From Promethearchaeota archaeon (lineage in GTDB: Archaea; Asgardarchaeota; Lokiarchaeia; Sigyniarchaeales; SOKP01), in the NCBI GenBank assembly GCA_048941285.1, contig JBHLNS010000016.1, positions 1 to 58,657 of the forward strand: 58,657 nucleotides of DNA, given 5' to 3'. The notes under the pieces are model-generated. The model was not told the DNA's origin. It was given only the letters and a program-made list of their open reading frames with translations, and did not search any database. Positions within the stretch are counted from its first letter, which is position 1; each line of letters starts with the position of its first letter. A program made the translations under genes and the position numbers. Shown piece after piece: positions 1 through 58,657 of the stretch.

Positions 1-299
1 CCTGTTATTCTATAATAAATCATTTCACTTCCCAACATTAAGCCAATATATTTCTTAGCCTTATTAGGATGCTTTACCACGTCATAGCCATTGACGATTA
101 CAGATCCACTTGTTGGTTGGAGGATTGTACTTAATAAAGACATAAAAGTAGTTTTTCCTGCTCCATTTGGGCCTAATAATCCGAATTTTTCACCCTTAAA
201 TATCTCCAAATTAATATCTTTCAATGCTACAATCTTCTTATGCAAACCTTTAAGATGGTATTCTTTAGAAAGATTAATTGTCTTAATAATAGGCTCCAT
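1..299 (-). CDS. ABC transporter ATP-binding protein (5' part; runs off the window)
   Basis: Not in the ORF track. Manual translation from ATG at 299 gives MEPIIKTINLSKEYHLKGLHKKIVALKDINLEIFKGEKFGLLGPNGAGKTT..., with Walker A GPNGAGKT. Directly downstream of an ABC-2 permease. Confidence 0.92.
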   Translation of the reverse strand, partial: MEPIIKTINLSKEYHLKGLHKKIVALKDINLEIFKGEKFGLLGPNGAGKTTFMSLLSTILQPTSGSVIVNGYDVVKHPNKAKKYIGLMLGSEMIYYRIT

Positions 300-302
300 A
301 AT

Positions 303-1136
303 TTAATACCCCTTAGCTCCTAATTTTTTATAAATAATATTAAACATAAATACACTTAAAATGGGAGCAATAATAATTGAGAAGCCCACAATTAGAAATT
401 CACCAGAATGGTTAATAAAAGTTAATAGAACATTGTTCTCTAACCAAAGTACTCTGACGAGATCTACGAGATAATAAATTGGATTCAAAGAAATAAAATT
501 TTGTACAATATTCGGGAATAATAGAAAAGGATAAGTTATACAACTTAACCAGAACAAAATATCAATCAAAATATCAATAATACCGAATATACTCTCATTT
601 GCGATATGAATCATTGCTAAAAATAATCCAATTGCAGTAAAGACTAATAGAATTCCCAAGAATATTAATAATATAACTAATACTGTAGCAAAAGAGATTT
701 GATATATAATTAATAACGTAATGAAAAATGCTAGAAACGGAATTGCTAGAAATACCATCTCAGATAAAAAATAACCAAATAATAAATAATAGCGATTAAA
801 TGGTGCAACTAAAACTGCTGTGAGTGTTTTCCAATATTGTTCCAATTTCATTTGATTAGGGATATAACTTATTACTTGTTTAAATAATAGTATATTATAT
901 CCAGTAAACACAAAAATTATGTAATTTTGAGAATCCCAAGGGCCAAAATTAACATTATACTCAAAAAATTTTCCCAATACTATAATTGGCATTAATATTG
1001 TTATTATAGGCAAAAAATAATGTATTATTGTTCTTAATTTAAATCGAAGTTTCATATAAATTTGTTTTTCAGCAATTGCTAAAGTTTTTTTAATAATTCT
1101 CTTTACTACTGCCCATCTTAACAAAGTATTTCTCAT
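303..1136 (-). CDS. ABC-2 type transporter permease
   Basis: About six hydrophobic segments, E..WKTL..L.AP motif and LNPIYYLVD motif; adjacent to the ABC ATPase. Confidence 0.85.
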   Translation of the reverse strand: MRNTLLRWAVVKRIIKKTLAIAEKQIYMKLRFKLRTIIHYFLPIITILMPIIVLGKFFEYNVNFGPWDSQNYIIFVFTGYNILLFKQVISYIPNQMKLEQYWKTLTAVLVAPFNRYYLLFGYFLSEMVFLAIPFLAFFITLLIIYQISFATVLVILLIFLGILLVFTAIGLFLAMIHIANESIFGIIDILIDILFWLSCITYPFLLFPNIVQNFISLNPIYYLVDLVRVLWLENNVLLTFINHSGEFLIVGFSIIIAPILSVFMFNIIYKKLGAKGY

Positions 1137-1334
1137 TTCCTTTAACCTAAAAATATTTCAAAATTAAGTGAGATAATTAAAATTAAAATAAATTGTATTT
1201 TATTCTTTGATTCACATTTTTATAAATTGCTAAAAATGTTTCTTTATACTATTTTATTAAAGGAGTTTGAGTAATATTAGTAGATCAAATCTGATTTAAT
1301 CTTAATTCACAAAACCGTAATTATTTAACGCGCT

Positions 1335-1865
1335 TTACCTAGAAAACACATTTTTAATCATTTTTTCTGTTAAGTTTAAGAAAGCTGCTTCTACTTTTTC
1401 ACCTGTTTTTGCAGAGGTTTCAACATAGAACGTTTGTTCTTTTTTAGCAAATATTTCAGCATTCTCTCTTTCATAGAATTCATCTCTTTTATCAATTAGA
1501 TCTGCCTTGTTTCCAATCAGTATAAAAGGAATGTTTTCACCAGCATATTCACGTAAATTTGATAGCCACTCATCAAGTTCTTCAAATGTATGCCATCGTG
1601 AAAGATCGAATACTATTAATGCTCCATTTGCTCCATTAATAAAACTTGGACGTAAAAATTTATATCTATCTTGACCACCAATATCCCAAATCTGTAATTT
1701 TACTGTCTCATTATTTGTTTTAATTATTTTTGAAATAAAATCTGCGCCTATAGTTAGTTTATATCTGAATGAGAATTTATTATCCCCAAATCGATGAAAT
1801 AGTGATGTTTTACCAACAGCTCCAGGGCCTATCAAGATTACCTTAAAAACATAGAGATGTGACAT
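1335..1865 (-). CDS. Rab-like small GTPase (Ras superfamily)
   Basis: G1 GPGAVGKTS, G2 TIGADF, G3 WDIGGQ, G4 NKAD, G5 ETSAK; no C-terminal Cys prenylation motif. Confidence 0.95.
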   Translation of the reverse strand: MSHLYVFKVILIGPGAVGKTSLFHRFGDNKFSFRYKLTIGADFISKIIKTNNETVKLQIWDIGGQDRYKFLRPSFINGANGALIVFDLSRWHTFEELDEWLSNLREYAGENIPFILIGNKADLIDKRDEFYERENAEIFAKKEQTFYVETSAKTGEKVEAAFLNLTEKMIKNVFSR

Positions 1866-2043
1866 ATATTAAGACCATAAATATATTAAATAACATTACT
1901 TTTTTATGACAAGAGTTTTCCATTATTATTTTTTTCTAAATACTTAATCTCAATTTGTTATTTAAATATTTTCCAAAGCATTGAGTTTAAATAATAATTC
2001 TTTTCTATCTCGAAACATTAAAAATTAAAGAATTTATATAATT

Positions 2044-2856
2044 TCATTCCCTCAAGAGGTAATACTTTTTTCCATACCTTTTAAATAATTTAGTGCCCCC
2101 TCCTTCTTGTAGAATACGGAGAGTAGCATTTGTATCAAAGATTTCCATTCCTCCTACAATTTCAATACCATAATCAAATAAAATATCTGGTATCATACTG
2201 GCAGTAGGGCCAATTAAAATAATTTTTCGAGCCTTTCTCTTGAATATTTCTAAGATAGACTCGAGAGAATTATTTATTAATGTAGTTCCTGTACAGAATA
2301 GGATATCAGTAGATAATTTCTCTTCCCTTAATTGACTGATATTCTGTTTAAAATTGAATTGATTAAACTCCGGTGAACTTGATATTGTTTCTTCAATTAT
2401 TGTTATATTTTGAGTTATTTTACTCAATTTTCTCACCATAGGCTTAATTAAACCAATAAATGTTAGTACAGAGCCTTTAGTAATTCCTAAATGATCAATC
2501 AAATTTACTTTCAGTCTTTTATAGGGATTCATTATATGTAGGATATGTTGAGAAACTCCATTTAAAGTTGCAATGCCAACGATTTTTTTGATACTTGAAG
2601 CTTCAAATGACCAGTTTAATAGCTCACTCAGAGGTCTATCGGTAAGATTTCCAGCAAAATTAATCTTATTGCAATCAGTAGCATTAAGAACGCTAGATAA
2701 AGTTGATGCTAATCCTAAAAAAGGTTCATAAGCATATGCAGTAATCTCAACTCCTGTATAACCTAATCCAATAATCACTCTTGTAACTTTTGGAGGTACA
2801 ATCTTATGGATTCTATAAATTTTTTTAACTAATTCAACAGTTTTTTCTAGAATCAT
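2044..2856 (-). CDS. DUF364/DUF4213 Rossmann-like putative metal/pterin-binding protein
   Basis: GIATLN, DILFCTGTTLINNS, IGPTASMIP and GGG motifs typical of the family. Confidence 0.8.
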   Translation of the reverse strand: MILEKTVELVKKIYRIHKIVPPKVTRVIIGLGYTGVEITAYAYEPFLGLASTLSSVLNATDCNKINFAGNLTDRPLSELLNWSFEASSIKKIVGIATLNGVSQHILHIMNPYKRLKVNLIDHLGITKGSVLTFIGLIKPMVRKLSKITQNITIIEETISSSPEFNQFNFKQNISQLREEKLSTDILFCTGTTLINNSLESILEIFKRKARKIILIGPTASMIPDILFDYGIEIVGGMEIFDTNATLRILQEGGGTKLFKRYGKKYYLLRE

Positions 2857-2958
2857 ATAATTAGATATTATCTTTAAGGATCATTTAAATTCGTTTAAAT
2901 AAAAAAATTGCTTAATTAAAATTAAAAATAATTTTCTATTAAAATTAGTGAATTTACT

Positions 2959-3342
2959 TTGAATTATATTATCATCAAAAATGAGAAAATAGGAGAAGTT
3001 AAAGCTAAGTTATTACTGGATAAAAACCCTAAGACATGTAAAGCAATTTGGGATTCTCTTCCATTTGATATTAATTTATCAAGATGGGGTGAAGAACTTT
3101 ATGGGGATTGCCCTGTATCAATTCCGTCAGAAAACTCTCAAACAGAGTGTGAAAGTGGAGATGTTGGTTATTGGATAAGTGGTCAAGGATTTTGTATTTT
3201 TTGGGGCCCAACTCCTGCGAGCTCAGGAGATAAACCTGTTGCTGCTAGCCCCGTCAATATTTTTGCTAGAATTGAAGGGGATGCTAAAGCTATATTTAAT
3301 CAATTTACTTCTTTTCAAGGAAATGTAAAAAAAGGGCAATGA
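2959..3342 (+). CDS. Cyclophilin-like fold protein (DUF369-type)
   Basis: PKT..I..SLP, WGEELY, GDVGYW, FCIFWGPTP, ASPVN motifs of the archaeal cyclophilin-like family. Confidence 0.8.
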   Translation: MNYIIIKNEKIGEVKAKLLLDKNPKTCKAIWDSLPFDINLSRWGEELYGDCPVSIPSENSQTECESGDVGYWISGQGFCIFWGPTPASSGDKPVAASPVNIFARIEGDAKAIFNQFTSFQGNVKKGQ

Positions 3343-3448
3343 AAATCATAAGTTTTTTTTCGATTTATTAATCACCTAAAAAAGAAAATTTTCTCAAAAA
3401 AGGATATCAATAATTATAACCAGTTAATAAAAAACTAATAAACACTTT

Positions 3449-3997
3449 TTAGATTTCAATTTCAGAATTTTGAATATTTTTTATTATTAATCGAGTAAGT
3501 TGTACAAACGCTTTTTTAACATTTTCCCCTGTTTTAGCAGAAGTTTCTATCAAATTTGTATTAATATTATTAATAAATGTCCCAATTATCTCCCGATCTA
3601 TTATATATCCTATTTCAGAGATTATATCTTTTTTATTTCCAATAATGATTTTGGGTACGTCTTTTTTGATAGTTTGGTACAAATCTGAAAACCAATCTTG
3701 CATTTTATAAAATGTTTGTTCTCTCGAAAGATCAAAAACTAGTAAAGCTCCTTGCGCACCCTCATAAAAATTTCTACGCATTACCTGAAATCGATCTTGT
3801 CCTCCTATATCCCATATACTAAGTCTAGCATATTTCGTTGGCTCATATTCAACAAGTTTAGACATAAAATCTACGCCTAAAGTGAATTGATAATCGGTTG
3901 AAAAAGCATTATCAACAAATCTACGAATCAATGATGATTTTCCAACTGCTGCTGGACCGATAATAATGATCTTGAAAGTATATTCAGCGAATTCCAA
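3449..3997 (-). CDS. Rab-like small GTPase (Ras superfamily)
   Basis: GPAAVGKSS, TLGVDF, WDIGGQ, NKKD, ETSAK; no CAAX/CC tail. Confidence 0.95.
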   Translation of the reverse strand: MEFAEYTFKIIIIGPAAVGKSSLIRRFVDNAFSTDYQFTLGVDFMSKLVEYEPTKYARLSIWDIGGQDRFQVMRRNFYEGAQGALLVFDLSREQTFYKMQDWFSDLYQTIKKDVPKIIIGNKKDIISEIGYIIDREIIGTFINNINTNLIETSAKTGENVKKAFVQLTRLIIKNIQNSEIEI

Positions 3998-4152
3998 TGT
4001 ATCCTTTGCTTTTTTTTAACTAGTTAATAAATAGATCTTTAATAATTAATAGATTACTCTTAATTAAATTTGAGGGTAAAAAGAAGGGAATGATCAAACT
4101 TTTATTGTATCAACATGTATTGTTGAATCTTCCGACACTTTAATTTATAATC

Positions 4153-4767
4153 TCAATTTTTACTTTTTCCCTTTTTCCTTTTATAGATAAGATATCTCTT
4201 AAAAATTAAGACTCCAAAACTCAAGATTATCATTATAGTAAAGATAATAAGGATACCTGTATTTTGGAAGTCTGTACCTATAAGAACCCCGTGAACGTAT
4301 GCAAGGAATAAAGCTATATAATTTAGGATATGTATGAATCTCCAGCCTTTTATGATCTTTTTCCTTAAGAGTGCACCCAGAACTGCAAGGTAAATTAAAA
4401 TAAGAGCTAACCGACCTCCTAAAGACCAGAAACCATACCATGTAGTAAAATCTGGTATAAATACCGTTATATCTAACCTAAAAATTGCAAATGTTACTGG
4501 GTGGAGTGTAATTAATACAAGTCCGGTAATTGAATAGAGATGATGTATCTTAACAAACGGTTTGCCAAAAATTTTATACAATTGAACTACAAATGGAGTC
4601 ATCATCGTTGCTATAAACATCGATGTAAATCCAAAAAGAGCTCCAAATCTAATAATAAAGTTGTAAGCATCTGTGAATGGAGTTAAAAGAAACAACACTA
4701 AAATAAGAATATACAGACTTAAAGTCGGTATAATAATATATAATGCTTCTTTTTTTGGGGGGGGCAT
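4153..4767 (-). CDS. Ferric reductase-like transmembrane (heme b) domain protein
   Basis: About six TM helices with paired His (KIHH...LHP; WRFIH...YVHG) as in ferric reductase/MsrQ membrane domains. Confidence 0.75.
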   Translation of the reverse strand: MPPPKKEALYIIIPTLSLYILILVLFLLTPFTDAYNFIIRFGALFGFTSMFIATMMTPFVVQLYKIFGKPFVKIHHLYSITGLVLITLHPVTFAIFRLDITVFIPDFTTWYGFWSLGGRLALILIYLAVLGALLRKKIIKGWRFIHILNYIALFLAYVHGVLIGTDFQNTGILIIFTIMIILSFGVLIFKRYLIYKRKKGKSKN

Positions 4768-4891
4768 ATTTTATGATATACCTAAGTATTTTTAATATTA
4801 GGTGTTATAATTTAAAGATTCTATTTAAAGTTTTTATTTGATTTGTGAATATCAAAATATAATTAATATATTATCACTGTAATATTAATCA

Positions 4892-4913
4892 TCGTGAAAG
4901 ACGGGTTTCACGA
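4892..4913. terminator. Hairpin TCGTGAAA-N6-TTTCACGA (possible terminator or operator)
   Basis: Perfect 8-bp inverted repeat just 3' of the 4922..5272 gene; function uncertain. Confidence 0.3.
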
Positions 4914-4921
4914 AGATCTAC

Positions 4922-5272
4922 TTATATCTGTGATATCGTAGTTCTAATACTATCCTCAAGCATCTCACAGATTTTTGCTAACCCATCTATTGAATCTAAA
5001 AATTTATTTTTCTTCTTTTTAAATTTCTCAATTTTTTTTAGTTGATTTTTTTCGAGGATAAAGTTTTCTTTTTCAATTATTTCTTCATACAAATTAGGCA
5101 AAATCTCTACATTAGCTTTTATTTCAGCAATGTCTAATCGACTGTTTTTTAATACAGAAAGCCATTCTTTATTGTTCTGGTTTTGTTGTTGAGAGATTCT
5201 TTCTTCCAACTTATCACTAAGTTGTTCTAATTGTAATACTTTCCTTCTAAGATCTTCAAATTGTTTTAACAT
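4922..5272 (-). CDS. Hypothetical all-helical/coiled-coil protein
   Basis: 116-aa charged amphipathic ORF filling an otherwise empty interval. Confidence 0.6.
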   Translation of the reverse strand: MLKQFEDLRRKVLQLEQLSDKLEERISQQQNQNNKEWLSVLKNSRLDIAEIKANVEILPNLYEEIIEKENFILEKNQLKKIEKFKKKKNKFLDSIDGLAKICEMLEDSIRTTISQI

Positions 5273-5408
5273 AACATCAAGATGATAAAAGACATATATT
5301 ATCCAAATAATATAATGTGACTTATCTTATAAATTATTGAAGAAATATTTTGATGAGCAAATAAAGAATATTTAGTTGATTCACAACTACAATATCGACT
5401 ATGTTATT

Positions 5409-5960
5409 TTATGTTTTTTCAATTATTGGAATATAAATATCCACTAACATTTTTTCTATATCCTTTTCAGAATGATTAAGAAAATTTTCTAATCCGATTA
5501 TACCATGTTCAATAATTTCTTTACTATAATATTTTATCAATCCTTTCCATTTTGGATGGAAATTATATTTCTCATTGTTTTTTATCCAATCAAATACGTA
5601 TTTCCACCCTTGACTAATATTCATAGCACTTTTTATAGAAATTACTGCATAGAATCCTCCACCAACTTTCTTTATTTTTAGATCACCTTCTATTTTATAA
5701 TCCTCAGAGATAGTTATCCAAACTTCATACCCATAAGGTTTTTCTTTAGAAGCATACTGTTCTCCTTTTTCATTGACTTGTGGAACGGGATTATCAAACC
5801 CAAAGATTTGATGTTTTGAAGGATCTATAGAAAGACCATTATCTTTTATCCATTCTTCTAACATTTGAAGCGCTTTAATTTCCGGATCACCAATGAATTC
5901 CCCCCAAGAATGGAAACTTACAACCTTAATATCAGGCAGCTTTACAATTTTAACGAACAT
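5409..5960 (-). CDS. GyrI-like effector-binding domain protein
   Basis: IFGFDNP, YGYEVWITI, GGFYAV, W..V.DW and DIYIPI motifs. Confidence 0.8.
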   Translation of the reverse strand: MFVKIVKLPDIKVVSFHSWGEFIGDPEIKALQMLEEWIKDNGLSIDPSKHQIFGFDNPVPQVNEKGEQYASKEKPYGYEVWITISEDYKIEGDLKIKKVGGGFYAVISIKSAMNISQGWKYVFDWIKNNEKYNFHPKWKGLIKYYSKEIIEHGIIGLENFLNHSEKDIEKMLVDIYIPIIEKT

Positions 5961-6249
5961 TCTGTTTCACCTAAAAATTATCATAAATACATTTGGACAT
6001 ACTTAATATATTATTAATTCAAATAGACTTTTTATTTTATAATTTTTGATCCTAATTTAGAATGATAGTTTTATCTTAAATCAAAATATGTATATTAATT
6101 AGATGTTCGAAAATGATGATTAATGTGGTTTGAGTAACTAATACCGTTTTTTTACAATGATAATGGAGCAGAGATCTGATTTCGAGCATCTTAAAACTAT
6201 TTTTCAGAATTATATTAACGCATTAATATGTGAATATTTCAATCGAAAA

Positions 6250-6798
6250 ATGAATTATAGGGAAGCTGATGTATCCGATTTAAAGGGAATAGTTAAAGTC
6301 CAAATAGATACTTGGAAAAAAACATATAATGGAATAGTATCGGCAGATTATCTTCAAGGATTATCTTATGACGATAAAGAACAAAATTGGAAACAACGAT
6401 TAGAAAATCCCACACATGGAGCTAAGATTTTTGTCGCTGAAACTGAACAACAGGGTATTGTGGGCTTTGCTTTAACAACTCTTGAAAAATACAATCCTCT
6501 TTTGGTTTCAATCCAACCTGATAAATTTGTTGGAGAATTATGCGCGATATACGTTTTAAAAGAATTTCAAAATAAAAAGATTGGAACACAATTAATTAAG
6601 TTAGTAATAGAATATTTACTAAAGAATAACATAAAGAGTATGATCGTTTGGGTGTTAAAACAAAATCCTTATTACAGATTTTATGAAAAAATGGGAGGAC
6701 AATATATAGGAGAGCAATCTATCGAGATTGGTGGAAAAAAATATATTGAAAAAGCTTATGGATGGGAGAATATTGTCTCTATTTTTTCAATCCAGTAA
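6250..6798 (+). CDS. GNAT family N-acetyltransferase
   Basis: ELCAIYV, FQNKKIGT acetyl-CoA motif, VWVL..NP..RFYEKMGG. Start moved from 6157 to ATG 6250 (MNYREA), which fits a typical GNAT N-terminus. Confidence 0.88.
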   Translation: MNYREADVSDLKGIVKVQIDTWKKTYNGIVSADYLQGLSYDDKEQNWKQRLENPTHGAKIFVAETEQQGIVGFALTTLEKYNPLLVSIQPDKFVGELCAIYVLKEFQNKKIGTQLIKLVIEYLLKNNIKSMIVWVLKQNPYYRFYEKMGGQYIGEQSIEIGGKKYIEKAYGWENIVSIFSIQ

Positions 6799-6913
6799 TA
6801 ATTTTTACAAAAAATAACTCTATTGTGTGAAAATTTATATACGACTAAGGAGATATTTAGGATAATATTTCATCTAAATTATTATAAACAAAATTAAAAC
6901 GAGTTATAGAGTT

Positions 6914-7876
6914 ATGGAAATTCAATATGGCAAAATGATTTTACATGGAATTCTTTCTGCTATCTTTTATCTCGTTGTTCCTCTTCTTCTATTATATTTT
7001 CTTGAATTATACGGTATATTGACTGTTTCGGATACATATAGAATAGGTATTATTGTATTTGGAGTTATAGGTATAGTTATCTCTATTTTAAGACATGCAT
7101 TTCCAGAAGATACTCCAGCAAATCGTCTGGTTCGATTCGGAGTCACAGTCTATTCTGGAATTTTCCTTTTCTATATTTTTGGAGGTTTTGAACCGGGAAG
7201 AAAGTTAGGGTCGTATTATATAGATATATCATACCTTCAAGTTTATTTAGGATTACAAGTAATAGCTTGGTTACTTTTAGGATCAACTATCATTAGAGGA
7301 TTAAGATACTTAGTAGAAGCTATAGAATTAAGTAAAAAGAAAGAATACCGAGTGAAAGTCAAAAGAGAATTTAAAGTGAGCAAAATCTTTAAAGTTCTAG
7401 GAATAATTGCTAGTCTTGTTGTAGTAGGATATTTTGGGAGTATAATTTTTAGTGGATTAAATCTTAGAGTAAATCTTCATGATACATTTCCCCCTCCTGA
7501 TCATGATGATGGAGGAACTCCTGGAGTTTATGGAGATGATTCCTTGATTGTTACAATTCCTTTTGATGTAAGCAATATGGGTTTATATGCAATTTATAAT
7601 GTAATTTTAAATGCTAAAATTCATGTGGTAACTAGCAGTGATCCCGTTCTACTTCCTTTCGATACAACGATAGGCAGTTCTCCAGTTCCATATCAAAACA
7701 CTTTTCATTCATTTACAAATACTATTAATCAAAATATTAATGTAAGTATTGGTACTGCTTACATAGAAGGATTATTGACTGAAACTGCTAATTTATTATT
7801 TATAATTACCTTTTCTACGTTGTATGCTTTAATTTTCATTAATTTAACTGTTTCACTGCCAATTTCTTGGCCATAA
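6914..7876 (+). CDS. Hypothetical membrane protein with C-terminal beta-rich extracytoplasmic domain
   Basis: About five TM segments followed by a beta-rich region (PFDVSNMGLYAIYNV). Confidence 0.65.
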   Translation: MEIQYGKMILHGILSAIFYLVVPLLLLYFLELYGILTVSDTYRIGIIVFGVIGIVISILRHAFPEDTPANRLVRFGVTVYSGIFLFYIFGGFEPGRKLGSYYIDISYLQVYLGLQVIAWLLLGSTIIRGLRYLVEAIELSKKKEYRVKVKREFKVSKIFKVLGIIASLVVVGYFGSIIFSGLNLRVNLHDTFPPPDHDDGGTPGVYGDDSLIVTIPFDVSNMGLYAIYNVILNAKIHVVTSSDPVLLPFDTTIGSSPVPYQNTFHSFTNTINQNINVSIGTAYIEGLLTETANLLFIITFSTLYALIFINLTVSLPISWP

Positions 7877-8006
7877 ACAAATCAATAATTTTCATTTTTC
7901 TTTTTTTATATTTCTTTTCTTTTAGGTTTCTCCAAATTCCACAATTTGATAAATTGTTAAATATGCTTAGAAAAATATCTTAAGCGAATAAATTTTATTA
8001 TTTTAT

Positions 8007-8819
8007 ATGGAAAATTATAATACTATAACACAATATGCGAAACAACAGTATAGGACAAATGAAAACTTGGATAACAGGATAAATCTATGGTCATTCGGCA
8101 CAAATCCAGAATCTTTGGCTAATTGGATTTTTGGGAAGATTAAAATCCAAGAAAATGAGCGTATATTGGAGCTTGGATGTGGAACAGGGCAATTATGGGT
8201 TGAGAATATCAGGAAAATTCCCCCAAATTGTTCTATAGTATTATCAGATTTTTCAGAAAATATGTTAAATACTGCGAAAAAAAATTTAGCCAATGTAAAA
8301 TGCCCAATTAAATTCAAAATTATAGATGCCGAGAATATTCCTTATCCAAATCAGAGTTTTGATGTTGTCTTGGCCTGTCATATGTTATATCACGTTCCAT
8401 ACATTGAACGGGCTCTTTTATCAATAAATCATGTATTAAAACGTAATGGTAGATTCATTTCGACCACAGTTAGCCGAAATCATATCAAGGAACTGAAGGA
8501 TTTTTTATCTCAGTTCGATTTAGATATTGAAATGAAAAATACATTCTTTAGTGAATTTAGAAATGAAACAGGGAAAGAAATTTTAGAACGTTTTTTCGAT
8601 GAAATTGAGTTATTTGAGTATATTAATCCTGTAAAAATTTCCTCTGCAGACCCCATAATGAAATATATTGAATCAATATTCCATAAAGATTATTACCCTC
8701 AGTTTCAAGAAATAAAGCCTGAGATTGAAAAGGCATTCATAAAAATTATCAAAAAAGATTCAGTATTCAATATGAAAGGGATTTCTGGATTATTTCAAGC
8801 AAAAAAGCCAAAAAACTAA
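8007..8819 (+). CDS. Class I SAM-dependent methyltransferase
   Basis: ILELGCGTG motif I, DFSENM, FDVV..HMLYHV. Confidence 0.9.
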   Translation: MENYNTITQYAKQQYRTNENLDNRINLWSFGTNPESLANWIFGKIKIQENERILELGCGTGQLWVENIRKIPPNCSIVLSDFSENMLNTAKKNLANVKCPIKFKIIDAENIPYPNQSFDVVLACHMLYHVPYIERALLSINHVLKRNGRFISTTVSRNHIKELKDFLSQFDLDIEMKNTFFSEFRNETGKEILERFFDEIELFEYINPVKISSADPIMKYIESIFHKDYYPQFQEIKPEIEKAFIKIIKKDSVFNMKGISGLFQAKKPKN

Positions 8820-8827
8820 AAATTGCA

Positions 8828-9652
8828 TTAAAATTTCTTATGAGCTCTAATCGAAAACATCATTGGAATAGAGAACTTATAATTTTCGAATTCCCAATAA
8901 CCATCTTCTCTTCTTTTCATATTAGGGTGTATACTAAAAAATGTAAAGGGAAATTCATGAAGAAACTCTATTATTAAATTTGCGTTAATTATAGCATTTA
9001 TTATATCACTTATAGGATGATCCCATTGATAAGAAGCTTGATTTTTTAATTCTGCTGAAAGATCTGCATACGCTCCTCCCTCATCAAAGTAAACTGGTTT
9101 TCCCTCAGAAAAGTAATTAAAACCCACTTTAAAGGGCTTCTGTTTATCATCAACTATAAAACCAAACGGATGACCATCGATAATATAGAAAACTCCACCA
9201 GATTTTAAACTATTACTAATAATTTGAGCCCATTTAACTAAATCCGGTAACCAACAAATAGTTCCATACGAAGTAAATACAATATCAAATTTTTCAGTTA
9301 ATATATTTGGTATATCATACAAATTTGCGTGGATGAATCTCGCAGGGATATTAAGTTCACTACTTAAACACTTTGCATAATTAATCGCTTTATCTGAAAA
9401 GTCTACTCCTGTTACATTAGCACCTAATCGCGCCCAGGAGAGTGTATCCATCCCAAAATGACATTGCAAATGTAATAAAGATTTCCCCTTTACATTTCCT
9501 AGTTCTTCAATCTCTATAGGAAATAAAGATAATTTTCCCGATTTAAATCCTTCTAAATCATATGATTTAGCTTTAGCGTTAATATCCACAAGTTCATTCC
9601 ACCTTCTTAAATTTGTTTCAAAATATTTATCGTCATTCAAAATTATAACCAA
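8828..9652 (-). CDS. Class I SAM-dependent methyltransferase
   Basis: LHLQCHFGMDTLS subfamily motif, FDIVFTSYG..WLPDL. Confidence 0.9.
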   Translation of the reverse strand: MVIILNDDKYFETNLRRWNELVDINAKAKSYDLEGFKSGKLSLFPIEIEELGNVKGKSLLHLQCHFGMDTLSWARLGANVTGVDFSDKAINYAKCLSSELNIPARFIHANLYDIPNILTEKFDIVFTSYGTICWLPDLVKWAQIISNSLKSGGVFYIIDGHPFGFIVDDKQKPFKVGFNYFSEGKPVYFDEGGAYADLSAELKNQASYQWDHPISDIINAIINANLIIEFLHEFPFTFFSIHPNMKRREDGYWEFENYKFSIPMMFSIRAHKKF

Positions 9653-9698
9653 ATCAAATTTATTTTAATTGTAGAAGTAGATTCAATAATAAAATTTA

Positions 9699-10142
9699 TT
9701 ACTTGATTTTATACATAATTTTGTAAAGCTCTTCTTTAGTTCTTACATTTCCAACTACAACACAATTATTAATTGGAATATTTTTACAACTCAGAATACT
9801 ATTTTTTCCAACAATACAATTATCTAATTTTATGTTTTCACCAATAACAGCATTTTCAAATATAATAGAGTTTGAGATTTCTACATAATTATTTATTTCG
9901 ACATTTTTTGCTATGTAAACATTTGGTCCTAAGAGAACATCATCCCCTATTGATACTTTTTCTTCAAGATAGACAGGTTCTATAAAGGTAGGATAATCCC
10001 CAATATAAGAATCAATTTTATTCTGATTCAGATGATTTCTTAAGAAATTATCTAGCAGAGTCTTAATTTGACTTTGAGAATTTAACTCTAAACTGCTTAT
10101 AATCTTTTCAATTTCTTTTAATTGTTGTTTCACGGTTTTCAC
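9699..10142 (-). CDS. Stand-alone left-handed beta-helix (hexapeptide repeat) protein resembling NDP-sugar pyrophosphorylase C-termini
   Basis: PVYL...IGDDVLLGPNVYI...ISNSIIFENAVIG repeats; no nucleotidyltransferase domain. Confidence 0.7.
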   Translation of the reverse strand: MKTVKQQLKEIEKIISSLELNSQSQIKTLLDNFLRNHLNQNKIDSYIGDYPTFIEPVYLEEKVSIGDDVLLGPNVYIAKNVEINNYVEISNSIIFENAVIGENIKLDNCIVGKNSILSCKNIPINNCVVVGNVRTKEELYKIMYKIK

Positions 10143-10143
10143 T

Positions 10144-10860
10144 TTATAACTCTAATGCTTCAATCAATTTATCAATATTTTGTCCATTCTTAGCGCTAAT
10201 GGTTATTACTTTTATGTCCGGATTGAAATTCTTTGCATCTTTCATCATTTTTTCAATATTAGTTCCCAATCTTTCTAAGAGATCAATTTTGTTAATTACT
10301 GCGATATCAGACATTTTAAAAAGCATTGGATGTTTTTCAACAACCCACTCTCCCTCAGTAATCGAAACCACAGTCATTCTCTTATCTGTTCCGAGCTTAA
10401 AATCTGAAGGACAAATTAGATTACCTACATTTTCTATGAAAATCAAATTGTACTTGTTTAAGTCTTGATTCTTTAGAACTTGATGAATATGATATGCATT
10501 TAAAGCACATTCTCGCCCAGTATTTATCTGGATTGTTTTAACATTATGTTTTTCAATTCTATCTGCATCAACTCTAGTAGTAATATCGCCACAGATAACC
10601 AAGATTTTATATTTTTTTGATAATTTTTCGGCTATTTTTTCTAAAATTGCAGTCTTTCCTGCTCCAATCGCTCCTACAACATCTATAGATTTTATTCCCG
10701 TGTTATTTAGCTCTCTGTGTATTTGTTCTGCTAATAAATCGTTATCCTTTTCAACTTCTTTTTTTGTTTCTATAACAAGATCTCTGATTTCCTCTCTTGC
10801 TAAATTAATACTTTCAAGTTCTTTAATTCTTTGAAATTCTTGTTTTTTTTTATTCGTCAT
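10144..10860 (-). CDS. hypB: Hydrogenase nickel incorporation GTPase HypB
   Basis: GAIGAGKT, INTGRECAL, IENVGNLICPSDF.LG, SITEG, INKID. Confidence 0.9.
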   Translation of the reverse strand: MTNKKKQEFQRIKELESINLAREEIRDLVIETKKEVEKDNDLLAEQIHRELNNTGIKSIDVVGAIGAGKTAILEKIAEKLSKKYKILVICGDITTRVDADRIEKHNVKTIQINTGRECALNAYHIHQVLKNQDLNKYNLIFIENVGNLICPSDFKLGTDKRMTVVSITEGEWVVEKHPMLFKMSDIAVINKIDLLERLGTNIEKMMKDAKNFNPDIKVITISAKNGQNIDKLIEALEL

Positions 10861-10925
10861 TTCTATAAAAAAATAATAATGTAGGCTTTAAGAATTAAAT
10901 TTGTAAATTAAAAACTAAAAATAAA

Positions 10926-11801
10926 TTATTTGGTCTTATAATTATAAAATCCTTTTCCAGTTTTTACCCCTAGGTCCTCGTTATCAACCATTTCTTTAAG
11001 TAAATCTGGTGGTTTATCATCTGGAAGGCCACTATTCTTGAAATACGACATTTCAATATCATAAATTACATCTAATCCAATTCTATCCATAAATTGAAAA
11101 GGACCATATTTATTTACTATAAAATATTGACAGAAAATTTGCCAAGCTTTATCGACGGTTTCAATATCAGCATGACCTCCTGCCCATATCTTTAAACAAT
11201 CTTTCTTAATAGCTCTCCATATTCTATTTAGGACAAAGCCAAAGCACTCTTTTTTAACTTCAAGTGGAACGATATCAATACTTTCTAACCAGTACTTCCC
11301 TTTCTGGAAAGTTTGATTGCTAGTTTGAGTTCCCCGCATGATATCTGCCATTGGCATGGTGAAAAGATTGTAGAAGTGAATGTTTAAAACTTTATCTTTT
11401 CGCTCGACTATATTTTCTAATTTTGAAATAGGAATAGAAGAACTGTTAGTTGCTAAGATGGCATTATAAGGAGCTAATTTATCAATTTGAGAAAAAATTT
11501 CCTTCTTTAACTCTAATTTCTCTGGGATTGCCTCAATGATTAAATCCGCGTTTTTTACTGCATCGGGAATATTAGTGAAGAGCTTGATATCAACCTTGAT
11601 ATTTTTTTCTTCGATTTTCTTTTTTACTACACTAATGAATTCCTCTAATCCTTCAGTATTTACATCAAATACATTTACACTATATCCATAAGAAGCAGAT
11701 TTTTCAATAATTTGTCGACCCATATATCCTGCTCCAATTACAGATATAATATTAATTTTGTCGTTCATATAATCACATTCAGTTCGAGTTTTAATTATCA
11801 T
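10926..11801 (-). CDS. 3-hydroxyacyl-CoA (3-hydroxybutyryl-CoA) dehydrogenase family
   Basis: GAGYMG, IIEAIPE..K, ATNSSS, HFYN, GFVLNR, GPF..D.IGLD, G.KTGKGFY. Confidence 0.9.
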   Translation of the reverse strand: MIIKTRTECDYMNDKINIISVIGAGYMGRQIIEKSASYGYSVNVFDVNTEGLEEFISVVKKKIEEKNIKVDIKLFTNIPDAVKNADLIIEAIPEKLELKKEIFSQIDKLAPYNAILATNSSSIPISKLENIVERKDKVLNIHFYNLFTMPMADIMRGTQTSNQTFQKGKYWLESIDIVPLEVKKECFGFVLNRIWRAIKKDCLKIWAGGHADIETVDKAWQIFCQYFIVNKYGPFQFMDRIGLDVIYDIEMSYFKNSGLPDDKPPDLLKEMVDNEDLGVKTGKGFYNYKTK

Positions 11802-11809
11802 TATTTATT

Positions 11810-12781
11810 TTAGTTAATAATATTTTTGAGTGAATCTAAAAAATAATCGTTTTCCTTTTTAGAACCTATTGTGACTCTAAAATATTCTGATCCCAATTGA
11901 TTTGCTGCATCGTGTACCAAAACGCCTCTCTCTGCTAACTTTTTTGAGATATTTTGCATATTTGTTTTCATCAGTAAAAAATTAGTATAGCTCGGATATG
12001 CAATTATTCCTAATTCTAAAGCAAATTTCATTATTCTCTGTTTTTCAGTTTCTACCTCTTTAATATAATCAAGCATATAATTTTGATCTTTTAGAGCCTT
12101 AATCCCAGCTATTACACTTGGATATGGTAACATTATATTTAATCCTTGAAATTTCTTGCATATTAGATCTCCTGCGATAAGATATCCAATCCCCGATCCT
12201 GCCAATCCAAAAGATTTACTTAATGTTCTTAAAATAGCAAGATTAGGATAATCTTCTATTAAATCAACAAAAGTTGCCTTCGAGAATTCATAATAAGCCT
12301 CGTCAATTAATAAAATTATATTTTCATTTTGTAAAATAGTCTCTACATCATTTTGAGTAAGTAATAAGCTTCCGGTTGGGTTATTTGGATTATCAAAAAC
12401 TATTAAGGTTGGTTTTTTAAATTCGTCAAGTAGAGGTTCTAAAGAAATTTTAAATTCAGGTTCTTTTAACCGGATTTTTATCAAAGAACTTTCAGTAACC
12501 TGAGCTGAATTATTGATGACAATAAAGGTTGGCTCTGCGATTATTATTTGCCTTCTATTAGAAAATAAAAAAATAAATTCTTTTATGATCAAATCTGAAC
12601 CCGAACTTAAAAAAATTGATTCCTGTGGAATATTTGCATATTGGGATAAACTTTCAATTAATAAATCTACATCTCTCTGCGGAGTATATCTATTGATTTC
12701 ATTGATAGAATTTTTTACTGAATTAATCAGCTGTTTAGGAGGAAGTTTATACATTTCATTCATATTTAATCTAATCTTCAT
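11810..12781 (-). CDS. Histidinol-phosphate aminotransferase-like class I/II PLP enzyme
   Basis: NPNNPTG, DEAYYEF, RTLSKSFGLAG (PLP Lys), NFLL, FRVTIG. HisC or CobD-like; not resolved. Confidence 0.8.
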   Translation of the reverse strand: MKIRLNMNEMYKLPPKQLINSVKNSINEINRYTPQRDVDLLIESLSQYANIPQESIFLSSGSDLIIKEFIFLFSNRRQIIIAEPTFIVINNSAQVTESSLIKIRLKEPEFKISLEPLLDEFKKPTLIVFDNPNNPTGSLLLTQNDVETILQNENIILLIDEAYYEFSKATFVDLIEDYPNLAILRTLSKSFGLAGSGIGYLIAGDLICKKFQGLNIMLPYPSVIAGIKALKDQNYMLDYIKEVETEKQRIMKFALELGIIAYPSYTNFLLMKTNMQNISKKLAERGVLVHDAANQLGSEYFRVTIGSKKENDYFLDSLKNIIN

Positions 12782-12909
12782 CTTATGAAACCTAAGAATT
12801 GAGAATTATATTATTTATGTTTTTCTAAATAAGATAGTATCGTAGCTTGAATTAAAAATGTTTTTTTATGGAATCTGTTTTTAATATCTATTAATCTGAA
12901 AATTTTATT

Positions 12910-14223
12910 TTGTTTAGATCAAAGGGGATGAACAAGATGCCTACATGGTATGAATCTCAAGTAATTAAAGATTTGATGCCAATTCTTGGTGCTAGAGCTG
13001 TAAGGGGTTTGGAAACTAATTTTTTCTTATCAAGAATATATACTGGCAAATCTGCGTTGCTTAAAGTTGCAAGATATTTAGAAGCTACCATTGAGAAAGA
13101 AGATAGACGAGCTTTAATTATTACTGATTCATTTACTGAAAAATTTGTTAAAAATATTAAGGAATTTCTAGAAATAATAGAGATGGATTATAAAATTTGG
13201 TCGGGGGTCTTACCAGAAGTTCCAATATCAACTATAGATGAAGGTGCAAAAGTTTGTAAAGAATACAATCCATCAATATTAATTGCTATAGGCGGAGGAA
13301 GCGTCATGGATACAGCTAAGATGGTTTTAGTAAAGTATGAAAAACCTGACCAAAATCTTTTTATGATTTTACCCAGTATAGGATCAGCTCTCGGATTACG
13401 CAAGAAAATAAAATACTTAATAGCAATACCAACTACCTCTGGAACAGGATCTGAAGTTGCAACAGCTGCTTTAATAACTGATACTTCTAGAGACCCTCCA
13501 AAAAAGATAGAAGTAGTTCATGAGGAATTATTAGCAGATATAACCATATTAGATTCAGAATTTGTAAAGGATTTGCCCCCATTTTTAACAATGGCAACTG
13601 GATTAGACGCATTAGCACATGCAATGGGTTCATATACAACAAATTGGGGTAATCCCTATTTCGATGCAATAAATAAGACTGTTATTCAAGAAATAAAGAA
13701 ATACCTTCCTCGAACATATAAATACGGTGGAAAAGATATCGAAGCACGTAGTCACATGCAAGTAGCTTCGACTTTAGCTGCTTTTGGTTCATATGGAAAT
13801 CAAGCTCCGGGGATAAATCATGCTTTAGGTCATAGTTTTGGAAAAATATTTGCTATTCATCATGGGATAGCTGTCAGTTTGTTTTTACCATATGATATCG
13901 CATTCAAGGTAAAAGTTACTGACAAGTGGATGGATTTATGTCCGATTTTCAATATTGGCGTGAATAATAAAAGTAAAGACGAACTATTAAAAGAATTTAT
14001 TAGTTCTCTTGAAGATTTTATAGTCTCTGTTGATGGTTATACATGTGTTAAGGATATAAAAGAGCCAAAAATAAGCAAAGAAGAATATTTTGGAAAAATA
14101 GGCAAGTTAGTTGATTATGCAATTAATGATGCGGTTACTTTAACTAGTTATCGCCCTATTAATGAAGATATTTACAAGAGAATTTTCGAATATGCTTGGG
14201 ATGGTAAGATAATTGATTTTTAA
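12910..14223 (+). CDS. Iron-containing alcohol dehydrogenase
   Basis: GGGSVMDTAK, PTTSGTGSE, GLDALAHA, HALGH, HG. True start may be ATG 12928 or 12937. Confidence 0.9.
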   Translation: MFRSKGMNKMPTWYESQVIKDLMPILGARAVRGLETNFFLSRIYTGKSALLKVARYLEATIEKEDRRALIITDSFTEKFVKNIKEFLEIIEMDYKIWSGVLPEVPISTIDEGAKVCKEYNPSILIAIGGGSVMDTAKMVLVKYEKPDQNLFMILPSIGSALGLRKKIKYLIAIPTTSGTGSEVATAALITDTSRDPPKKIEVVHEELLADITILDSEFVKDLPPFLTMATGLDALAHAMGSYTTNWGNPYFDAINKTVIQEIKKYLPRTYKYGGKDIEARSHMQVASTLAAFGSYGNQAPGINHALGHSFGKIFAIHHGIAVSLFLPYDIAFKVKVTDKWMDLCPIFNIGVNNKSKDELLKEFISSLEDFIVSVDGYTCVKDIKEPKISKEEYFGKIGKLVDYAINDAVTLTSYRPINEDIYKRIFEYAWDGKIIDF

Positions 14224-14247
14224 AAATACAAATGTGGGGATATTAAA

Positions 14248-16128
14248 ATGAATGAAGATTTATATGGTTATAATGGCAAGGTTGCGTTTATTGATTTAAG
14301 TAGTCAAACGCATGAAATTAAAGATTTAGATATTCAAATTGCTAAGGAATATCTCGGTGGTACGGGATTGAGTGCTAAATTAACATACAATTTACTTTCT
14401 GATAAGGATTATGAAATTTTAAAAAAAGACCCGTTTAATGAGAAAAATCCACTTATATTTGCTACAGGCCCCATCACAGGGACAATAAGACCATCCTCCG
14501 GAAGATATTCGGTCACTGGTATATCACCACTAACGGGAATCTGGGGAGAAGGAACATCTGGTGGCTTTTTTTGTATTTCTCTGAGGAATAGCGGATTTGA
14601 TGCAATAATTATCACTGGAAAATCTAAAAATCCAATTTATCTTTATATCCATGACAAATTAATAGATTTTAAAGATGCTAGTATGTTATGGGGAAAAAAT
14701 ACTTATGAAACCCAATCGTTAATAAAAAACGAAGTAAATAATGAAAGAGTCAGGGTTGCTGCCATAGGAATTGCTGGAGAAAATTTAGTAAAATATGCAG
14801 GAATTATTAATGATGAAGGTAGGGCTATTGGGAGATGTGGATTAGGAGCTTTAATGGGTTCAAAAAAATTAAAAGCAGTTGCCATTCATGGAACTCAAAA
14901 AATTAGAATTGCTGATCCAAAAATTGGAAAAGATCTAATAAAGCAAGATGAAGATTCAAAAAAAGGAAATCTCCTTAAATCAACTACACCTCTTTTATAT
15001 TCTTTATACGGTACAAATTGCTATCTCGATATTGGTATGGTTCTGGGCGATACTCCTGCATATTATTACACTCAAACGGAATTTCCCGCTGAAAAGTTAA
15101 CAGGAAAAACCTTGAGAGAGAAATATCCTATTTTAGATTATGGTTGTGCGGGTTGCACCTTGAGATGTGGTAAACAGACGATTATCAAAGATGATGGTAA
15201 AGAAATAATAGTGGATGGTCCTGAATACGAAAGTGTAGCTGTATTTGGGCCTTTATGCGGGGTTTTTGACTCTAAGTATGTCATCTTGGCAAATCATTTA
15301 TGTAATACTTTCGGCATTGATACAATTTCAAGTGGTGTCTGTATTGCATTTTTGATATATTTAGTAGAAAATGACATTAACGTATCAAACATAAAGGATT
15401 TCTTGGATGACATTAAACTCGAAGAGATAAAGTGGGGTAATGGTAAATTAATATTAAAACTAATTGAAAAGATCTCAAATCGACGCGGTATAGGAAATTT
15501 ATTAGCAGAAGGTGTAAGAACAATTGCTAAAAAACTTAATGTTGACCCTGAATTAGCTGCTCATATAAAAGGTTTGGAAATACCTATGCATGATCCAAGA
15601 GCATTTGCGGGGCAAGCATTAAGTTATATAACATGCTGTGTAGGAGCAAATAATCAAAAATGTGATTGGTATGCTGTAGAAGTAACAACAGTTTCCTATC
15701 CAAATTTACGAGTAAAAATAGGTAAAGGTAGATCTCAAATCAAAGGGAGAGAAAAAGGGGTGATTGCTTTACAAGATATTCGAGCGATAGATGATTCTGC
15801 TATAAATTGTAATTTTGTGAGTTTAAGCATAGAACATATTGTAGGGCACATTAATGCAGCAACTGGATTAAAATATGATAAAAATTCGATACTCGAAGTT
15901 GGAGAACGAATTAATAATATAAAGAGATTAATAAATTGTAAATTAGGAATAACAAGAGAAGATGATAAAATACCAGGGATATTAAAAAAAGAATTAGAAT
16001 CAGGAAAGACTGTTCATGTAAAATTAGAATTAGAGGAAAACTTAAGAACTTATTATGATCTTCGGGGCTGGGATTGGGGAACTGGTAAACCAACCGAAGA
16101 TAAATTAAGAAAACTTAACATAATATAA
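14248..16128 (+). CDS. Aldehyde:ferredoxin oxidoreductase (tungsten AOR family)
   Basis: SPLTG, IG.AGE, GRCGLGALMGSKKLKAV, CAGCTLRC, GPEYE, GIDTIS, HDPR, YY..RGW. Confidence 0.93.
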   Translation: MNEDLYGYNGKVAFIDLSSQTHEIKDLDIQIAKEYLGGTGLSAKLTYNLLSDKDYEILKKDPFNEKNPLIFATGPITGTIRPSSGRYSVTGISPLTGIWGEGTSGGFFCISLRNSGFDAIIITGKSKNPIYLYIHDKLIDFKDASMLWGKNTYETQSLIKNEVNNERVRVAAIGIAGENLVKYAGIINDEGRAIGRCGLGALMGSKKLKAVAIHGTQKIRIADPKIGKDLIKQDEDSKKGNLLKSTTPLLYSLYGTNCYLDIGMVLGDTPAYYYTQTEFPAEKLTGKTLREKYPILDYGCAGCTLRCGKQTIIKDDGKEIIVDGPEYESVAVFGPLCGVFDSKYVILANHLCNTFGIDTISSGVCIAFLIYLVENDINVSNIKDFLDDIKLEEIKWGNGKLILKLIEKISNRRGIGNLLAEGVRTIAKKLNVDPELAAHIKGLEIPMHDPRAFAGQALSYITCCVGANNQKCDWYAVEVTTVSYPNLRVKIGKGRSQIKGREKGVIALQDIRAIDDSAINCNFVSLSIEHIVGHINAATGLKYDKNSILEVGERINNIKRLINCKLGITREDDKIPGILKKELESGKTVHVKLELEENLRTYYDLRGWDWGTGKPTEDKLRKLNII

Positions 16129-16130
16129 TT

Positions 16131-17258
16131 CTAAGCTTTTACTTCTACTATTAATTCTTGTTTATATCCAGTAATTACTTTGACAAATCCTTTAAATAGC
16201 TCGTCAGTGTTTACATTACCCGTATCAACTCTCAAGCAATCTAGTCCTTTCATTTTTTCTTCTGTCGCAATTATTTTTACATTATTTATACCTATTTTCT
16301 GGAGTATTTCAGGAGTTAATTGTTTGTTACCCCTTCCAAAAATAAAACCTTGACCACCTATTGGTGATATAATAATCTGATTATTAGGATAATCCTTTAA
16401 AAGTTGGAGTATATGCTTTTCATTTAGATCTTTTCCAATTATCTTTTTATTGAGGAGAGCATCTATACCAAGTAGAGTTTTAGGTAAATTTAGGTTATCC
16501 GTAATAGTTTTTATGGTAGTGCCTGACCCCAAAAGATATAGAATATTATCTTCCATATTCTCAATTATAAACTGCGCAATTTCCTGTTTATTTTCCTCAA
16601 TTGTACGCCCAAATCCAGAACCAGTTTTTGCAGACTGTATTAGGTTTAAGACTTTTGGTACTTTCAAATATCCATATAATTTTGCTTGTAAGATATCTTG
16701 ACGAACTAAATCTTCATCAATATCAAGGACTTCTTTTTCTTCTGTTTCTATAACTTCTTCGATAAATTTATCAATAAGCTCTGCTGCAGATCTAGGATTA
16801 ATAGCAAAGACAGAGCTAAACATTTTTACTCCCGCGGGTAATGCAACTATAGGTACTTCTAATCCTATCGAATCAAATATATCTCTTGCTGTTCCATCAC
16901 CTCCACAAAAGATTAATAGATCAATAGTTTCCGAAACTATTTGTTTAGCAATTCTCTTTGTATCCTCTTTTATGGTCTCTTTACCTATTTCCCCTATGAT
17001 TTTAAATTTAATACCAATATTTCTTACGATATCAGCTCCCATTTTACCTGGTGCAACCAAGAGAATTATTTTATCTTTATTTTTTATATTCAATAATAAT
17101 TCATTTGCTCTCATTGGAGTTACTGGAGTTGCTCCCATTTTAATTGCTTTTTTATATGTTATTCCGTCTGTGCCTTTAAGTCCTATACTACCACCCATTC
17201 CGGCAATTGGATTTATTATTAATCCAATTTTTTTTATTTCACTATTAATCTTTTTCAC
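16131..17258 (-). CDS. ATP-NAD kinase family protein (COG3199-like)
   Basis: INPIAGMGG..GLKGTDG, GGDGTARD, PAGVKMFSSVFA, GGQGFIFGRGNKQ. Confidence 0.85.
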   Translation of the reverse strand: MKKINSEIKKIGLIINPIAGMGGSIGLKGTDGITYKKAIKMGATPVTPMRANELLLNIKNKDKIILLVAPGKMGADIVRNIGIKFKIIGEIGKETIKEDTKRIAKQIVSETIDLLIFCGGDGTARDIFDSIGLEVPIVALPAGVKMFSSVFAINPRSAAELIDKFIEEVIETEEKEVLDIDEDLVRQDILQAKLYGYLKVPKVLNLIQSAKTGSGFGRTIEENKQEIAQFIIENMEDNILYLLGSGTTIKTITDNLNLPKTLLGIDALLNKKIIGKDLNEKHILQLLKDYPNNQIIISPIGGQGFIFGRGNKQLTPEILQKIGINNVKIIATEEKMKGLDCLRVDTGNVNTDELFKGFVKVITGYKQELIVEVKA

Positions 17259-17377
17259 TTTTTTATGTCATTATTTATATTATAACATTGAATCAAATGA
17301 ATAGAATTTTTAATAGTCATTAAAATATATTTATTTTGAACAATTAAATCTTTTAATTATACTAATTTCATAACTAT

Positions 17378-17998
17378 ATGGAATATTGGAATAATAAATA
17401 CTCCGGTAAAGGAAAAATCTGGGGAACCAAGCCCAGTAAAACAGCTATTCATGCCCTAAATTTGTTTAAAAAGTATGATATATTAAAAATATTAATTCCT
17501 GGTGCGGGTTATGGTCGACACACAAGACTTTTCTCAAAAAACAACTATGATGTTACTGGAATTGAAATTTCTGAGTCTGCTTTAGAAATTGCAAAAGGTT
17601 TTGATTCGAAATCTAAATTAATATTAGGTTCAGTTTTAGATATGCCATTTAATGGTGAGATGTATGATGCGATATTCTGTTATAACCTTTTACACTTATT
17701 GCTTAGAAATGAACGATTATTATTCATAGAAAAATGTTATAACCAATTAAAAGATAAGGGATTTGCATTTTTCTCAGTATTTTCAGAGCAAGAAGAAAGT
17801 TATGGTCAAGGAGCTAAAATAGAGGAAAATACTTTTGAAAGCAAATCATATAGACCTGCTCACTATTTTTCTGAACAAGATCTATTAGAGCATTTCAATA
17901 AATTTACTTTAATTGAGACTGGTATTATTGAAGAGATTGACACTCATGATGTTCCACATACTCATAGACTCAGATATATATTTGCCAAAAAAGAGTAG
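17378..17998 (+). CDS. Class I SAM-dependent methyltransferase
   Basis: IPGAGYGRH motif I variant, GIEIS, YDAIF...LHL. Confidence 0.85.
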   Translation: MEYWNNKYSGKGKIWGTKPSKTAIHALNLFKKYDILKILIPGAGYGRHTRLFSKNNYDVTGIEISESALEIAKGFDSKSKLILGSVLDMPFNGEMYDAIFCYNLLHLLLRNERLLFIEKCYNQLKDKGFAFFSVFSEQEESYGQGAKIEENTFESKSYRPAHYFSEQDLLEHFNKFTLIETGIIEEIDTHDVPHTHRLRYIFAKKE

Positions 17999-18015
17999 GG
18001 AAATTTAAAAATTAA

Positions 18016-19161
18016 TTAATTTTTAGTAATTGGATATTTTCCGAATTTATTCACAGTTTTTAAAATTGTTGGTACTGAAGTTAACATATGCAAGAATGAC
18101 GGAAATCCCTCAGAAGTTCCCATTAAAAAATTATTTCCAGGAGTAGCTTCATTCAGCATTTCTTGAACCTTTAACCGAACAGCTTTTTGACCTTGAAGAC
18201 TCACGGGTTCTGGAAAATTCGCCCAAATAACTTTATCTTTCCAGAGTTGTCTAGCGTCCTTAATCGATAAATCTCCTACTGGAGGTGGTGTGAAACTTTC
18301 AATCACGTCAATACGTGTTTTAGCAATAAGATTAGCAATGTTCTTTAGGGTACCATCCATATGTACTATATATATTTTATCATATTTATGAATAATATCT
18401 GCAACTTCATTATAAAAGGGAATGCTATATTTTTCGAATAATTTGGGGCTTGTAATAAGGCTAGTAACATTATCAGGACCCCAAATTGCATCAGCTGGAG
18501 ATTCTGCAGCAATTTTATAAATCTCTAATTCTTTTTTATATATTGCTCTATAAAGCTCATCGAAATCTTTTTGATGCATATAGTAATCTAAAGCAAGTGT
18601 CTTAGGACCCATCAACATGATAAGAGATTGGAAAGGTGACTTAGGTACAAATGTGTTTACAATCCCATAGTTCCCTAATATCATTTGGAACTCTTTTAGA
18701 TCATCATAAAAAGGAGTATATTCTACATCTTCTATTAAATATTTAATTATTTCATAATCCTCAATACCTTTAATTATAAATCCATCTTCAGGGAACCATG
18801 GTAATTGAACTGACATATCTAATCCTTTCACATTCGCTTTTAGAGTGACATCTCCCTTGGGTGTACTAATTCTTCCCGTCATATCATGAGGACTATCTAG
18901 TGCCATTAGAATATCTACTGGAGACCAAGAAGTATGATTTTCATAGTGATGAACAATATCCATCGTAGCATTAGGGCAAGAAACCTTGTGTGATTGTGTA
19001 ACCATCGCTGCATGAATACCTAATCCCTTATCTAACAGTTTACGCCATGGTTCATAAACTGCAAGACCTGCTAATTGTAGAGTTTCCAGATAAACTGAAA
19101 AGGGTATTATATCTGGGTCTTCACGATGAAGAACTGCTAAAATTCTTTCTCTAGTATTCAT
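18016..19161 (-). CDS. Uroporphyrinogen decarboxylase-like / MtaA-CmuA family methyltransferase
   Basis: MNTRERILA...PD.IP N-terminus, SP..FEKY..PFY, VHMDG, ESFTP. ATG 19161 overlaps the upstream TGA (ATGA coupling). Confidence 0.8.
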   Translation of the reverse strand: MNTRERILAVLHREDPDIIPFSVYLETLQLAGLAVYEPWRKLLDKGLGIHAAMVTQSHKVSCPNATMDIVHHYENHTSWSPVDILMALDSPHDMTGRISTPKGDVTLKANVKGLDMSVQLPWFPEDGFIIKGIEDYEIIKYLIEDVEYTPFYDDLKEFQMILGNYGIVNTFVPKSPFQSLIMLMGPKTLALDYYMHQKDFDELYRAIYKKELEIYKIAAESPADAIWGPDNVTSLITSPKLFEKYSIPFYNEVADIIHKYDKIYIVHMDGTLKNIANLIAKTRIDVIESFTPPPVGDLSIKDARQLWKDKVIWANFPEPVSLQGQKAVRLKVQEMLNEATPGNNFLMGTSEGFPSFLHMLTSVPTILKTVNKFGKYPITKN

Positions 19162-19811
19162 AAGCCAACCCACCCCTTACACTTTTTTACTCCATCAATA
19201 GCATTTTTAGCCATGGCGTCTGCACCTATATCATCAACAAATTCTTGAGTTATAGGAGCCCCGCCAATAATTACTTTAAGTCCACTACGGAGATTAGCGT
19301 TTTTAAGTGCTTTCATTGTATTGCTAACCTCAGGCATTGTAATTGTTATTAAGGTTGAAATAGCGAGAATATCAGGTTTCTCTTTTCTCACACTCTCAAC
19401 AAATTTCTCTGGTGGAACGTCAACACCCAAATCAATCACCTCAAAGCCTTCAGCTTGAAGGAAAAAACTAACGATATTTTTTCCAATATCGTGCATATCA
19501 CTTTTAGCAGTGCCTATCACGATTTTTCCAATGCTTTTTTTCTTTCCAGAGCCTTTAATGTGAGGTTCTAAAACTTTCATGGCTTTTTTAACAATTTCTG
19601 CTGCCATGAATAGTTCAGGTAAAAAAAATTCTTCTTTTTCGAATTTATCTCCAACAATTTCTAAAGCCTTACTGATTGCGATTTCTATAAATTCATAAGG
19701 GTCTATTCCTTCAGTTATAGCCTTCTTAGTTGCCTCTTTAGCAGCTTTAATGTCCATATTAATAGCTGCTTTAATAAATTCTTCTGCAATTATCTCTTTT
19801 GTCATTTTCAT
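19158..19811 (-). CDS. Methyltransferase cognate corrinoid protein (MtaC/MtbC/MttC-like)
   Basis: B12 cap domain (FFLPELF.A) plus DMHDIGKNIV, DLGVDV, IIGGAP. Confidence 0.93.
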   Translation of the reverse strand: MKMTKEIIAEEFIKAAINMDIKAAKEATKKAITEGIDPYEFIEIAISKALEIVGDKFEKEEFFLPELFMAAEIVKKAMKVLEPHIKGSGKKKSIGKIVIGTAKSDMHDIGKNIVSFFLQAEGFEVIDLGVDVPPEKFVESVRKEKPDILAISTLITITMPEVSNTMKALKNANLRSGLKVIIGGAPITQEFVDDIGADAMAKNAIDGVKKCKGWVGL

Positions 19812-19887
19812 TATCGAAATTTCCTAATTAAAAGATAATAATAATTTTGTTTTTGAAGTATTTATTGATATCTCTTCTATGCTTCAG

Positions 19888-20739
19888 CTATTTTTTTCTA
19901 AGTTTTTTCCTAGCTTTCTTAAAATCTTGATCCAAAAACCATCTGACAAGTTTAGGAAAAATTCTATTAATATATCGTATAGATTTTGCATTACCAGGAC
20001 AGATATGAAATTTATCTTTCAAAAGTTTTTGGATAACATATTCTGAGACCTCCTCGGGTTCTAAAAGCCCTCCTGTTTCAGACATCATCGCACATTCAGG
20101 CGGTTTACCTTCATTTTCTGTTTTGAGTCCTGGTGTATTTGTATCGGGAGGGTATACTATTGAAATCTTTATATTATGAGGTTTTAGTTCATTTCGTAAA
20201 GATTCTGCCAATCCAACTATAGCAAACTTTGTAGGAACATATGCTCCATATCCCATCATTCCTATGTATCCCAACATCGAGGAGAAAAAGATAATATGTC
20301 CTTTCTTTTCTTTCATAAATTCAGGAAGCATTATGAGGGTAGGGACTAATTGCCCATAATAATTTACATTCATATTCTCCCTGAAATCGTCTAAAGTATA
20401 CTTTTCAATGTAACCAGGAATAGCCCGTCCTACTAAATTGAATAAGTAATCTGGTATTCTATGATTTTTAATAAAATCTCCTAATATTGGGTTTAATTTT
20501 TCAAAATCTGTAGCATCACATGACATACGCTCTACAAACTGAGATTCATGAGAAATTATTTGTTTAATATCTTTAACGGCTTCTTCTAATATATTCTGAC
20601 GTCTAGAAATTATCAGTACACTACCACCCAACTGTACAAACAATTTTGCTGTTGCTTTTCCTATCCCAGTTGACGCCCCAATCAAAATCGCTATTTTTCC
20701 TCTAAAAGGTTGGTTTTTTATCAATTTATCTTTTACCAC
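19888..20739 (-). CDS. SDR oxidoreductase, 3-ketodihydrosphingosine reductase (KDSR/Tsc10)-like
   Basis: GASTGIG, GYGAYVPTKFA (YxxxK), LAESLRNE, YPPDTNTPG..ENEGKP signature. Confidence 0.75.
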   Translation of the reverse strand: MVKDKLIKNQPFRGKIAILIGASTGIGKATAKLFVQLGGSVLIISRRQNILEEAVKDIKQIISHESQFVERMSCDATDFEKLNPILGDFIKNHRIPDYLFNLVGRAIPGYIEKYTLDDFRENMNVNYYGQLVPTLIMLPEFMKEKKGHIIFFSSMLGYIGMMGYGAYVPTKFAIVGLAESLRNELKPHNIKISIVYPPDTNTPGLKTENEGKPPECAMMSETGGLLEPEEVSEYVIQKLLKDKFHICPGNAKSIRYINRIFPKLVRWFLDQDFKKARKKLRKK

Positions 20740-20759
20740 TTCACATCAACTCCTTTAAA

Positions 20760-21197
20760 TTAAAAAATTCCCAAACCATATGCGCCATATATAATGAAGA
20801 TTGGGCCAAATATTAAAGTAAGGACTACCACGCCTATACTCACAATAGCATCAAAGCCATATTTTTCTCTACTAAATTTCTTATTCTGAATATCAAAAGC
20901 CAAATCAATAATTCCTAAAAACATCATTCCACTACCAGCTAACGCAGAAAAGAAATATCCATAACTTTGTTCAGACAGTACTCCTATAGCTGCTACAACA
21001 AGGTTAGGTGCAATCCAACCTAAATCTGGAAACGGGAAGGATAATTCGTGTTTACGTTCAAATTCTGGCATCTTAGGATTTTTATATTCTGTAAGATAAA
21101 ATACAGTCCAAAAACCTACTAAAAGTAATATCCATATTATCTGAAATATACCTATTATTATATTTAACAACTTGTTCACCTCTCTTATAAATTTCAT
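20760..21197 (-). CDS. Hypothetical four-TM membrane protein
   Basis: Four hydrophobic segments with HELSFPFPD; co-oriented between SDR genes. Confidence 0.7.
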   Translation of the reverse strand: MKFIREVNKLLNIIIGIFQIIWILLLVGFWTVFYLTEYKNPKMPEFERKHELSFPFPDLGWIAPNLVVAAIGVLSEQSYGYFFSALAGSGMMFLGIIDLAFDIQNKKFSREKYGFDAIVSIGVVVLTLIFGPIFIIYGAYGLGIF

Positions 21198-22012
21198 ATT
21201 TCTGATTTTAAGTAATATGCAGGAACTCCAACTTCTGCTATCCCACCGTCAATAGGAAAATTATGTCCGGTAATAAAGTCCGAAAGATTTGACGTTAAAA
21301 ATAGAAGAATATTAACTACATCCTCCGTCGTCCCTAATCTATTTAATGGAGTTTTTACATGTCCATCATCCATAATCATTTTAATAGCATCTTCTCTATT
21401 ATCATATATCCCTGTTATATGGTATCCTGGAGATATCGAATTAACTGTGATTTTTGGAGCAAGACTTTGAGCTAACATCTGAACCATTGCTATTATTCCA
21501 ACTTTACTAATGGTGTAGACGGGCGTTTTGTTATCAACTCTCATTCCTGCTATCGATGCCGTGTGTATTATTTTTCCTACTAGTGGCTCAAAAGTCTGCT
21601 TTTTCATTCGTTTACTAACAGATTTAGAAACTAACCATTGTCCTTTCAAATTTATGTTCAAAATCCTGTCCCAGTCTTTTTCTTTTGTTCGCAACAAGTC
21701 TGCTCCATATGGATATCCTACACCTGCATTATTAAATAATATATAAACATTACTTAGTTCTTGAAAAGCTTGTTTTGCCATCAACTCTACTTGATCTGAT
21801 TTTGAAACATCACAAACTATTGGAGTAACTTTCCTTCCTTTTTCTTGGGCAATTTTTTTACTAGTTTCCTCTAATAGCTCTTGATTAATATCAACTAGTA
21901 CTAAATCAGCTCCTCGTTCAGCAAATGCATATGCTACACTTCTTCCAAACCCTGAAGCTCCACCTGTAATAAGAGCTCCTTTTCCATTCAAAAATTTATT
22001 AAACATGTTCAT
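21194..22012 (-). CDS. SDR family oxidoreductase (tandem paralog 2)
   Basis: TGGASGFG, NNAG, YTISK, NSISPG, FITGHNF..DGG. Confidence 0.92.
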   Translation of the reverse strand: MNMFNKFLNGKGALITGGASGFGRSVAYAFAERGADLVLVDINQELLEETSKKIAQEKGRKVTPIVCDVSKSDQVELMAKQAFQELSNVYILFNNAGVGYPYGADLLRTKEKDWDRILNINLKGQWLVSKSVSKRMKKQTFEPLVGKIIHTASIAGMRVDNKTPVYTISKVGIIAMVQMLAQSLAPKITVNSISPGYHITGIYDNREDAIKMIMDDGHVKTPLNRLGTTEDVVNILLFLTSNLSDFITGHNFPIDGGIAEVGVPAYYLKSEI

Positions 22013-22037
22013 CCTTCATTTGAGGTTTATTTAAAAT

Positions 22038-22874
22038 TTAGATTTCAGATTTTAAGAAGGTCGCGGGTACGCCTACATCCGCAATTCCACCATCTACCAT
22101 GAAATTATGTCCCGTTATAAAATCTGACGCAGGAGATGCTAAAAATATCATTAGATTAACAACATCCTCTGCAGATCCTATTCTGCTTAAGGGGGTTTTA
22201 ACATTTCCCTCCTTCAACATTTTTTCAATCAAATCTGGATCATTATTGTATATTGGAGTCACATGATAGCCTGGAGAGATACTGTTAACTGTAACATTTG
22301 GTGCTAAATCCTGCGCAAATATCTTTGTTAATAATATTACACCTGCTTTTGAGATACCATAAATGGGGAGAGCAGAATTCGGCTTAATACCTGCAATAGA
22401 AGCACAAAAAATTACTTTTCCGGCTACAGGATCGAATTTTTGGCGACTAATCTTTTTTCCTAAAGCTTTTGTTACCAACCATGGACCTTTGAGATTTGTA
22501 TTCATAATCAAATCATATTCATCTTCTTTTGTTCTAAAGATGTTAAGGCCATAATGAGGTGCTATTCCCGCATTGTTATACAAAATATAAATGTTATCTA
22601 ATTCTTCAAGTGCTTGTTTTGCCATTGAATTTACTTGATTTGATTTTGATACATCACAAACGATTGGAATTGCGTTACGATTATAAGTATTTTTGATTTC
22701 CTTAGTTGTTGCTTCTAAGTCATTTGCTTTAATATCCACTAAAGCTAAATCAGCCCCTCTCTTAGCATATTCAAAAGCAACACCTCTTCCAAAACCAGAA
22801 GCTGCTCCAGTGATTAAAACACCCTTTCCTTCTAAAAATTTATCATTCATGCTATTAGCATTTATGATTGTCAA
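22038..22874 (-). CDS. SDR family oxidoreductase (tandem paralog 1)
   Basis: TGAASGFG, NNAG, YGISK, NSISPG; closely similar to its neighbour, both ending KSEI. Confidence 0.92.
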   Translation of the reverse strand: MTIINANSMNDKFLEGKGVLITGAASGFGRGVAFEYAKRGADLALVDIKANDLEATTKEIKNTYNRNAIPIVCDVSKSNQVNSMAKQALEELDNIYILYNNAGIAPHYGLNIFRTKEDEYDLIMNTNLKGPWLVTKALGKKISRQKFDPVAGKVIFCASIAGIKPNSALPIYGISKAGVILLTKIFAQDLAPNVTVNSISPGYHVTPIYNNDPDLIEKMLKEGNVKTPLSRIGSAEDVVNLMIFLASPASDFITGHNFMVDGGIADVGVPATFLKSEI

Positions 22875-22979
22875 TCAGAAATATTATTTATTCGATGATA
22901 TTAAATCTCTCTTACTTTATTTAAAATTTTAATTAAGATATTATTTATTTAACTCAAAACCATAACTTTAATTATTAAA

Positions 22980-24602
22980 TTGGTATTAAAAATAAGTATA
23001 GAAATATCAAGTGAATCAAATATGGTTAATAAAGTAGTCCCTTATTTAATTAATATGGGTGAAGTGACTCCTGCACGAAGCCAAGCTGCTTTATTAAACG
23101 AGTTAGCAATGGGTTTAATTGATTGTATTAGTATATATGGTAAAAGTCTTAAAAAATTAGGTAAAATTTCAAAAATATCAACAGCCTTCTGGCCAGTTCG
23201 TTTAATACCATTAAGTGATACAAGAGCTTGTGTCTGTAGTTATCTCTTAAATAAACAAGAGAAATTAAGTGTAGGAGAATTTGCTCAAATGCCACCTAGA
23301 CCTGAAAATGTTATTAAAGGAGCAGATCCCGAATCCTTTTTAAGTTCATTGCAAATGTATAATAATACTTATTTAAGGCGTTTAAAAAACTTTAAACGCG
23401 GTACGGTAATACAAGAGGCGTTATTTAATGCAAATGAGGTAGGTTTTTTCCAGAATTTTTTCCTTAATCAATATGATTTAAGTTCTCATTCTACACCTTA
23501 TTTCTTATTAGAAGGAGGGCCCATTACTAAAAGTGTTAATCAGACTAAAATAGCACCAGAAATTCCTGTGTATGTATCACAGAAAGATGTTAAACTGCTT
23601 GATACATTCGGAGATGCCATTATAAAATTGTGTGAAAGATGGGTAGAAAAGGGTGGGAAAGAAGTAGATAAAATAAGAGATACTAAAGTAGATACTGGAG
23701 AAGAAGAGAAACAATTGGCAATACTAAATAAGGAAATCCAAGCAGAAAAAGAACGAGAAATTGAAAAATCTCCAGAAGAATTAGTGAAATTAGGAAAATA
23801 TAAAATAAATGATAAAACAGGAGAATTAGGCAACAATCTTAGCGCAATTAAAAATAGCGTTGATGGTTTGAAAAATGCCATTAATAATCGTGATCTATTT
23901 TTAGTAGAAGAAGGTTTAAAAGACATCAATGTGAAATATAGAGAATTAGGAGATTCCATCAATAGATATAATAATGAAATTGCCCAATTGAGAAAAAATG
24001 TTCAACGGGAAATCTCTGATCTCGAAAAAACAAGACAACAGAAAATCAGAGAGTTAGAACGTAAAAAGGCTGAGGTTGAAAAACAAATTGAAGCAAAACA
24101 CAGTGGTCTTAGCAAAGATCTAACTTCTGCAGAAGGTACTGTTGCTCAAATTAAATCTGAAAAACAAAATTCTTTAGCTAATATTGAATCTATTAAAGAT
24201 AAAGAGATGACTGATGTTCAAAATTTCTTTAATAATTACACACTTGAGATTAAGACTCAAAATGTCATTGTAGGTATCCCAATATATATATTCTTCTTTA
24301 TGGATCCTAATACAAACAGAACAACTGAAAGAGCTCCTGTGTTACCGATATTGATTGATAAGGGTAAAAAGGTGGAAACAAAAGTTAAATCTGGGTTCAG
24401 ACAAAAATTAAGAGATTTAATGAATAAAGACAATGCAATGATAGAATTAGTTGAAGCTCAATCCGATAAAAATAATTTGATGGAAACGAAAAATTTAGAC
24501 ACGCGTCTTGAGGATGCTATAAATGATTTACGGATTCGTAAAATTTTAAGTAAAAAGCAAGCTGAAACGGCAAAAGATATTATATCAAATCTTGTTTGGT
24601 AA
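22980..24602 (+). CDS. Hypothetical protein with a long central coiled coil
   Basis: Globular N- and C-termini flanking about 200 aa of heptad-like E/K-rich sequence. Start may be ATG 23022. Confidence 0.75.
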   Translation: MVLKISIEISSESNMVNKVVPYLINMGEVTPARSQAALLNELAMGLIDCISIYGKSLKKLGKISKISTAFWPVRLIPLSDTRACVCSYLLNKQEKLSVGEFAQMPPRPENVIKGADPESFLSSLQMYNNTYLRRLKNFKRGTVIQEALFNANEVGFFQNFFLNQYDLSSHSTPYFLLEGGPITKSVNQTKIAPEIPVYVSQKDVKLLDTFGDAIIKLCERWVEKGGKEVDKIRDTKVDTGEEEKQLAILNKEIQAEKEREIEKSPEELVKLGKYKINDKTGELGNNLSAIKNSVDGLKNAINNRDLFLVEEGLKDINVKYRELGDSINRYNNEIAQLRKNVQREISDLEKTRQQKIRELERKKAEVEKQIEAKHSGLSKDLTSAEGTVAQIKSEKQNSLANIESIKDKEMTDVQNFFNNYTLEIKTQNVIVGIPIYIFFFMDPNTNRTTERAPVLPILIDKGKKVETKVKSGFRQKLRDLMNKDNAMIELVEAQSDKNNLMETKNLDTRLEDAINDLRIRKILSKKQAETAKDIISNLVW

Positions 24603-24642
24603 TTTTAATTATTTTTCTCTTTATTTCTTTTTAATGTTCTAT

Positions 24643-24816
24643 CTAATGCTCAATATAATCCATTTTTATTCCACAACATTCGGGAATTGGTTGGTATCCA
24701 CAATCTTTTGAACAACAACAGAGTAAATAGCCTTCCTTCACCATCATTGATTTCTCACAACAAACTGGAATTTCCTTTTCTGAGCCACAAATACTGCAAA
24801 CAAGTTTATTTGACAT
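24643..24816 (-). CDS. Small Cys-rich protein (57 aa, 10 Cys), tandem desulforedoxin-like / metallothionein-like
   Basis: Below the ORF-track cutoff. Manual translation: MSNKLVCSICGSEKEIPVCCEKSMMVKEGYLLCCCSKDCGYQPIPECCGIKMDYIEH*. GGTG SD-like sequence upstream. Confidence 0.8.
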   Translation of the reverse strand: MSNKLVCSICGSEKEIPVCCEKSMMVKEGYLLCCCSKDCGYQPIPECCGIKMDYIEH

Positions 24817-25047
24817 TTTTTTCCAACACCTAATAATATGTTATTTCTAATGAGACTATAAAATTAGTTACACTAAAATGAATCTGTTATGGATTATAAC
24901 TAGAACAAAATTTCTGTTTTCACAGAAAAAGTAATTATAACGATAATCTTGTGGAATATTAGATGAAATTACAATTTCGTTTAGAAACCTTCAATAATTA
25001 TGTTTAATAATTTAATGCTATATTATTAGAAAAAATGGAGAGAGAAA

Positions 25048-26307
25048 TTGGCTGATAAATTAAATCTTAGCAACACATTCAGATTATATGAGGAAGCTTT
25101 AAATTTAATTCCAGGAGCAATTTTAGGGATAAGACGGCCCTATAATTTTATTGAGGGAGAATACCCAATATTCTTTGAATCTGCTAAGGGTGGAAAAGTA
25201 ATTGATGTAGATGGAAATGAATATATAGATATGTTATGCGCTTATGGGCCCATAATTATAGGACACAGAGAAGTAGAAATAGATAATGCTGTTATTGAAC
25301 AAATACGTAATAAGGGATTTTGTATGTCTTTAACTCAACAAGTACAAAACAAACTGGCTAAAAAGTTACGAGATTTGATACCTTGCTGTGAAAAGATGGT
25401 TTTAATGAAAATGGGCACAGATGCTACAACTGCAGCAATAAGAGTCGCTAGAGCATATACAAAAAAAATTAAAATACTTAGTTGTGGATACCATGGGTGG
25501 TATGACGCCTTCAGTGAGGTTCATGGAATTGAAACGGGAATACCAAAAAAACTATATGAGGATTTCTATGAATTTAAGTTTAATAGTCTAGAAGAGGTTG
25601 AAAATTTATTTAAAGCGAATAAAGATGAAATTGCAGCCATTATTATTAATCCAATACATACTCCTGGTGGCCGAGAGGTTGAAATGCCAAAGCTAGGATA
25701 CCTAGAAGGACTTCGTGAATTAGCAAATGATAATAATGCATTATTAATATTTGATGAGATAAGAACAGGCTTTAGAGTAGATATGGGTGGGGCTCAAAAA
25801 ATGTTTGGAGTTATTCCTGATCTAGCTGCTTTTGGTAAGGCTATGGGAAATGGTTACCCTATAAGTACTCTTGTTGGTAAAAAAGAATTTATGGATGTAT
25901 TAGTTGAAAAAGTATTTTTGAGTTCAACCTTTTTTCCTAATAGTCTTGCTCAGGTTGCTTCCCTAAAGACTATTGAAATTCTTGAAAAAGAAAATGTTCT
26001 AGAAAATATCCGTACAAAAGGAGATCAGTTTGCTAAAAGAATTAAAGAAAGTATAAATGATAATAATATTCCATGTAATTATTCTGGTGCGCCTTGGATG
26101 CCATATGTAACTTTTAAACCAGATAAAGATTATCTCTATAGAAAACTTAGAGAAGAATTCTATCGACAACTTATTCGAAGAAAAATATTTCTTCAACCCT
26201 TTCATCATGGTTATATTTGTCATCGTCATTCAGTTGAAGATATTGATTTTGCGGCAGATATGATTGACGAAGCCTTAAAGATAACAAAGCAATATTCTAA
26301 ATATTGA
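25048..26307 (+). CDS. kat: 3-aminobutyryl-CoA aminotransferase (class III PLP)
   Basis: GIRRPYNF..GEYPIFF, LCAYGPIIIG, FDEIR.GFR, FGKAM, VFLSSTFFPNS, APWMPY, QP.HHGYIC.RH match the Cloacimonas Kat as I recall it; first gene of the kce/kdd operon. Confidence 0.85.
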   Translation: MADKLNLSNTFRLYEEALNLIPGAILGIRRPYNFIEGEYPIFFESAKGGKVIDVDGNEYIDMLCAYGPIIIGHREVEIDNAVIEQIRNKGFCMSLTQQVQNKLAKKLRDLIPCCEKMVLMKMGTDATTAAIRVARAYTKKIKILSCGYHGWYDAFSEVHGIETGIPKKLYEDFYEFKFNSLEEVENLFKANKDEIAAIIINPIHTPGGREVEMPKLGYLEGLRELANDNNALLIFDEIRTGFRVDMGGAQKMFGVIPDLAAFGKAMGNGYPISTLVGKKEFMDVLVEKVFLSSTFFPNSLAQVASLKTIEILEKENVLENIRTKGDQFAKRIKESINDNNIPCNYSGAPWMPYVTFKPDKDYLYRKLREEFYRQLIRRKIFLQPFHHGYICHRHSVEDIDFAADMIDEALKITKQYSKY

Positions 26308-26326
26308 ATCTCAAAAAGTGTTTTTT

Positions 26327-27151
26327 ATGGAAAAATTAATTATTACAGCTGCTATATGTGGTGCAGAAGTCACAAAGGAACATAATCCACGTATTCCATA
26401 CACGATAGAAGAAATAGGAAATGAAGCAGAATCTGCTTATAGTGCAGGAGCTAGCATAATTCATTTACATGTTCGAGAAGATGATGGAACTCCTACGCAA
26501 GATAAGGAAAGATTTAGATTATGTATTGAAAAAATTAAATCAAAATGTCCAGATGCCATTATATTACCTTCTACTGGAGGAGCTGTTGGGATGACTAATG
26601 AAGAACGTCTTCAACCTATTTATTTAGAACCTGCTCCTGAAATGGCAACATTAGATTGTGGAACAATGAATTGGATTGGTGGCGACGAAATTTTTGTTAA
26701 TACTGAAAATACTATAATCAATTTTGCTGAAGAGATGAATAAACTTGGAATAAAATATGAACTTGAGTGTTTTGATAAAGGAATGGTTGATACAGCTTTA
26801 AGATTGCATGATAAAGGGTATATCAAAGATCCTATGCACTTTAATTTCATGTTAGGAATAAAGGGGGGAATAAATGCCACACCAAGAGATTTACTATTCT
26901 TAGTAAACAGTATTCCAAAAAACTCTACATATTGTGTTGGAGCGATTGGTAGGTATGAATTTCCAATGATTACATTATCAATAATAATGGGAGGACATGC
27001 TAGAGTTGGCTTTGAAGATAATATCTATCTATCTAAAGGGAAATTGGCAAAAACTAATGGAGAATTTGTAGAAAAAGTTGTAAGGATAGCTAATGAATTA
27101 GGAAGAGAAATCGCAAGTCCCTCTGAAACAAGAAAAATCTTAGGGCTGTAA
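26327..27151 (+). CDS. kce: 3-keto-5-aminohexanoate cleavage enzyme
   Basis: MEKLIITAAICGAEVTKE.NP, IHLHVR Zn site, PSTGGAVGMT.EER, GGHARVGFEDN. Confidence 0.95.
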   Translation: MEKLIITAAICGAEVTKEHNPRIPYTIEEIGNEAESAYSAGASIIHLHVREDDGTPTQDKERFRLCIEKIKSKCPDAIILPSTGGAVGMTNEERLQPIYLEPAPEMATLDCGTMNWIGGDEIFVNTENTIINFAEEMNKLGIKYELECFDKGMVDTALRLHDKGYIKDPMHFNFMLGIKGGINATPRDLLFLVNSIPKNSTYCVGAIGRYEFPMITLSIIMGGHARVGFEDNIYLSKGKLAKTNGEFVEKVVRIANELGREIASPSETRKILGL

Positions 27152-27179
27152 CTACAAAAATAAATAGGAGTATAATAAT

Positions 27180-27887
27180 ATGTATAAGAAATTAGCTAAT
27201 TATTATGATTTGATTTATTCATGGAAAGATTATAAGCGAGAAGTTAACAGGATCAAGAAATTAATTAAAAAATATAAAAATTCTACTGGTAATAATTTGC
27301 TTGATGTTGGTTGTGGAACTGGGAAGCATTTAAAATACTTAAAGGATGATTTTTCATGTACTGGATGTGATATTAATATCGAAATGATAGAGATTGCTAA
27401 ACAAAATATCAGAGATGTACTTTTCATTCAGGCTGATATGATAACCCTAGATCTAAAAAAAAAGTTCGATGTAATTCTAAGTTTGTTTAGTTCTATAGGG
27501 CATGTAAAAACATATAATAATTTAGAACAGACTATTCAAAACTTTTCTAATCATTTAAAAAGTGGAGGAGTTGTGATTATAGAACCATGGTTAACAAAAT
27601 CAACTTACGAACCCGGACGCCCTGGAATGACAACTTATGATGCAGAAGATATAAAAATTGCAAGGTTAAATACAACAAAAATCGAAGGTGATCTTTCAAT
27701 CTTAGAGATGCATTATTTAATATGCGAAAGAAATAAAGAATTGGAATATTTTTCTGAAAAACATGAACTAGGTCTTTTTGAGATAGATAAATTTTTAGAT
27801 TATATGAATAAAGCTGGATTAAAGTCAGAATTTTTAAAAGATGGTTTAATGAAAGACAGAGGGCTTTATATAGGCATAAAAATGTAG
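27180..27887 (+). CDS. SAM-dependent methyltransferase resembling TylM1/DesVI amine N-methyltransferases
   Basis: YDLIY..KDY..E, LLDVGCGTG.HL, FDV...FSSIGH, HL..GGV.IIEPW. Confidence 0.8.
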   Translation: MYKKLANYYDLIYSWKDYKREVNRIKKLIKKYKNSTGNNLLDVGCGTGKHLKYLKDDFSCTGCDINIEMIEIAKQNIRDVLFIQADMITLDLKKKFDVILSLFSSIGHVKTYNNLEQTIQNFSNHLKSGGVVIIEPWLTKSTYEPGRPGMTTYDAEDIKIARLNTTKIEGDLSILEMHYLICERNKELEYFSEKHELGLFEIDKFLDYMNKAGLKSEFLKDGLMKDRGLYIGIKM

Positions 27888-27915
27888 AATATTTTATAAA
27901 AAAAACCGTGATTTT

Positions 27916-28956
27916 ATGAAAAAAGGATCCAAATATGGTATTCACAGAGTAATTGAACCTATAGGGGCTTTACCTCAACCTGCAGTAAAAATATCAAATG
28001 ATATGGAAATCTTTGATAATGAAATATTAATAGATGTAGATTACTTGAATATTGATTCTGCTAGTTTTACCCAACTTAAAGAAGAAGCTAAAGGAGATAT
28101 AAAAAAAATCGAAAATAAAATATTAGAAATAGTCCAAGAAAAAGGAAAGATGCAAAATCCTGTGACGGGATCTGGAGGAATGTTAATAGGAAATGTAGAA
28201 AAAATTGGTGATGCTTTAAAAGATAGGATTGATCTGAAAATTGGAGAGAAGGTTGCAACCTTAGTATCTCTTTCATTAACACCACTTAGGATTGATAGAA
28301 TTAAAGCTATTTGGCCTGAGATTGATCGAGTAGATATCGAAGGAAAAGCTATTCTTTTTGAAAGTGGTATCTATGCTAAGCTTTCTGAAGATATGGAAGA
28401 TACATTGGCCTTAGCTGCTCTTGATGTCGCAGGAGCTCCTGCACAAGTGAAAAATCTCGTAAAAGAAGGGGATATTGTATTAATTCTTGGTGCTACTGGA
28501 AAATCGGGGTTAATGTGTTCCTATATGGCAAAGAAAATGGTAGGAGCAAACGGAAAAGTTATAGGTCAAGCTCGAAATGAATCACGTGCCAAATTTCTTA
28601 GAAATACAAATTTTTGTCATAAAGTTATAGTAGGGGATGTTCTAAAACCTATAAATATATTAGAAGAAACTTTAAATGCAAATTCTGGGAGAGAAGTTGA
28701 CATTTCAATAAACTGTTTAAGTATACCAAACACAGAAATGACTAGTATTCTTCCTGTTAGAGATGGAGGAGTTGTTTATTTTTTTTCAATGGCAACTAGT
28801 TTTACTAAAGCAGCTTTAGGTGCTGAAGGTGTCGGAAAAGATGTAACTATGATTATTGGCAATGGTTACACTAAAAACCATGCACAGATTACCTTAGATT
28901 TATTAAAAGAATCAGATGTATTAAGAAAGATTTTTGAAGAAAAATACATGAAATAA
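27916..28956 (+). CDS. kdd: L-erythro-3,5-diaminohexanoate dehydrogenase
   Basis: KYG.HRVIEP.G.LPQPA, LNIDSASF, GKMQNPVTGSGGM, ALDVAGAPAQ, FFSMATSFTKAALGAEG. Confidence 0.95.
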   Translation: MKKGSKYGIHRVIEPIGALPQPAVKISNDMEIFDNEILIDVDYLNIDSASFTQLKEEAKGDIKKIENKILEIVQEKGKMQNPVTGSGGMLIGNVEKIGDALKDRIDLKIGEKVATLVSLSLTPLRIDRIKAIWPEIDRVDIEGKAILFESGIYAKLSEDMEDTLALAALDVAGAPAQVKNLVKEGDIVLILGATGKSGLMCSYMAKKMVGANGKVIGQARNESRAKFLRNTNFCHKVIVGDVLKPINILEETLNANSGREVDISINCLSIPNTEMTSILPVRDGGVVYFFSMATSFTKAALGAEGVGKDVTMIIGNGYTKNHAQITLDLLKESDVLRKIFEEKYMK

Positions 28957-28967
28957 TTTGAAATAAG

Positions 28968-29975
28968 TTAGTACCCTTCATCCAGATTAACTATGTTTTC
29001 TGGTTTTTCACCACGAATAAACCTATTTACATTTTCAAGAAAAGGTTTAAGATCTGTCATTAATGCATCCGATTGCCATGCTCTATGTGCTGTCATTATA
29101 ACGTTTTTTAACGTATGAAAGGGAAATTTTGAAGGATAGCATGGAAAAGGTTCTTGTTTTTCGCCACCTCTAATATCTGGATAATTATACCAAACATCCA
29201 AAGCGGCTCCTCTAATCTTCTTGTCATTTAAAGCATTATATAACTCTTGTTCATTAATAGTCATACCACGACCAACATTAACGATGATTACATTTGGTTT
29301 CATAACTTCAAATTCAGTTTTATCAACAAAATTTATTGTCTTTTTAGTTAGGGGAAGAGTATTAATGACAATATCAGCTTGTTTAATAGCTGTTAGGCGT
29401 TCTTCAGGTGGAAATATCTTAATGCTAGGATCATTGCATTGTTTAGTCCTTTTAACTGCAATATAGTTCATTTGGAACGGTTTACACATTTCTTTTAAAG
29501 TTTGTGCGATATTTCCATACGCTAGAAATAAAATCGTTTTCCTAAATAAAGTAATTGATGGATATTTTGTATAATCCCAATTACCTTCTCTGAGAAGTTG
29601 ATCATTTGTGTTTATTTGTTTAGCAATAGAAATTAATAGAGCAAATGCATATTCAGCAATTATTTTAGAATGCGTGTGAGAATTACAGAGAATTATGTTC
29701 TTTTTTTTATAAAAATCAAAGTTAAAAATTTCTAAACCTGTCGCGAATGTTTGATGCATTTTTAAATTATTGTATAAGCTTAATTCTTTATCTTCTATTT
29801 TAGGACCAATTAATACATCGATTTCCTTAAGAATTTGTTCTCTCTCTTGCTCTTTAATATCATTATAAAAGATTAAATCTACATTTGGGTCTATCAATTG
29901 CTTATATGTGTTTTTCATATGTTCTTTCGATAAAAGGGATTCAATCTCTGCTCTGGGTTTTATAAGTACTTTCAT
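28968..29975 (-). CDS. D-isomer-specific 2-hydroxyacid dehydrogenase family
   Basis: AYGNIA Rossmann variant, LPLT..T, VNVGRG, AALDVW, TAHRA. Confidence 0.88.
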   Translation of the reverse strand: MKVLIKPRAEIESLLSKEHMKNTYKQLIDPNVDLIFYNDIKEQEREQILKEIDVLIGPKIEDKELSLYNNLKMHQTFATGLEIFNFDFYKKKNIILCNSHTHSKIIAEYAFALLISIAKQINTNDQLLREGNWDYTKYPSITLFRKTILFLAYGNIAQTLKEMCKPFQMNYIAVKRTKQCNDPSIKIFPPEERLTAIKQADIVINTLPLTKKTINFVDKTEFEVMKPNVIIVNVGRGMTINEQELYNALNDKKIRGAALDVWYNYPDIRGGEKQEPFPCYPSKFPFHTLKNVIMTAHRAWQSDALMTDLKPFLENVNRFIRGEKPENIVNLDEGY

Positions 29976-30133
29976 GATATTATTTAATATTGAATTTATA
30001 TAAATATTTGAAGAAAGATATTGAAATATTGATTTATCAGAAAGAATTTTTGTGTGTTTATTCTTTGTTTAAACTAAATTAGACCAATTCAAAGAATCAA
30101 AAATCCTATGTTCAAAAATTCCGCTAGATTTTT

Positions 30134-30565
30134 CTACTCATTTTCACAATAACAATTGTTAGAGCTTAAAATTGTATCTCCACACGGGCATTCTGAGGGA
30201 TGGCTATACTTTTCACAAATTTTATTAATTGTATTACAAGAGAATAATAAATTAAATTTCTCACTTTCTACATGAGCTTCTTCAGCACTTAGCTCTAATT
30301 CACTGTATAGTAATATTTCTAACAATTGTGCGTGGCGTATTAATTCTTTTGCTAAATCTGAACCCCTTTCTGTCAATTTAAGAGGATTATATCTAACCCA
30401 TTTAACGAATTCTTTTTTCTCAAGTCTCTCAATAGAACTATTAATCGTTGATAATGGAATTTTAATATCTTTAGTTACTTTAATTTCTTCTTGAATATGT
30501 TTTAAACGTGCATTTCCATTAGTTCTATAAATAATCTTTAAAATTTGATAATCTATATCCAACAT
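30134..30565 (-). CDS. DtxR/MntR-like metal-dependent transcriptional regulator (divergent, Cys-rich)
   Basis: Winged HTH, Y..L.LT.RG..LA...R.....LE, EEAH, P..CP.G; downstream of the ZIP gene. Confidence 0.8.
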   Translation of the reverse strand: MLDIDYQILKIIYRTNGNARLKHIQEEIKVTKDIKIPLSTINSSIERLEKKEFVKWVRYNPLKLTERGSDLAKELIRHAQLLEILLYSELELSAEEAHVESEKFNLLFSCNTINKICEKYSHPSECPCGDTILSSNNCYCENE

Positions 30566-30584
30566 GATTGATTATAACTAATTA

Positions 30585-31343
30585 TTAATGAGTATGCCCT
30601 CCTACAGTTAGAACTAAAACCATTACAATAATCCCTATAACTATTAAAACTATTTGTTTAATTATTTCTTTTGTTTCTGTTTTTTCGTGAAGTTGGGGTG
30701 TTAAATCTGACAATGCAATATAGAGAAAACTTGCTGCTGAAATTGCCAAAAAAAGCGGAATAATCGTTTCGAATGCATCCAAAATGAAATAACTAATAAT
30801 TGCGGCGGGAATTGTAGCAGAACTTGATAGTAAATTATATAAAAGTGCTCGTTTCTTTGACATTCCATTATGTAGTAATATTGCAAAATCGCCTGTTTCT
30901 TGAGGGACTTCATGCATAATTATCGTAATGCCAGCGGCCAAACCAAGTCCAAAATTATTAGTAAGAAAAGCTGCTGCTATTACAATTCCATCAGTGAAGT
31001 TATGAAATGCATCACCAATTAATATTAAAGGTCCAGGTGCTTGAGAATGAATTTCACATTCATTATTTTGACAATTTCTCCATATTAGGAATTTTTCTAA
31101 AAAGAAGAAAAAGAGCAATCCCCCTAAAATTACTATTGTTACTAGATGCGGTTCTCCAGCACTCTCAATAGCTTCAGGAATTAAACCCATTAATGCAGAT
31201 GTCAGTAAAGTTCCTGTTGCGAACGAAATTAATCCTGTAACTATTTTTTTTTGAATTCTTTCACCTATTAGAAGGAAAAGTGAAGCAGCTAGTATTGCAC
31301 CTACACTTCCCAAAATGCTAAACAAGACAATCCAAAATAACAA
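30585..31343 (-). CDS. ZIP family metal transporter
   Basis: SFATGTLL, LIPEA, GDAFHNFTDG, HEVPQETGD, FLYIALSDL.P.LH. Start reassigned from 31439 to TTG 31343 because GAGGT (31354-31358) and the promoter lie inside the longer ORF. Confidence 0.92.
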   Translation of the reverse strand: MLFWIVLFSILGSVGAILAASLFLLIGERIQKKIVTGLISFATGTLLTSALMGLIPEAIESAGEPHLVTIVILGGLLFFFFLEKFLIWRNCQNNECEIHSQAPGPLILIGDAFHNFTDGIVIAAAFLTNNFGLGLAAGITIIMHEVPQETGDFAILLHNGMSKKRALLYNLLSSSATIPAAIISYFILDAFETIIPLFLAISAASFLYIALSDLTPQLHEKTETKEIIKQIVLIVIGIIVMVLVLTVGGHTH

Positions 31344-31377
31344 TAAAATTAATACCTCTATATTTATTCTTTTAAGA

Positions 31378-31416
31378 TTTACGAATGATCGTAAATTATT
31401 TACGAATATTCGTAAT
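31378..31416. promoter_or_regulatory. Tandem palindromic operator (TTTACGAATGATCGTAAA and TTTACGAATATTCGTAAT)
   Basis: Two 18-bp inverted repeats (31378-31395 and 31399-31416) spaced 21 bp apart, between the TATA box and the ZIP start. Confidence 0.8.
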
Positions 31417-31422
31417 TTATGA

Positions 31423-31436
31423 TATTTAAACTTTTG
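31423..31436 (-). promoter_or_regulatory. Archaeal BRE-TATA promoter of the ZIP-DtxR operon
   Basis: Minus strand reads CAAAAG-TTTAAATA, a canonical BRE/TATA arrangement, immediately upstream of the operator. Confidence 0.65.
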
Positions 31437-31644
31437 CATAATATAGGTTAAATTTATTTAAATAATGAATAATTATGTTATCGATTCTTTCCAAATTAAA
31501 AAGGTGGGCAATACTCAAGAAGATTAATCTTTTATAATATTCTTTTATATATTGAGAGTTATAAAAACCTAAAAATTACAAAAAATATTTGAAGAAACAC
31601 ACTTTTATTCAATTGTTAAGTTATAATAAAAATTATAAATAACA

Positions 31645-32895
31645 TTGAGTTTTACTATGAAAGTCAATAGACGAAAAGAATTATTTGGACATATAAGTGA
31701 TGAGGATTGGAAAGATTGGCGCTGGCAAGTTAAAAATAGGATAACAACCTTAGAAGAACTCAAAAAATATATCACTTTAACTAAAGAGGAAGATGATCCT
31801 AGAATCTTACAAGAATATCGAATGGCTATTACACCCTATTATTTATCATTAATTGATCCAAATGATCCATATGATCCTATTAGAAAGCAAGCTATTCCAA
31901 CAACTCAAGAGTTGGAGAGATATATAGGTGAGCTCGAAGATCCGTTAAGTGAAGATATTGATTCACCAATCGAAGGATTGACCCATCGCTATCCTGACAG
32001 AGTATTATTTTTAGTTACTGAAGTCTGTTCGATGTATTGCAGACATTGTACAAGGAGAAGATTTGCTGGACACCATGATATGGCCCCTCCACAAGCACAA
32101 ATAGATGGTTGTATTGAATATATAAAGAACACTCCTTCTATTAGGGATGTCTTATTATCTGGAGGTGATGCTTTATTAATATCTGATAAGAAATTAGAAG
32201 ATATTTTAATAAAACTAAAACAAATTCCCCATGTTGAAATAATCCGAATTGGGTCTAGAACACCAGTTACAAATCCTTTTCGCATTACTCCAGAGTTATG
32301 TGATATTTTAAAAAAGTATCATCCTATATGGTTTAATACACATTTTAATCATCCTAATGAAATTACAGAAGATTCTACTAGGGCTTGTGAAATGTTAGCT
32401 AACTCTGGGATTCCTCTTGGTAATCAATCTGTTTTATTGAGAGGTATAAACGATTGTATTCATGTTATGAAAAAATTAGTGCAAGAGTTAGTAAGAATAA
32501 GAGTTAGACCATATTACATTTATCAATGTGATTTATCTATCGGATTAGGGCATTTTCGTACGAGTGTAGCTCAAGGTATTGAAATCATTGAAGGCCTACG
32601 GGGCCATACTTCTGGTCTTTGTGTTCCTACTTTTGTCGTAGATGCACCAGGAGGTGGAGGAAAAATTCCTGTAATGCCCGATTACACAATTTCTCAAGGA
32701 CATAAGCGAGTAGTCTTAAGAAATTTTGAAGGGGTAATTACAACTTATGAAGAACCAGTAGATTATACACCAAATTGTCATTGTGAAGATTGCGAAAAGC
32801 AAATTGGAGTAAGTGCATTACTAAGTGGTGAAAAGACTACGATAGAACCAGCAGATCTAAAAAGAAAACTAAGAAGGAAAAAACTCACAAAATAA
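31645..32895 (+). CDS. kamA: L-lysine 2,3-aminomutase (radical SAM, PLP)
   Basis: WKDWRWQ..NRI, THRYPDR, CSMYCRHCTRRR, GGGGKIP (PLP Lys), C-terminal CHCEDC Zn site. Confidence 0.97.
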   Translation: MSFTMKVNRRKELFGHISDEDWKDWRWQVKNRITTLEELKKYITLTKEEDDPRILQEYRMAITPYYLSLIDPNDPYDPIRKQAIPTTQELERYIGELEDPLSEDIDSPIEGLTHRYPDRVLFLVTEVCSMYCRHCTRRRFAGHHDMAPPQAQIDGCIEYIKNTPSIRDVLLSGGDALLISDKKLEDILIKLKQIPHVEIIRIGSRTPVTNPFRITPELCDILKKYHPIWFNTHFNHPNEITEDSTRACEMLANSGIPLGNQSVLLRGINDCIHVMKKLVQELVRIRVRPYYIYQCDLSIGLGHFRTSVAQGIEIIEGLRGHTSGLCVPTFVVDAPGGGGKIPVMPDYTISQGHKRVVLRNFEGVITTYEEPVDYTPNCHCEDCEKQIGVSALLSGEKTTIEPADLKRKLRRKKLTK

Positions 32896-32964
32896 TTCTA
32901 AAATTTAAATAAGTTACTTTTATTTAGGTTATTAACTAATAAACTAATAGTTTTTGGCGAGAAA

Positions 32965-33996
32965 ATGGACTTTATGACCAATTTTCTAAATAATATCACT
33001 AAATACTCTGTTGTATCGATAATAGGTCTTGCAAAAAACGTTAGTAAAACTACTACATTAAACTATATTATAAAAAATTTAAAAGATTATAAGCTTGGGC
33101 TGACCTCTATAGGAAGAGATGGAGAAAAATATGATGTTATCACCCAGTTGCCAAAACCTCGAATATATATCAAAAAAGGTACTATTGTAGCAACAGCTAG
33201 ACAAAGTTATGAATCAAGCGAAGTTGAAATGGAACTGTTAAAAACCACTGAATTTACTACTCCATTAGGTGAAGTTTTAATATTAAAAGCCTTAAGTGAT
33301 GGTTTAGTTGAACTGGCTGGTCCATCAACAAATACAACTTTGAAAAAATTATGTCTAGAATTACTAGATTTAGGATGTGATTTAATTCTAATTGATGGTG
33401 CATTTGATAGAAGATCATATGCAACACCTATTATATCTGATGCTAGTATCCTTTCTACAGGAGCTTCTGTATCGGAAAATATGCAAAATGTGATTAATTT
33501 AACAGTTCATACAATTAATTTATTAAATTTACCAAGTGAGAAAAATAAAGAAATTATAGAAATTGCTTATGATATAATTAAAAAAGCAAAAGTAGGAGTA
33601 ATCGATAATCAAAATTCTATAAAATTATTACATGTACCAACTCCTTTAGATGCTGCAAAAGAAATATCTGAAAACTTAGAGGAAAACTCTACTTATGTTA
33701 TAATAAATGGCGCAATCACTAACAAATTATTAGAAAATTTAATGAAGTTGACAGAAAAATACAAAGGAGTGACATTTTTAGTGGAAGATAGTACAAAGAT
33801 TTTCTTAAGTAAAACTATAATGGAAAAATTCCAAAAAAAAGGCGGAATTATAAAAGTTTTACATCCTATTAAAGTTATAGCGGTTACTATTAACCCAACT
33901 TCTCCATTAGGGTATCAATTTGAAAAAAGCGATTTCATTAATTTAATGAAGAAAAATCTCAATATTCCTGTATATGATCTTGGACCAGGTAATTAA
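32965..33996 (+). CDS. kamB: Lysine 5,6-aminomutase reactivase subunit KamB-like
   Basis: SIIGLAKN..KT..LN, TSIGRDGE..D....KP.I, TPLGEV, IDGA.DR, ILSTGA, VTINP.SP; lies between kamA and kamD. Confidence 0.8.
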   Translation: MDFMTNFLNNITKYSVVSIIGLAKNVSKTTTLNYIIKNLKDYKLGLTSIGRDGEKYDVITQLPKPRIYIKKGTIVATARQSYESSEVEMELLKTTEFTTPLGEVLILKALSDGLVELAGPSTNTTLKKLCLELLDLGCDLILIDGAFDRRSYATPIISDASILSTGASVSENMQNVINLTVHTINLLNLPSEKNKEIIEIAYDIIKKAKVGVIDNQNSIKLLHVPTPLDAAKEISENLEENSTYVIINGAITNKLLENLMKLTEKYKGVTFLVEDSTKIFLSKTIMEKFQKKGGIIKVLHPIKVIAVTINPTSPLGYQFEKSDFINLMKKNLNIPVYDLGPGN

Positions 33997-34037
33997 AATA
34001 ATATAAATTTGGGAAAAATGTATAAAAGATTAAGATT

Positions 34038-35636
34038 GTGAAAAAAATGGCTAAAGAATTAAGCAATTCAGAAAGTAAATTGAATTTAGATTATTCATTG
34101 GTAAGAAACGCGAGGGAAAAAGCAAAAAAAATTGCATTAGAAACTCAAAAATTTATAAATTTACATACTACTACAACTATAGAAAGAACGGTTTGTAGAT
34201 TACTTGGAATAGATGGCATTGATGAATTTGATGTACCTCTTCCTAATATAGTTGTGAATCATTTAAATAAGAAAAATCTTCTTGGAATCGGTGCTGCAAT
34301 TCAAATTGGTAATGCTATATTACATACAAAACTTACACCTCAAAAAATTGCAGAAAAAATTGCTAAAAACGAGTTAGACTTGGAAAAATTATCAATGAAA
34401 GAATTATCTAAAATTAAAGCAACTATCAATATCATTGCTCAAGAAACTTTAGTTAAAATATCTCAGAACAAGAAAAAACGAGAAACATTACTTCTTAAAT
34501 ATGGCGATAAGGAGGAACCATTGATATATGTTATTGTAGCTACAGGAAACATTTATGAAGATATAATACAAGCTCAAGCAGCAGCGAGACAAGGTGCAGA
34601 TGTCATTGCTGTAATAAGATCCACAGTACAAAGCCTTCTTGATTATGTACCATATGGTCCCACAACAGAAGGATTTGGGGGAACATATGCTACTCAAGAA
34701 AATTTTAAAATAATGAGAAAAGCATTAGACGAAGTAAGTGAAGAATTAGGGAGATATATCAGACTTACTAATTACTGTTCGGGTTTATGTATGCCAGAAA
34801 TTGCTGTTATGGGTGCTTTTGAAAGGCTTGATATGATGCTTAATGATGCACTATATGGTATTTTATTTCGAGATATAAATATGAAACGCACGATTATAGA
34901 TCAACATTTTTCAAGAATGATAAATGCTTATGCTGGTGTTCTCATTAATACCGGTGAAGATAATTACCTCACTACCGCTGATGCTTATGAAGCAGCACAC
35001 ACAGTATTAGCCTCTGAATTTATAAACGAACAATTTGCGCTACTAGCAGGTTTAAAAGAAGAACAAATGGGATTAGGACATGCCTTTGAAATGAATCCAG
35101 ATTTAGAAAATGGTTTTCTATATGAACTTGCTCAAGCCCAAATGGCAAGAGAGATTTTTCCTAATGCTCCTCTCAAATATATGCCTCCAACCAAATATAT
35201 GACTGGTAATATATTTAAAGGGCATATTCAAGACGCTCTTTTTAATATGATTACAATTATGACTAATCAAAGAATCCATCTCCTTGGAATGTTAACAGAA
35301 GCAATACATACTCCTTTTATGTCAGATCGAGCTTTATCTATTGAAAACGCGCGGTACATTTTTAAAAATATGAAATCCATCAGTAAAGAAATTGAATTCA
35401 AAAAAGGGGGATTAATGGAAAAACGAGTTGATGAAGTCCTAAACAAAGCTTATAGCTTATTAAAAGAGATTGAAAGCTTAGGATTATTCAAAACAATTGA
35501 AAAAGGAATCTTCGCGAATATAAAAAGATCTATGGATGGTGGCAAGGGATTAGAAGGAGTGATTAAGAAAGAGAAAGAATACTATAATCCATTTATGGAA
35601 CTCATGAATAGTGAATTAAAAAAGGGGGGTAATTAA
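34038..35636 (+). CDS. kamD: Beta-lysine/D-lysine 5,6-aminomutase alpha subunit
   Basis: ESKLNLD, ERTVCRLLGIDG, YVIVATGNIYED, NYCSGLCMPEIA, KYMPPTK.MTG. Confidence 0.97.
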   Translation: MKKMAKELSNSESKLNLDYSLVRNAREKAKKIALETQKFINLHTTTTIERTVCRLLGIDGIDEFDVPLPNIVVNHLNKKNLLGIGAAIQIGNAILHTKLTPQKIAEKIAKNELDLEKLSMKELSKIKATINIIAQETLVKISQNKKKRETLLLKYGDKEEPLIYVIVATGNIYEDIIQAQAAARQGADVIAVIRSTVQSLLDYVPYGPTTEGFGGTYATQENFKIMRKALDEVSEELGRYIRLTNYCSGLCMPEIAVMGAFERLDMMLNDALYGILFRDINMKRTIIDQHFSRMINAYAGVLINTGEDNYLTTADAYEAAHTVLASEFINEQFALLAGLKEEQMGLGHAFEMNPDLENGFLYELAQAQMAREIFPNAPLKYMPPTKYMTGNIFKGHIQDALFNMITIMTNQRIHLLGMLTEAIHTPFMSDRALSIENARYIFKNMKSISKEIEFKKGGLMEKRVDEVLNKAYSLLKEIESLGLFKTIEKGIFANIKRSMDGGKGLEGVIKKEKEYYNPFMELMNSELKKGGN

Positions 35637-35637
35637 A

Positions 35638-36426
35638 ATGGGAGGAGGTTTATATTCAACTGACAAAGAAACTTATAATAAGAATCTTGATTTGACTAAA
35701 ATTAAACCTTACGGAGATACGATGAATGATGGGAAAGTACAAATCAGTTTCACTCTTCCGATAGATCAAAGCGAAAAGGCAGTTGTAGCAGCGAAAGAAA
35801 TTGCAAACAAAATGGGATTAAAAGATCCAGAAGTCGTTTATCATAAAAAATTGGATAAGAATTTTACTTTTTTTGTGATATATGGTAAGTTAATCCATAC
35901 AATTGATTACACTAAAGTGAAAGTAGAGACAATAGAAGTCGAAATTAGGTCTAAAGAAGAAATTAATAGTTATATCAAAGAAAAAATCAAAAGAGAAATA
36001 GTTGTACTTGGTGCCTCTACGGGAACAGATGCTCACACAGTAGGGATTGATGCTATCATTAATATGAAAGGATTTGCTGGACATTATGGCCTTGAGAATT
36101 ATGAAATGATCAAAGCTTTTAATTTAGGAAGCCAAGTAACAAATGAAGAATTTATTAAAAAAGCAATAGAACTGAACGCCGATGTTTTGCTAGTTTCACA
36201 AACAGTTACTCAGAAAGATATTCATGTTAAAAACCTGACTCAATTAGTTGATCTATTGGAAGCAGAAAAAATAAGAGACAGTGTGATCCTTATTTGTGGT
36301 GGAGCAAGAATAAACAATGAACTAGCGAAAGAATTAGGATACGATGCTGGTTTTGGGCCTGGGACTTACGCTGAAATTGTAGCATCCTTTTTTATACAAC
36401 AAATTGTTAATAGAAAGCTTTTTTGA
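35638..36426 (+). CDS. kamE: Beta-lysine/D-lysine 5,6-aminomutase beta subunit (AdoCbl, PLP)
   Basis: KPYGDTMNDGKVQ.SFTLP, TDAHTVGIDAI (base-off His), MKGFAGHYG (PLP Lys), GYDAGFG. Confidence 0.97.
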   Translation: MGGGLYSTDKETYNKNLDLTKIKPYGDTMNDGKVQISFTLPIDQSEKAVVAAKEIANKMGLKDPEVVYHKKLDKNFTFFVIYGKLIHTIDYTKVKVETIEVEIRSKEEINSYIKEKIKREIVVLGASTGTDAHTVGIDAIINMKGFAGHYGLENYEMIKAFNLGSQVTNEEFIKKAIELNADVLLVSQTVTQKDIHVKNLTQLVDLLEAEKIRDSVILICGGARINNELAKELGYDAGFGPGTYAEIVASFFIQQIVNRKLF

Positions 36427-36672
36427 TTACTTCGTAAATTCTTTCATTACCATATGAGTATTAGACCTTGTGATTCCATCAATCATATCTATTTTATTTG
36501 CAAATATCTCATATAATTCTTCAGGTGACTCTACTATAATTTCTGCTAAAGCATCATAATCCCCTGTTAAAGACATAACTTTAGTGATTTGAGGTATTTT
36601 TTTCAATTCTTCAATAACAGGTTTTATGACACTAATCCCTAATTTGCATAAAATAATTGCTTTGATTGTCAT
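36427..36672 (-). CDS. Stand-alone Lrp/AsnC ligand-binding (RAM) domain protein
   Basis: MTIKAIILC...IPQI..V..LTGDYD...I..IDGI..SNT; no HTH. Start set to ATG 36672. Confidence 0.85.
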   Translation of the reverse strand: MTIKAIILCKLGISVIKPVIEELKKIPQITKVMSLTGDYDALAEIIVESPEELYEIFANKIDMIDGITRSNTHMVMKEFTK

Positions 36673-36694
36673 AACACATATCGTCTCATAATTA

Positions 36695-38014
36695 TTAAGT
36701 TGGGGTTTTCTCAATTTTATTAATAAATAAAATTTGAATATCTTTAATTTCATTTAAAGGTTTTAATCTTAAATTTATAAGGTTATAAAAATCTTTTATA
36801 GAACTTATTTTTACATTTAACAGCAAATCATGAGTTCCCACTAACGTATATATAGAATTAATTCCATAATACTTGAAGATACGTAAAGTAATTTTATTAA
36901 AAGAACCTTTTTTCAATTTTATTAGCAGAACCGCTTTAACTAAATTCTTTACTTCATGTGAATATCTAACCACGAATGTAAAAACTAATAAAAATATAAC
37001 AATAATTAAAAATTCGAGAGGAAAAAATTCATTTACAAAAATTACTGAAAAAATAATTGATCCCATAGGATCTATTAGGTTTAAAATACTACTCCACTGA
37101 CTATAAGTTAAATTCTCAGATTTCCAATTGACATTTGCTATAAAGACTAAAAGATATGGAATAATTGTTGAAAAAATAATTAAAAAAATAATCTCCCATC
37201 TACCAAGAATTAAAAAAATACTACTGAATTGAGTAAAAAAAGTTGCTATCTCATAAGTTAAATCAGTTTCAAAAGGTATAATATAAATAATCAAAACAAC
37301 TGGAATCATGCAAATTACTCCTATTAAAAAAGAAAAAGACATTTTAAGAAGAAATCGAGGGATTTTATAATTCTTATTTTGATTAATTATTTTTATTTCT
37401 TCAGATGAATATGCATCTCTATTAATTACTATATAGAGAAATGAAATTGCTATGCTGAAAATTAATAAATAAACTATGCCATTTAACATTACAGGACTAC
37501 CCTCTAATGCTGCACCTGTACTTCCTACAAATATCAAAATTGTGATTGTAAAAAATAAAAGAATAACATAAAGTACCTTAAATATATCAAACTTTTCAAA
37601 ATTCACACCATTTTCGTAAAAGGCAATAAATATAACACTTAAAAGAAAACCAACCATTGTGAATGTAATTGAAGTAGTCTTTAATGTTAAAAAGAAAAAA
37701 ATAATATTGAGAATTATCCCAAAAAAGCCTAAATATAGGTAATATGAGATATTTTTTAAGTCAAAAAATCTTCTATTTTTATGAAATAAATTATTAAATA
37801 GAAATCTTAACGATATAGATTCATTTTTAGATAACCTATTATTTATTAGTACAAGAATAATAGCTAGAATTAGCAATGCCAATCCAGAGACTAAAAATCT
37901 TAGAAAAATAACCATAATAATGGATACTTCTAAAAACAAGTCCTCTACAACAACAGGAATAAAACCCCACAGTAAATTTGCCAAAACTATATTAATTAAT
38001 AGCTTGTTTTTCAT
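36695..38014 (-). CDS. EamA/DMT family transporter fused to a C-terminal Lrp/AsnC (RAM) domain
   Basis: LLWG..P, FLRF, IIP, DP..SII..VIF.NE across about 10 TMs, then KAVLLIKL...IYTLVGTHDLLLNV. Confidence 0.75.
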   Translation of the reverse strand: MKNKLLINIVLANLLWGFIPVVVEDLFLEVSIIMVIFLRFLVSGLALLILAIILVLINNRLSKNESISLRFLFNNLFHKNRRFFDLKNISYYLYLGFFGIILNIIFFFLTLKTTSITFTMVGFLLSVIFIAFYENGVNFEKFDIFKVLYVILLFFTITILIFVGSTGAALEGSPVMLNGIVYLLIFSIAISFLYIVINRDAYSSEEIKIINQNKNYKIPRFLLKMSFSFLIGVICMIPVVLIIYIIPFETDLTYEIATFFTQFSSIFLILGRWEIIFLIIFSTIIPYLLVFIANVNWKSENLTYSQWSSILNLIDPMGSIIFSVIFVNEFFPLEFLIIVIFLLVFTFVVRYSHEVKNLVKAVLLIKLKKGSFNKITLRIFKYYGINSIYTLVGTHDLLLNVKISSIKDFYNLINLRLKPLNEIKDIQILFINKIEKTPT

Positions 38015-38101
38015 AATTTTAGCAACTGTTATAGAATAACAAATTTAATTTGACTAAATATGTATCAAAGAAAATAATCAATTTTAAATTTGATTATCTA
38101 A

Positions 38102-40066
38102 TTATAATTTAACAAATGAGGAGAGGGCAGAACCAATTCCTAAAGCATTGGAAATCACAGCAGAGAAAAATATTTGTATTAGATTGAAAGAACCTAGTAT
38201 TAAGGCAGCAAAATTGTGGGTATGTTCATAAATTAAAGTATTTTGAATGACGACAAATAAAAACATGAAATAGGTAAATAATACGGATGGAAAAAACGAC
38301 CACGAAGAAGTCAAAAGCATAAGTGTAATTTGAACAATAAATGCAATAATTATAATAATTTTTCTCCTCGCACGTTCACTTAGAAATGATAAATTAGGAT
38401 AAATCAACTTCCTATAAAGAAGCTCCATGGAAAAAAATATCGGAAGTGCAATTTCAGTTAATAGAAGGTTGATGTAGTTCGATGGCCACATAAAGGCAAA
38501 TGGATAGGAATATGAAAATATTAGATATAATCCAATAAAGTATGAAGTACATGTTATAGTATAAAGAAATGCTCTGAAAAACCTTTTATTTTGAATATGT
38601 ATATTTTTAATATTTAATTTGAACTCTATCCTAATCTGTTCTTTTCTATCTAAATGAAACAATACAAATCCAAAAGAAAATGAGAGCATTATACTACTGA
38701 CAAGGATTATAAGAATAACTGCAAAAGCTCCATCCAGAAAGGGTGAGGATGGTAAAGAGGGTGAAGGGTATGAGATAGAAAATAAAATCAAAATAACAAT
38801 AAAAGATATTGTAATAAAGAGGGAATAAATGAAATGTTTTATCTGAAGTTTAGAAATAATAAACTGTTTAAATTTCATTTTTTCTTCCTTTTTTATAATA
38901 TTCCAATAGCGACCTACTAAAATTACCGTCAAATAAATGACGGTAATTATAAGTGAAGCATAAAAAATACCTTCTAGTCCAAAAAATCTTTCAAATAATA
39001 CCCAATTGATGATAAATGCTCCTGTATAAACAACAATTTTCCCTATTTTCACACCTTCTTTGAACTTTAAAAATTGGAATCTCCTTTTTGATTTAAGCGT
39101 TTTTTCTATATCATTTTCTAATGTAAAATAATTTGCTGAGTATGATATTAAAGAAAATACTATTGCGATCAATATTCCTAAAGTTAAAAATAGAAAAATA
39201 TAATTAAATATAAAAGTTGTAGTAATTGGGCCATTAATAGTCTCAGAATTAAAAAAGTATTCTTCAAACCACCTTATAGATTCAATTATTACTCCATCTG
39301 AAAATAGTTGATGTCCTCCTCCAAATAAGAATCCGGTTATTGGTATCACTGTACAATTTGTGAGTTCTTGAGCTTTTATTGCATTTTCAGTGAAATTCAA
39401 CACTTCATCTTGAGTATGCATAATAATTAAGAGATTATGTGTATTTGTCATATTAAGCAAGTTTGAGGGTATATATTTAAGAAAATCATCGGTCTCAACA
39501 ATTCCTAATAGCGCAGGATCAAAATCCACTAAAGGAGCCCATGCAACAGTGACATTGAATCTAGCATCTAATGCTTGATTCATAAGTACAACCATTCCCC
39601 CAAGTGAATGACCAATCAAACCAATTTGCGACTCGTTTACATTGGAGTAAAATGGCATCGTTTCTAATTTATCTAATAATCTAGAACAATCCTGTGCTAT
39701 TGCAGGGATATCTTCACCGGGTACCATATTATTAATACTACCACCACTTTCTCCATGCCCTTGATAATCCAATGCTGCCAAATAATAGCCACGTTTAGTC
39801 AGTTCTATAGGAATTCTTAGATCAAAATCTCTCTGGCTTCCTATTCCGTGACAATAAATTACTAATGGTCTTTTTTCTTGAAAATCAAGCGTCTTTGATG
39901 GATAATATAAATTTGCATAAAGTGTTGCCCCAGATGATTGAAATTGAACACGTTCATATCTTGAATAACTTACTGCTTTACTTAAAAATAAAAATGTAAG
40001 TGAAAATATTAAGCAAATAATTAAAATGACAATCTTTTTAATAAAAATTCGGTTTTTTTCTTCCAT
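38102..40066 (-). CDS. Alpha/beta hydrolase with a multi-pass membrane C-terminal domain
   Basis: N-terminal anchor, HGIG, DYQGHGES, GHSLGG nucleophile elbow, QDEV and GGH, then about 10 TM helices. Confidence 0.8.
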   Translation of the reverse strand: MEEKNRIFIKKIVILIICLIFSLTFLFLSKAVSYSRYERVQFQSSGATLYANLYYPSKTLDFQEKRPLVIYCHGIGSQRDFDLRIPIELTKRGYYLAALDYQGHGESGGSINNMVPGEDIPAIAQDCSRLLDKLETMPFYSNVNESQIGLIGHSLGGMVVLMNQALDARFNVTVAWAPLVDFDPALLGIVETDDFLKYIPSNLLNMTNTHNLLIIMHTQDEVLNFTENAIKAQELTNCTVIPITGFLFGGGHQLFSDGVIIESIRWFEEYFFNSETINGPITTTFIFNYIFLFLTLGILIAIVFSLISYSANYFTLENDIEKTLKSKRRFQFLKFKEGVKIGKIVVYTGAFIINWVLFERFFGLEGIFYASLIITVIYLTVILVGRYWNIIKKEEKMKFKQFIISKLQIKHFIYSLFITISFIVILILFSISYPSPSLPSSPFLDGAFAVILIILVSSIMLSFSFGFVLFHLDRKEQIRIEFKLNIKNIHIQNKRFFRAFLYTITCTSYFIGLYLIFSYSYPFAFMWPSNYINLLLTEIALPIFFSMELLYRKLIYPNLSFLSERARRKIIIIIAFIVQITLMLLTSSWSFFPSVLFTYFMFLFVVIQNTLIYEHTHNFAALILGSFNLIQIFFSAVISNALGIGSALSSFVKL

Positions 40067-40191
40067 TCTTATTTTTATTTAGCATTTATCCTATTTAATT
40101 TTTTAATTTAAAGAGATCTCTGTTAAAAATAAATTTGACAATATTATAAAGAGTTTAAAACAAAAAAAAAAATGATTTAGTAGTTAAGTAA

Positions 40192-42684
40192 TTAATAATA
40201 TAATTTTTCTACTGATTCTCTTACTTGCCAAATATCCCAGTAATTGTACCTCATCGGTTTATAAGTCCAAGTCTCGTACAATGCAAGTTGATCATAGGCG
40301 TGATTGAATTCAAATAAGTAATTCATGAATCCACTTTGCCCAGGTGGAATTACATTAAAAGCATAAGGAGCTGAATTCCAAGATCTATGCAACCATTTAT
40401 GTTTTGGCATTTCTACAATATGATTATATGTACCACGATTCATATAATGCATAACAGGAGGCGGTAAGGCTCCAAGGGCACTGGGGACCCAGATTCGGAC
40501 GGGAGTTAACCATTTATCCATATCTGAACCCAATTCATTTCTTAAGTTTATCACTGCATCTTTTAATACACGATTTATTACTTCATCTCTATCTTCTTCA
40601 TTAAGATAATCATAGTTTAAATGTAATTTTGAATCTTCACCATCAAAAACATGAATTAATGTGCTGGAACTACCTTGCATGCCAGGTGGAAGGTCATCAT
40701 CGAATACTTCATTATCAATCATGCTAAACCAAGTATTAAAAATTGTTAAACCAGGATCATCATAAGTAGCGTCCGCACTAGGCCATTGGGGCACTTTATA
40801 ATCGTTATAATGAAAATCCCAGGCTTCTAAATAGGGTAAAGCTGCTTGAATATCTGGGTCGGAAGATTCACTAGCAGCATCTATTAAAAAGCTTAAAAAA
40901 TTCATCCCATCTGTATGAGTATACCCGCAATCTCTATTAATTGTAATCATATCATCTAGAGTAAATTTGACTTCAGCTGATAGGAGTTGCATTATTCTTT
41001 TAACTCGATGTCCTTCTCCCCATTCTGCATCTGATTCAGCATACGGCCAATCTGTTACTGGTTTATTATTCCAGTTTGCTAGCCAACCCTGTTTAGGATT
41101 GATGCATATTGGTATTTCATCGACACCGGTAACTCCTAACCATTCTTCTTCTCCTGTCCCCCATAAGGGTAATCTATCATCGATAGGTCTTCCATACATA
41201 CCTGTAGTAGGCTTTATTGGCCAATAACCTGAATGCCAATATCCTATATTTCCCTTTTTATCAGCCCAATAAAAATTATGTGCTGGTTCTACTCGTTTGC
41301 ATGCAAAATCAAAATCCTTAATATTTCTAGCTTGTTGAAATAGTGACCAACCTTCTTCAGCAGCCAATTCCCTCTTATAATAAGGAGTTTTCATTGTAAA
41401 ACAAAGATTATTATCAAGATCCCACCCAATTATAGGTCCATGGACGGTTCTATATACATTTCTTTCTTCATAGTACATTTTTTTATAACCATAGAATTTC
41501 TCAGTTCTTACTTCCATATCAATAAATCCACCGTTATACCAGTATTGGTAAGGATTTGCAGGATTTAATACTTCAATGTAAGTATCCATATTATCTGTAA
41601 CACCAGTAGTAGACGTCCAAGCACCATATTTACTAGCACCAATCAAAATTGAAGGAGCATGAGGCATCATCATTCCTACAGCATCAATTCCAGCTCCATG
41701 CAACCCTACTTCAAGAACAATTTGGGGAATAGATTGCCCCATTTGAGGTCCACCCTGCTGAAGAGCATTTTTCGTAGCAGATTTTAAAGGACTGACAATC
41801 CATGCATTACTTCCGAATTTTGTAGGTAAACCTAATGAATTAAAAAGTGCAGTTTGTCCCATTTTTAATTCATTATATTTATTATAAACGCCGATAAAAT
41901 TACATGAATATCCATTACTAATACTCGGATTCCACGAATTAATTTGTTGTACATCAGGCCAAATTCCTTCTTCTATAGGTATTGTGACTTCTGCTCCAGG
42001 ATCATTTTGGGGATAAAGATCATTAAATATGTCCCATCCAATATCATTTCCATGAAGGCTTTGAAGAGCTTGTAATGCAGATGCATATGATAGTTCGTTA
42101 CCTCCACATCCTCCAAATCTCCAAGCCATCATAACTACTATAGCGACAGAATCTTCAATTGTCCAAGGTTCGATTGGAAGTAGACCATCGGGAAAGATTA
42201 CACCTGGAAGATATTCTATAGGAATAAGAGAAGGATCACCTTCTTCATAATATCTTCTATGAGCTTCATCAATATATTCATTAACACCATCGACGTAAGC
42301 AAGCATCATTTCTTTAAGCTTTGCTTTGGGATCAGAAGGTACCCAATTTTCAAACATTTCCAAAAGTTCTTCCTTACTATAAGCCATGCTTCTAATATAA
42401 TAGTCCTGATCTATGGAACCTAATCCGAATTCAGCAAGACTCCCATATCCTTGCCGTCGATACAAATCTGCCTGCCATAACCTATCTTGTGCCATAGCAT
42501 AACCGCAACCAAAAGCTAATCCCTCTTTTGTACCTGCAAAAATATGTGGGACTCCATAATTATCTCTTATTATTGTAACTTTTTTGTGTCCCCAGCCTTT
42601 TCCCTTTGAACAAGCTGAAACTATTGGACTCATTGAAAATAATATTAAAATGGACAATAAAACAATCCATAGTTTTCTCTTCAT
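40192..42684 (-). CDS. Penicillin acylase family Ntn-hydrolase, secreted
   Basis: Signal peptide, RDNYGVPHI, GYAMAQDRLWQ, GSNAW (catalytic Ser), RTVHGP, NP.QGW.ANWNNKP, PPGQSG. Confidence 0.92.
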   Translation of the reverse strand: MKRKLWIVLLSILILFSMSPIVSACSKGKGWGHKKVTIIRDNYGVPHIFAGTKEGLAFGCGYAMAQDRLWQADLYRRQGYGSLAEFGLGSIDQDYYIRSMAYSKEELLEMFENWVPSDPKAKLKEMMLAYVDGVNEYIDEAHRRYYEEGDPSLIPIEYLPGVIFPDGLLPIEPWTIEDSVAIVVMMAWRFGGCGGNELSYASALQALQSLHGNDIGWDIFNDLYPQNDPGAEVTIPIEEGIWPDVQQINSWNPSISNGYSCNFIGVYNKYNELKMGQTALFNSLGLPTKFGSNAWIVSPLKSATKNALQQGGPQMGQSIPQIVLEVGLHGAGIDAVGMMMPHAPSILIGASKYGAWTSTTGVTDNMDTYIEVLNPANPYQYWYNGGFIDMEVRTEKFYGYKKMYYEERNVYRTVHGPIIGWDLDNNLCFTMKTPYYKRELAAEEGWSLFQQARNIKDFDFACKRVEPAHNFYWADKKGNIGYWHSGYWPIKPTTGMYGRPIDDRLPLWGTGEEEWLGVTGVDEIPICINPKQGWLANWNNKPVTDWPYAESDAEWGEGHRVKRIMQLLSAEVKFTLDDMITINRDCGYTHTDGMNFLSFLIDAASESSDPDIQAALPYLEAWDFHYNDYKVPQWPSADATYDDPGLTIFNTWFSMIDNEVFDDDLPPGMQGSSSTLIHVFDGEDSKLHLNYDYLNEEDRDEVINRVLKDAVINLRNELGSDMDKWLTPVRIWVPSALGALPPPVMHYMNRGTYNHIVEMPKHKWLHRSWNSAPYAFNVIPPGQSGFMNYLFEFNHAYDQLALYETWTYKPMRYNYWDIWQVRESVEKLYY

Positions 42685-42899
42685 ATTAGATCACTTTAAT
42701 TTGGATATAAGATTAAGGCAATTTTTTTGCCAAAGTTTTATTTTTTTCATTTATATTTAAACTTTTTTGTCTACTTTTAATATAAAGAATATGATGTCCC
42801 ATTTTCTTCCCAAAATAGCTTTTAGAACCTTTAAACTTTTAATGAATAAGTTCATATATTTAAATAGTAATGGATGTAAATAGAGAAATGTGAAAATAA

Positions 42900-44162
42900 A
42901 TGCCAACTTCAAAAGAATTCATTGAAATGGATAATAAATACGCTGCGCATAACTATCATCCGATTCCTGTAGTTATTGCTAGAGCAGAAGGTGTTTGGAT
43001 GTATGATCCCGAGGGGAAGAAATATTTGGATTGTTTATCAGCGTATTCAAGTCAGAACGCGGGCCATTGCCATCCCGAAATTATTGCAACTTTAAAAGAA
43101 CAAGCTAGTATTGTGACTCTAACTTCACGTGCCTTTCACAATAATATGATGGGCCCTTTTCTAAAAATGTTAGCTGAGGTAGTTGGACCACATATTAATG
43201 ATCCTACAAATTCTGGTATAATGTCTCTTCCTATGAATACAGGAACAGAAGCGGTTTCAACTGGGTTAAAGGTAGCAAGAGCTTGGGGTTATATAAAGAA
43301 AAAAATCCCAAAAAATGAAGCTAAAATAATCGTTTGTAGAGATAATTTCCATGGTAGAACAATAACAATTGTAGGTTTTAGCTCTGATATTTCAGCATCA
43401 CGTTATTATGGAAATTTTGGGCCTTATACACCAGGTTTTGTAATAATACCTTATGGGAATGCTGAAGCATTAGAAAATACAATTCTCGAGATCGGTCCAG
43501 AAAAAGTTGCCGCTTTTCTAGTCGAACCAATTCAAGGTGAAGCTGGGGTTAAAGTGCCTCCAGAAGGATACTTAAAAAAAGTTAGAGAAATTTGTACAAA
43601 ATATAATGTATTACTGGCTTTAGATGAAATACAAACTGGTTTTGGCAGAACTGGTGAATTTTTTGCTTGTGATCATGAAGATGTGAAACCAGACATGTTA
43701 TTATTAGGTAAAGCTCTTGGAGGAGGTGTATACCCTGTTTCTGCCTGTGTGACTACGAAAGAAATAATAGGTCCAGATGTGATAACTCCAGGAACTCATG
43801 GAAGCACTTTTGGAGGTAACCCCTTAGCTGCTGCTATTGGAATGAAATCAATGGATATTCATTTACGTGAGAATCTTGCAGAACGTGCAAAAGAAATGGG
43901 GGCTTATTTTATAAAAAGATTAAAGGAAATTGCTGAAAAAAGAACTAAAATCCCAATAAAAGAAATAAGAGGAAAAGGTTTATTAATTGCTGTTGAATTT
44001 ACAGAAGATGCTAGGCAAATTGTAGAGGAACTAAAGGATAATGGAATTTTAGCAAAAGATACACATTCTACAACAATTAGATTTGCTCCACCCTTAGTTA
44101 TTACAAAGAATGATATTGATTGGGCAATTGAAATTATTGAAAAAGTATTTGTAACACATTAA
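42900..44162 (+). CDS. rocD: Ornithine--oxo-acid aminotransferase
   Basis: AHNYHP.PVV, D.LSAYS..N.GHCHP, LTSRAF, PMNTG.EAV, EPIQGEAG, DEIQTG, LGKALGGG, HGSTFGGNPL. Confidence 0.93.
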   Translation: MPTSKEFIEMDNKYAAHNYHPIPVVIARAEGVWMYDPEGKKYLDCLSAYSSQNAGHCHPEIIATLKEQASIVTLTSRAFHNNMMGPFLKMLAEVVGPHINDPTNSGIMSLPMNTGTEAVSTGLKVARAWGYIKKKIPKNEAKIIVCRDNFHGRTITIVGFSSDISASRYYGNFGPYTPGFVIIPYGNAEALENTILEIGPEKVAAFLVEPIQGEAGVKVPPEGYLKKVREICTKYNVLLALDEIQTGFGRTGEFFACDHEDVKPDMLLLGKALGGGVYPVSACVTTKEIIGPDVITPGTHGSTFGGNPLAAAIGMKSMDIHLRENLAERAKEMGAYFIKRLKEIAEKRTKIPIKEIRGKGLLIAVEFTEDARQIVEELKDNGILAKDTHSTTIRFAPPLVITKNDIDWAIEIIEKVFVTH

Positions 44163-44165
44163 AAA

Positions 44166-45083
44166 TTATTTATCTAAATAAATATATGTGCCCGCTTTAC
44201 CTTCCAAGGCATCTTTAATTTTGTCTATTGAAGTTATAATTGCTTTTTCACCCCCTGCTTCCAGAAAATTAATTACTGCTTGAATTTTCGGGCCCATACT
44301 TCCAGCAGGAAATTGATTCTCTTCAAGATATTTTTTAGCCTCAGATACAGATAGATTTTCTAGATCTTTTTGATCTGGAGTTCCATAATTAAGAGCAACT
44401 TTCTCAACATCAGTTGCAATAAGAAGAATTTCTGCTCCTACTTGTTCAGCTAATTTAGAACTAGCTAGATCTTTATCTATTACAGCTTCAACACCATATA
44501 ATTTTTTTTCTTCTTTAATAACAGGAATGCCTCCTCCACCACATGCTATTACAATCCAGCTACCTAATTCCATTAACTTTTTTATTTCACGCCATTGATA
44601 TATTTTTATGGGTTTAGGGGAAGGGACTACTTGGCGCCATCCTTTAGCTGTCTTTACTTGACCTGGTCTTGTACGGACAGGATAGGCAGGTCCAATTGGT
44701 TTTGTGGGATTTTTAAAAGCAGGATCTTTCGAATCAACTTTTACGTAGGTTAAAACCGTAAGAAAGAGCTTTTCTTCGTCCAGCCCTCTTTTCATTAGCT
44801 CTTCATCTAATGTACTCTCAATCATGAAACCAATCTGACCTTGTGTTTCTGCTACTAATATTTGTAAAGGCCTTTTTGATACAAACTCTGTTGCTTCTTG
44901 TTGTAGTAAAAGATTTCCTACTTGTGGGCCATTACCATGTGTTATAATAATATTATAATCTCTTGCGAGTTCCGCAATTTGACTAATTGGAACTTTTAAA
45001 TTCCGAAATTGTTCTTCGGTTGTTCCTTCTTCTCCAAACTTAATTAATGCATTTCCACCAAGTGCTACTATGAGAGTTTTCAT
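44166..45083 (-). CDS. arcC: Carbamate kinase
   Basis: VALGGNAL, THGNGPQVG, NPTKPIGP, VVPSP.P, GGGGIPV, EAVIDKD, GSMGPK. Confidence 0.96.
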   Translation of the reverse strand: MKTLIVALGGNALIKFGEEGTTEEQFRNLKVPISQIAELARDYNIIITHGNGPQVGNLLLQQEATEFVSKRPLQILVAETQGQIGFMIESTLDEELMKRGLDEEKLFLTVLTYVKVDSKDPAFKNPTKPIGPAYPVRTRPGQVKTAKGWRQVVPSPKPIKIYQWREIKKLMELGSWIVIACGGGGIPVIKEEKKLYGVEAVIDKDLASSKLAEQVGAEILLIATDVEKVALNYGTPDQKDLENLSVSEAKKYLEENQFPAGSMGPKIQAVINFLEAGGEKAIITSIDKIKDALEGKAGTYIYLDK

Positions 45084-45163
45084 GGAATACTATTCACATA
45101 CTCAATAGAAAAATAAGATTATTTTACTTACTATTTAAAATTTTTCTCAACTAAGTTCTATTT

Positions 45164-47131
45164 TTATGATTCTAATGTATAACTTGAAAGAAAACTTTCA
45201 TTGAGTAATTTTTCAAGTATAGGAATGTCTTTTAGTTGAATTTCTTGATTTGTTTGATAAAATTTATTAAAAATCTTCCAAATCATACTATTGCCTGTTA
45301 TTTTTTCAATGAAATTTTGCAATTTATATTGAGCGAAGTATGATTGTCCCTTGAATAAATAGCAGACTAAGAAAGGTGTAACAGTTCTTAATAGAAGGTT
45401 ATATTCCCCAAATTTGGCACGATCGAGTCCTTCAGAGAGCATTTCATCACTGAAAGAATTAAAAGCAGTCAGAAAACCACTCCAAAGATGGTCTTTGAAT
45501 GAAAATTCATCAATAAAAGATTTAGAAAATATAGGTGTTCCTGCTTTCGAAGTTATTAAAATTACAACCGGATTTTCTTCCGATACTACAATAGATTCAT
45601 CAACGTGCTTATGAAGCATACTTTTAATCTGATCTCCCAGACGAGTAAGTTTAATACGTTCGGCAATAGGAGCATTGAAATTCTGCAAATTTTCCCATGT
45701 ACTTAATTGTTTTAATAATTCATCATGCTCATTTGAGATTTTAATGGCTAATTGATTCATTCCATATTTTTTTGCAATTTGTTGTGCTTTAGTTAAATAT
45801 TTCCTTGCTTCTTTTACCTCTAAGATTATTAAAGCCAATTTTGCCTGTAATATATAAGTCTCGCAAAGAATGAAATGTGAATGTGAATTTTTCGCAATTT
45901 CAAGAAGCCTATCAATTAAAGGATTAATATCATTCAGGACTTCTAAATTATTTGTGACCTCTAGTTCGGTTAAATATATTTCGCATAATTGAACTAAAAT
46001 TTCTATTTTAAGACCAAAATTTGCTTTTACCTTTTCTAAAAGTGTTAATAATAACTCTTCTGCTTTAGCTTTATCTCTTGTTCGTGAACTTCTTTTAAGG
46101 ATTAAAGCATCATAAAAAATTACCCATAAGTTAATTATTGTGTTGGTATAACGATCTTTAATCCGTTTCAATTTTTCTAAATATTCATTTGCTAAATAAT
46201 TATCACCTTTATATAAAGATAATTCAATAGCAATCCCAAGAGGACTGAAAAGTTCATATAATTCTCCAATTTCTCTATAGATTCCGATACTTTTTTCTAT
46301 ATCTTTAAAAGCTTCATCATATCTTCCCTTCTCCCCCATTATATTGCCTATTAGAGCATAAGTTCTTGCTCCAAAAGATTTATTATTGATTTCCTCAAAT
46401 AATTTTAAAGCTTTTTGATAATAGTCAAGTGAACGATTAAGTTCTCCTTTATAAAGATAACTGCTTCCTAGGTGATTTAATAGAAATGCAATTCCATACT
46501 TATGGTTAAGCTTCTCAGCAATTCTTAGCCCTTGTTCAAAATAACCTATAGATTTATCTAATTCACCTTTAGAATAATAATGAGTTAAACCAATGCACAT
46601 AATAGTCATGGCTTTTCCTATACTAAGATCTATTTTATCCCATAATGATAAGCTATAGTTTAAATATTCTAAACCCTTATCAACATCTTTTCTAGATATT
46701 AAAAATCCTTTAATGAAATTTAAGTTGGCTTCTGTTCGAATATAATCTGCTGATGATTCTATTGTAAACGTATTAAAGAGTTCTTCTGATTTTTTAATTA
46801 ACTCATAAGATTTATCCATGTTTCCTTGCCAATTATTAACGAGCGCCCGTAAGTTTAACGTTTCGACTGTTATAAGATTCTTTCCTAAATTTAAACTCTC
46901 ATTATATGCTTTTTCAGAGATCTTCAGACATTCTTCATGTTTTCCTACGTACATTAATAATCTGGCTATATAATTTAAGCTATAGACCTTATAATATAGG
47001 GGAACATTATTTTTTTTTATATACTCTCTAAGAACTTTCAAGGCTTCTGTGTATTTATTTTCCTTTATAAGTTGCTCAGCAAATATAATCTCTTCTGGTT
47101 TATCCTCTTCTACTATTGTTTGATCGTTCAT
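45164..47131 (-). CDS. TPR-repeat protein with a C-terminal longin-like domain
   Basis: Multiple TPR-like repeats (G..Y..KG.L..SL.YY.KAL), then PVVILI...G.PIFS..F......L.SGFL.A..SF typical of Asgard longin-like tails. Confidence 0.75.
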   Translation of the reverse strand: MNDQTIVEEDKPEEIIFAEQLIKENKYTEALKVLREYIKKNNVPLYYKVYSLNYIARLLMYVGKHEECLKISEKAYNESLNLGKNLITVETLNLRALVNNWQGNMDKSYELIKKSEELFNTFTIESSADYIRTEANLNFIKGFLISRKDVDKGLEYLNYSLSLWDKIDLSIGKAMTIMCIGLTHYYSKGELDKSIGYFEQGLRIAEKLNHKYGIAFLLNHLGSSYLYKGELNRSLDYYQKALKLFEEINNKSFGARTYALIGNIMGEKGRYDEAFKDIEKSIGIYREIGELYELFSPLGIAIELSLYKGDNYLANEYLEKLKRIKDRYTNTIINLWVIFYDALILKRSSRTRDKAKAEELLLTLLEKVKANFGLKIEILVQLCEIYLTELEVTNNLEVLNDINPLIDRLLEIAKNSHSHFILCETYILQAKLALIILEVKEARKYLTKAQQIAKKYGMNQLAIKISNEHDELLKQLSTWENLQNFNAPIAERIKLTRLGDQIKSMLHKHVDESIVVSEENPVVILITSKAGTPIFSKSFIDEFSFKDHLWSGFLTAFNSFSDEMLSEGLDRAKFGEYNLLLRTVTPFLVCYLFKGQSYFAQYKLQNFIEKITGNSMIWKIFNKFYQTNQEIQLKDIPILEKLLNESFLSSYTLES

Positions 47132-47235
47132 TTTGAATTTCTTTAAAAAACCAACTAGGCTTTATATAATCTAAATATTCTCACTTATTTATAATAGATA
47201 TTACTATTAATATCTATATTAGTTTACATATGAGT

Positions 47236-48168
47236 CTAAAATTTATCTCTTAAAAAGAGCATTATAGCTTTTTGGATATGTAGTCTATTTTCTGCTTGAT
47301 CAAATACTATTGATTGAGGACCATCAATTATTTCTGCTGTTTGTTCATATTCCCTCATTGCTGGTAAACAATTCATAAAAATCGCATCAGATTTTGCTGC
47401 TTTCATAATTGATGAAGAAACTTGAAAAGGTATGAAAGCTTTTTTCCGTTCTTCCTCCTGTTCTATCGGTATTCCATAACTCATCCAACTATCAGTGTAG
47501 ATTACATCAGAATCTCGAGCAGCCTCTAAGGCGTTATGGACAATTTTGACTTCAGCGCCAGTTTCATTCGACAAATTTGAGATTTCATCTAAGACTATCT
47601 GTTCGGGTGAATATTCTGGTGCATTAGGACAAGCAACGTCCATTTTCCAACCAAACATAGCCGACATCCTCATTAAATCATAAGTAACATTATTATGAGC
47701 ATCACCATAATAGGATAATTTCATATTATCTAAATGATTCAATTTTTCTTTAATTGTTTGATAATCTCCTAAAATCTGACATGGGTGAGCGAAGTCATCA
47801 AGCATGTTAATGACAGGAACATCAGCATATTTAGCGAGATCCCAGATATCTTGTCGCTTAAAAACACGAGCAGCAATAATATTAACAAATCGAGATGCGA
47901 CTTTTGCTGTATCAGATATATTTTCTTTTTTCCCTAGGGGAGAGTCTTTGATAGAATAAAAAATTGCATGCCCTCCTAATTGTTGCATACCCGTTTCAAA
48001 AGATATCCTTGTTCTTAAAGAAGGTTTTTCAAATAGCATAAGTAAGGTCTCTCCTTCTAAAAAGGTACTAAATTTTTTTGGATTCTTCTTAATCTCGATT
48101 GCTTTATTAATAACTTTCTCACATTCAGCTTTTGAAAAATCTGAGACTTTTAAAAGATGTCGAACCAT
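47236..48168 (-). CDS. arcB: Ornithine carbamoyltransferase
   Basis: FEKPSLRTR, HPCQ, YTDSW.S.G, NCLP, DQAENR. A catabolic role is inferred from the arcC neighbour. Confidence 0.92.
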   Translation of the reverse strand: MVRHLLKVSDFSKAECEKVINKAIEIKKNPKKFSTFLEGETLLMLFEKPSLRTRISFETGMQQLGGHAIFYSIKDSPLGKKENISDTAKVASRFVNIIAARVFKRQDIWDLAKYADVPVINMLDDFAHPCQILGDYQTIKEKLNHLDNMKLSYYGDAHNNVTYDLMRMSAMFGWKMDVACPNAPEYSPEQIVLDEISNLSNETGAEVKIVHNALEAARDSDVIYTDSWMSYGIPIEQEEERKKAFIPFQVSSSIMKAAKSDAIFMNCLPAMREYEQTAEIIDGPQSIVFDQAENRLHIQKAIMLFLRDKF

Positions 48169-48251
48169 TTTTATCTTATTAAAATTTTTGATTTTAATTG
48201 AATATAAAAAAGAATGATTAGATTTAAATCAAGACATGTGTTATTTAGCAT

Positions 48252-49418
48252 TTACTTTAATTCCTCCTCAACAAAAAAATTACGTTTATATGAAAGAGAC
48301 TCTAATATCTGATTGTCTCTTGATGTTAGCTTTTCTGTTAAAATACGACTTAGAAGTTCTCCTAATCCTGGACCCAACATAAAACCTTGGCCACACATTC
48401 CTACTGCATTAATATATCCTTCGATTTCATTAACTTTTCCGACAATAGGGTTTCCATCTAGAGTCATAGGGTAAAGCCCTCGCCATGTACGTCGTACTTT
48501 TATGTTCCTCAAACGAGGGAGAAGTGTGATCATTCTCTTTGAGATTTGAGGTAAGAATGAGCTTGTTTCCCTACGATCGATTCCTGGAATTTTTGGGCTA
48601 GGAGTTAAACAAAAAATAATTTTTCCTTCTTTATTTTGATAAAAATAATAATTCTTTGAATCTCCACACTTTTCATCTTTACATGGTCTAATATCCACTA
48701 TCATTGGAGTAAAAAAATTTTTTACGGGTTCTGTTATTCCCGCTTCATGTGATTCTGGTTCCACTGATATATCTAGATTAATCATAGAGCCAATTTCTCT
48801 TGCATGAGCTCCAGCAGCATTAATAATTGATCTTGTCTTATATGTAGCTTTAGTAGTTTTAACACCAACTACTCTATTTTTTTCTCTTAAAATATTTATT
48901 ACTTTTTCATTAAATTGATATGTTGCTCCAAAATTTTTAGAGTGGCGAAAAAAGGAGTGTAAAGACAATAAAGGTGATGCATTTCCATCTTGTGGACTAT
49001 AAGTTCCACCCAATAAGCCATTATTATTAATTCCTGGTACTAATTCCTTAATCTTTTCTCGATCTATAAAATCGATATTCAATCCATAACTTTTTTGGAG
49101 TTTTACAGTCTGTCTTAATAGATCCTCATATTCTTTAGTATACGCTAAGAAAGTATAACCTCCCTGAGACCACCAAATGTCATCTCCAAATTTTTCCTCC
49201 CAGTTAGAAAAAATTTCAATTGATCTCTGGCATAACCAAATTTTCCCTTTATGAGAATGAGTAGCCCTTATACCCCCAATAGCATGCTTATTATCCGCTT
49301 GGGCAACTGAAGGCAGTGAATCTATAACTAAGGTTTTAAGGTCATCATTTGCGGTAGCTAAAGCAGTTGGAACCCCTACACTTCCAGCACCAATGATAAC
49401 AACATCATATTCAACCAT
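48252..49418 (-). CDS. FAD-dependent oxidoreductase, proline dehydrogenase/sarcosine oxidase beta-like
   Basis: IIGAGSVG, INAAGA.A, R.W.GLY..T.DG.PIVG, GMCGQGFMLGPG. Confidence 0.85.
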   Translation of the reverse strand: MVEYDVVIIGAGSVGVPTALATANDDLKTLVIDSLPSVAQADNKHAIGGIRATHSHKGKIWLCQRSIEIFSNWEEKFGDDIWWSQGGYTFLAYTKEYEDLLRQTVKLQKSYGLNIDFIDREKIKELVPGINNNGLLGGTYSPQDGNASPLLSLHSFFRHSKNFGATYQFNEKVINILREKNRVVGVKTTKATYKTRSIINAAGAHAREIGSMINLDISVEPESHEAGITEPVKNFFTPMIVDIRPCKDEKCGDSKNYYFYQNKEGKIIFCLTPSPKIPGIDRRETSSFLPQISKRMITLLPRLRNIKVRRTWRGLYPMTLDGNPIVGKVNEIEGYINAVGMCGQGFMLGPGLGELLSRILTEKLTSRDNQILESLSYKRNFFVEEELK

Positions 49419-51503
49419 TTAGGGTTCCTCCTTCTCATTTTTAGCACAAGCAAATATGCCCATAGGTACTTCAATAAATAAAGGACGCTTAGTCCCTGGT
49501 ATTATGTCCTCAGTTGATAATCCCTCTTCTCTAAATATTCTTTCTATAAGTGGTGTACAAGTTTTTCCACCGCATGCTCCCATCCCTACTTTAGTTAAAG
49601 CTTTTAATTCATTGAAATCTCTTACTCCTGACCGTATCCATCTACGAATTTCTCCTACTGATACACGTTCACATCTGCAGACTATCGTGTCATCATCTGT
49701 GAATGATTTTTGATATAAATCTATTGGTTCAGTGATTTTTGTTCCTGAAACCTTAATTGCCACTGCCTTTTTAGCTACTTCGGAAGGCATTTTGATTGTT
49801 ATTAGTTGAGTCTTGGGAAAATCTTTTAATATTCGAGCTCTATGAATTTTAAATTTACCTAATTCTTCCTTGTTGCTCACAACAATTACTTCTTGTTCTT
49901 TTTCCAATTTACTTTCTGTTAATTCAAAAGGAAAAGTTACATATGGATTATCAGAATCCTTTCGATAATCAATTAATACAACAGCTAATCCCGGACAAAC
50001 AGCAACACACTTTCCACATCCAATACAATCTTTTTCGCCTTTAAAATATGGTAATTTCGTAATAAGACCATCAATAGTTTCAATTTGCTCTTGTTCACAT
50101 ACCGTTGTACAAGGATTACAAGGTATTTCTTGATTACAATAGAAAACAGGATAAATTCCTTCTTCTTTAAATTCTAAATCTAAACTAACAGGATGAGGAG
50201 GTTTTGCTTTCATAATTTCAGCAAATTTTTCTAATCGACCGATATCCTCTGATATCTTAATCCCAATCTTTTCAAGTATTTTAAATGCTTCAATTTTTCC
50301 AGTAAATATAGCTGCAGAAGCCTCTGCAATTTCTTGAGCATCGCCCGCAACCCAAACACTAAACCCAAACTCTTTTGCTTTATAATAAAATTCATCAACA
50401 GAGTTTAACCCTACAGCAATTAAAATCGTATCACAAGCAAATGTTCTTTCAGTTCCGGATATAATTTTAAAATCTTTATCAATCTTGGCAATGGTTATTG
50501 AATCTACTGATTTTTTCCCATTAGCAGAAACAATGGTATGACTTGTATAGATTGGAACTCCCAATCTTCTAAGTTTATCTTCATGGACTTTATAACCCCC
50601 ACATTGAGGTAATGCTTCAATTAAACCAATAACATCTATTCCTGCTTGAATTGCATGGTATCCAGCAATAAGGCCCACATTTCCGCCTCCAACAATAAAA
50701 ATCTTATCTGCTGCTTTTATTAAATCGCGATTAACTAAAGTTTGAAAAGCACCAGCACCATATACTCCTGGTAATGTGTTTCCGGGAAAAACTAACATCT
50801 TTTCTCGAGCACCAGTGGCAATTAACAAATATTTAGGTTTTACCAATGCATATTTTTTATTATCTCTTAAAATACCAACCAATCCATCACTAAATACTGC
50901 TAAACAGACTGAATTTAACCAGATATTGACAGTTTGTAATAAATTTATAGAATTTCCTAATATTTTTGCAATATCAATTCCTCGCTTACCAGCATATACA
51001 TCTTCTTGAGAGCCGAAAAATTTATGAGTTTGAAGAACTAATTTACCTCCAAGTTGAGCTTTATCATCTATTAAAATAACATTGATATTTTTTTCACCCA
51101 AGATTTTAGTAGCAGATAAACCTGCTGGGCCAGCTCCAATTACAAGTACCTCAGTATCTACAATTTCAGAATCTCCAACATCCACTGGATTGTCAATAGG
51201 TGGTAATTCTGGCAATCCATTACACGTTTCAATTATCATATTTTCTTCGAGAGGTGTCATACAAGCTTTTACTGGGATTTTGTTTACAATCACATTACAT
51301 TGAGCACATTGGCCATTAGCACAAAAAATCCCTTGAGGGCTATTGTCTTTTACATGATGACCGAATATCTTAATTTTGTTAAGAAAAAGTGCAGAAGATA
51401 TAACCATACCTTCAAATCCAGTTAAATTTTTGCCATCAAAACTAAAATTAATCTTTTTTCTTTCAGGAATTTCTAATACAGGATGCTCTGTTATATCTTC
51501 CAT
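49419..51503 (-). CDS. Fused [2Fe-2S]/FAD-NAD/[4Fe-4S]/BFD-like oxidoreductase subunit (proline dehydrogenase/sarcosine oxidase alpha-like)
   Basis: CANGQCAQC...C, GAGPAG, LGGKLV.QTHKFFG, ATGA.E, PCNPC..C, CIGCGKC...CP, CRCE, GMGACGGKTC. Confidence 0.88.
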   Translation of the reverse strand: MEDITEHPVLEIPERKKINFSFDGKNLTGFEGMVISSALFLNKIKIFGHHVKDNSPQGIFCANGQCAQCNVIVNKIPVKACMTPLEENMIIETCNGLPELPPIDNPVDVGDSEIVDTEVLVIGAGPAGLSATKILGEKNINVILIDDKAQLGGKLVLQTHKFFGSQEDVYAGKRGIDIAKILGNSINLLQTVNIWLNSVCLAVFSDGLVGILRDNKKYALVKPKYLLIATGAREKMLVFPGNTLPGVYGAGAFQTLVNRDLIKAADKIFIVGGGNVGLIAGYHAIQAGIDVIGLIEALPQCGGYKVHEDKLRRLGVPIYTSHTIVSANGKKSVDSITIAKIDKDFKIISGTERTFACDTILIAVGLNSVDEFYYKAKEFGFSVWVAGDAQEIAEASAAIFTGKIEAFKILEKIGIKISEDIGRLEKFAEIMKAKPPHPVSLDLEFKEEGIYPVFYCNQEIPCNPCTTVCEQEQIETIDGLITKLPYFKGEKDCIGCGKCVAVCPGLAVVLIDYRKDSDNPYVTFPFELTESKLEKEQEVIVVSNKEELGKFKIHRARILKDFPKTQLITIKMPSEVAKKAVAIKVSGTKITEPIDLYQKSFTDDDTIVCRCERVSVGEIRRWIRSGVRDFNELKALTKVGMGACGGKTCTPLIERIFREEGLSTEDIIPGTKRPLFIEVPMGIFACAKNEKEEP

Positions 51504-51572
51504 TTAGAATCTTCTTTAAAAATATAATTCTAAGTTTTATACAATAGCTTTAAATTAAAAATTTGTAACATA

Positions 51573-52844
51573 TTAAAATTTTGTTGATGACTTATTATTA
51601 AAAAGCTGTTTTGAAATTGATAATGCACAATATTTACCACACATTGAACAGATATCTTCACTAACGGGATGCTTTTTTTGAGGTTCTGCAGGATCTATGC
51701 TGCATTCAAATTGCTTTTTCCAATTTTTTTGAAATCTATAGTTAGAAAGATGAAGGTCATTATTAAATAAATGATTTAATCCAAATTTGAAAGAGTCACC
51801 AACATGAGCTGCGATACGACAAGCAATTAATCCTTGTTTAATATCATCAACAGAGGGTAGACAAAGATGTTCTGCAGGGGTAATAGCACACAAGTAATCC
51901 GCTCCAAAACTAGAAGCAAACGCACCTCCGATAGCAGCAGCAATATGATCATAACCAGGGGCATAATCTGCTGGAATGGGTCCTGAGACAAACAATGGTC
52001 TGTTGTTTGTTATTCTTTTACATAGTTTTAAGTATTTTATCAAATCTTTAGCTAATGCATGACCTCCCAAGCTTTCAATTATAACTTGTACTCCATTTTT
52101 ATTTGCTTTCTTCGCAAGTTTTGAATTCATTTTTACCTCAGTAAGTTGAAATTCATCAATTTCGTCATGAATACAACCGCTTCTCATAGCATTTCCTAAA
52201 TTTAATACCCCATCATATTTTTTAAATATTTCAAGGAGATAATCAAAATTTTTTAAAAATGGATTTTCAACTTCTTTTTTAGCCATATAAGCTGCAGTGT
52301 ATGAACCACCTTTAGAGACCATTCCCATTATCCTTTTACCCCTCATCCTATGTAATTCTTCAAGAGTAAAGCCAGAATGGATCACTAAAGAACTTATTCC
52401 ATCTTTTAAATGCTTTTCAATGACTTTAAAGATCAATTCATCACTTATATCTCCAATTGATTTTGTTTCGGAAATAACTTGATAGATTGGTACTGTAGTT
52501 ATAGGAACAGTTGAGCTATTTAAGATTTTTTTCCTAATTAAATCAATATTACCTCCCATCGATAAATCTGATATGGTATCGGCTCCAAACTTCTCTGCAA
52601 TTTTAACTTTTTCTAGTTCAATATCAACATTAGCTATTGATGTGGATGTGCCTATATTAACATTAATTTTTGTCCGAAAAGGAGAACCAATTCCTACCGG
52701 ATTGCTATTTATTCTTTTTATAATTACAGCTTGACCTTTTGAAACAGATTTTAATATCTTATTTATGTCTACTTTCTCATCATTTTTAACCTGTCTAAAA
52801 TCGTCTGTGAGATTTTTATTTAAAGCATCCTGTAAAATAGTCAT
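51573..52844 (-). CDS. ThiC/Bza family radical SAM enzyme (divergent)
   Basis: TKINVNIGTS, GADTISDLS.GG, TVPIYQ, PGYDHI..AIG, LC.ITPAEHL.LP, RIAAH.GD, CSMCGKYC. Confidence 0.85.
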   Translation of the reverse strand: MTILQDALNKNLTDDFRQVKNDEKVDINKILKSVSKGQAVIIKRINSNPVGIGSPFRTKINVNIGTSTSIANVDIELEKVKIAEKFGADTISDLSMGGNIDLIRKKILNSSTVPITTVPIYQVISETKSIGDISDELIFKVIEKHLKDGISSLVIHSGFTLEELHRMRGKRIMGMVSKGGSYTAAYMAKKEVENPFLKNFDYLLEIFKKYDGVLNLGNAMRSGCIHDEIDEFQLTEVKMNSKLAKKANKNGVQVIIESLGGHALAKDLIKYLKLCKRITNNRPLFVSGPIPADYAPGYDHIAAAIGGAFASSFGADYLCAITPAEHLCLPSVDDIKQGLIACRIAAHVGDSFKFGLNHLFNNDLHLSNYRFQKNWKKQFECSIDPAEPQKKHPVSEDICSMCGKYCALSISKQLFNNKSSTKF

Positions 52845-52947
52845 ATCTTTTTAAGCCTTATATTAAATTTCTTCTTATTTGAATAAAAAAGTAAATTGCA
52901 TTAAACCTTTATTGATTTAGTATTTAAATGTTTTAAAGAAAAATAGA

Positions 52948-55128
52948 TTATTGGTGTGGTTGTATGATTTTAATAACATCATCAAAATCAATTCCTAATT
53001 CTCTAACTTTTTCTATTGTGGGACAGCCATTTTGATTCCAACCCCTTTCTTTATAAACCGCGTCCTGGAGTTTTTTATATTGTTCTTCACGATGCTTTCT
53101 AAGGATATTGATCTTTTGTTTTGTAGACTTATTAGATATCTCAAATCCTAACTCTTGAAGTTGAGTATCGTATCGATCTTGGCGACTTTCATATTCTAAT
53201 GGTGTAACTGGACCCATCGCTCTATATGGAAAATTAGAATCTCCCTCACGTAGGCCTTGCCCTAATCGTATATTAAAAATTCTTTGAAAATTATATACTC
53301 TTTCTGACATCGTAATGAGATCATCTGGATTTGAATTCCTACCTGTTACTGCTGAAAAATATTTGGCATACCATTCAACATGATAGGGTATCCTTGCTTG
53401 GAGTAGTTCTCCTGTTTTAGGATCTTTAACAGGAAGCTCTTTATTCTGGGGTCCTATCGCATCATTCCAAGGCAATTTACAAAGTCCATTTAATCCGAAC
53501 CAAGTACGCCAATATGGAAACCAACGTAATGCCTTAGCTTTATCTTCAAAAGTAGGGATTGTGTTTCTAACCATATCCTCAAAAATTAACCATGCTTCAT
53601 CATGTTGAGGACCTTTTAGTGCTAATCCATATCCACCCTGTTGAGCCAGAGACTCTTTCGTAATATATTCTGAAAATTCTAACCCTTTATGTTCCATACC
53701 AATGTCTTGAAGAAAATGAGGATCTCCTCCATAATTCTCCGCAAAATATTTTTTCATCTCTCTTATTCCTTTTCCAACTATAACTCCAAATCCTTCTCCT
53801 TGCGCCATTTGGTGGAGTAATTCTAATGCTGCTTCTGCATTACCAAAATTCAGTTCGAGCCCCCCCGTTATTTCTTTATTTAGTATCCCTTCTTCATAGC
53901 ATTCCATTACAAATCCAATTCCAGTTCCCACTGAAATTGTGTCTAACCCGTAAGTATCACAATAGAAATTTACTTCCAATACCCATTTTATATCCCAAAC
54001 ACCCCAATTGGATCCACATCCAGCTATTGTTTCATATTCTGGTCCCTCAACTATCACTTCTTGACCTTTAAATGGACCCGTCATAACTTTGTGTCCAAGA
54101 GTGTAATGTGAGCAAGACATTGTACAACCAATCCAGCAGCCATCAGTCCCTTCTTTAACATGATAGACTTTCCGCATCTCTTCACGATTGTAAGGTATAT
54201 TTTTATCTTTAATCTCTTTATGAGATCCAAACCGAAAATTTTCAACGGGTAAAAGATCAACAACATTCATAATATCTGGCAAATAACCCGTCCCAACTCT
54301 CCTCATTTCATTCTGGGAAGGATCAATATCTACAATTTCTTTACTATGAACTCTACCCAATTCTCGCGCAGTTTCTAAATCAGCTGGATTATTAGATTTA
54401 ATTGTAATTTTGGGAGCTCGGCATACTAAAGCTTTTATATTTTTATTCGCAAAAACAGAGCCTATTCCGCCTCTCCCAGCTTGCTTAACAGAAGCATGTT
54501 TACGAGTTGTAGTATACCAAGAAAAATTTAACATCCCCCACTTTGAACGTTTAGCTGCTGGACCACTACTAACAACTGAGATTTGTCTTTTTTCAGCATC
54601 CCCTTTAGCAAATTTCTCTGTTAATTGTTGAATGAGTTCATGAGAATATTCTGAATACCCATCCGAATTTTCTACTTTTTTAATTTGAATTAGTCCTTCT
54701 ATTCCATCAATGTATATAATTACATCATCTTTAGCTTTTCCTTGAATTTCAATTGCATCAAATCCAGAAAATTTAAGATATGGTCCAAAATATCCCCCCA
54801 CATTGCTGTCTATAATTATACCTGTTAAAGGAGAAATTGAAGTTACGATAGATTTACCTGAACCAGGATAAAAAATACTTCCCCCTAAAGGACCTGACGA
54901 TATACATATTTCATTTTCTGGATCATCCCACTTGACTATTCTGTCTTGCGGAATAGAATTCCACATTAGCCATAAATCAAAACCTTTTCCGCCAATAAAT
55001 TTCTCTTTCATTTCATCAGAAACATACTTTATAGAAATCTCATTTTTTGTAAGATTAATATGTAATGTTCGATTAGCATACCCTTTTTGGACTTCTTGGA
55101 TTCCATATTTCATTTCTTCCAAAATCAT
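52948..55128 (-). CDS. Aldehyde:ferredoxin oxidoreductase family (second, larger WOR type)
   Basis: SPLTG..DSNVGG, QAGRGG.G, CWIGC..SC, GPEYET, GLDTIS, GPQHDEAW, GLCKLPW, YKERGW. Confidence 0.92.
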   Translation of the reverse strand: MILEEMKYGIQEVQKGYANRTLHINLTKNEISIKYVSDEMKEKFIGGKGFDLWLMWNSIPQDRIVKWDDPENEICISSGPLGGSIFYPGSGKSIVTSISPLTGIIIDSNVGGYFGPYLKFSGFDAIEIQGKAKDDVIIYIDGIEGLIQIKKVENSDGYSEYSHELIQQLTEKFAKGDAEKRQISVVSSGPAAKRSKWGMLNFSWYTTTRKHASVKQAGRGGIGSVFANKNIKALVCRAPKITIKSNNPADLETARELGRVHSKEIVDIDPSQNEMRRVGTGYLPDIMNVVDLLPVENFRFGSHKEIKDKNIPYNREEMRKVYHVKEGTDGCWIGCTMSCSHYTLGHKVMTGPFKGQEVIVEGPEYETIAGCGSNWGVWDIKWVLEVNFYCDTYGLDTISVGTGIGFVMECYEEGILNKEITGGLELNFGNAEAALELLHQMAQGEGFGVIVGKGIREMKKYFAENYGGDPHFLQDIGMEHKGLEFSEYITKESLAQQGGYGLALKGPQHDEAWLIFEDMVRNTIPTFEDKAKALRWFPYWRTWFGLNGLCKLPWNDAIGPQNKELPVKDPKTGELLQARIPYHVEWYAKYFSAVTGRNSNPDDLITMSERVYNFQRIFNIRLGQGLREGDSNFPYRAMGPVTPLEYESRQDRYDTQLQELGFEISNKSTKQKINILRKHREEQYKKLQDAVYKERGWNQNGCPTIEKVRELGIDFDDVIKIIQPHQ

Positions 55129-55290
55129 AGAATTTCACTCATATAAGTTCTGATCATTAAATTAAAATATTCTATTTAGACTATGGATGATTTAATGAGA
55201 CTTTAGAATTAAATATTATTTACCTTAGTTGAAAAATAAAACAAGTATTAAAAAATGTATTATGGTTGTATTGATTGAAATAGAGCTGTT

Positions 55291-55860
55291 TTAAACCTTT
55301 TCAGCTAATTCTTTGGCCCATTTACGAATCTCTTCCCAATTTCTTGAATCGAAAACTCCTGGCTCTGTTTCTTTAAATCCTGCTGGTTTAAAATTTTCTT
55401 TTTCAGCATCTAAGAATTTACTATAGATTTTACCCATTTGATTAAAATCCCAGACACCTCCAAACATCGTCATTGAGATTGGGTTCAAATAATGTTTAGA
55501 AGCTTTATCTTCGAGATATTTTTTTGTGATTCTACTAATTTCCTCGTGTTCTCCTTTATACTCCATAAGTGCTCTCCCACCTGAAGATACAAATATAGCT
55601 ACTTTTTTTTCCTTGAGTTCTTTACTAAATTTTTTTAAAAAATCGTTAGCTTTACCTGTCCATCTATCTATTTTCATTCCACTACCAATTATTACTAGTT
55701 CAAATTCAGAGATATCTTTGACCTTCTCATTTTTGAGATTTACAACTTTTACCTCATGTCCTTCTTCTTGAAAAACTTTCGCAATTTCTTCTGCAGTACC
55801 AGCTGTCGCTCCATAACGAGTACCATAAGCAATTAACACTTTCTTTTTTTCCATTTTCAA
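55291..55860 (-). CDS. Flavodoxin-domain protein (HemG/Flavodoxin_5-like)
   Basis: IAYGTRYGAT..AE.IA, IIGS, FGG, DSRNWEEI..WA. Confidence 0.85.
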   Translation of the reverse strand: MKMEKKKVLIAYGTRYGATAGTAEEIAKVFQEEGHEVKVVNLKNEKVKDISEFELVIIGSGMKIDRWTGKANDFLKKFSKELKEKKVAIFVSSGGRALMEYKGEHEEISRITKKYLEDKASKHYLNPISMTMFGGVWDFNQMGKIYSKFLDAEKENFKPAGFKETEPGVFDSRNWEEIRKWAKELAEKV

Positions 55861-55951
55861 TCCCTTTTTTTATACAACCATATATCTTTGAAAATAAAAA
55901 TATTTTTTGATATAAGCAATTTTTATATATAAATTATAATTATCATACTAC

Positions 55952-56458
55952 ATGCCAGGATTAGCTCATTTTGGTATAGGTTTAGCCGCCAAACGATTTA
56001 CACCTAAAATTCCCCTCTGGGCTTTATTAATAGCTGCTATGTTCATTGATATCTTATCTTTTATATTCACATCAGCAGTTTGGATCTCACATGGGCTTTT
56101 TATGTCAGTTATTTGGTCTATTATTGCTATGATAATGACAGCTCTTATCACATACTACCTAAATTCAAAAAAAGAACAAAATAAAGGAACCAAATCATTC
56201 AACTGGAGAAATATAAACTTTAATATAACTATGGTTATGGGACTAATTGTTTTTAGCCACTGGATTTTAGACTTCATTGGTTGGCCAATGACTTTCATTG
56301 GTTTAAACGATATTGGAACGCCACTTCTTTTTAATGATGCAGTTAACATAGGTCTTGGTGTTTATACCACTTGGTTTGGAGCTTTATTAATGGATTTAGG
56401 AGTATTTGTCGTAGGACTTTTACTATATATCCATTACTTAAAGAAAGGTAAAAAATGA
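55952..56458 (+). CDS. Membrane-bound metal-dependent hydrolase-like protein (YdjM/DUF457-like)
   Basis: N-terminal H, D.L, SHG.F, SHW.LD motifs across four TM helices. Confidence 0.7.
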   Translation: MPGLAHFGIGLAAKRFTPKIPLWALLIAAMFIDILSFIFTSAVWISHGLFMSVIWSIIAMIMTALITYYLNSKKEQNKGTKSFNWRNINFNITMVMGLIVFSHWILDFIGWPMTFIGLNDIGTPLLFNDAVNIGLGVYTTWFGALLMDLGVFVVGLLLYIHYLKKGKK

Positions 56459-56478
56459 AAGAAATACAAAAAATTATA

Positions 56479-57819
56479 CTATTTTATTAAAAATTTTTTT
56501 ATAAAATCATCGAGAACTTCTTCAATCGTTGGACTTCCAATTGATTCTATATCATATGATACTTTTACAATTGGCTTATTTGTTTTTATTAATTTGGTCA
56601 GGTCTATAGGACTTCCATTCAATATAATATCCGCTTTCACATTGTTTAGGGTTTTTTCTAGATCTTCTATTTGTTGGTCAGTATAACCCATAGCTGGTAT
56701 AATTTGGGTAATTTGAGGGAAATCTTCGAATACATCTTTCATAGAACCAACTAAAGCTTTTCTAGGATCCACAATCTTTGCTTCTGCATTTTTAGCAGCA
56801 ACATATGCGGCTCCAATTGACATTCCTCCATGAGTTAAGGTTGGACCATCCTCTACGACCACAACTTTCTTTCCCTTTAGTTTTAGTGGATCTTCTGCCT
56901 TAACTACGGAATTTGTATAGACCTTTATAGCGTTTGGATTTAGTTCGTCAAGGTTTTTCTCTACAATTTTGACATCTTCTGGTTTTGCACTATTCATTTT
57001 GTTTATTACAAATGCGTCTGCATATTTTGCATTTACTTCTCCTGGATGGTACTTAAGCTCATGACCAGGTCTTAATGGATCAGTGACAACAAAAAGTAAA
57101 TCTGTAATATAGAAAGAAATTTCATTATTTCCGCCATCAAATATAATTACGTCAGCTTCCTTCTCAGCTTCCCTGATTATCTTTTCATAATCTACTCCAG
57201 AATAAATGATTAAACCTTGCCTAATGTATGGCTCATACTCTTCGCGTTCCTCGATAGTACAATCATATTTGTCAAGATCCTCATATTTCTCAAACCTCAT
57301 GACATTTTGCTGGACTAAATCACCATATGGCATTGGTTCACGAATTGCTACAACTTTATATCCCTTACTCTTTAAATATCGATATGTAGCTCGAGAGACT
57401 TGACTCTTTCCACAACCAGTTCTCACGGCACATATAGCAACTACAGGCTTATTAGCTTTGAGTTGGGTGAATCTTCCAGAAATTAATCGGTAATTCGCAC
57501 CTGCAGCAAGAGCTCTTGAGGCTTTATGCATTACTTCCTCATGGGATACGTCAGAATAAGCAAATACTACTTCATCTACCTCATATTTTTTTATATAATC
57601 CTCAAGTAAATCTTCTGAAACCATTGGAATTCCATTAGGATATAATTTACCAGCCAATACTGCGGGAAATTTCCTTTCAGCCTCATCTGTAGTACCTACA
57701 TTTTGCTCTCCAGCAATAGTAAATGCTATAACATCATATTCTTCATTGTCTCTAAAGACTGTGTTAAAGACGTGAAAGTCCATCCCTAGAGCGCCAATGA
57801 TAATAACTTTTTTTCTCAT
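56479..57819 (-). CDS. arcE: ArcE-like arginine synthetase (cPGS-related P-loop protein often annotated as GTPase)
   Basis: DFH.FN..FR.N..Y.V.AFT, LAG.LYP.GIP, FAYSDVSH..VMH, AVRTGCGKSQ, PMPYGDL, CTIEEREEYEP, DGGNN, HPGE.N, EDGPTLTHGGM; in the same region as arcB, arcC and rocD. Confidence 0.8.
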   Translation of the reverse strand: MRKKVIIIGALGMDFHVFNTVFRDNEEYDVIAFTIAGEQNVGTTDEAERKFPAVLAGKLYPNGIPMVSEDLLEDYIKKYEVDEVVFAYSDVSHEEVMHKASRALAAGANYRLISGRFTQLKANKPVVAICAVRTGCGKSQVSRATYRYLKSKGYKVVAIREPMPYGDLVQQNVMRFEKYEDLDKYDCTIEEREEYEPYIRQGLIIYSGVDYEKIIREAEKEADVIIFDGGNNEISFYITDLLFVVTDPLRPGHELKYHPGEVNAKYADAFVINKMNSAKPEDVKIVEKNLDELNPNAIKVYTNSVVKAEDPLKLKGKKVVVVEDGPTLTHGGMSIGAAYVAAKNAEAKIVDPRKALVGSMKDVFEDFPQITQIIPAMGYTDQQIEDLEKTLNNVKADIILNGSPIDLTKLIKTNKPIVKVSYDIESIGSPTIEEVLDDFIKKFLIK

Positions 57820-57905
57820 ACAAAGAAACCTTTAAATGATAATCTTTAGTTGATCATCATAAGTAATTTGGTACTAATTATTAAGATTATCAATTCTACT
57901 AAGGG

Positions 57906-57922
57906 AATGATGACCCATCATT
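57906..57922. promoter_or_regulatory. Palindrome AATGATG-ACC-CATCATT upstream of the arcE-like gene
   Basis: Perfect 7-3-7 inverted repeat about 90 bp upstream of the start codon, next to a TTTATA element on the minus strand. Confidence 0.4.
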
Positions 57923-58029
57923 AACTACAACTATAAATAAAACACTAATCTCAAGTTTTAAAAATAAATTCTAAGAAATTGATAATTATTAGTTTAAATG
58001 CGGTAAAAGAATTCGCAGGAGATTATTGA

Positions 58030-58392
58030 TTATTTCCTCTTTTCTATATTTTCTTTTACTCTGAACTCTACAATTTTTCTCACAAGATCGAAGGGAAATG
58101 GCTTTTTTAATGGAAATTTAATCGAACCTTTTGAAACTTCATAAGGAGATAATTCACTTTTAAAAGCTTCTATGCCAGATGGTGTTGGATAAAACCCAAT
58201 ATGGTTTTTATGTGCTGCAAAGTGCACTAAATTGCCATTTAATTTGAAGGTTGGCATTTGATAGCTTATCGCTTCTTTAGCATCAGGAGCGGAGTTGCTA
58301 ATTATCTTTCTAAGTTTTTGTAGGATTTCTTGGATTTTTTCTGGAAAATTGCTTATATATTCATCAATATTTTCAATTTTTGGTTTAGACAC
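58030..58392 (-). CDS. DUF1801/YdhG family protein
   Basis: IDEYI..FP, L..LR..I...AP.A.E.ISY.MPTF, LVHFAA.K.HIGFYP, SKG.I.FP. Confidence 0.9.
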   Translation of the reverse strand: MSKPKIENIDEYISNFPEKIQEILQKLRKIISNSAPDAKEAISYQMPTFKLNGNLVHFAAHKNHIGFYPTPSGIEAFKSELSPYEVSKGSIKFPLKKPFPFDLVRKIVEFRVKENIEKRK

Positions 58393-58592
58393 GTTTATAT
58401 TTTGTCAACTACTTAATTTAAAGCTTATTTTTATAAATTCCAAAAAAAAAAAAAAAATTTAAACGACAATATATTAGCAAAATACAGTTCATCTTTGGTA
58501 ATAAATTCAACCCTACAAAAGTATTTAAAACACCACACTTTTCTATGGTTGTAAATAAATTTTACACTTAGAAAATTATGGGATGTGTTGAA

Positions 58593-58657
58593 ATGGAAGA
58601 AAAGAGTGTAGATATATATAAAGAACTTGCTCATCATTTAGATCAAATGCCTATCGG
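58593..58657 (+). CDS. 5' end of a probable 4Fe-4S dicluster protein (truncated by the window)
   Basis: Manual translation MEEKSVDIYKELAHHLDQMPIG resembles the 'Y..L..HLD..P.G' N-terminus of an Fe-S protein family; only 21 full codons visible. Confidence 0.55.
   Translation, partial: MEEKSVDIYKELAHHLDQMPI

Follow-up and report, generated by a model that had tools for sequence, protein, structure and literature searches.

In the lysine-fermentation cluster of Fusobacterium nucleatum and Clostridium sticklandii, five core steps lead from lysine to 3-aminobutyryl-CoA, after which Kal, crotonyl-CoA reduction and a butyrate:acetoacetate CoA-transferase complete a redox-balanced fermentation with butyrate as its product (PMC3149608). 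A second arrangement is described for 'Candidatus Cloacamonas acidaminovorans' and digester Bacteroidetes, in which kamA, kamDE, kdd and kce are retained and a HemL-like class-III aminotransferase (Kat) replaces kal, with the Bacteroidetes contig carrying kat at the kal locus (PMC3149608). Kat activity has been measured for the Cloacimonas and digester Bacteroidetes enzymes, which are about 65% identical to one another (Perret et al. 2011, PMC3149608), and these two bacterial enzymes were the earlier basis for regarding Kat as a Kal replacement. An earlier note on the DNA studied here had described the pathway as characterized in bacteria; that it is known from bacteria only is not supported, as 'Lysine degradation' (kamA, kamD, kamE, kdd, kce and kal) is already tabulated with expression values for MK-D1, an Asgard isolate (Supplementary Table 4 of Imachi et al. 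2020, PMC7015854). In MK-D1 kamD and kamA are separated by a MutS2-like gene and a hypothetical one, and the reconstruction in that source comprises kal, enoyl-CoA hydratase, butyryl-CoA dehydrogenase and Etf, i.e. a butyrate route, with no Kat (PMC7015854). This supplementary table is the sole record of lysine fermentation in Asgard archaea or Lokiarchaeota that we found in the literature, where no main-text report was met with; likewise, no report of an archaeal Kat was found, and the supplements of other Asgard papers and bioRxiv preprints could hold Kat annotations. Lysine degradation by the Kal route in MK-D1 was therefore known already, and what appears to be new is a Kat-type cluster in an archaeon.

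The window analyzed here, a contig of 58,657 nucleotides from an archaeon of the same phylum as MK-D1, shares kamA, kamD, kamE, kdd and kce with that isolate and the five core steps with the fermenting bacteria. We conclude, with a probability of roughly 80%, that it holds a lysine-fermentation gene set of the Kat variant that is functional and has been passed down vertically to an Asgard (Promethearchaeota) archaeon, after a probable single acquisition from bacteria. Seven pathway ORFs, all on the plus strand, lie where the earlier note had placed kat, kce, kdd, kamA, kamB, kamD and kamE, and six of the seven pass curated NCBIfam cut-offs. The first (25048..26307) encodes a class-III PLP aminotransferase (PF00202, 198 bits) that is below all HemL cut-offs; this Kat candidate is predicted to be a 3-aminobutyryl-CoA:2-oxoglutarate aminotransferase (EC 2.6.1.111), and its gene lies 10 b upstream of that for Kce (26318..27151; NF052387, 425.6 bits against a cut-off of 382; PF05853, 350.7 bits). 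These are followed by Kdd, the L-erythro-3,5-diaminohexanoate dehydrogenase (27916..28956; NF052381, 268.1 bits against 200), the radical SAM enzyme KamA, lysine 2,3-aminomutase (31645..32895; TIGR03820, 603.1 bits against 525.4; PF12544 and PF04055), KamB, the reactivase subunit of lysine 5,6-aminomutase (32965..33996; NF052386, 405.7 bits against 210), KamD (34038..35636; NF052384, 920.5 bits against 600; PF09043, 897 bits) and KamE (35638..36426; NF052385, 395.7 bits against 280; PF16554 and PF02310). In the NCBIfam profile comparison, KamA, KamD, KamE, Kdd and Kce each lie above an equivalog cut-off. The resemblance to the gene order of anaerobic bacteria, also noticed earlier, is borne out by Bacteroidota and Riflebacteria loci (L047, L052 and L042) that read kat-kce-kdd-kamA-kamB-(kamC)-kamD-kamE; the two Bacteroidota loci, L047 and L052, include kamC, whereas the cluster of the window lacks it. 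The earlier note had passed over this absence, as well as a methyltransferase gene between kce and kdd and three minus-strand genes that part the cluster into two blocks. Since these opposite-strand genes split it, the cluster would form at least two transcription units. It thus differs from the Cloacimonas and Bacteroidetes Kat systems in its archaeal host, in its methyltransferase and three opposite-strand inserts, in the lack of KamC, atoAD and thiolase, and in an identity of only 60-62% between its Kat and homologues from those phyla.

The distribution of Kat and Kal across the phylum bears on the function of the aminotransferase. In one sample of 301 Asgard genomes, the survey that the earlier note had called for, KamD occurs in 48, confined to two families of one order: f1 (41 of 68 genomes, plus the genome of the window) and f2 (6 of 7). 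These 48 genomes comprise 29 with Kat, 16 with Kal and 3 without either; in none do the two occur together. Over the whole sample Kat was found in 33 genomes and Kal above its cut-off in 17, within the same two families and never together; all five Kat or Kal genomes without a KamD match have Kdd above its cut-off. In each of 33 Asgard loci examined (20 with Kat, 13 with Kal), the Kat or Kal gene is the first of the cluster and precedes kce, and five of five Kat-carrying bacterial genomes gave no Kal match. The exchange is sharply delimited between a Kat genome (G144) and a Kal genome (G040), which share about 91% DNA identity on both flanks and whose homology picks up again exactly at the kce start codon. 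An ORF of 124 aa that separates kat from kce in G144 was considered as a Kal remnant and ruled out (BLASTP E = 31); it encodes a DUF5615 protein. On a tree of six genes, built from 26 Asgard rows and 8 bacterial rows that all come from Kat-type loci, Kat and Kal change places 6 times among the Asgard rows, and at least 4 of these changes are forced by starred branches. These comparisons indicate that Kat and Kal, the classical lyase, have replaced each other repeatedly in the first slot of the operon, and the strict either/or in identical slots is strong comparative evidence that Kat functionally replaces Kal.

The affiliation of the protein itself points the same way. Among 1.84 billion representatives, a single full-length one of a 50% cluster, P0121, exceeds 50% identity to the window protein (54%, 513 bits), and it is labelled 3-aminobutanoyl-CoA transaminase by JGI; the second-best representative reaches 42% and 317 bits. 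When P0121 was compared with GTDB genomes, at least 40 of the 80 loci listed had at least 52% identity and the others at most 42%. In a separate homologue search with P0121, Syntrophales-type relatives filled the matches listed, and Cloacimonas was not among them. Homologues from Ca. Syntrophosphaera, another Cloacimonadota genome, digester Bacteroidota and a Bdellovibrio share 60-63% identity with the window protein. In the Kat tree (a 'quick' search with SH-aLRT support only, as are all trees here), it falls into a starred clade (98) with the Cloacimonadota, digester Bacteroidota and Bdellovibrio homologues. The link to the characterized enzymes CLOAM0809 and DIG1_60031 runs through homologues from their phyla (L045 of Ca. 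Syntrophosphaera, L049 of Cloacimonadota, and L047 and L052 of digester Bacteroidota; 60-62% identity, same clade) rather than through those two sequences. The window protein keeps every invariant column of alignment A1, including the G-K column 262-263 (first-sequence numbering), the lysine of which we take to be the PLP-binding residue.

Kat family membership by itself does not settle the substrate, and the aminotransferase might serve a beta-aminoacyl-CoA metabolism that is broader or of another kind, for example that of the products of the three other BKACE paralogues, with Kam, Kdd and Kce feeding it only one substrate among several. The characterized Kat accepts beta-homoleucyl and beta-phenylalanyl thioester mimics as well, and strain NaphS2 is reported to have a Kat homologue without lysine genes nearby (Perret et al. 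2011, PMC3149608). Many bacterial homologues are situated likewise: 18 of 40 loci with a Kat-family match have no lysine gene within at most 10 kb per side (less on short contigs), and 17 of these 18 do have a Kat ORF. The genome of the window, moreover, encodes four BKACE and three HemL-like paralogues. We nevertheless regard a broader role as unlikely, given the position of kat 10 b from kce, the mutual exclusion of Kat and Kal and their tie to the KamD/Kdd cluster, and the other BKACE paralogues each having their own, different neighbours.

A true HemL (glutamate-1-semialdehyde 2,1-aminomutase) that serves tetrapyrrole or corrin synthesis and neighbours kce by chance is highly improbable. 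The two enzymes share a fold class, and the best NCBIfam and PDB matches of the aminotransferase are indeed HemL/GSAM (e.g. 3bs8 and 2gsa, about 200 bits); none of its 25 best NCBIfam matches, out of 70, is a Kat model, and there is no solved Kat structure. In addition, JGI calls many of its homologues glutamate-1-semialdehyde aminotransferase. However, all HemL models score below cut-off (NF000818, the best, 277.5 against 398; TIGR00713, 271.9 against 527.3), and the HemA partner was not found in the genome, where the best match reached 24 bits against 209.55. The Kat clade is set off by a starred branch (99) from an outgroup that contains the genome's two other HemL-like paralogues, and the enzyme alternates with Kal in one slot. 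The earlier identification of the aminotransferase as Kat is thereby upheld, on family membership, on the lack of a Kal or HemA match in the genome and on the Kat/Kal exclusion, and a 'HemL' annotation in an Asgard genome need not point to tetrapyrrole synthesis.

The Kat reading also predicts a route, whose enzyme activities, flux and end products are deduced from established enzyme functions (Perret et al. 2011, PMC3149608). KamA would convert lysine to beta-lysine, and KamDE, dependent on AdoCbl and PLP and aided by KamB alone, would convert beta-lysine to 3,5-diaminohexanoate, which Kdd would oxidize to 3-keto-5-aminohexanoate. Kce would then combine this product with acetyl-CoA to give acetoacetate and 3-aminobutyryl-CoA, and Kat would transfer the amino group of the latter to 2-oxoglutarate, yielding acetoacetyl-CoA. 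Glutamate dehydrogenase, a CoA-transferase pair, thiolases and an ADP-forming acetyl-CoA synthetase, all encoded outside the cluster, could finish the pathway. Candidates for all of these are present in the assembly, which is 94% complete with an estimated contamination of 3.39%: three dehydrogenases of the ELFV (Glu/Leu/Phe/Val) type, which we read as glutamate dehydrogenases; a CoA_trans pair (C64:81400-83136) that shares only 33-35% identity with the pair lying within the cluster of another genome (G162); nine thiolase matches; and three ACD-type ATP-grasp genes. As a candidate for AdoCbl supply, a CobA-type adenosyltransferase was found in the genome, and one of the PduO type was not. The genome further encodes EtfAB (two pairs), 3-hydroxyacyl-CoA dehydrogenases and genes resembling acyl-CoA dehydrogenases, and the fermentation towards acetate rather than butyrate put forward in the earlier note is a tentative proposal. 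Kal gave no match genome-wide, the Kal-Kce fusion model being matched by its Kce half only, in line with the absence that the earlier note had proposed to confirm. Its suggestion that the 3-hydroxyacyl-CoA dehydrogenase gene at 10926 acts downstream found no backing, as nothing ties that gene to the cluster. Besides the split of the cluster and the low identity of the CoA-transferase pair, the lack of KamC speaks against a functional pathway: this reactivase ATPase, the partner of KamB, is missing from the cluster, and nothing in the genome exceeds its cut-off (the best match, a 952-aa MutS-like frame, scores 215 bits, the cut-off being 300). Instead of a two-subunit reactivase, KamB stands alone, which leaves the reactivation of KamDE without explanation; among the relatives, only L020 and L024 of f2 have KamC between kamB and kamD (484 and 465 bits).

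As to the origin of the genes, the trees of Kat and KamD each place the Asgard proteins among bacterial sequences, and the closest non-Asgard relatives of every cluster gene are bacterial among the matches listed, bacterial sampling being partial. This nesting, the shared gene order and the confinement of the genes to one order in the sample make a bacterial origin likely. The inheritance is old and order-wide and did not start with this genome; an ancestor of that order probably took up the genes a single time. The operon-scale transfer proposed in the earlier note is supported in part, as regards a bacterial source, but the cluster appears to have been inherited throughout the order, and the per-gene phylogenies it suggested, while placing Kat and KamD among bacteria, do not put Cloacimonadota nearest for KamD. 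In the KamD tree (unrooted, without a mixture model, with 50 bacterial rows from more phyla than the six-gene tree), three Asgard groups are not separated from one row of a Riflebacteria bin and one of a Bacillota-phylum genome, whereas Cloacimonadota KamD forms a clade of its own. A recent, direct acquisition of a Kat-type operon from Cloacimonadota or Firmicutes by this genome or a very recent ancestor would also account for the bacterial surroundings in both trees and for a gene order identical to that of bacterial loci, but it is very unlikely in view of these KamD placements, the presence of the cluster in most sampled genomes of f1 and f2 and a base composition that has already equalized. 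Moreover, the six-gene tree keeps all Asgard rows on one side (starred, 97) of the 8 bacterial rows, and a single clade of Asgard Kat is not rejected (p-AU 0.457).

The contig is Asgard and not a bacterial fragment, in agreement with the organism proposed in the earlier note. That the cluster was misassembled or mis-binned into an archaeal bin has next to no likelihood, for although the closest non-Asgard relatives listed for each gene are bacterial and the bin carries the contamination estimate given above, GC is uniform (0.26-0.34 for the cluster genes against 0.308 for the window), two Ras-family GTPases and an archaea-only hypothetical gene share the 58.7-kb contig with the cluster, the cluster recurs with matching flanks in the 33 Asgard loci, including contigs of 4.36 Mb (a single-contig genome), 913 kb and 528 kb, the best 120 of 7,026 Kat homologue matches are 70-88% identical, with 29 of the 30 organism-named ones among them labelled archaeal and nearly all of these Asgard, and zero-difference contig pieces of run X1 bridge the kat/kce, kce/methyltransferase, methyltransferase/kdd and kamD/kamE junctions. 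Run X1 may be the window's own sample, and its pieces are short Logan contigs, none of which spans the whole cluster.

Kat or Kal in the first slot differs between sibling species, even inside one genus. Kal feeds crotonyl-CoA reduction and hence a redox-balanced, butyrate-forming fermentation, whereas Kat, together with glutamate dehydrogenase recycling 2-oxoglutarate, would produce extra reducing equivalents to leave as H2 or formate. Because the redox consequences differ, we tentatively suggest, while holding it to be somewhat doubtful, that the slot is an exchangeable Kat/Kal cassette that switches lysine fermentation in this one Asgard order between a self-contained and a partner-dependent, syntrophic mode; if so, the cassette would be a genomic marker of a species' dependence on a partner. 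The Kat route would need an external electron sink, which fits syntrophy. Cultured Asgard members live by syntrophic amino-acid degradation, and which amino acids they ferment and how they balance redox thus bear on the archaeal partner in models of eukaryogenesis. In the order sampled, Kat-type clusters are more frequent than those of the Kal type (29 against 16), and the tabulated MK-D1 reconstruction shows the Kal route only. Cultures and enrichments of this order exist.

Further genes lie between or beside those of the pathway. The SAM-dependent methyltransferase (27180..27887, plus strand; Methyltransf_25/11/23) recurs in 15 of 30 Asgard loci that have both kce and kdd, Kat-type and Kal-type alike, and was not found in the f2 loci or the bacterial loci compared; this variable insert is likely a passenger. 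The three minus-strand inserts encode a D-isomer-specific 2-hydroxyacid dehydrogenase (28968..29975; PF02826, 140.4 bits), at whose spot L106, L109, L113 and L115 have a 335-aa minus-strand ORF, a DtxR/MntR-family metal regulator (30134..30565; PF02742, 54.4 bits) and a ZIP-family metal transporter (30585..31439; PF02535, 119.3 bits), the last two of which recur in locus L019 with 93% and 87% identity, respectively. Upstream of kat lies a conserved neighbour, 'up540' (22980..24602, plus strand), a soluble protein of 540 aa rich in Lys, Glu and Leu, a homologue of which precedes the Kat or Kal gene in 19 of the 33 Asgard loci. It has no Pfam or NCBIfam family, no TM-like segment and only unnamed archaeal clusters as protein-atlas neighbours; a role as transporter or pathway enzyme was dropped on these grounds, and it probably lies outside the lysine pathway. 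Convergent with kamE is a gene for a small protein with an Lrp/AsnC ligand-binding domain (36427..36753, minus strand; PF01037, 59.6 bits), a possible amino-acid-sensing regulator with a 94% identical copy in L019. Beyond it lies the gene for an EamA-type transporter that carries an AsnC-type ligand-binding domain at its C terminus (36695..38014, minus strand; PF00892, 34.2 bits; PF01037, 24.4 bits), which is conserved downstream of the cluster, being 88% identical in L019 and matched by a 439-aa ORF in the same place in L106.

The window carries what, judged from sequence, is a real Kat-type lysine fermentation cluster that is archaeal and inherited within one Asgard order. The window is the entire contig C11 (58,657 b) of a 3.55-Mb, 101-contig genome (G000; estimated completeness 94.1%, contamination 3.4%). 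When its open reading frames were scored against the curated cut-offs of Pfam and NCBIfam, the seven plus-strand lysine genes described in an earlier note were borne out, six of them passing NCBIfam cut-offs: kce (26318-27151; NF052387, 425.6 bits, cut-off 382), kdd (27916-28956; NF052381, 268.1 bits, cut-off 200), the lysine 2,3-aminomutase gene kamA (31645-32895; TIGR03820, 603.1 bits, cut-off 525.4), the reactivase gene kamB (32965-33996; NF052386, 405.7 bits, cut-off 210), and the lysine 5,6-aminomutase genes kamD (34038-35636; NF052384, 920.5 bits, cut-off 600) and kamE (35638-36426; NF052385, 395.7 bits, cut-off 280). The seventh, at 25048-26307 (+), encodes a class-III aminotransferase, the Kat candidate, which HemL models match best, all under cut-off (277.5 bits against 398, and 271.9 bits against 527.3). 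That description of the gene set holds for all seven genes, but it omitted a methyltransferase, three minus-strand genes and the absence of KamC. A SAM methyltransferase (27180-27887, +) lies between kce and kdd, and minus-strand genes for a 2-hydroxyacid dehydrogenase, a DtxR-like regulator and a ZIP transporter break the cluster into two blocks, kat-kce-methyltransferase-kdd and kamA-kamB-kamD-kamE, with gaps of 1-69 b inside each. The methyltransferase recurs in half (15) of the 30 Asgard loci with both kce and kdd, whether of Kat type or of the type carrying Kal, the 3-aminobutyryl-CoA ammonia-lyase of the classical route; it is absent from the loci of f2 (one of two families of the order, f1 and f2) and from the bacterial loci compared. 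No KamC, the MutS-like reactivase ATPase, exceeds its cut-off in the cluster or in G000 (best 215 bits against 300, in a 952-aa MutS-like frame). Only genus g10 of f2 has KamC in the cluster, placed between kamB and kamD (L020:12815-14413 and L024:11786-13363; 484 and 465 bits); the clusters of f1 and of genus g11 have lost it.

The possibility raised in the earlier note that the cluster is a misassembled bacterial fragment is ruled out for practical purposes, because the contig carries Ras GTPases, those of the best homologues that are named by organism are nearly all Asgard, and the layout is recurrent. Ras-family small GTPases are typical eukaryote-like genes of Asgard archaea, and two are encoded on the window contig (1335-1865 and 3449-3997 (-); PF00071). 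A further one, of 397 aa with an N-terminal extension, is found at C90:4257-5450 of the same genome, PF00071 scoring 149-168 bits across the three. The best 120 of 7,026 homologues of the aminotransferase are 70-88% identical to it; 30 of these are named by organism, and 29 of the 30 are labelled archaeal, nearly all as Promethearchaeota, Lokiarchaeota, Thor-, Heimdall-, Odin- or Hodarchaeota MAGs. One of the same 120 is labelled ‘3-aminobutyryl-CoA aminotransferase’. The same layout is present in 33 Asgard loci, among them one in a 4.36-Mb genome assembled as a single contig and others on contigs of 913 and 528 kb. The stretch is also present in public sediment metagenomes, with no RNA run listed for it, and short contig pieces of run X1 (possibly the sample of the window itself) match with zero differences and span several gene junctions.

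Kat was described as a class-III enzyme resembling HemL that forms acetoacetyl-CoA from 3-aminobutyryl-CoA and 2-oxoglutarate; in the same account it occurs where kal is missing, in one Bacteroidetes contig at the kal locus itself, and the two characterized enzymes are ~65% identical to each other (Perret et al. 2011, PMC3149608). In a family-boundary search of 1.84 billion 50%-identity representatives, the sole full-length representative more than 50% identical to the window protein was P0121 (54%, 513 bits), named 3-aminobutanoyl-CoA transaminase by JGI, and the next was at 42% and 317 bits. Scanning GTDB species genomes with a Kat alignment, we kept at least 80 loci, at least 40 of which encode proteins at least 52% identical to P0121, the remainder among the matches listed being at most 42% identical. 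Among the matches listed, 22 of 40 Kat-family loci have lysine genes beside the match, and these include Riflebacteria, Bacteroidota, Bdellovibrio, Elusimicrobia, Treponema, Spirochaetales and Bacillota; the other 18 have no lysine gene within at most 10 kb on each side (less on short contigs) and are mostly from Syntrophaceae, Syntrophorhabdales and Desulfomonile, with two Cloacimonadota and one Bacteroidales. The window protein is 60-63% identical to proteins of Ca. Syntrophosphaera, Cloacimonadota, digester Bacteroidota and Bdellovibrio. In the Kat tree, a branch with SH-aLRT support of 99 divides the Kat family from the outgroup, and a clade supported at 98 unites the Asgard proteins with those of Cloacimonadota, Bacteroidota, Bdellovibrionota and Elusimicrobiota. 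Two other HemL-like paralogues of G000 fall in the outgroup. One of them (C30:51643-54076, equivalent to L006:4644-7077; 292 bits to hemL, below cut-off) adjoins a 2,4-diaminopentanoate dehydrogenase-like gene (PF19328), and the pair may be of ornithine-fermentation type with an unusual aminotransferase; the third paralogue lies at C59:33196-34602. No Kat was found among solved structures.

All counts of Kat, Kal and KamD in Asgard archaea come from one 301-genome phylum sample that includes G000. KamD is present in 48 genomes, all from two families of one order (41 of 68 in f1, plus G000, and 6 of 7 in f2); the remaining 28 families, sampled with 225 genomes, yielded none. With the window protein as query and E ≤ 1e-100 as threshold, Kat is found in 33 genomes, and Kal, over its curated cut-off, in 17, again in f1 and f2 only, and the two never occur together: the KamD-positive genomes comprise 29 with Kat only, 16 with Kal only, none with both and 3 with neither (84-90% complete). 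In the five Kat or Kal genomes that lack a KamD match the gaps look like assembly breaks, because all five have Kdd over its cut-off. Three genera contain both types (g1, 13 Kat and 3 Kal; g3, 1 and 2; g4, 14 and 9). In gene maps of the 33 Asgard loci (20 Kat, 13 Kal) the gene for the enzyme opens the cluster, preceding kce and usually adjoining it; Kal frames pass NF052388 (194 and 186 bits, cut-off 160). The genome-wide absence of kal that the earlier note anticipated was confirmed, as Kal has no match in G000 at 94.1% completeness and a Kal-Kce fusion model is matched by its Kce half only. HemA is likewise absent from G000 (best 24 bits, cut-off 209.55), and Kal is absent from all five Kat-carrying bacterial genomes checked. 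Since either Kat or Kal fills an identical slot, this pattern is the strongest evidence here that Kat would do Kal's job, consuming 3-aminobutyryl-CoA. Together with its place in the Kat-family clade, the missed HemL cut-offs and the lack of Kal and HemA, the slot pattern argues that the aminotransferase is Kat, as first proposed.

The exchange can be traced at nucleotide level in genus g3, where a Kat genome (G144) and a Kal genome (G040) are ~91% identical on both flanks; homology stops 42 b beyond the upstream gene and restarts exactly at the kce start codon, and the replaced piece is 2,272 b in G144 (kat and a DUF5615 frame) versus 711 b in G040 (kal). The small DUF5615 (PIN-like) frame, at L021:11490-11864 between kat and kce, is a hint that the cassette may be accompanied by mobile genes of toxin-antitoxin-like type. 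In a tree of six genes (Kce, Kdd, KamA, KamB, KamD and KamE), for which each locus had to contain at least three of the six, giving 26 rows from Asgard archaea and 8 from bacteria, the Kat/Kal state requires 6 changes, at least 4 of them forced by branches with SH-aLRT support. The Kats of g11, a genus of f2, nest within those of f1 (99), whereas its other six genes branch outside f1 (100); therefore Kat has moved within the order.

The most economical reading of the KamD and Kat trees, the shared gene order and the restriction to one Asgard order is an operon-scale transfer from bacteria to an ancestor of that order, its direction being read from quick trees that are unrooted or rooted on few bacteria. 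In the unrooted KamD tree (72 rows), the Asgard sequences, a Riflebacteria bin and one genome of the Bacillota phylum (74% identical) together make up an unresolved group with a support of 86, within clades of Bacteroidota, Spirochaetota and Bacillota sequences supported at 96 and 95; Cloacimonadota form a clade of their own. Among the bacterial genomes sampled, KamD is present in 47 of 251 from the phylum of a Bacillota bin, 2 of 201 from Bacteroidota and 55 of 81 from Cloacimonadota. A single Asgard Kat clade was not rejected (p-AU 0.457), and the f2 order kat-kce-kdd-kamA-kamB-kamC-kamD-kamE is that of Bacteroidota and Riflebacteria loci. The putative transfer is old, because composition has equalized (window GC is even at ~0.26-0.35 per 2-kb step, with cluster genes at 0.26-0.34 versus 0.308 for the window) and Kat identity within the order falls to 61-65%. 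Loss of KamC in f1 and g11, insertions at several junctions and Kat/Kal exchange would have followed. The transfer envisaged in the earlier note is thus favored by bacterial nesting and shared order, but it would be old and order-wide, and Cloacimonadota KamD stands in a separate clade.

By analogy with an established scheme (Perret et al. 2011, PMC3149608, legends to Figs 1 and 5), we infer the enzyme steps from lysine to acetoacetyl-CoA. KamA would form beta-lysine from lysine; KamDE, with KamB, would convert beta-lysine to 3,5-diaminohexanoate, which Kdd would oxidize to 3-keto-5-aminohexanoate with formation of NAD(P)H; Kce would use acetyl-CoA to cleave this product, giving acetoacetate and 3-aminobutyryl-CoA, and Kat would transfer the amino group of the latter to 2-oxoglutarate, yielding acetoacetyl-CoA and glutamate. 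G000 encodes three dehydrogenases of ELFV (Glu/Leu/Phe/Val) type, which we take to be glutamate dehydrogenases, a CobA-type adenosyltransferase that is a candidate for AdoCbl supply and, as further candidates elsewhere in the genome, nine thiolase matches and three ACD-type genes. In the g11 genomes G162 and G234 a 3-oxoacid CoA-transferase A/B pair lies between kce and kdd (L023:9019-10794 and L116), an arrangement shared with loci L043 and L044 of Bacteroidota. The candidate pair of G000 is encoded elsewhere in its genome and is distant in sequence, at 33-35% identity to the pair in the G162 cluster. Two EtfAB pairs, 3-hydroxyacyl-CoA dehydrogenases and one acyl-CoA dehydrogenase-like gene could still allow butyrate formation, an option likewise considered for Cloacimonas (Perret et al. 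2011, PMC3149608). The 3-hydroxyacyl-CoA dehydrogenase at 10926, earlier suggested to act downstream, has no demonstrated tie to the lysine cluster.

For Asgard archaea, a lysine fermentation route through Kal had already been documented, so bacteria are not the only organisms for which the pathway is known: Supplementary Table 4 of Imachi et al. 2020 (PMC7015854) lists kamA, kamD, kamE, kdd, kce and kal of the Asgard isolate MK-D1 with expression values under ‘Lysine degradation’, together with a CoA transferase, enoyl-CoA hydratase, butyryl-CoA dehydrogenase and Etf; the word lysine is absent from the main text of that article. A 2024 species description gives ten amino-acid degradation pathways. 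The articles searched contain no report naming Kat in archaea or noting Kat/Kal alternation. What the analysis adds to the first reading is a cassette pattern in which sibling species strictly carry either Kat or Kal; it lends support to the function of Kat and suggests a testable switch in redox balance or lifestyle.

Several neighbors of the cluster deserve mention. A conserved gene found immediately before Kat or Kal in 19 of the 33 Asgard loci (22980-24602, + in the window) encodes a soluble, Lys/Glu/Leu-rich hypothetical protein of 540 aa with no Pfam or NCBIfam family, whose protein-atlas neighbors are unnamed archaeal clusters (Promethearchaeota, Bathyarchaeota and Thermoproteota). Convergent with kamE and kept in same-genus loci are an EamA-type transporter fused to an AsnC-type ligand-binding domain and a separate 108-aa AsnC-ligand-domain protein (36427-38014, -), which may form an amino-acid-sensing export or uptake module. 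A corrinoid protein with B12-binding and B12-binding_2 domains adjoining a URO-D-like methyltransferase (18016-19811, -) and a CobW/MeaB-like GTPase (10144-10860, -) suggest that the contig encodes a second B12-dependent system. G000 also has three more BKACE (Kce-family) paralogues, located beside thiolase-like and acyl-CoA dehydrogenase-like genes (C1:7086-7988), a 3-hydroxyacyl-CoA dehydrogenase gene (C35:11934-12986), and genes for a PfkB kinase, an SDR and a GFO/IDH oxidoreductase (C92:31073-31879).
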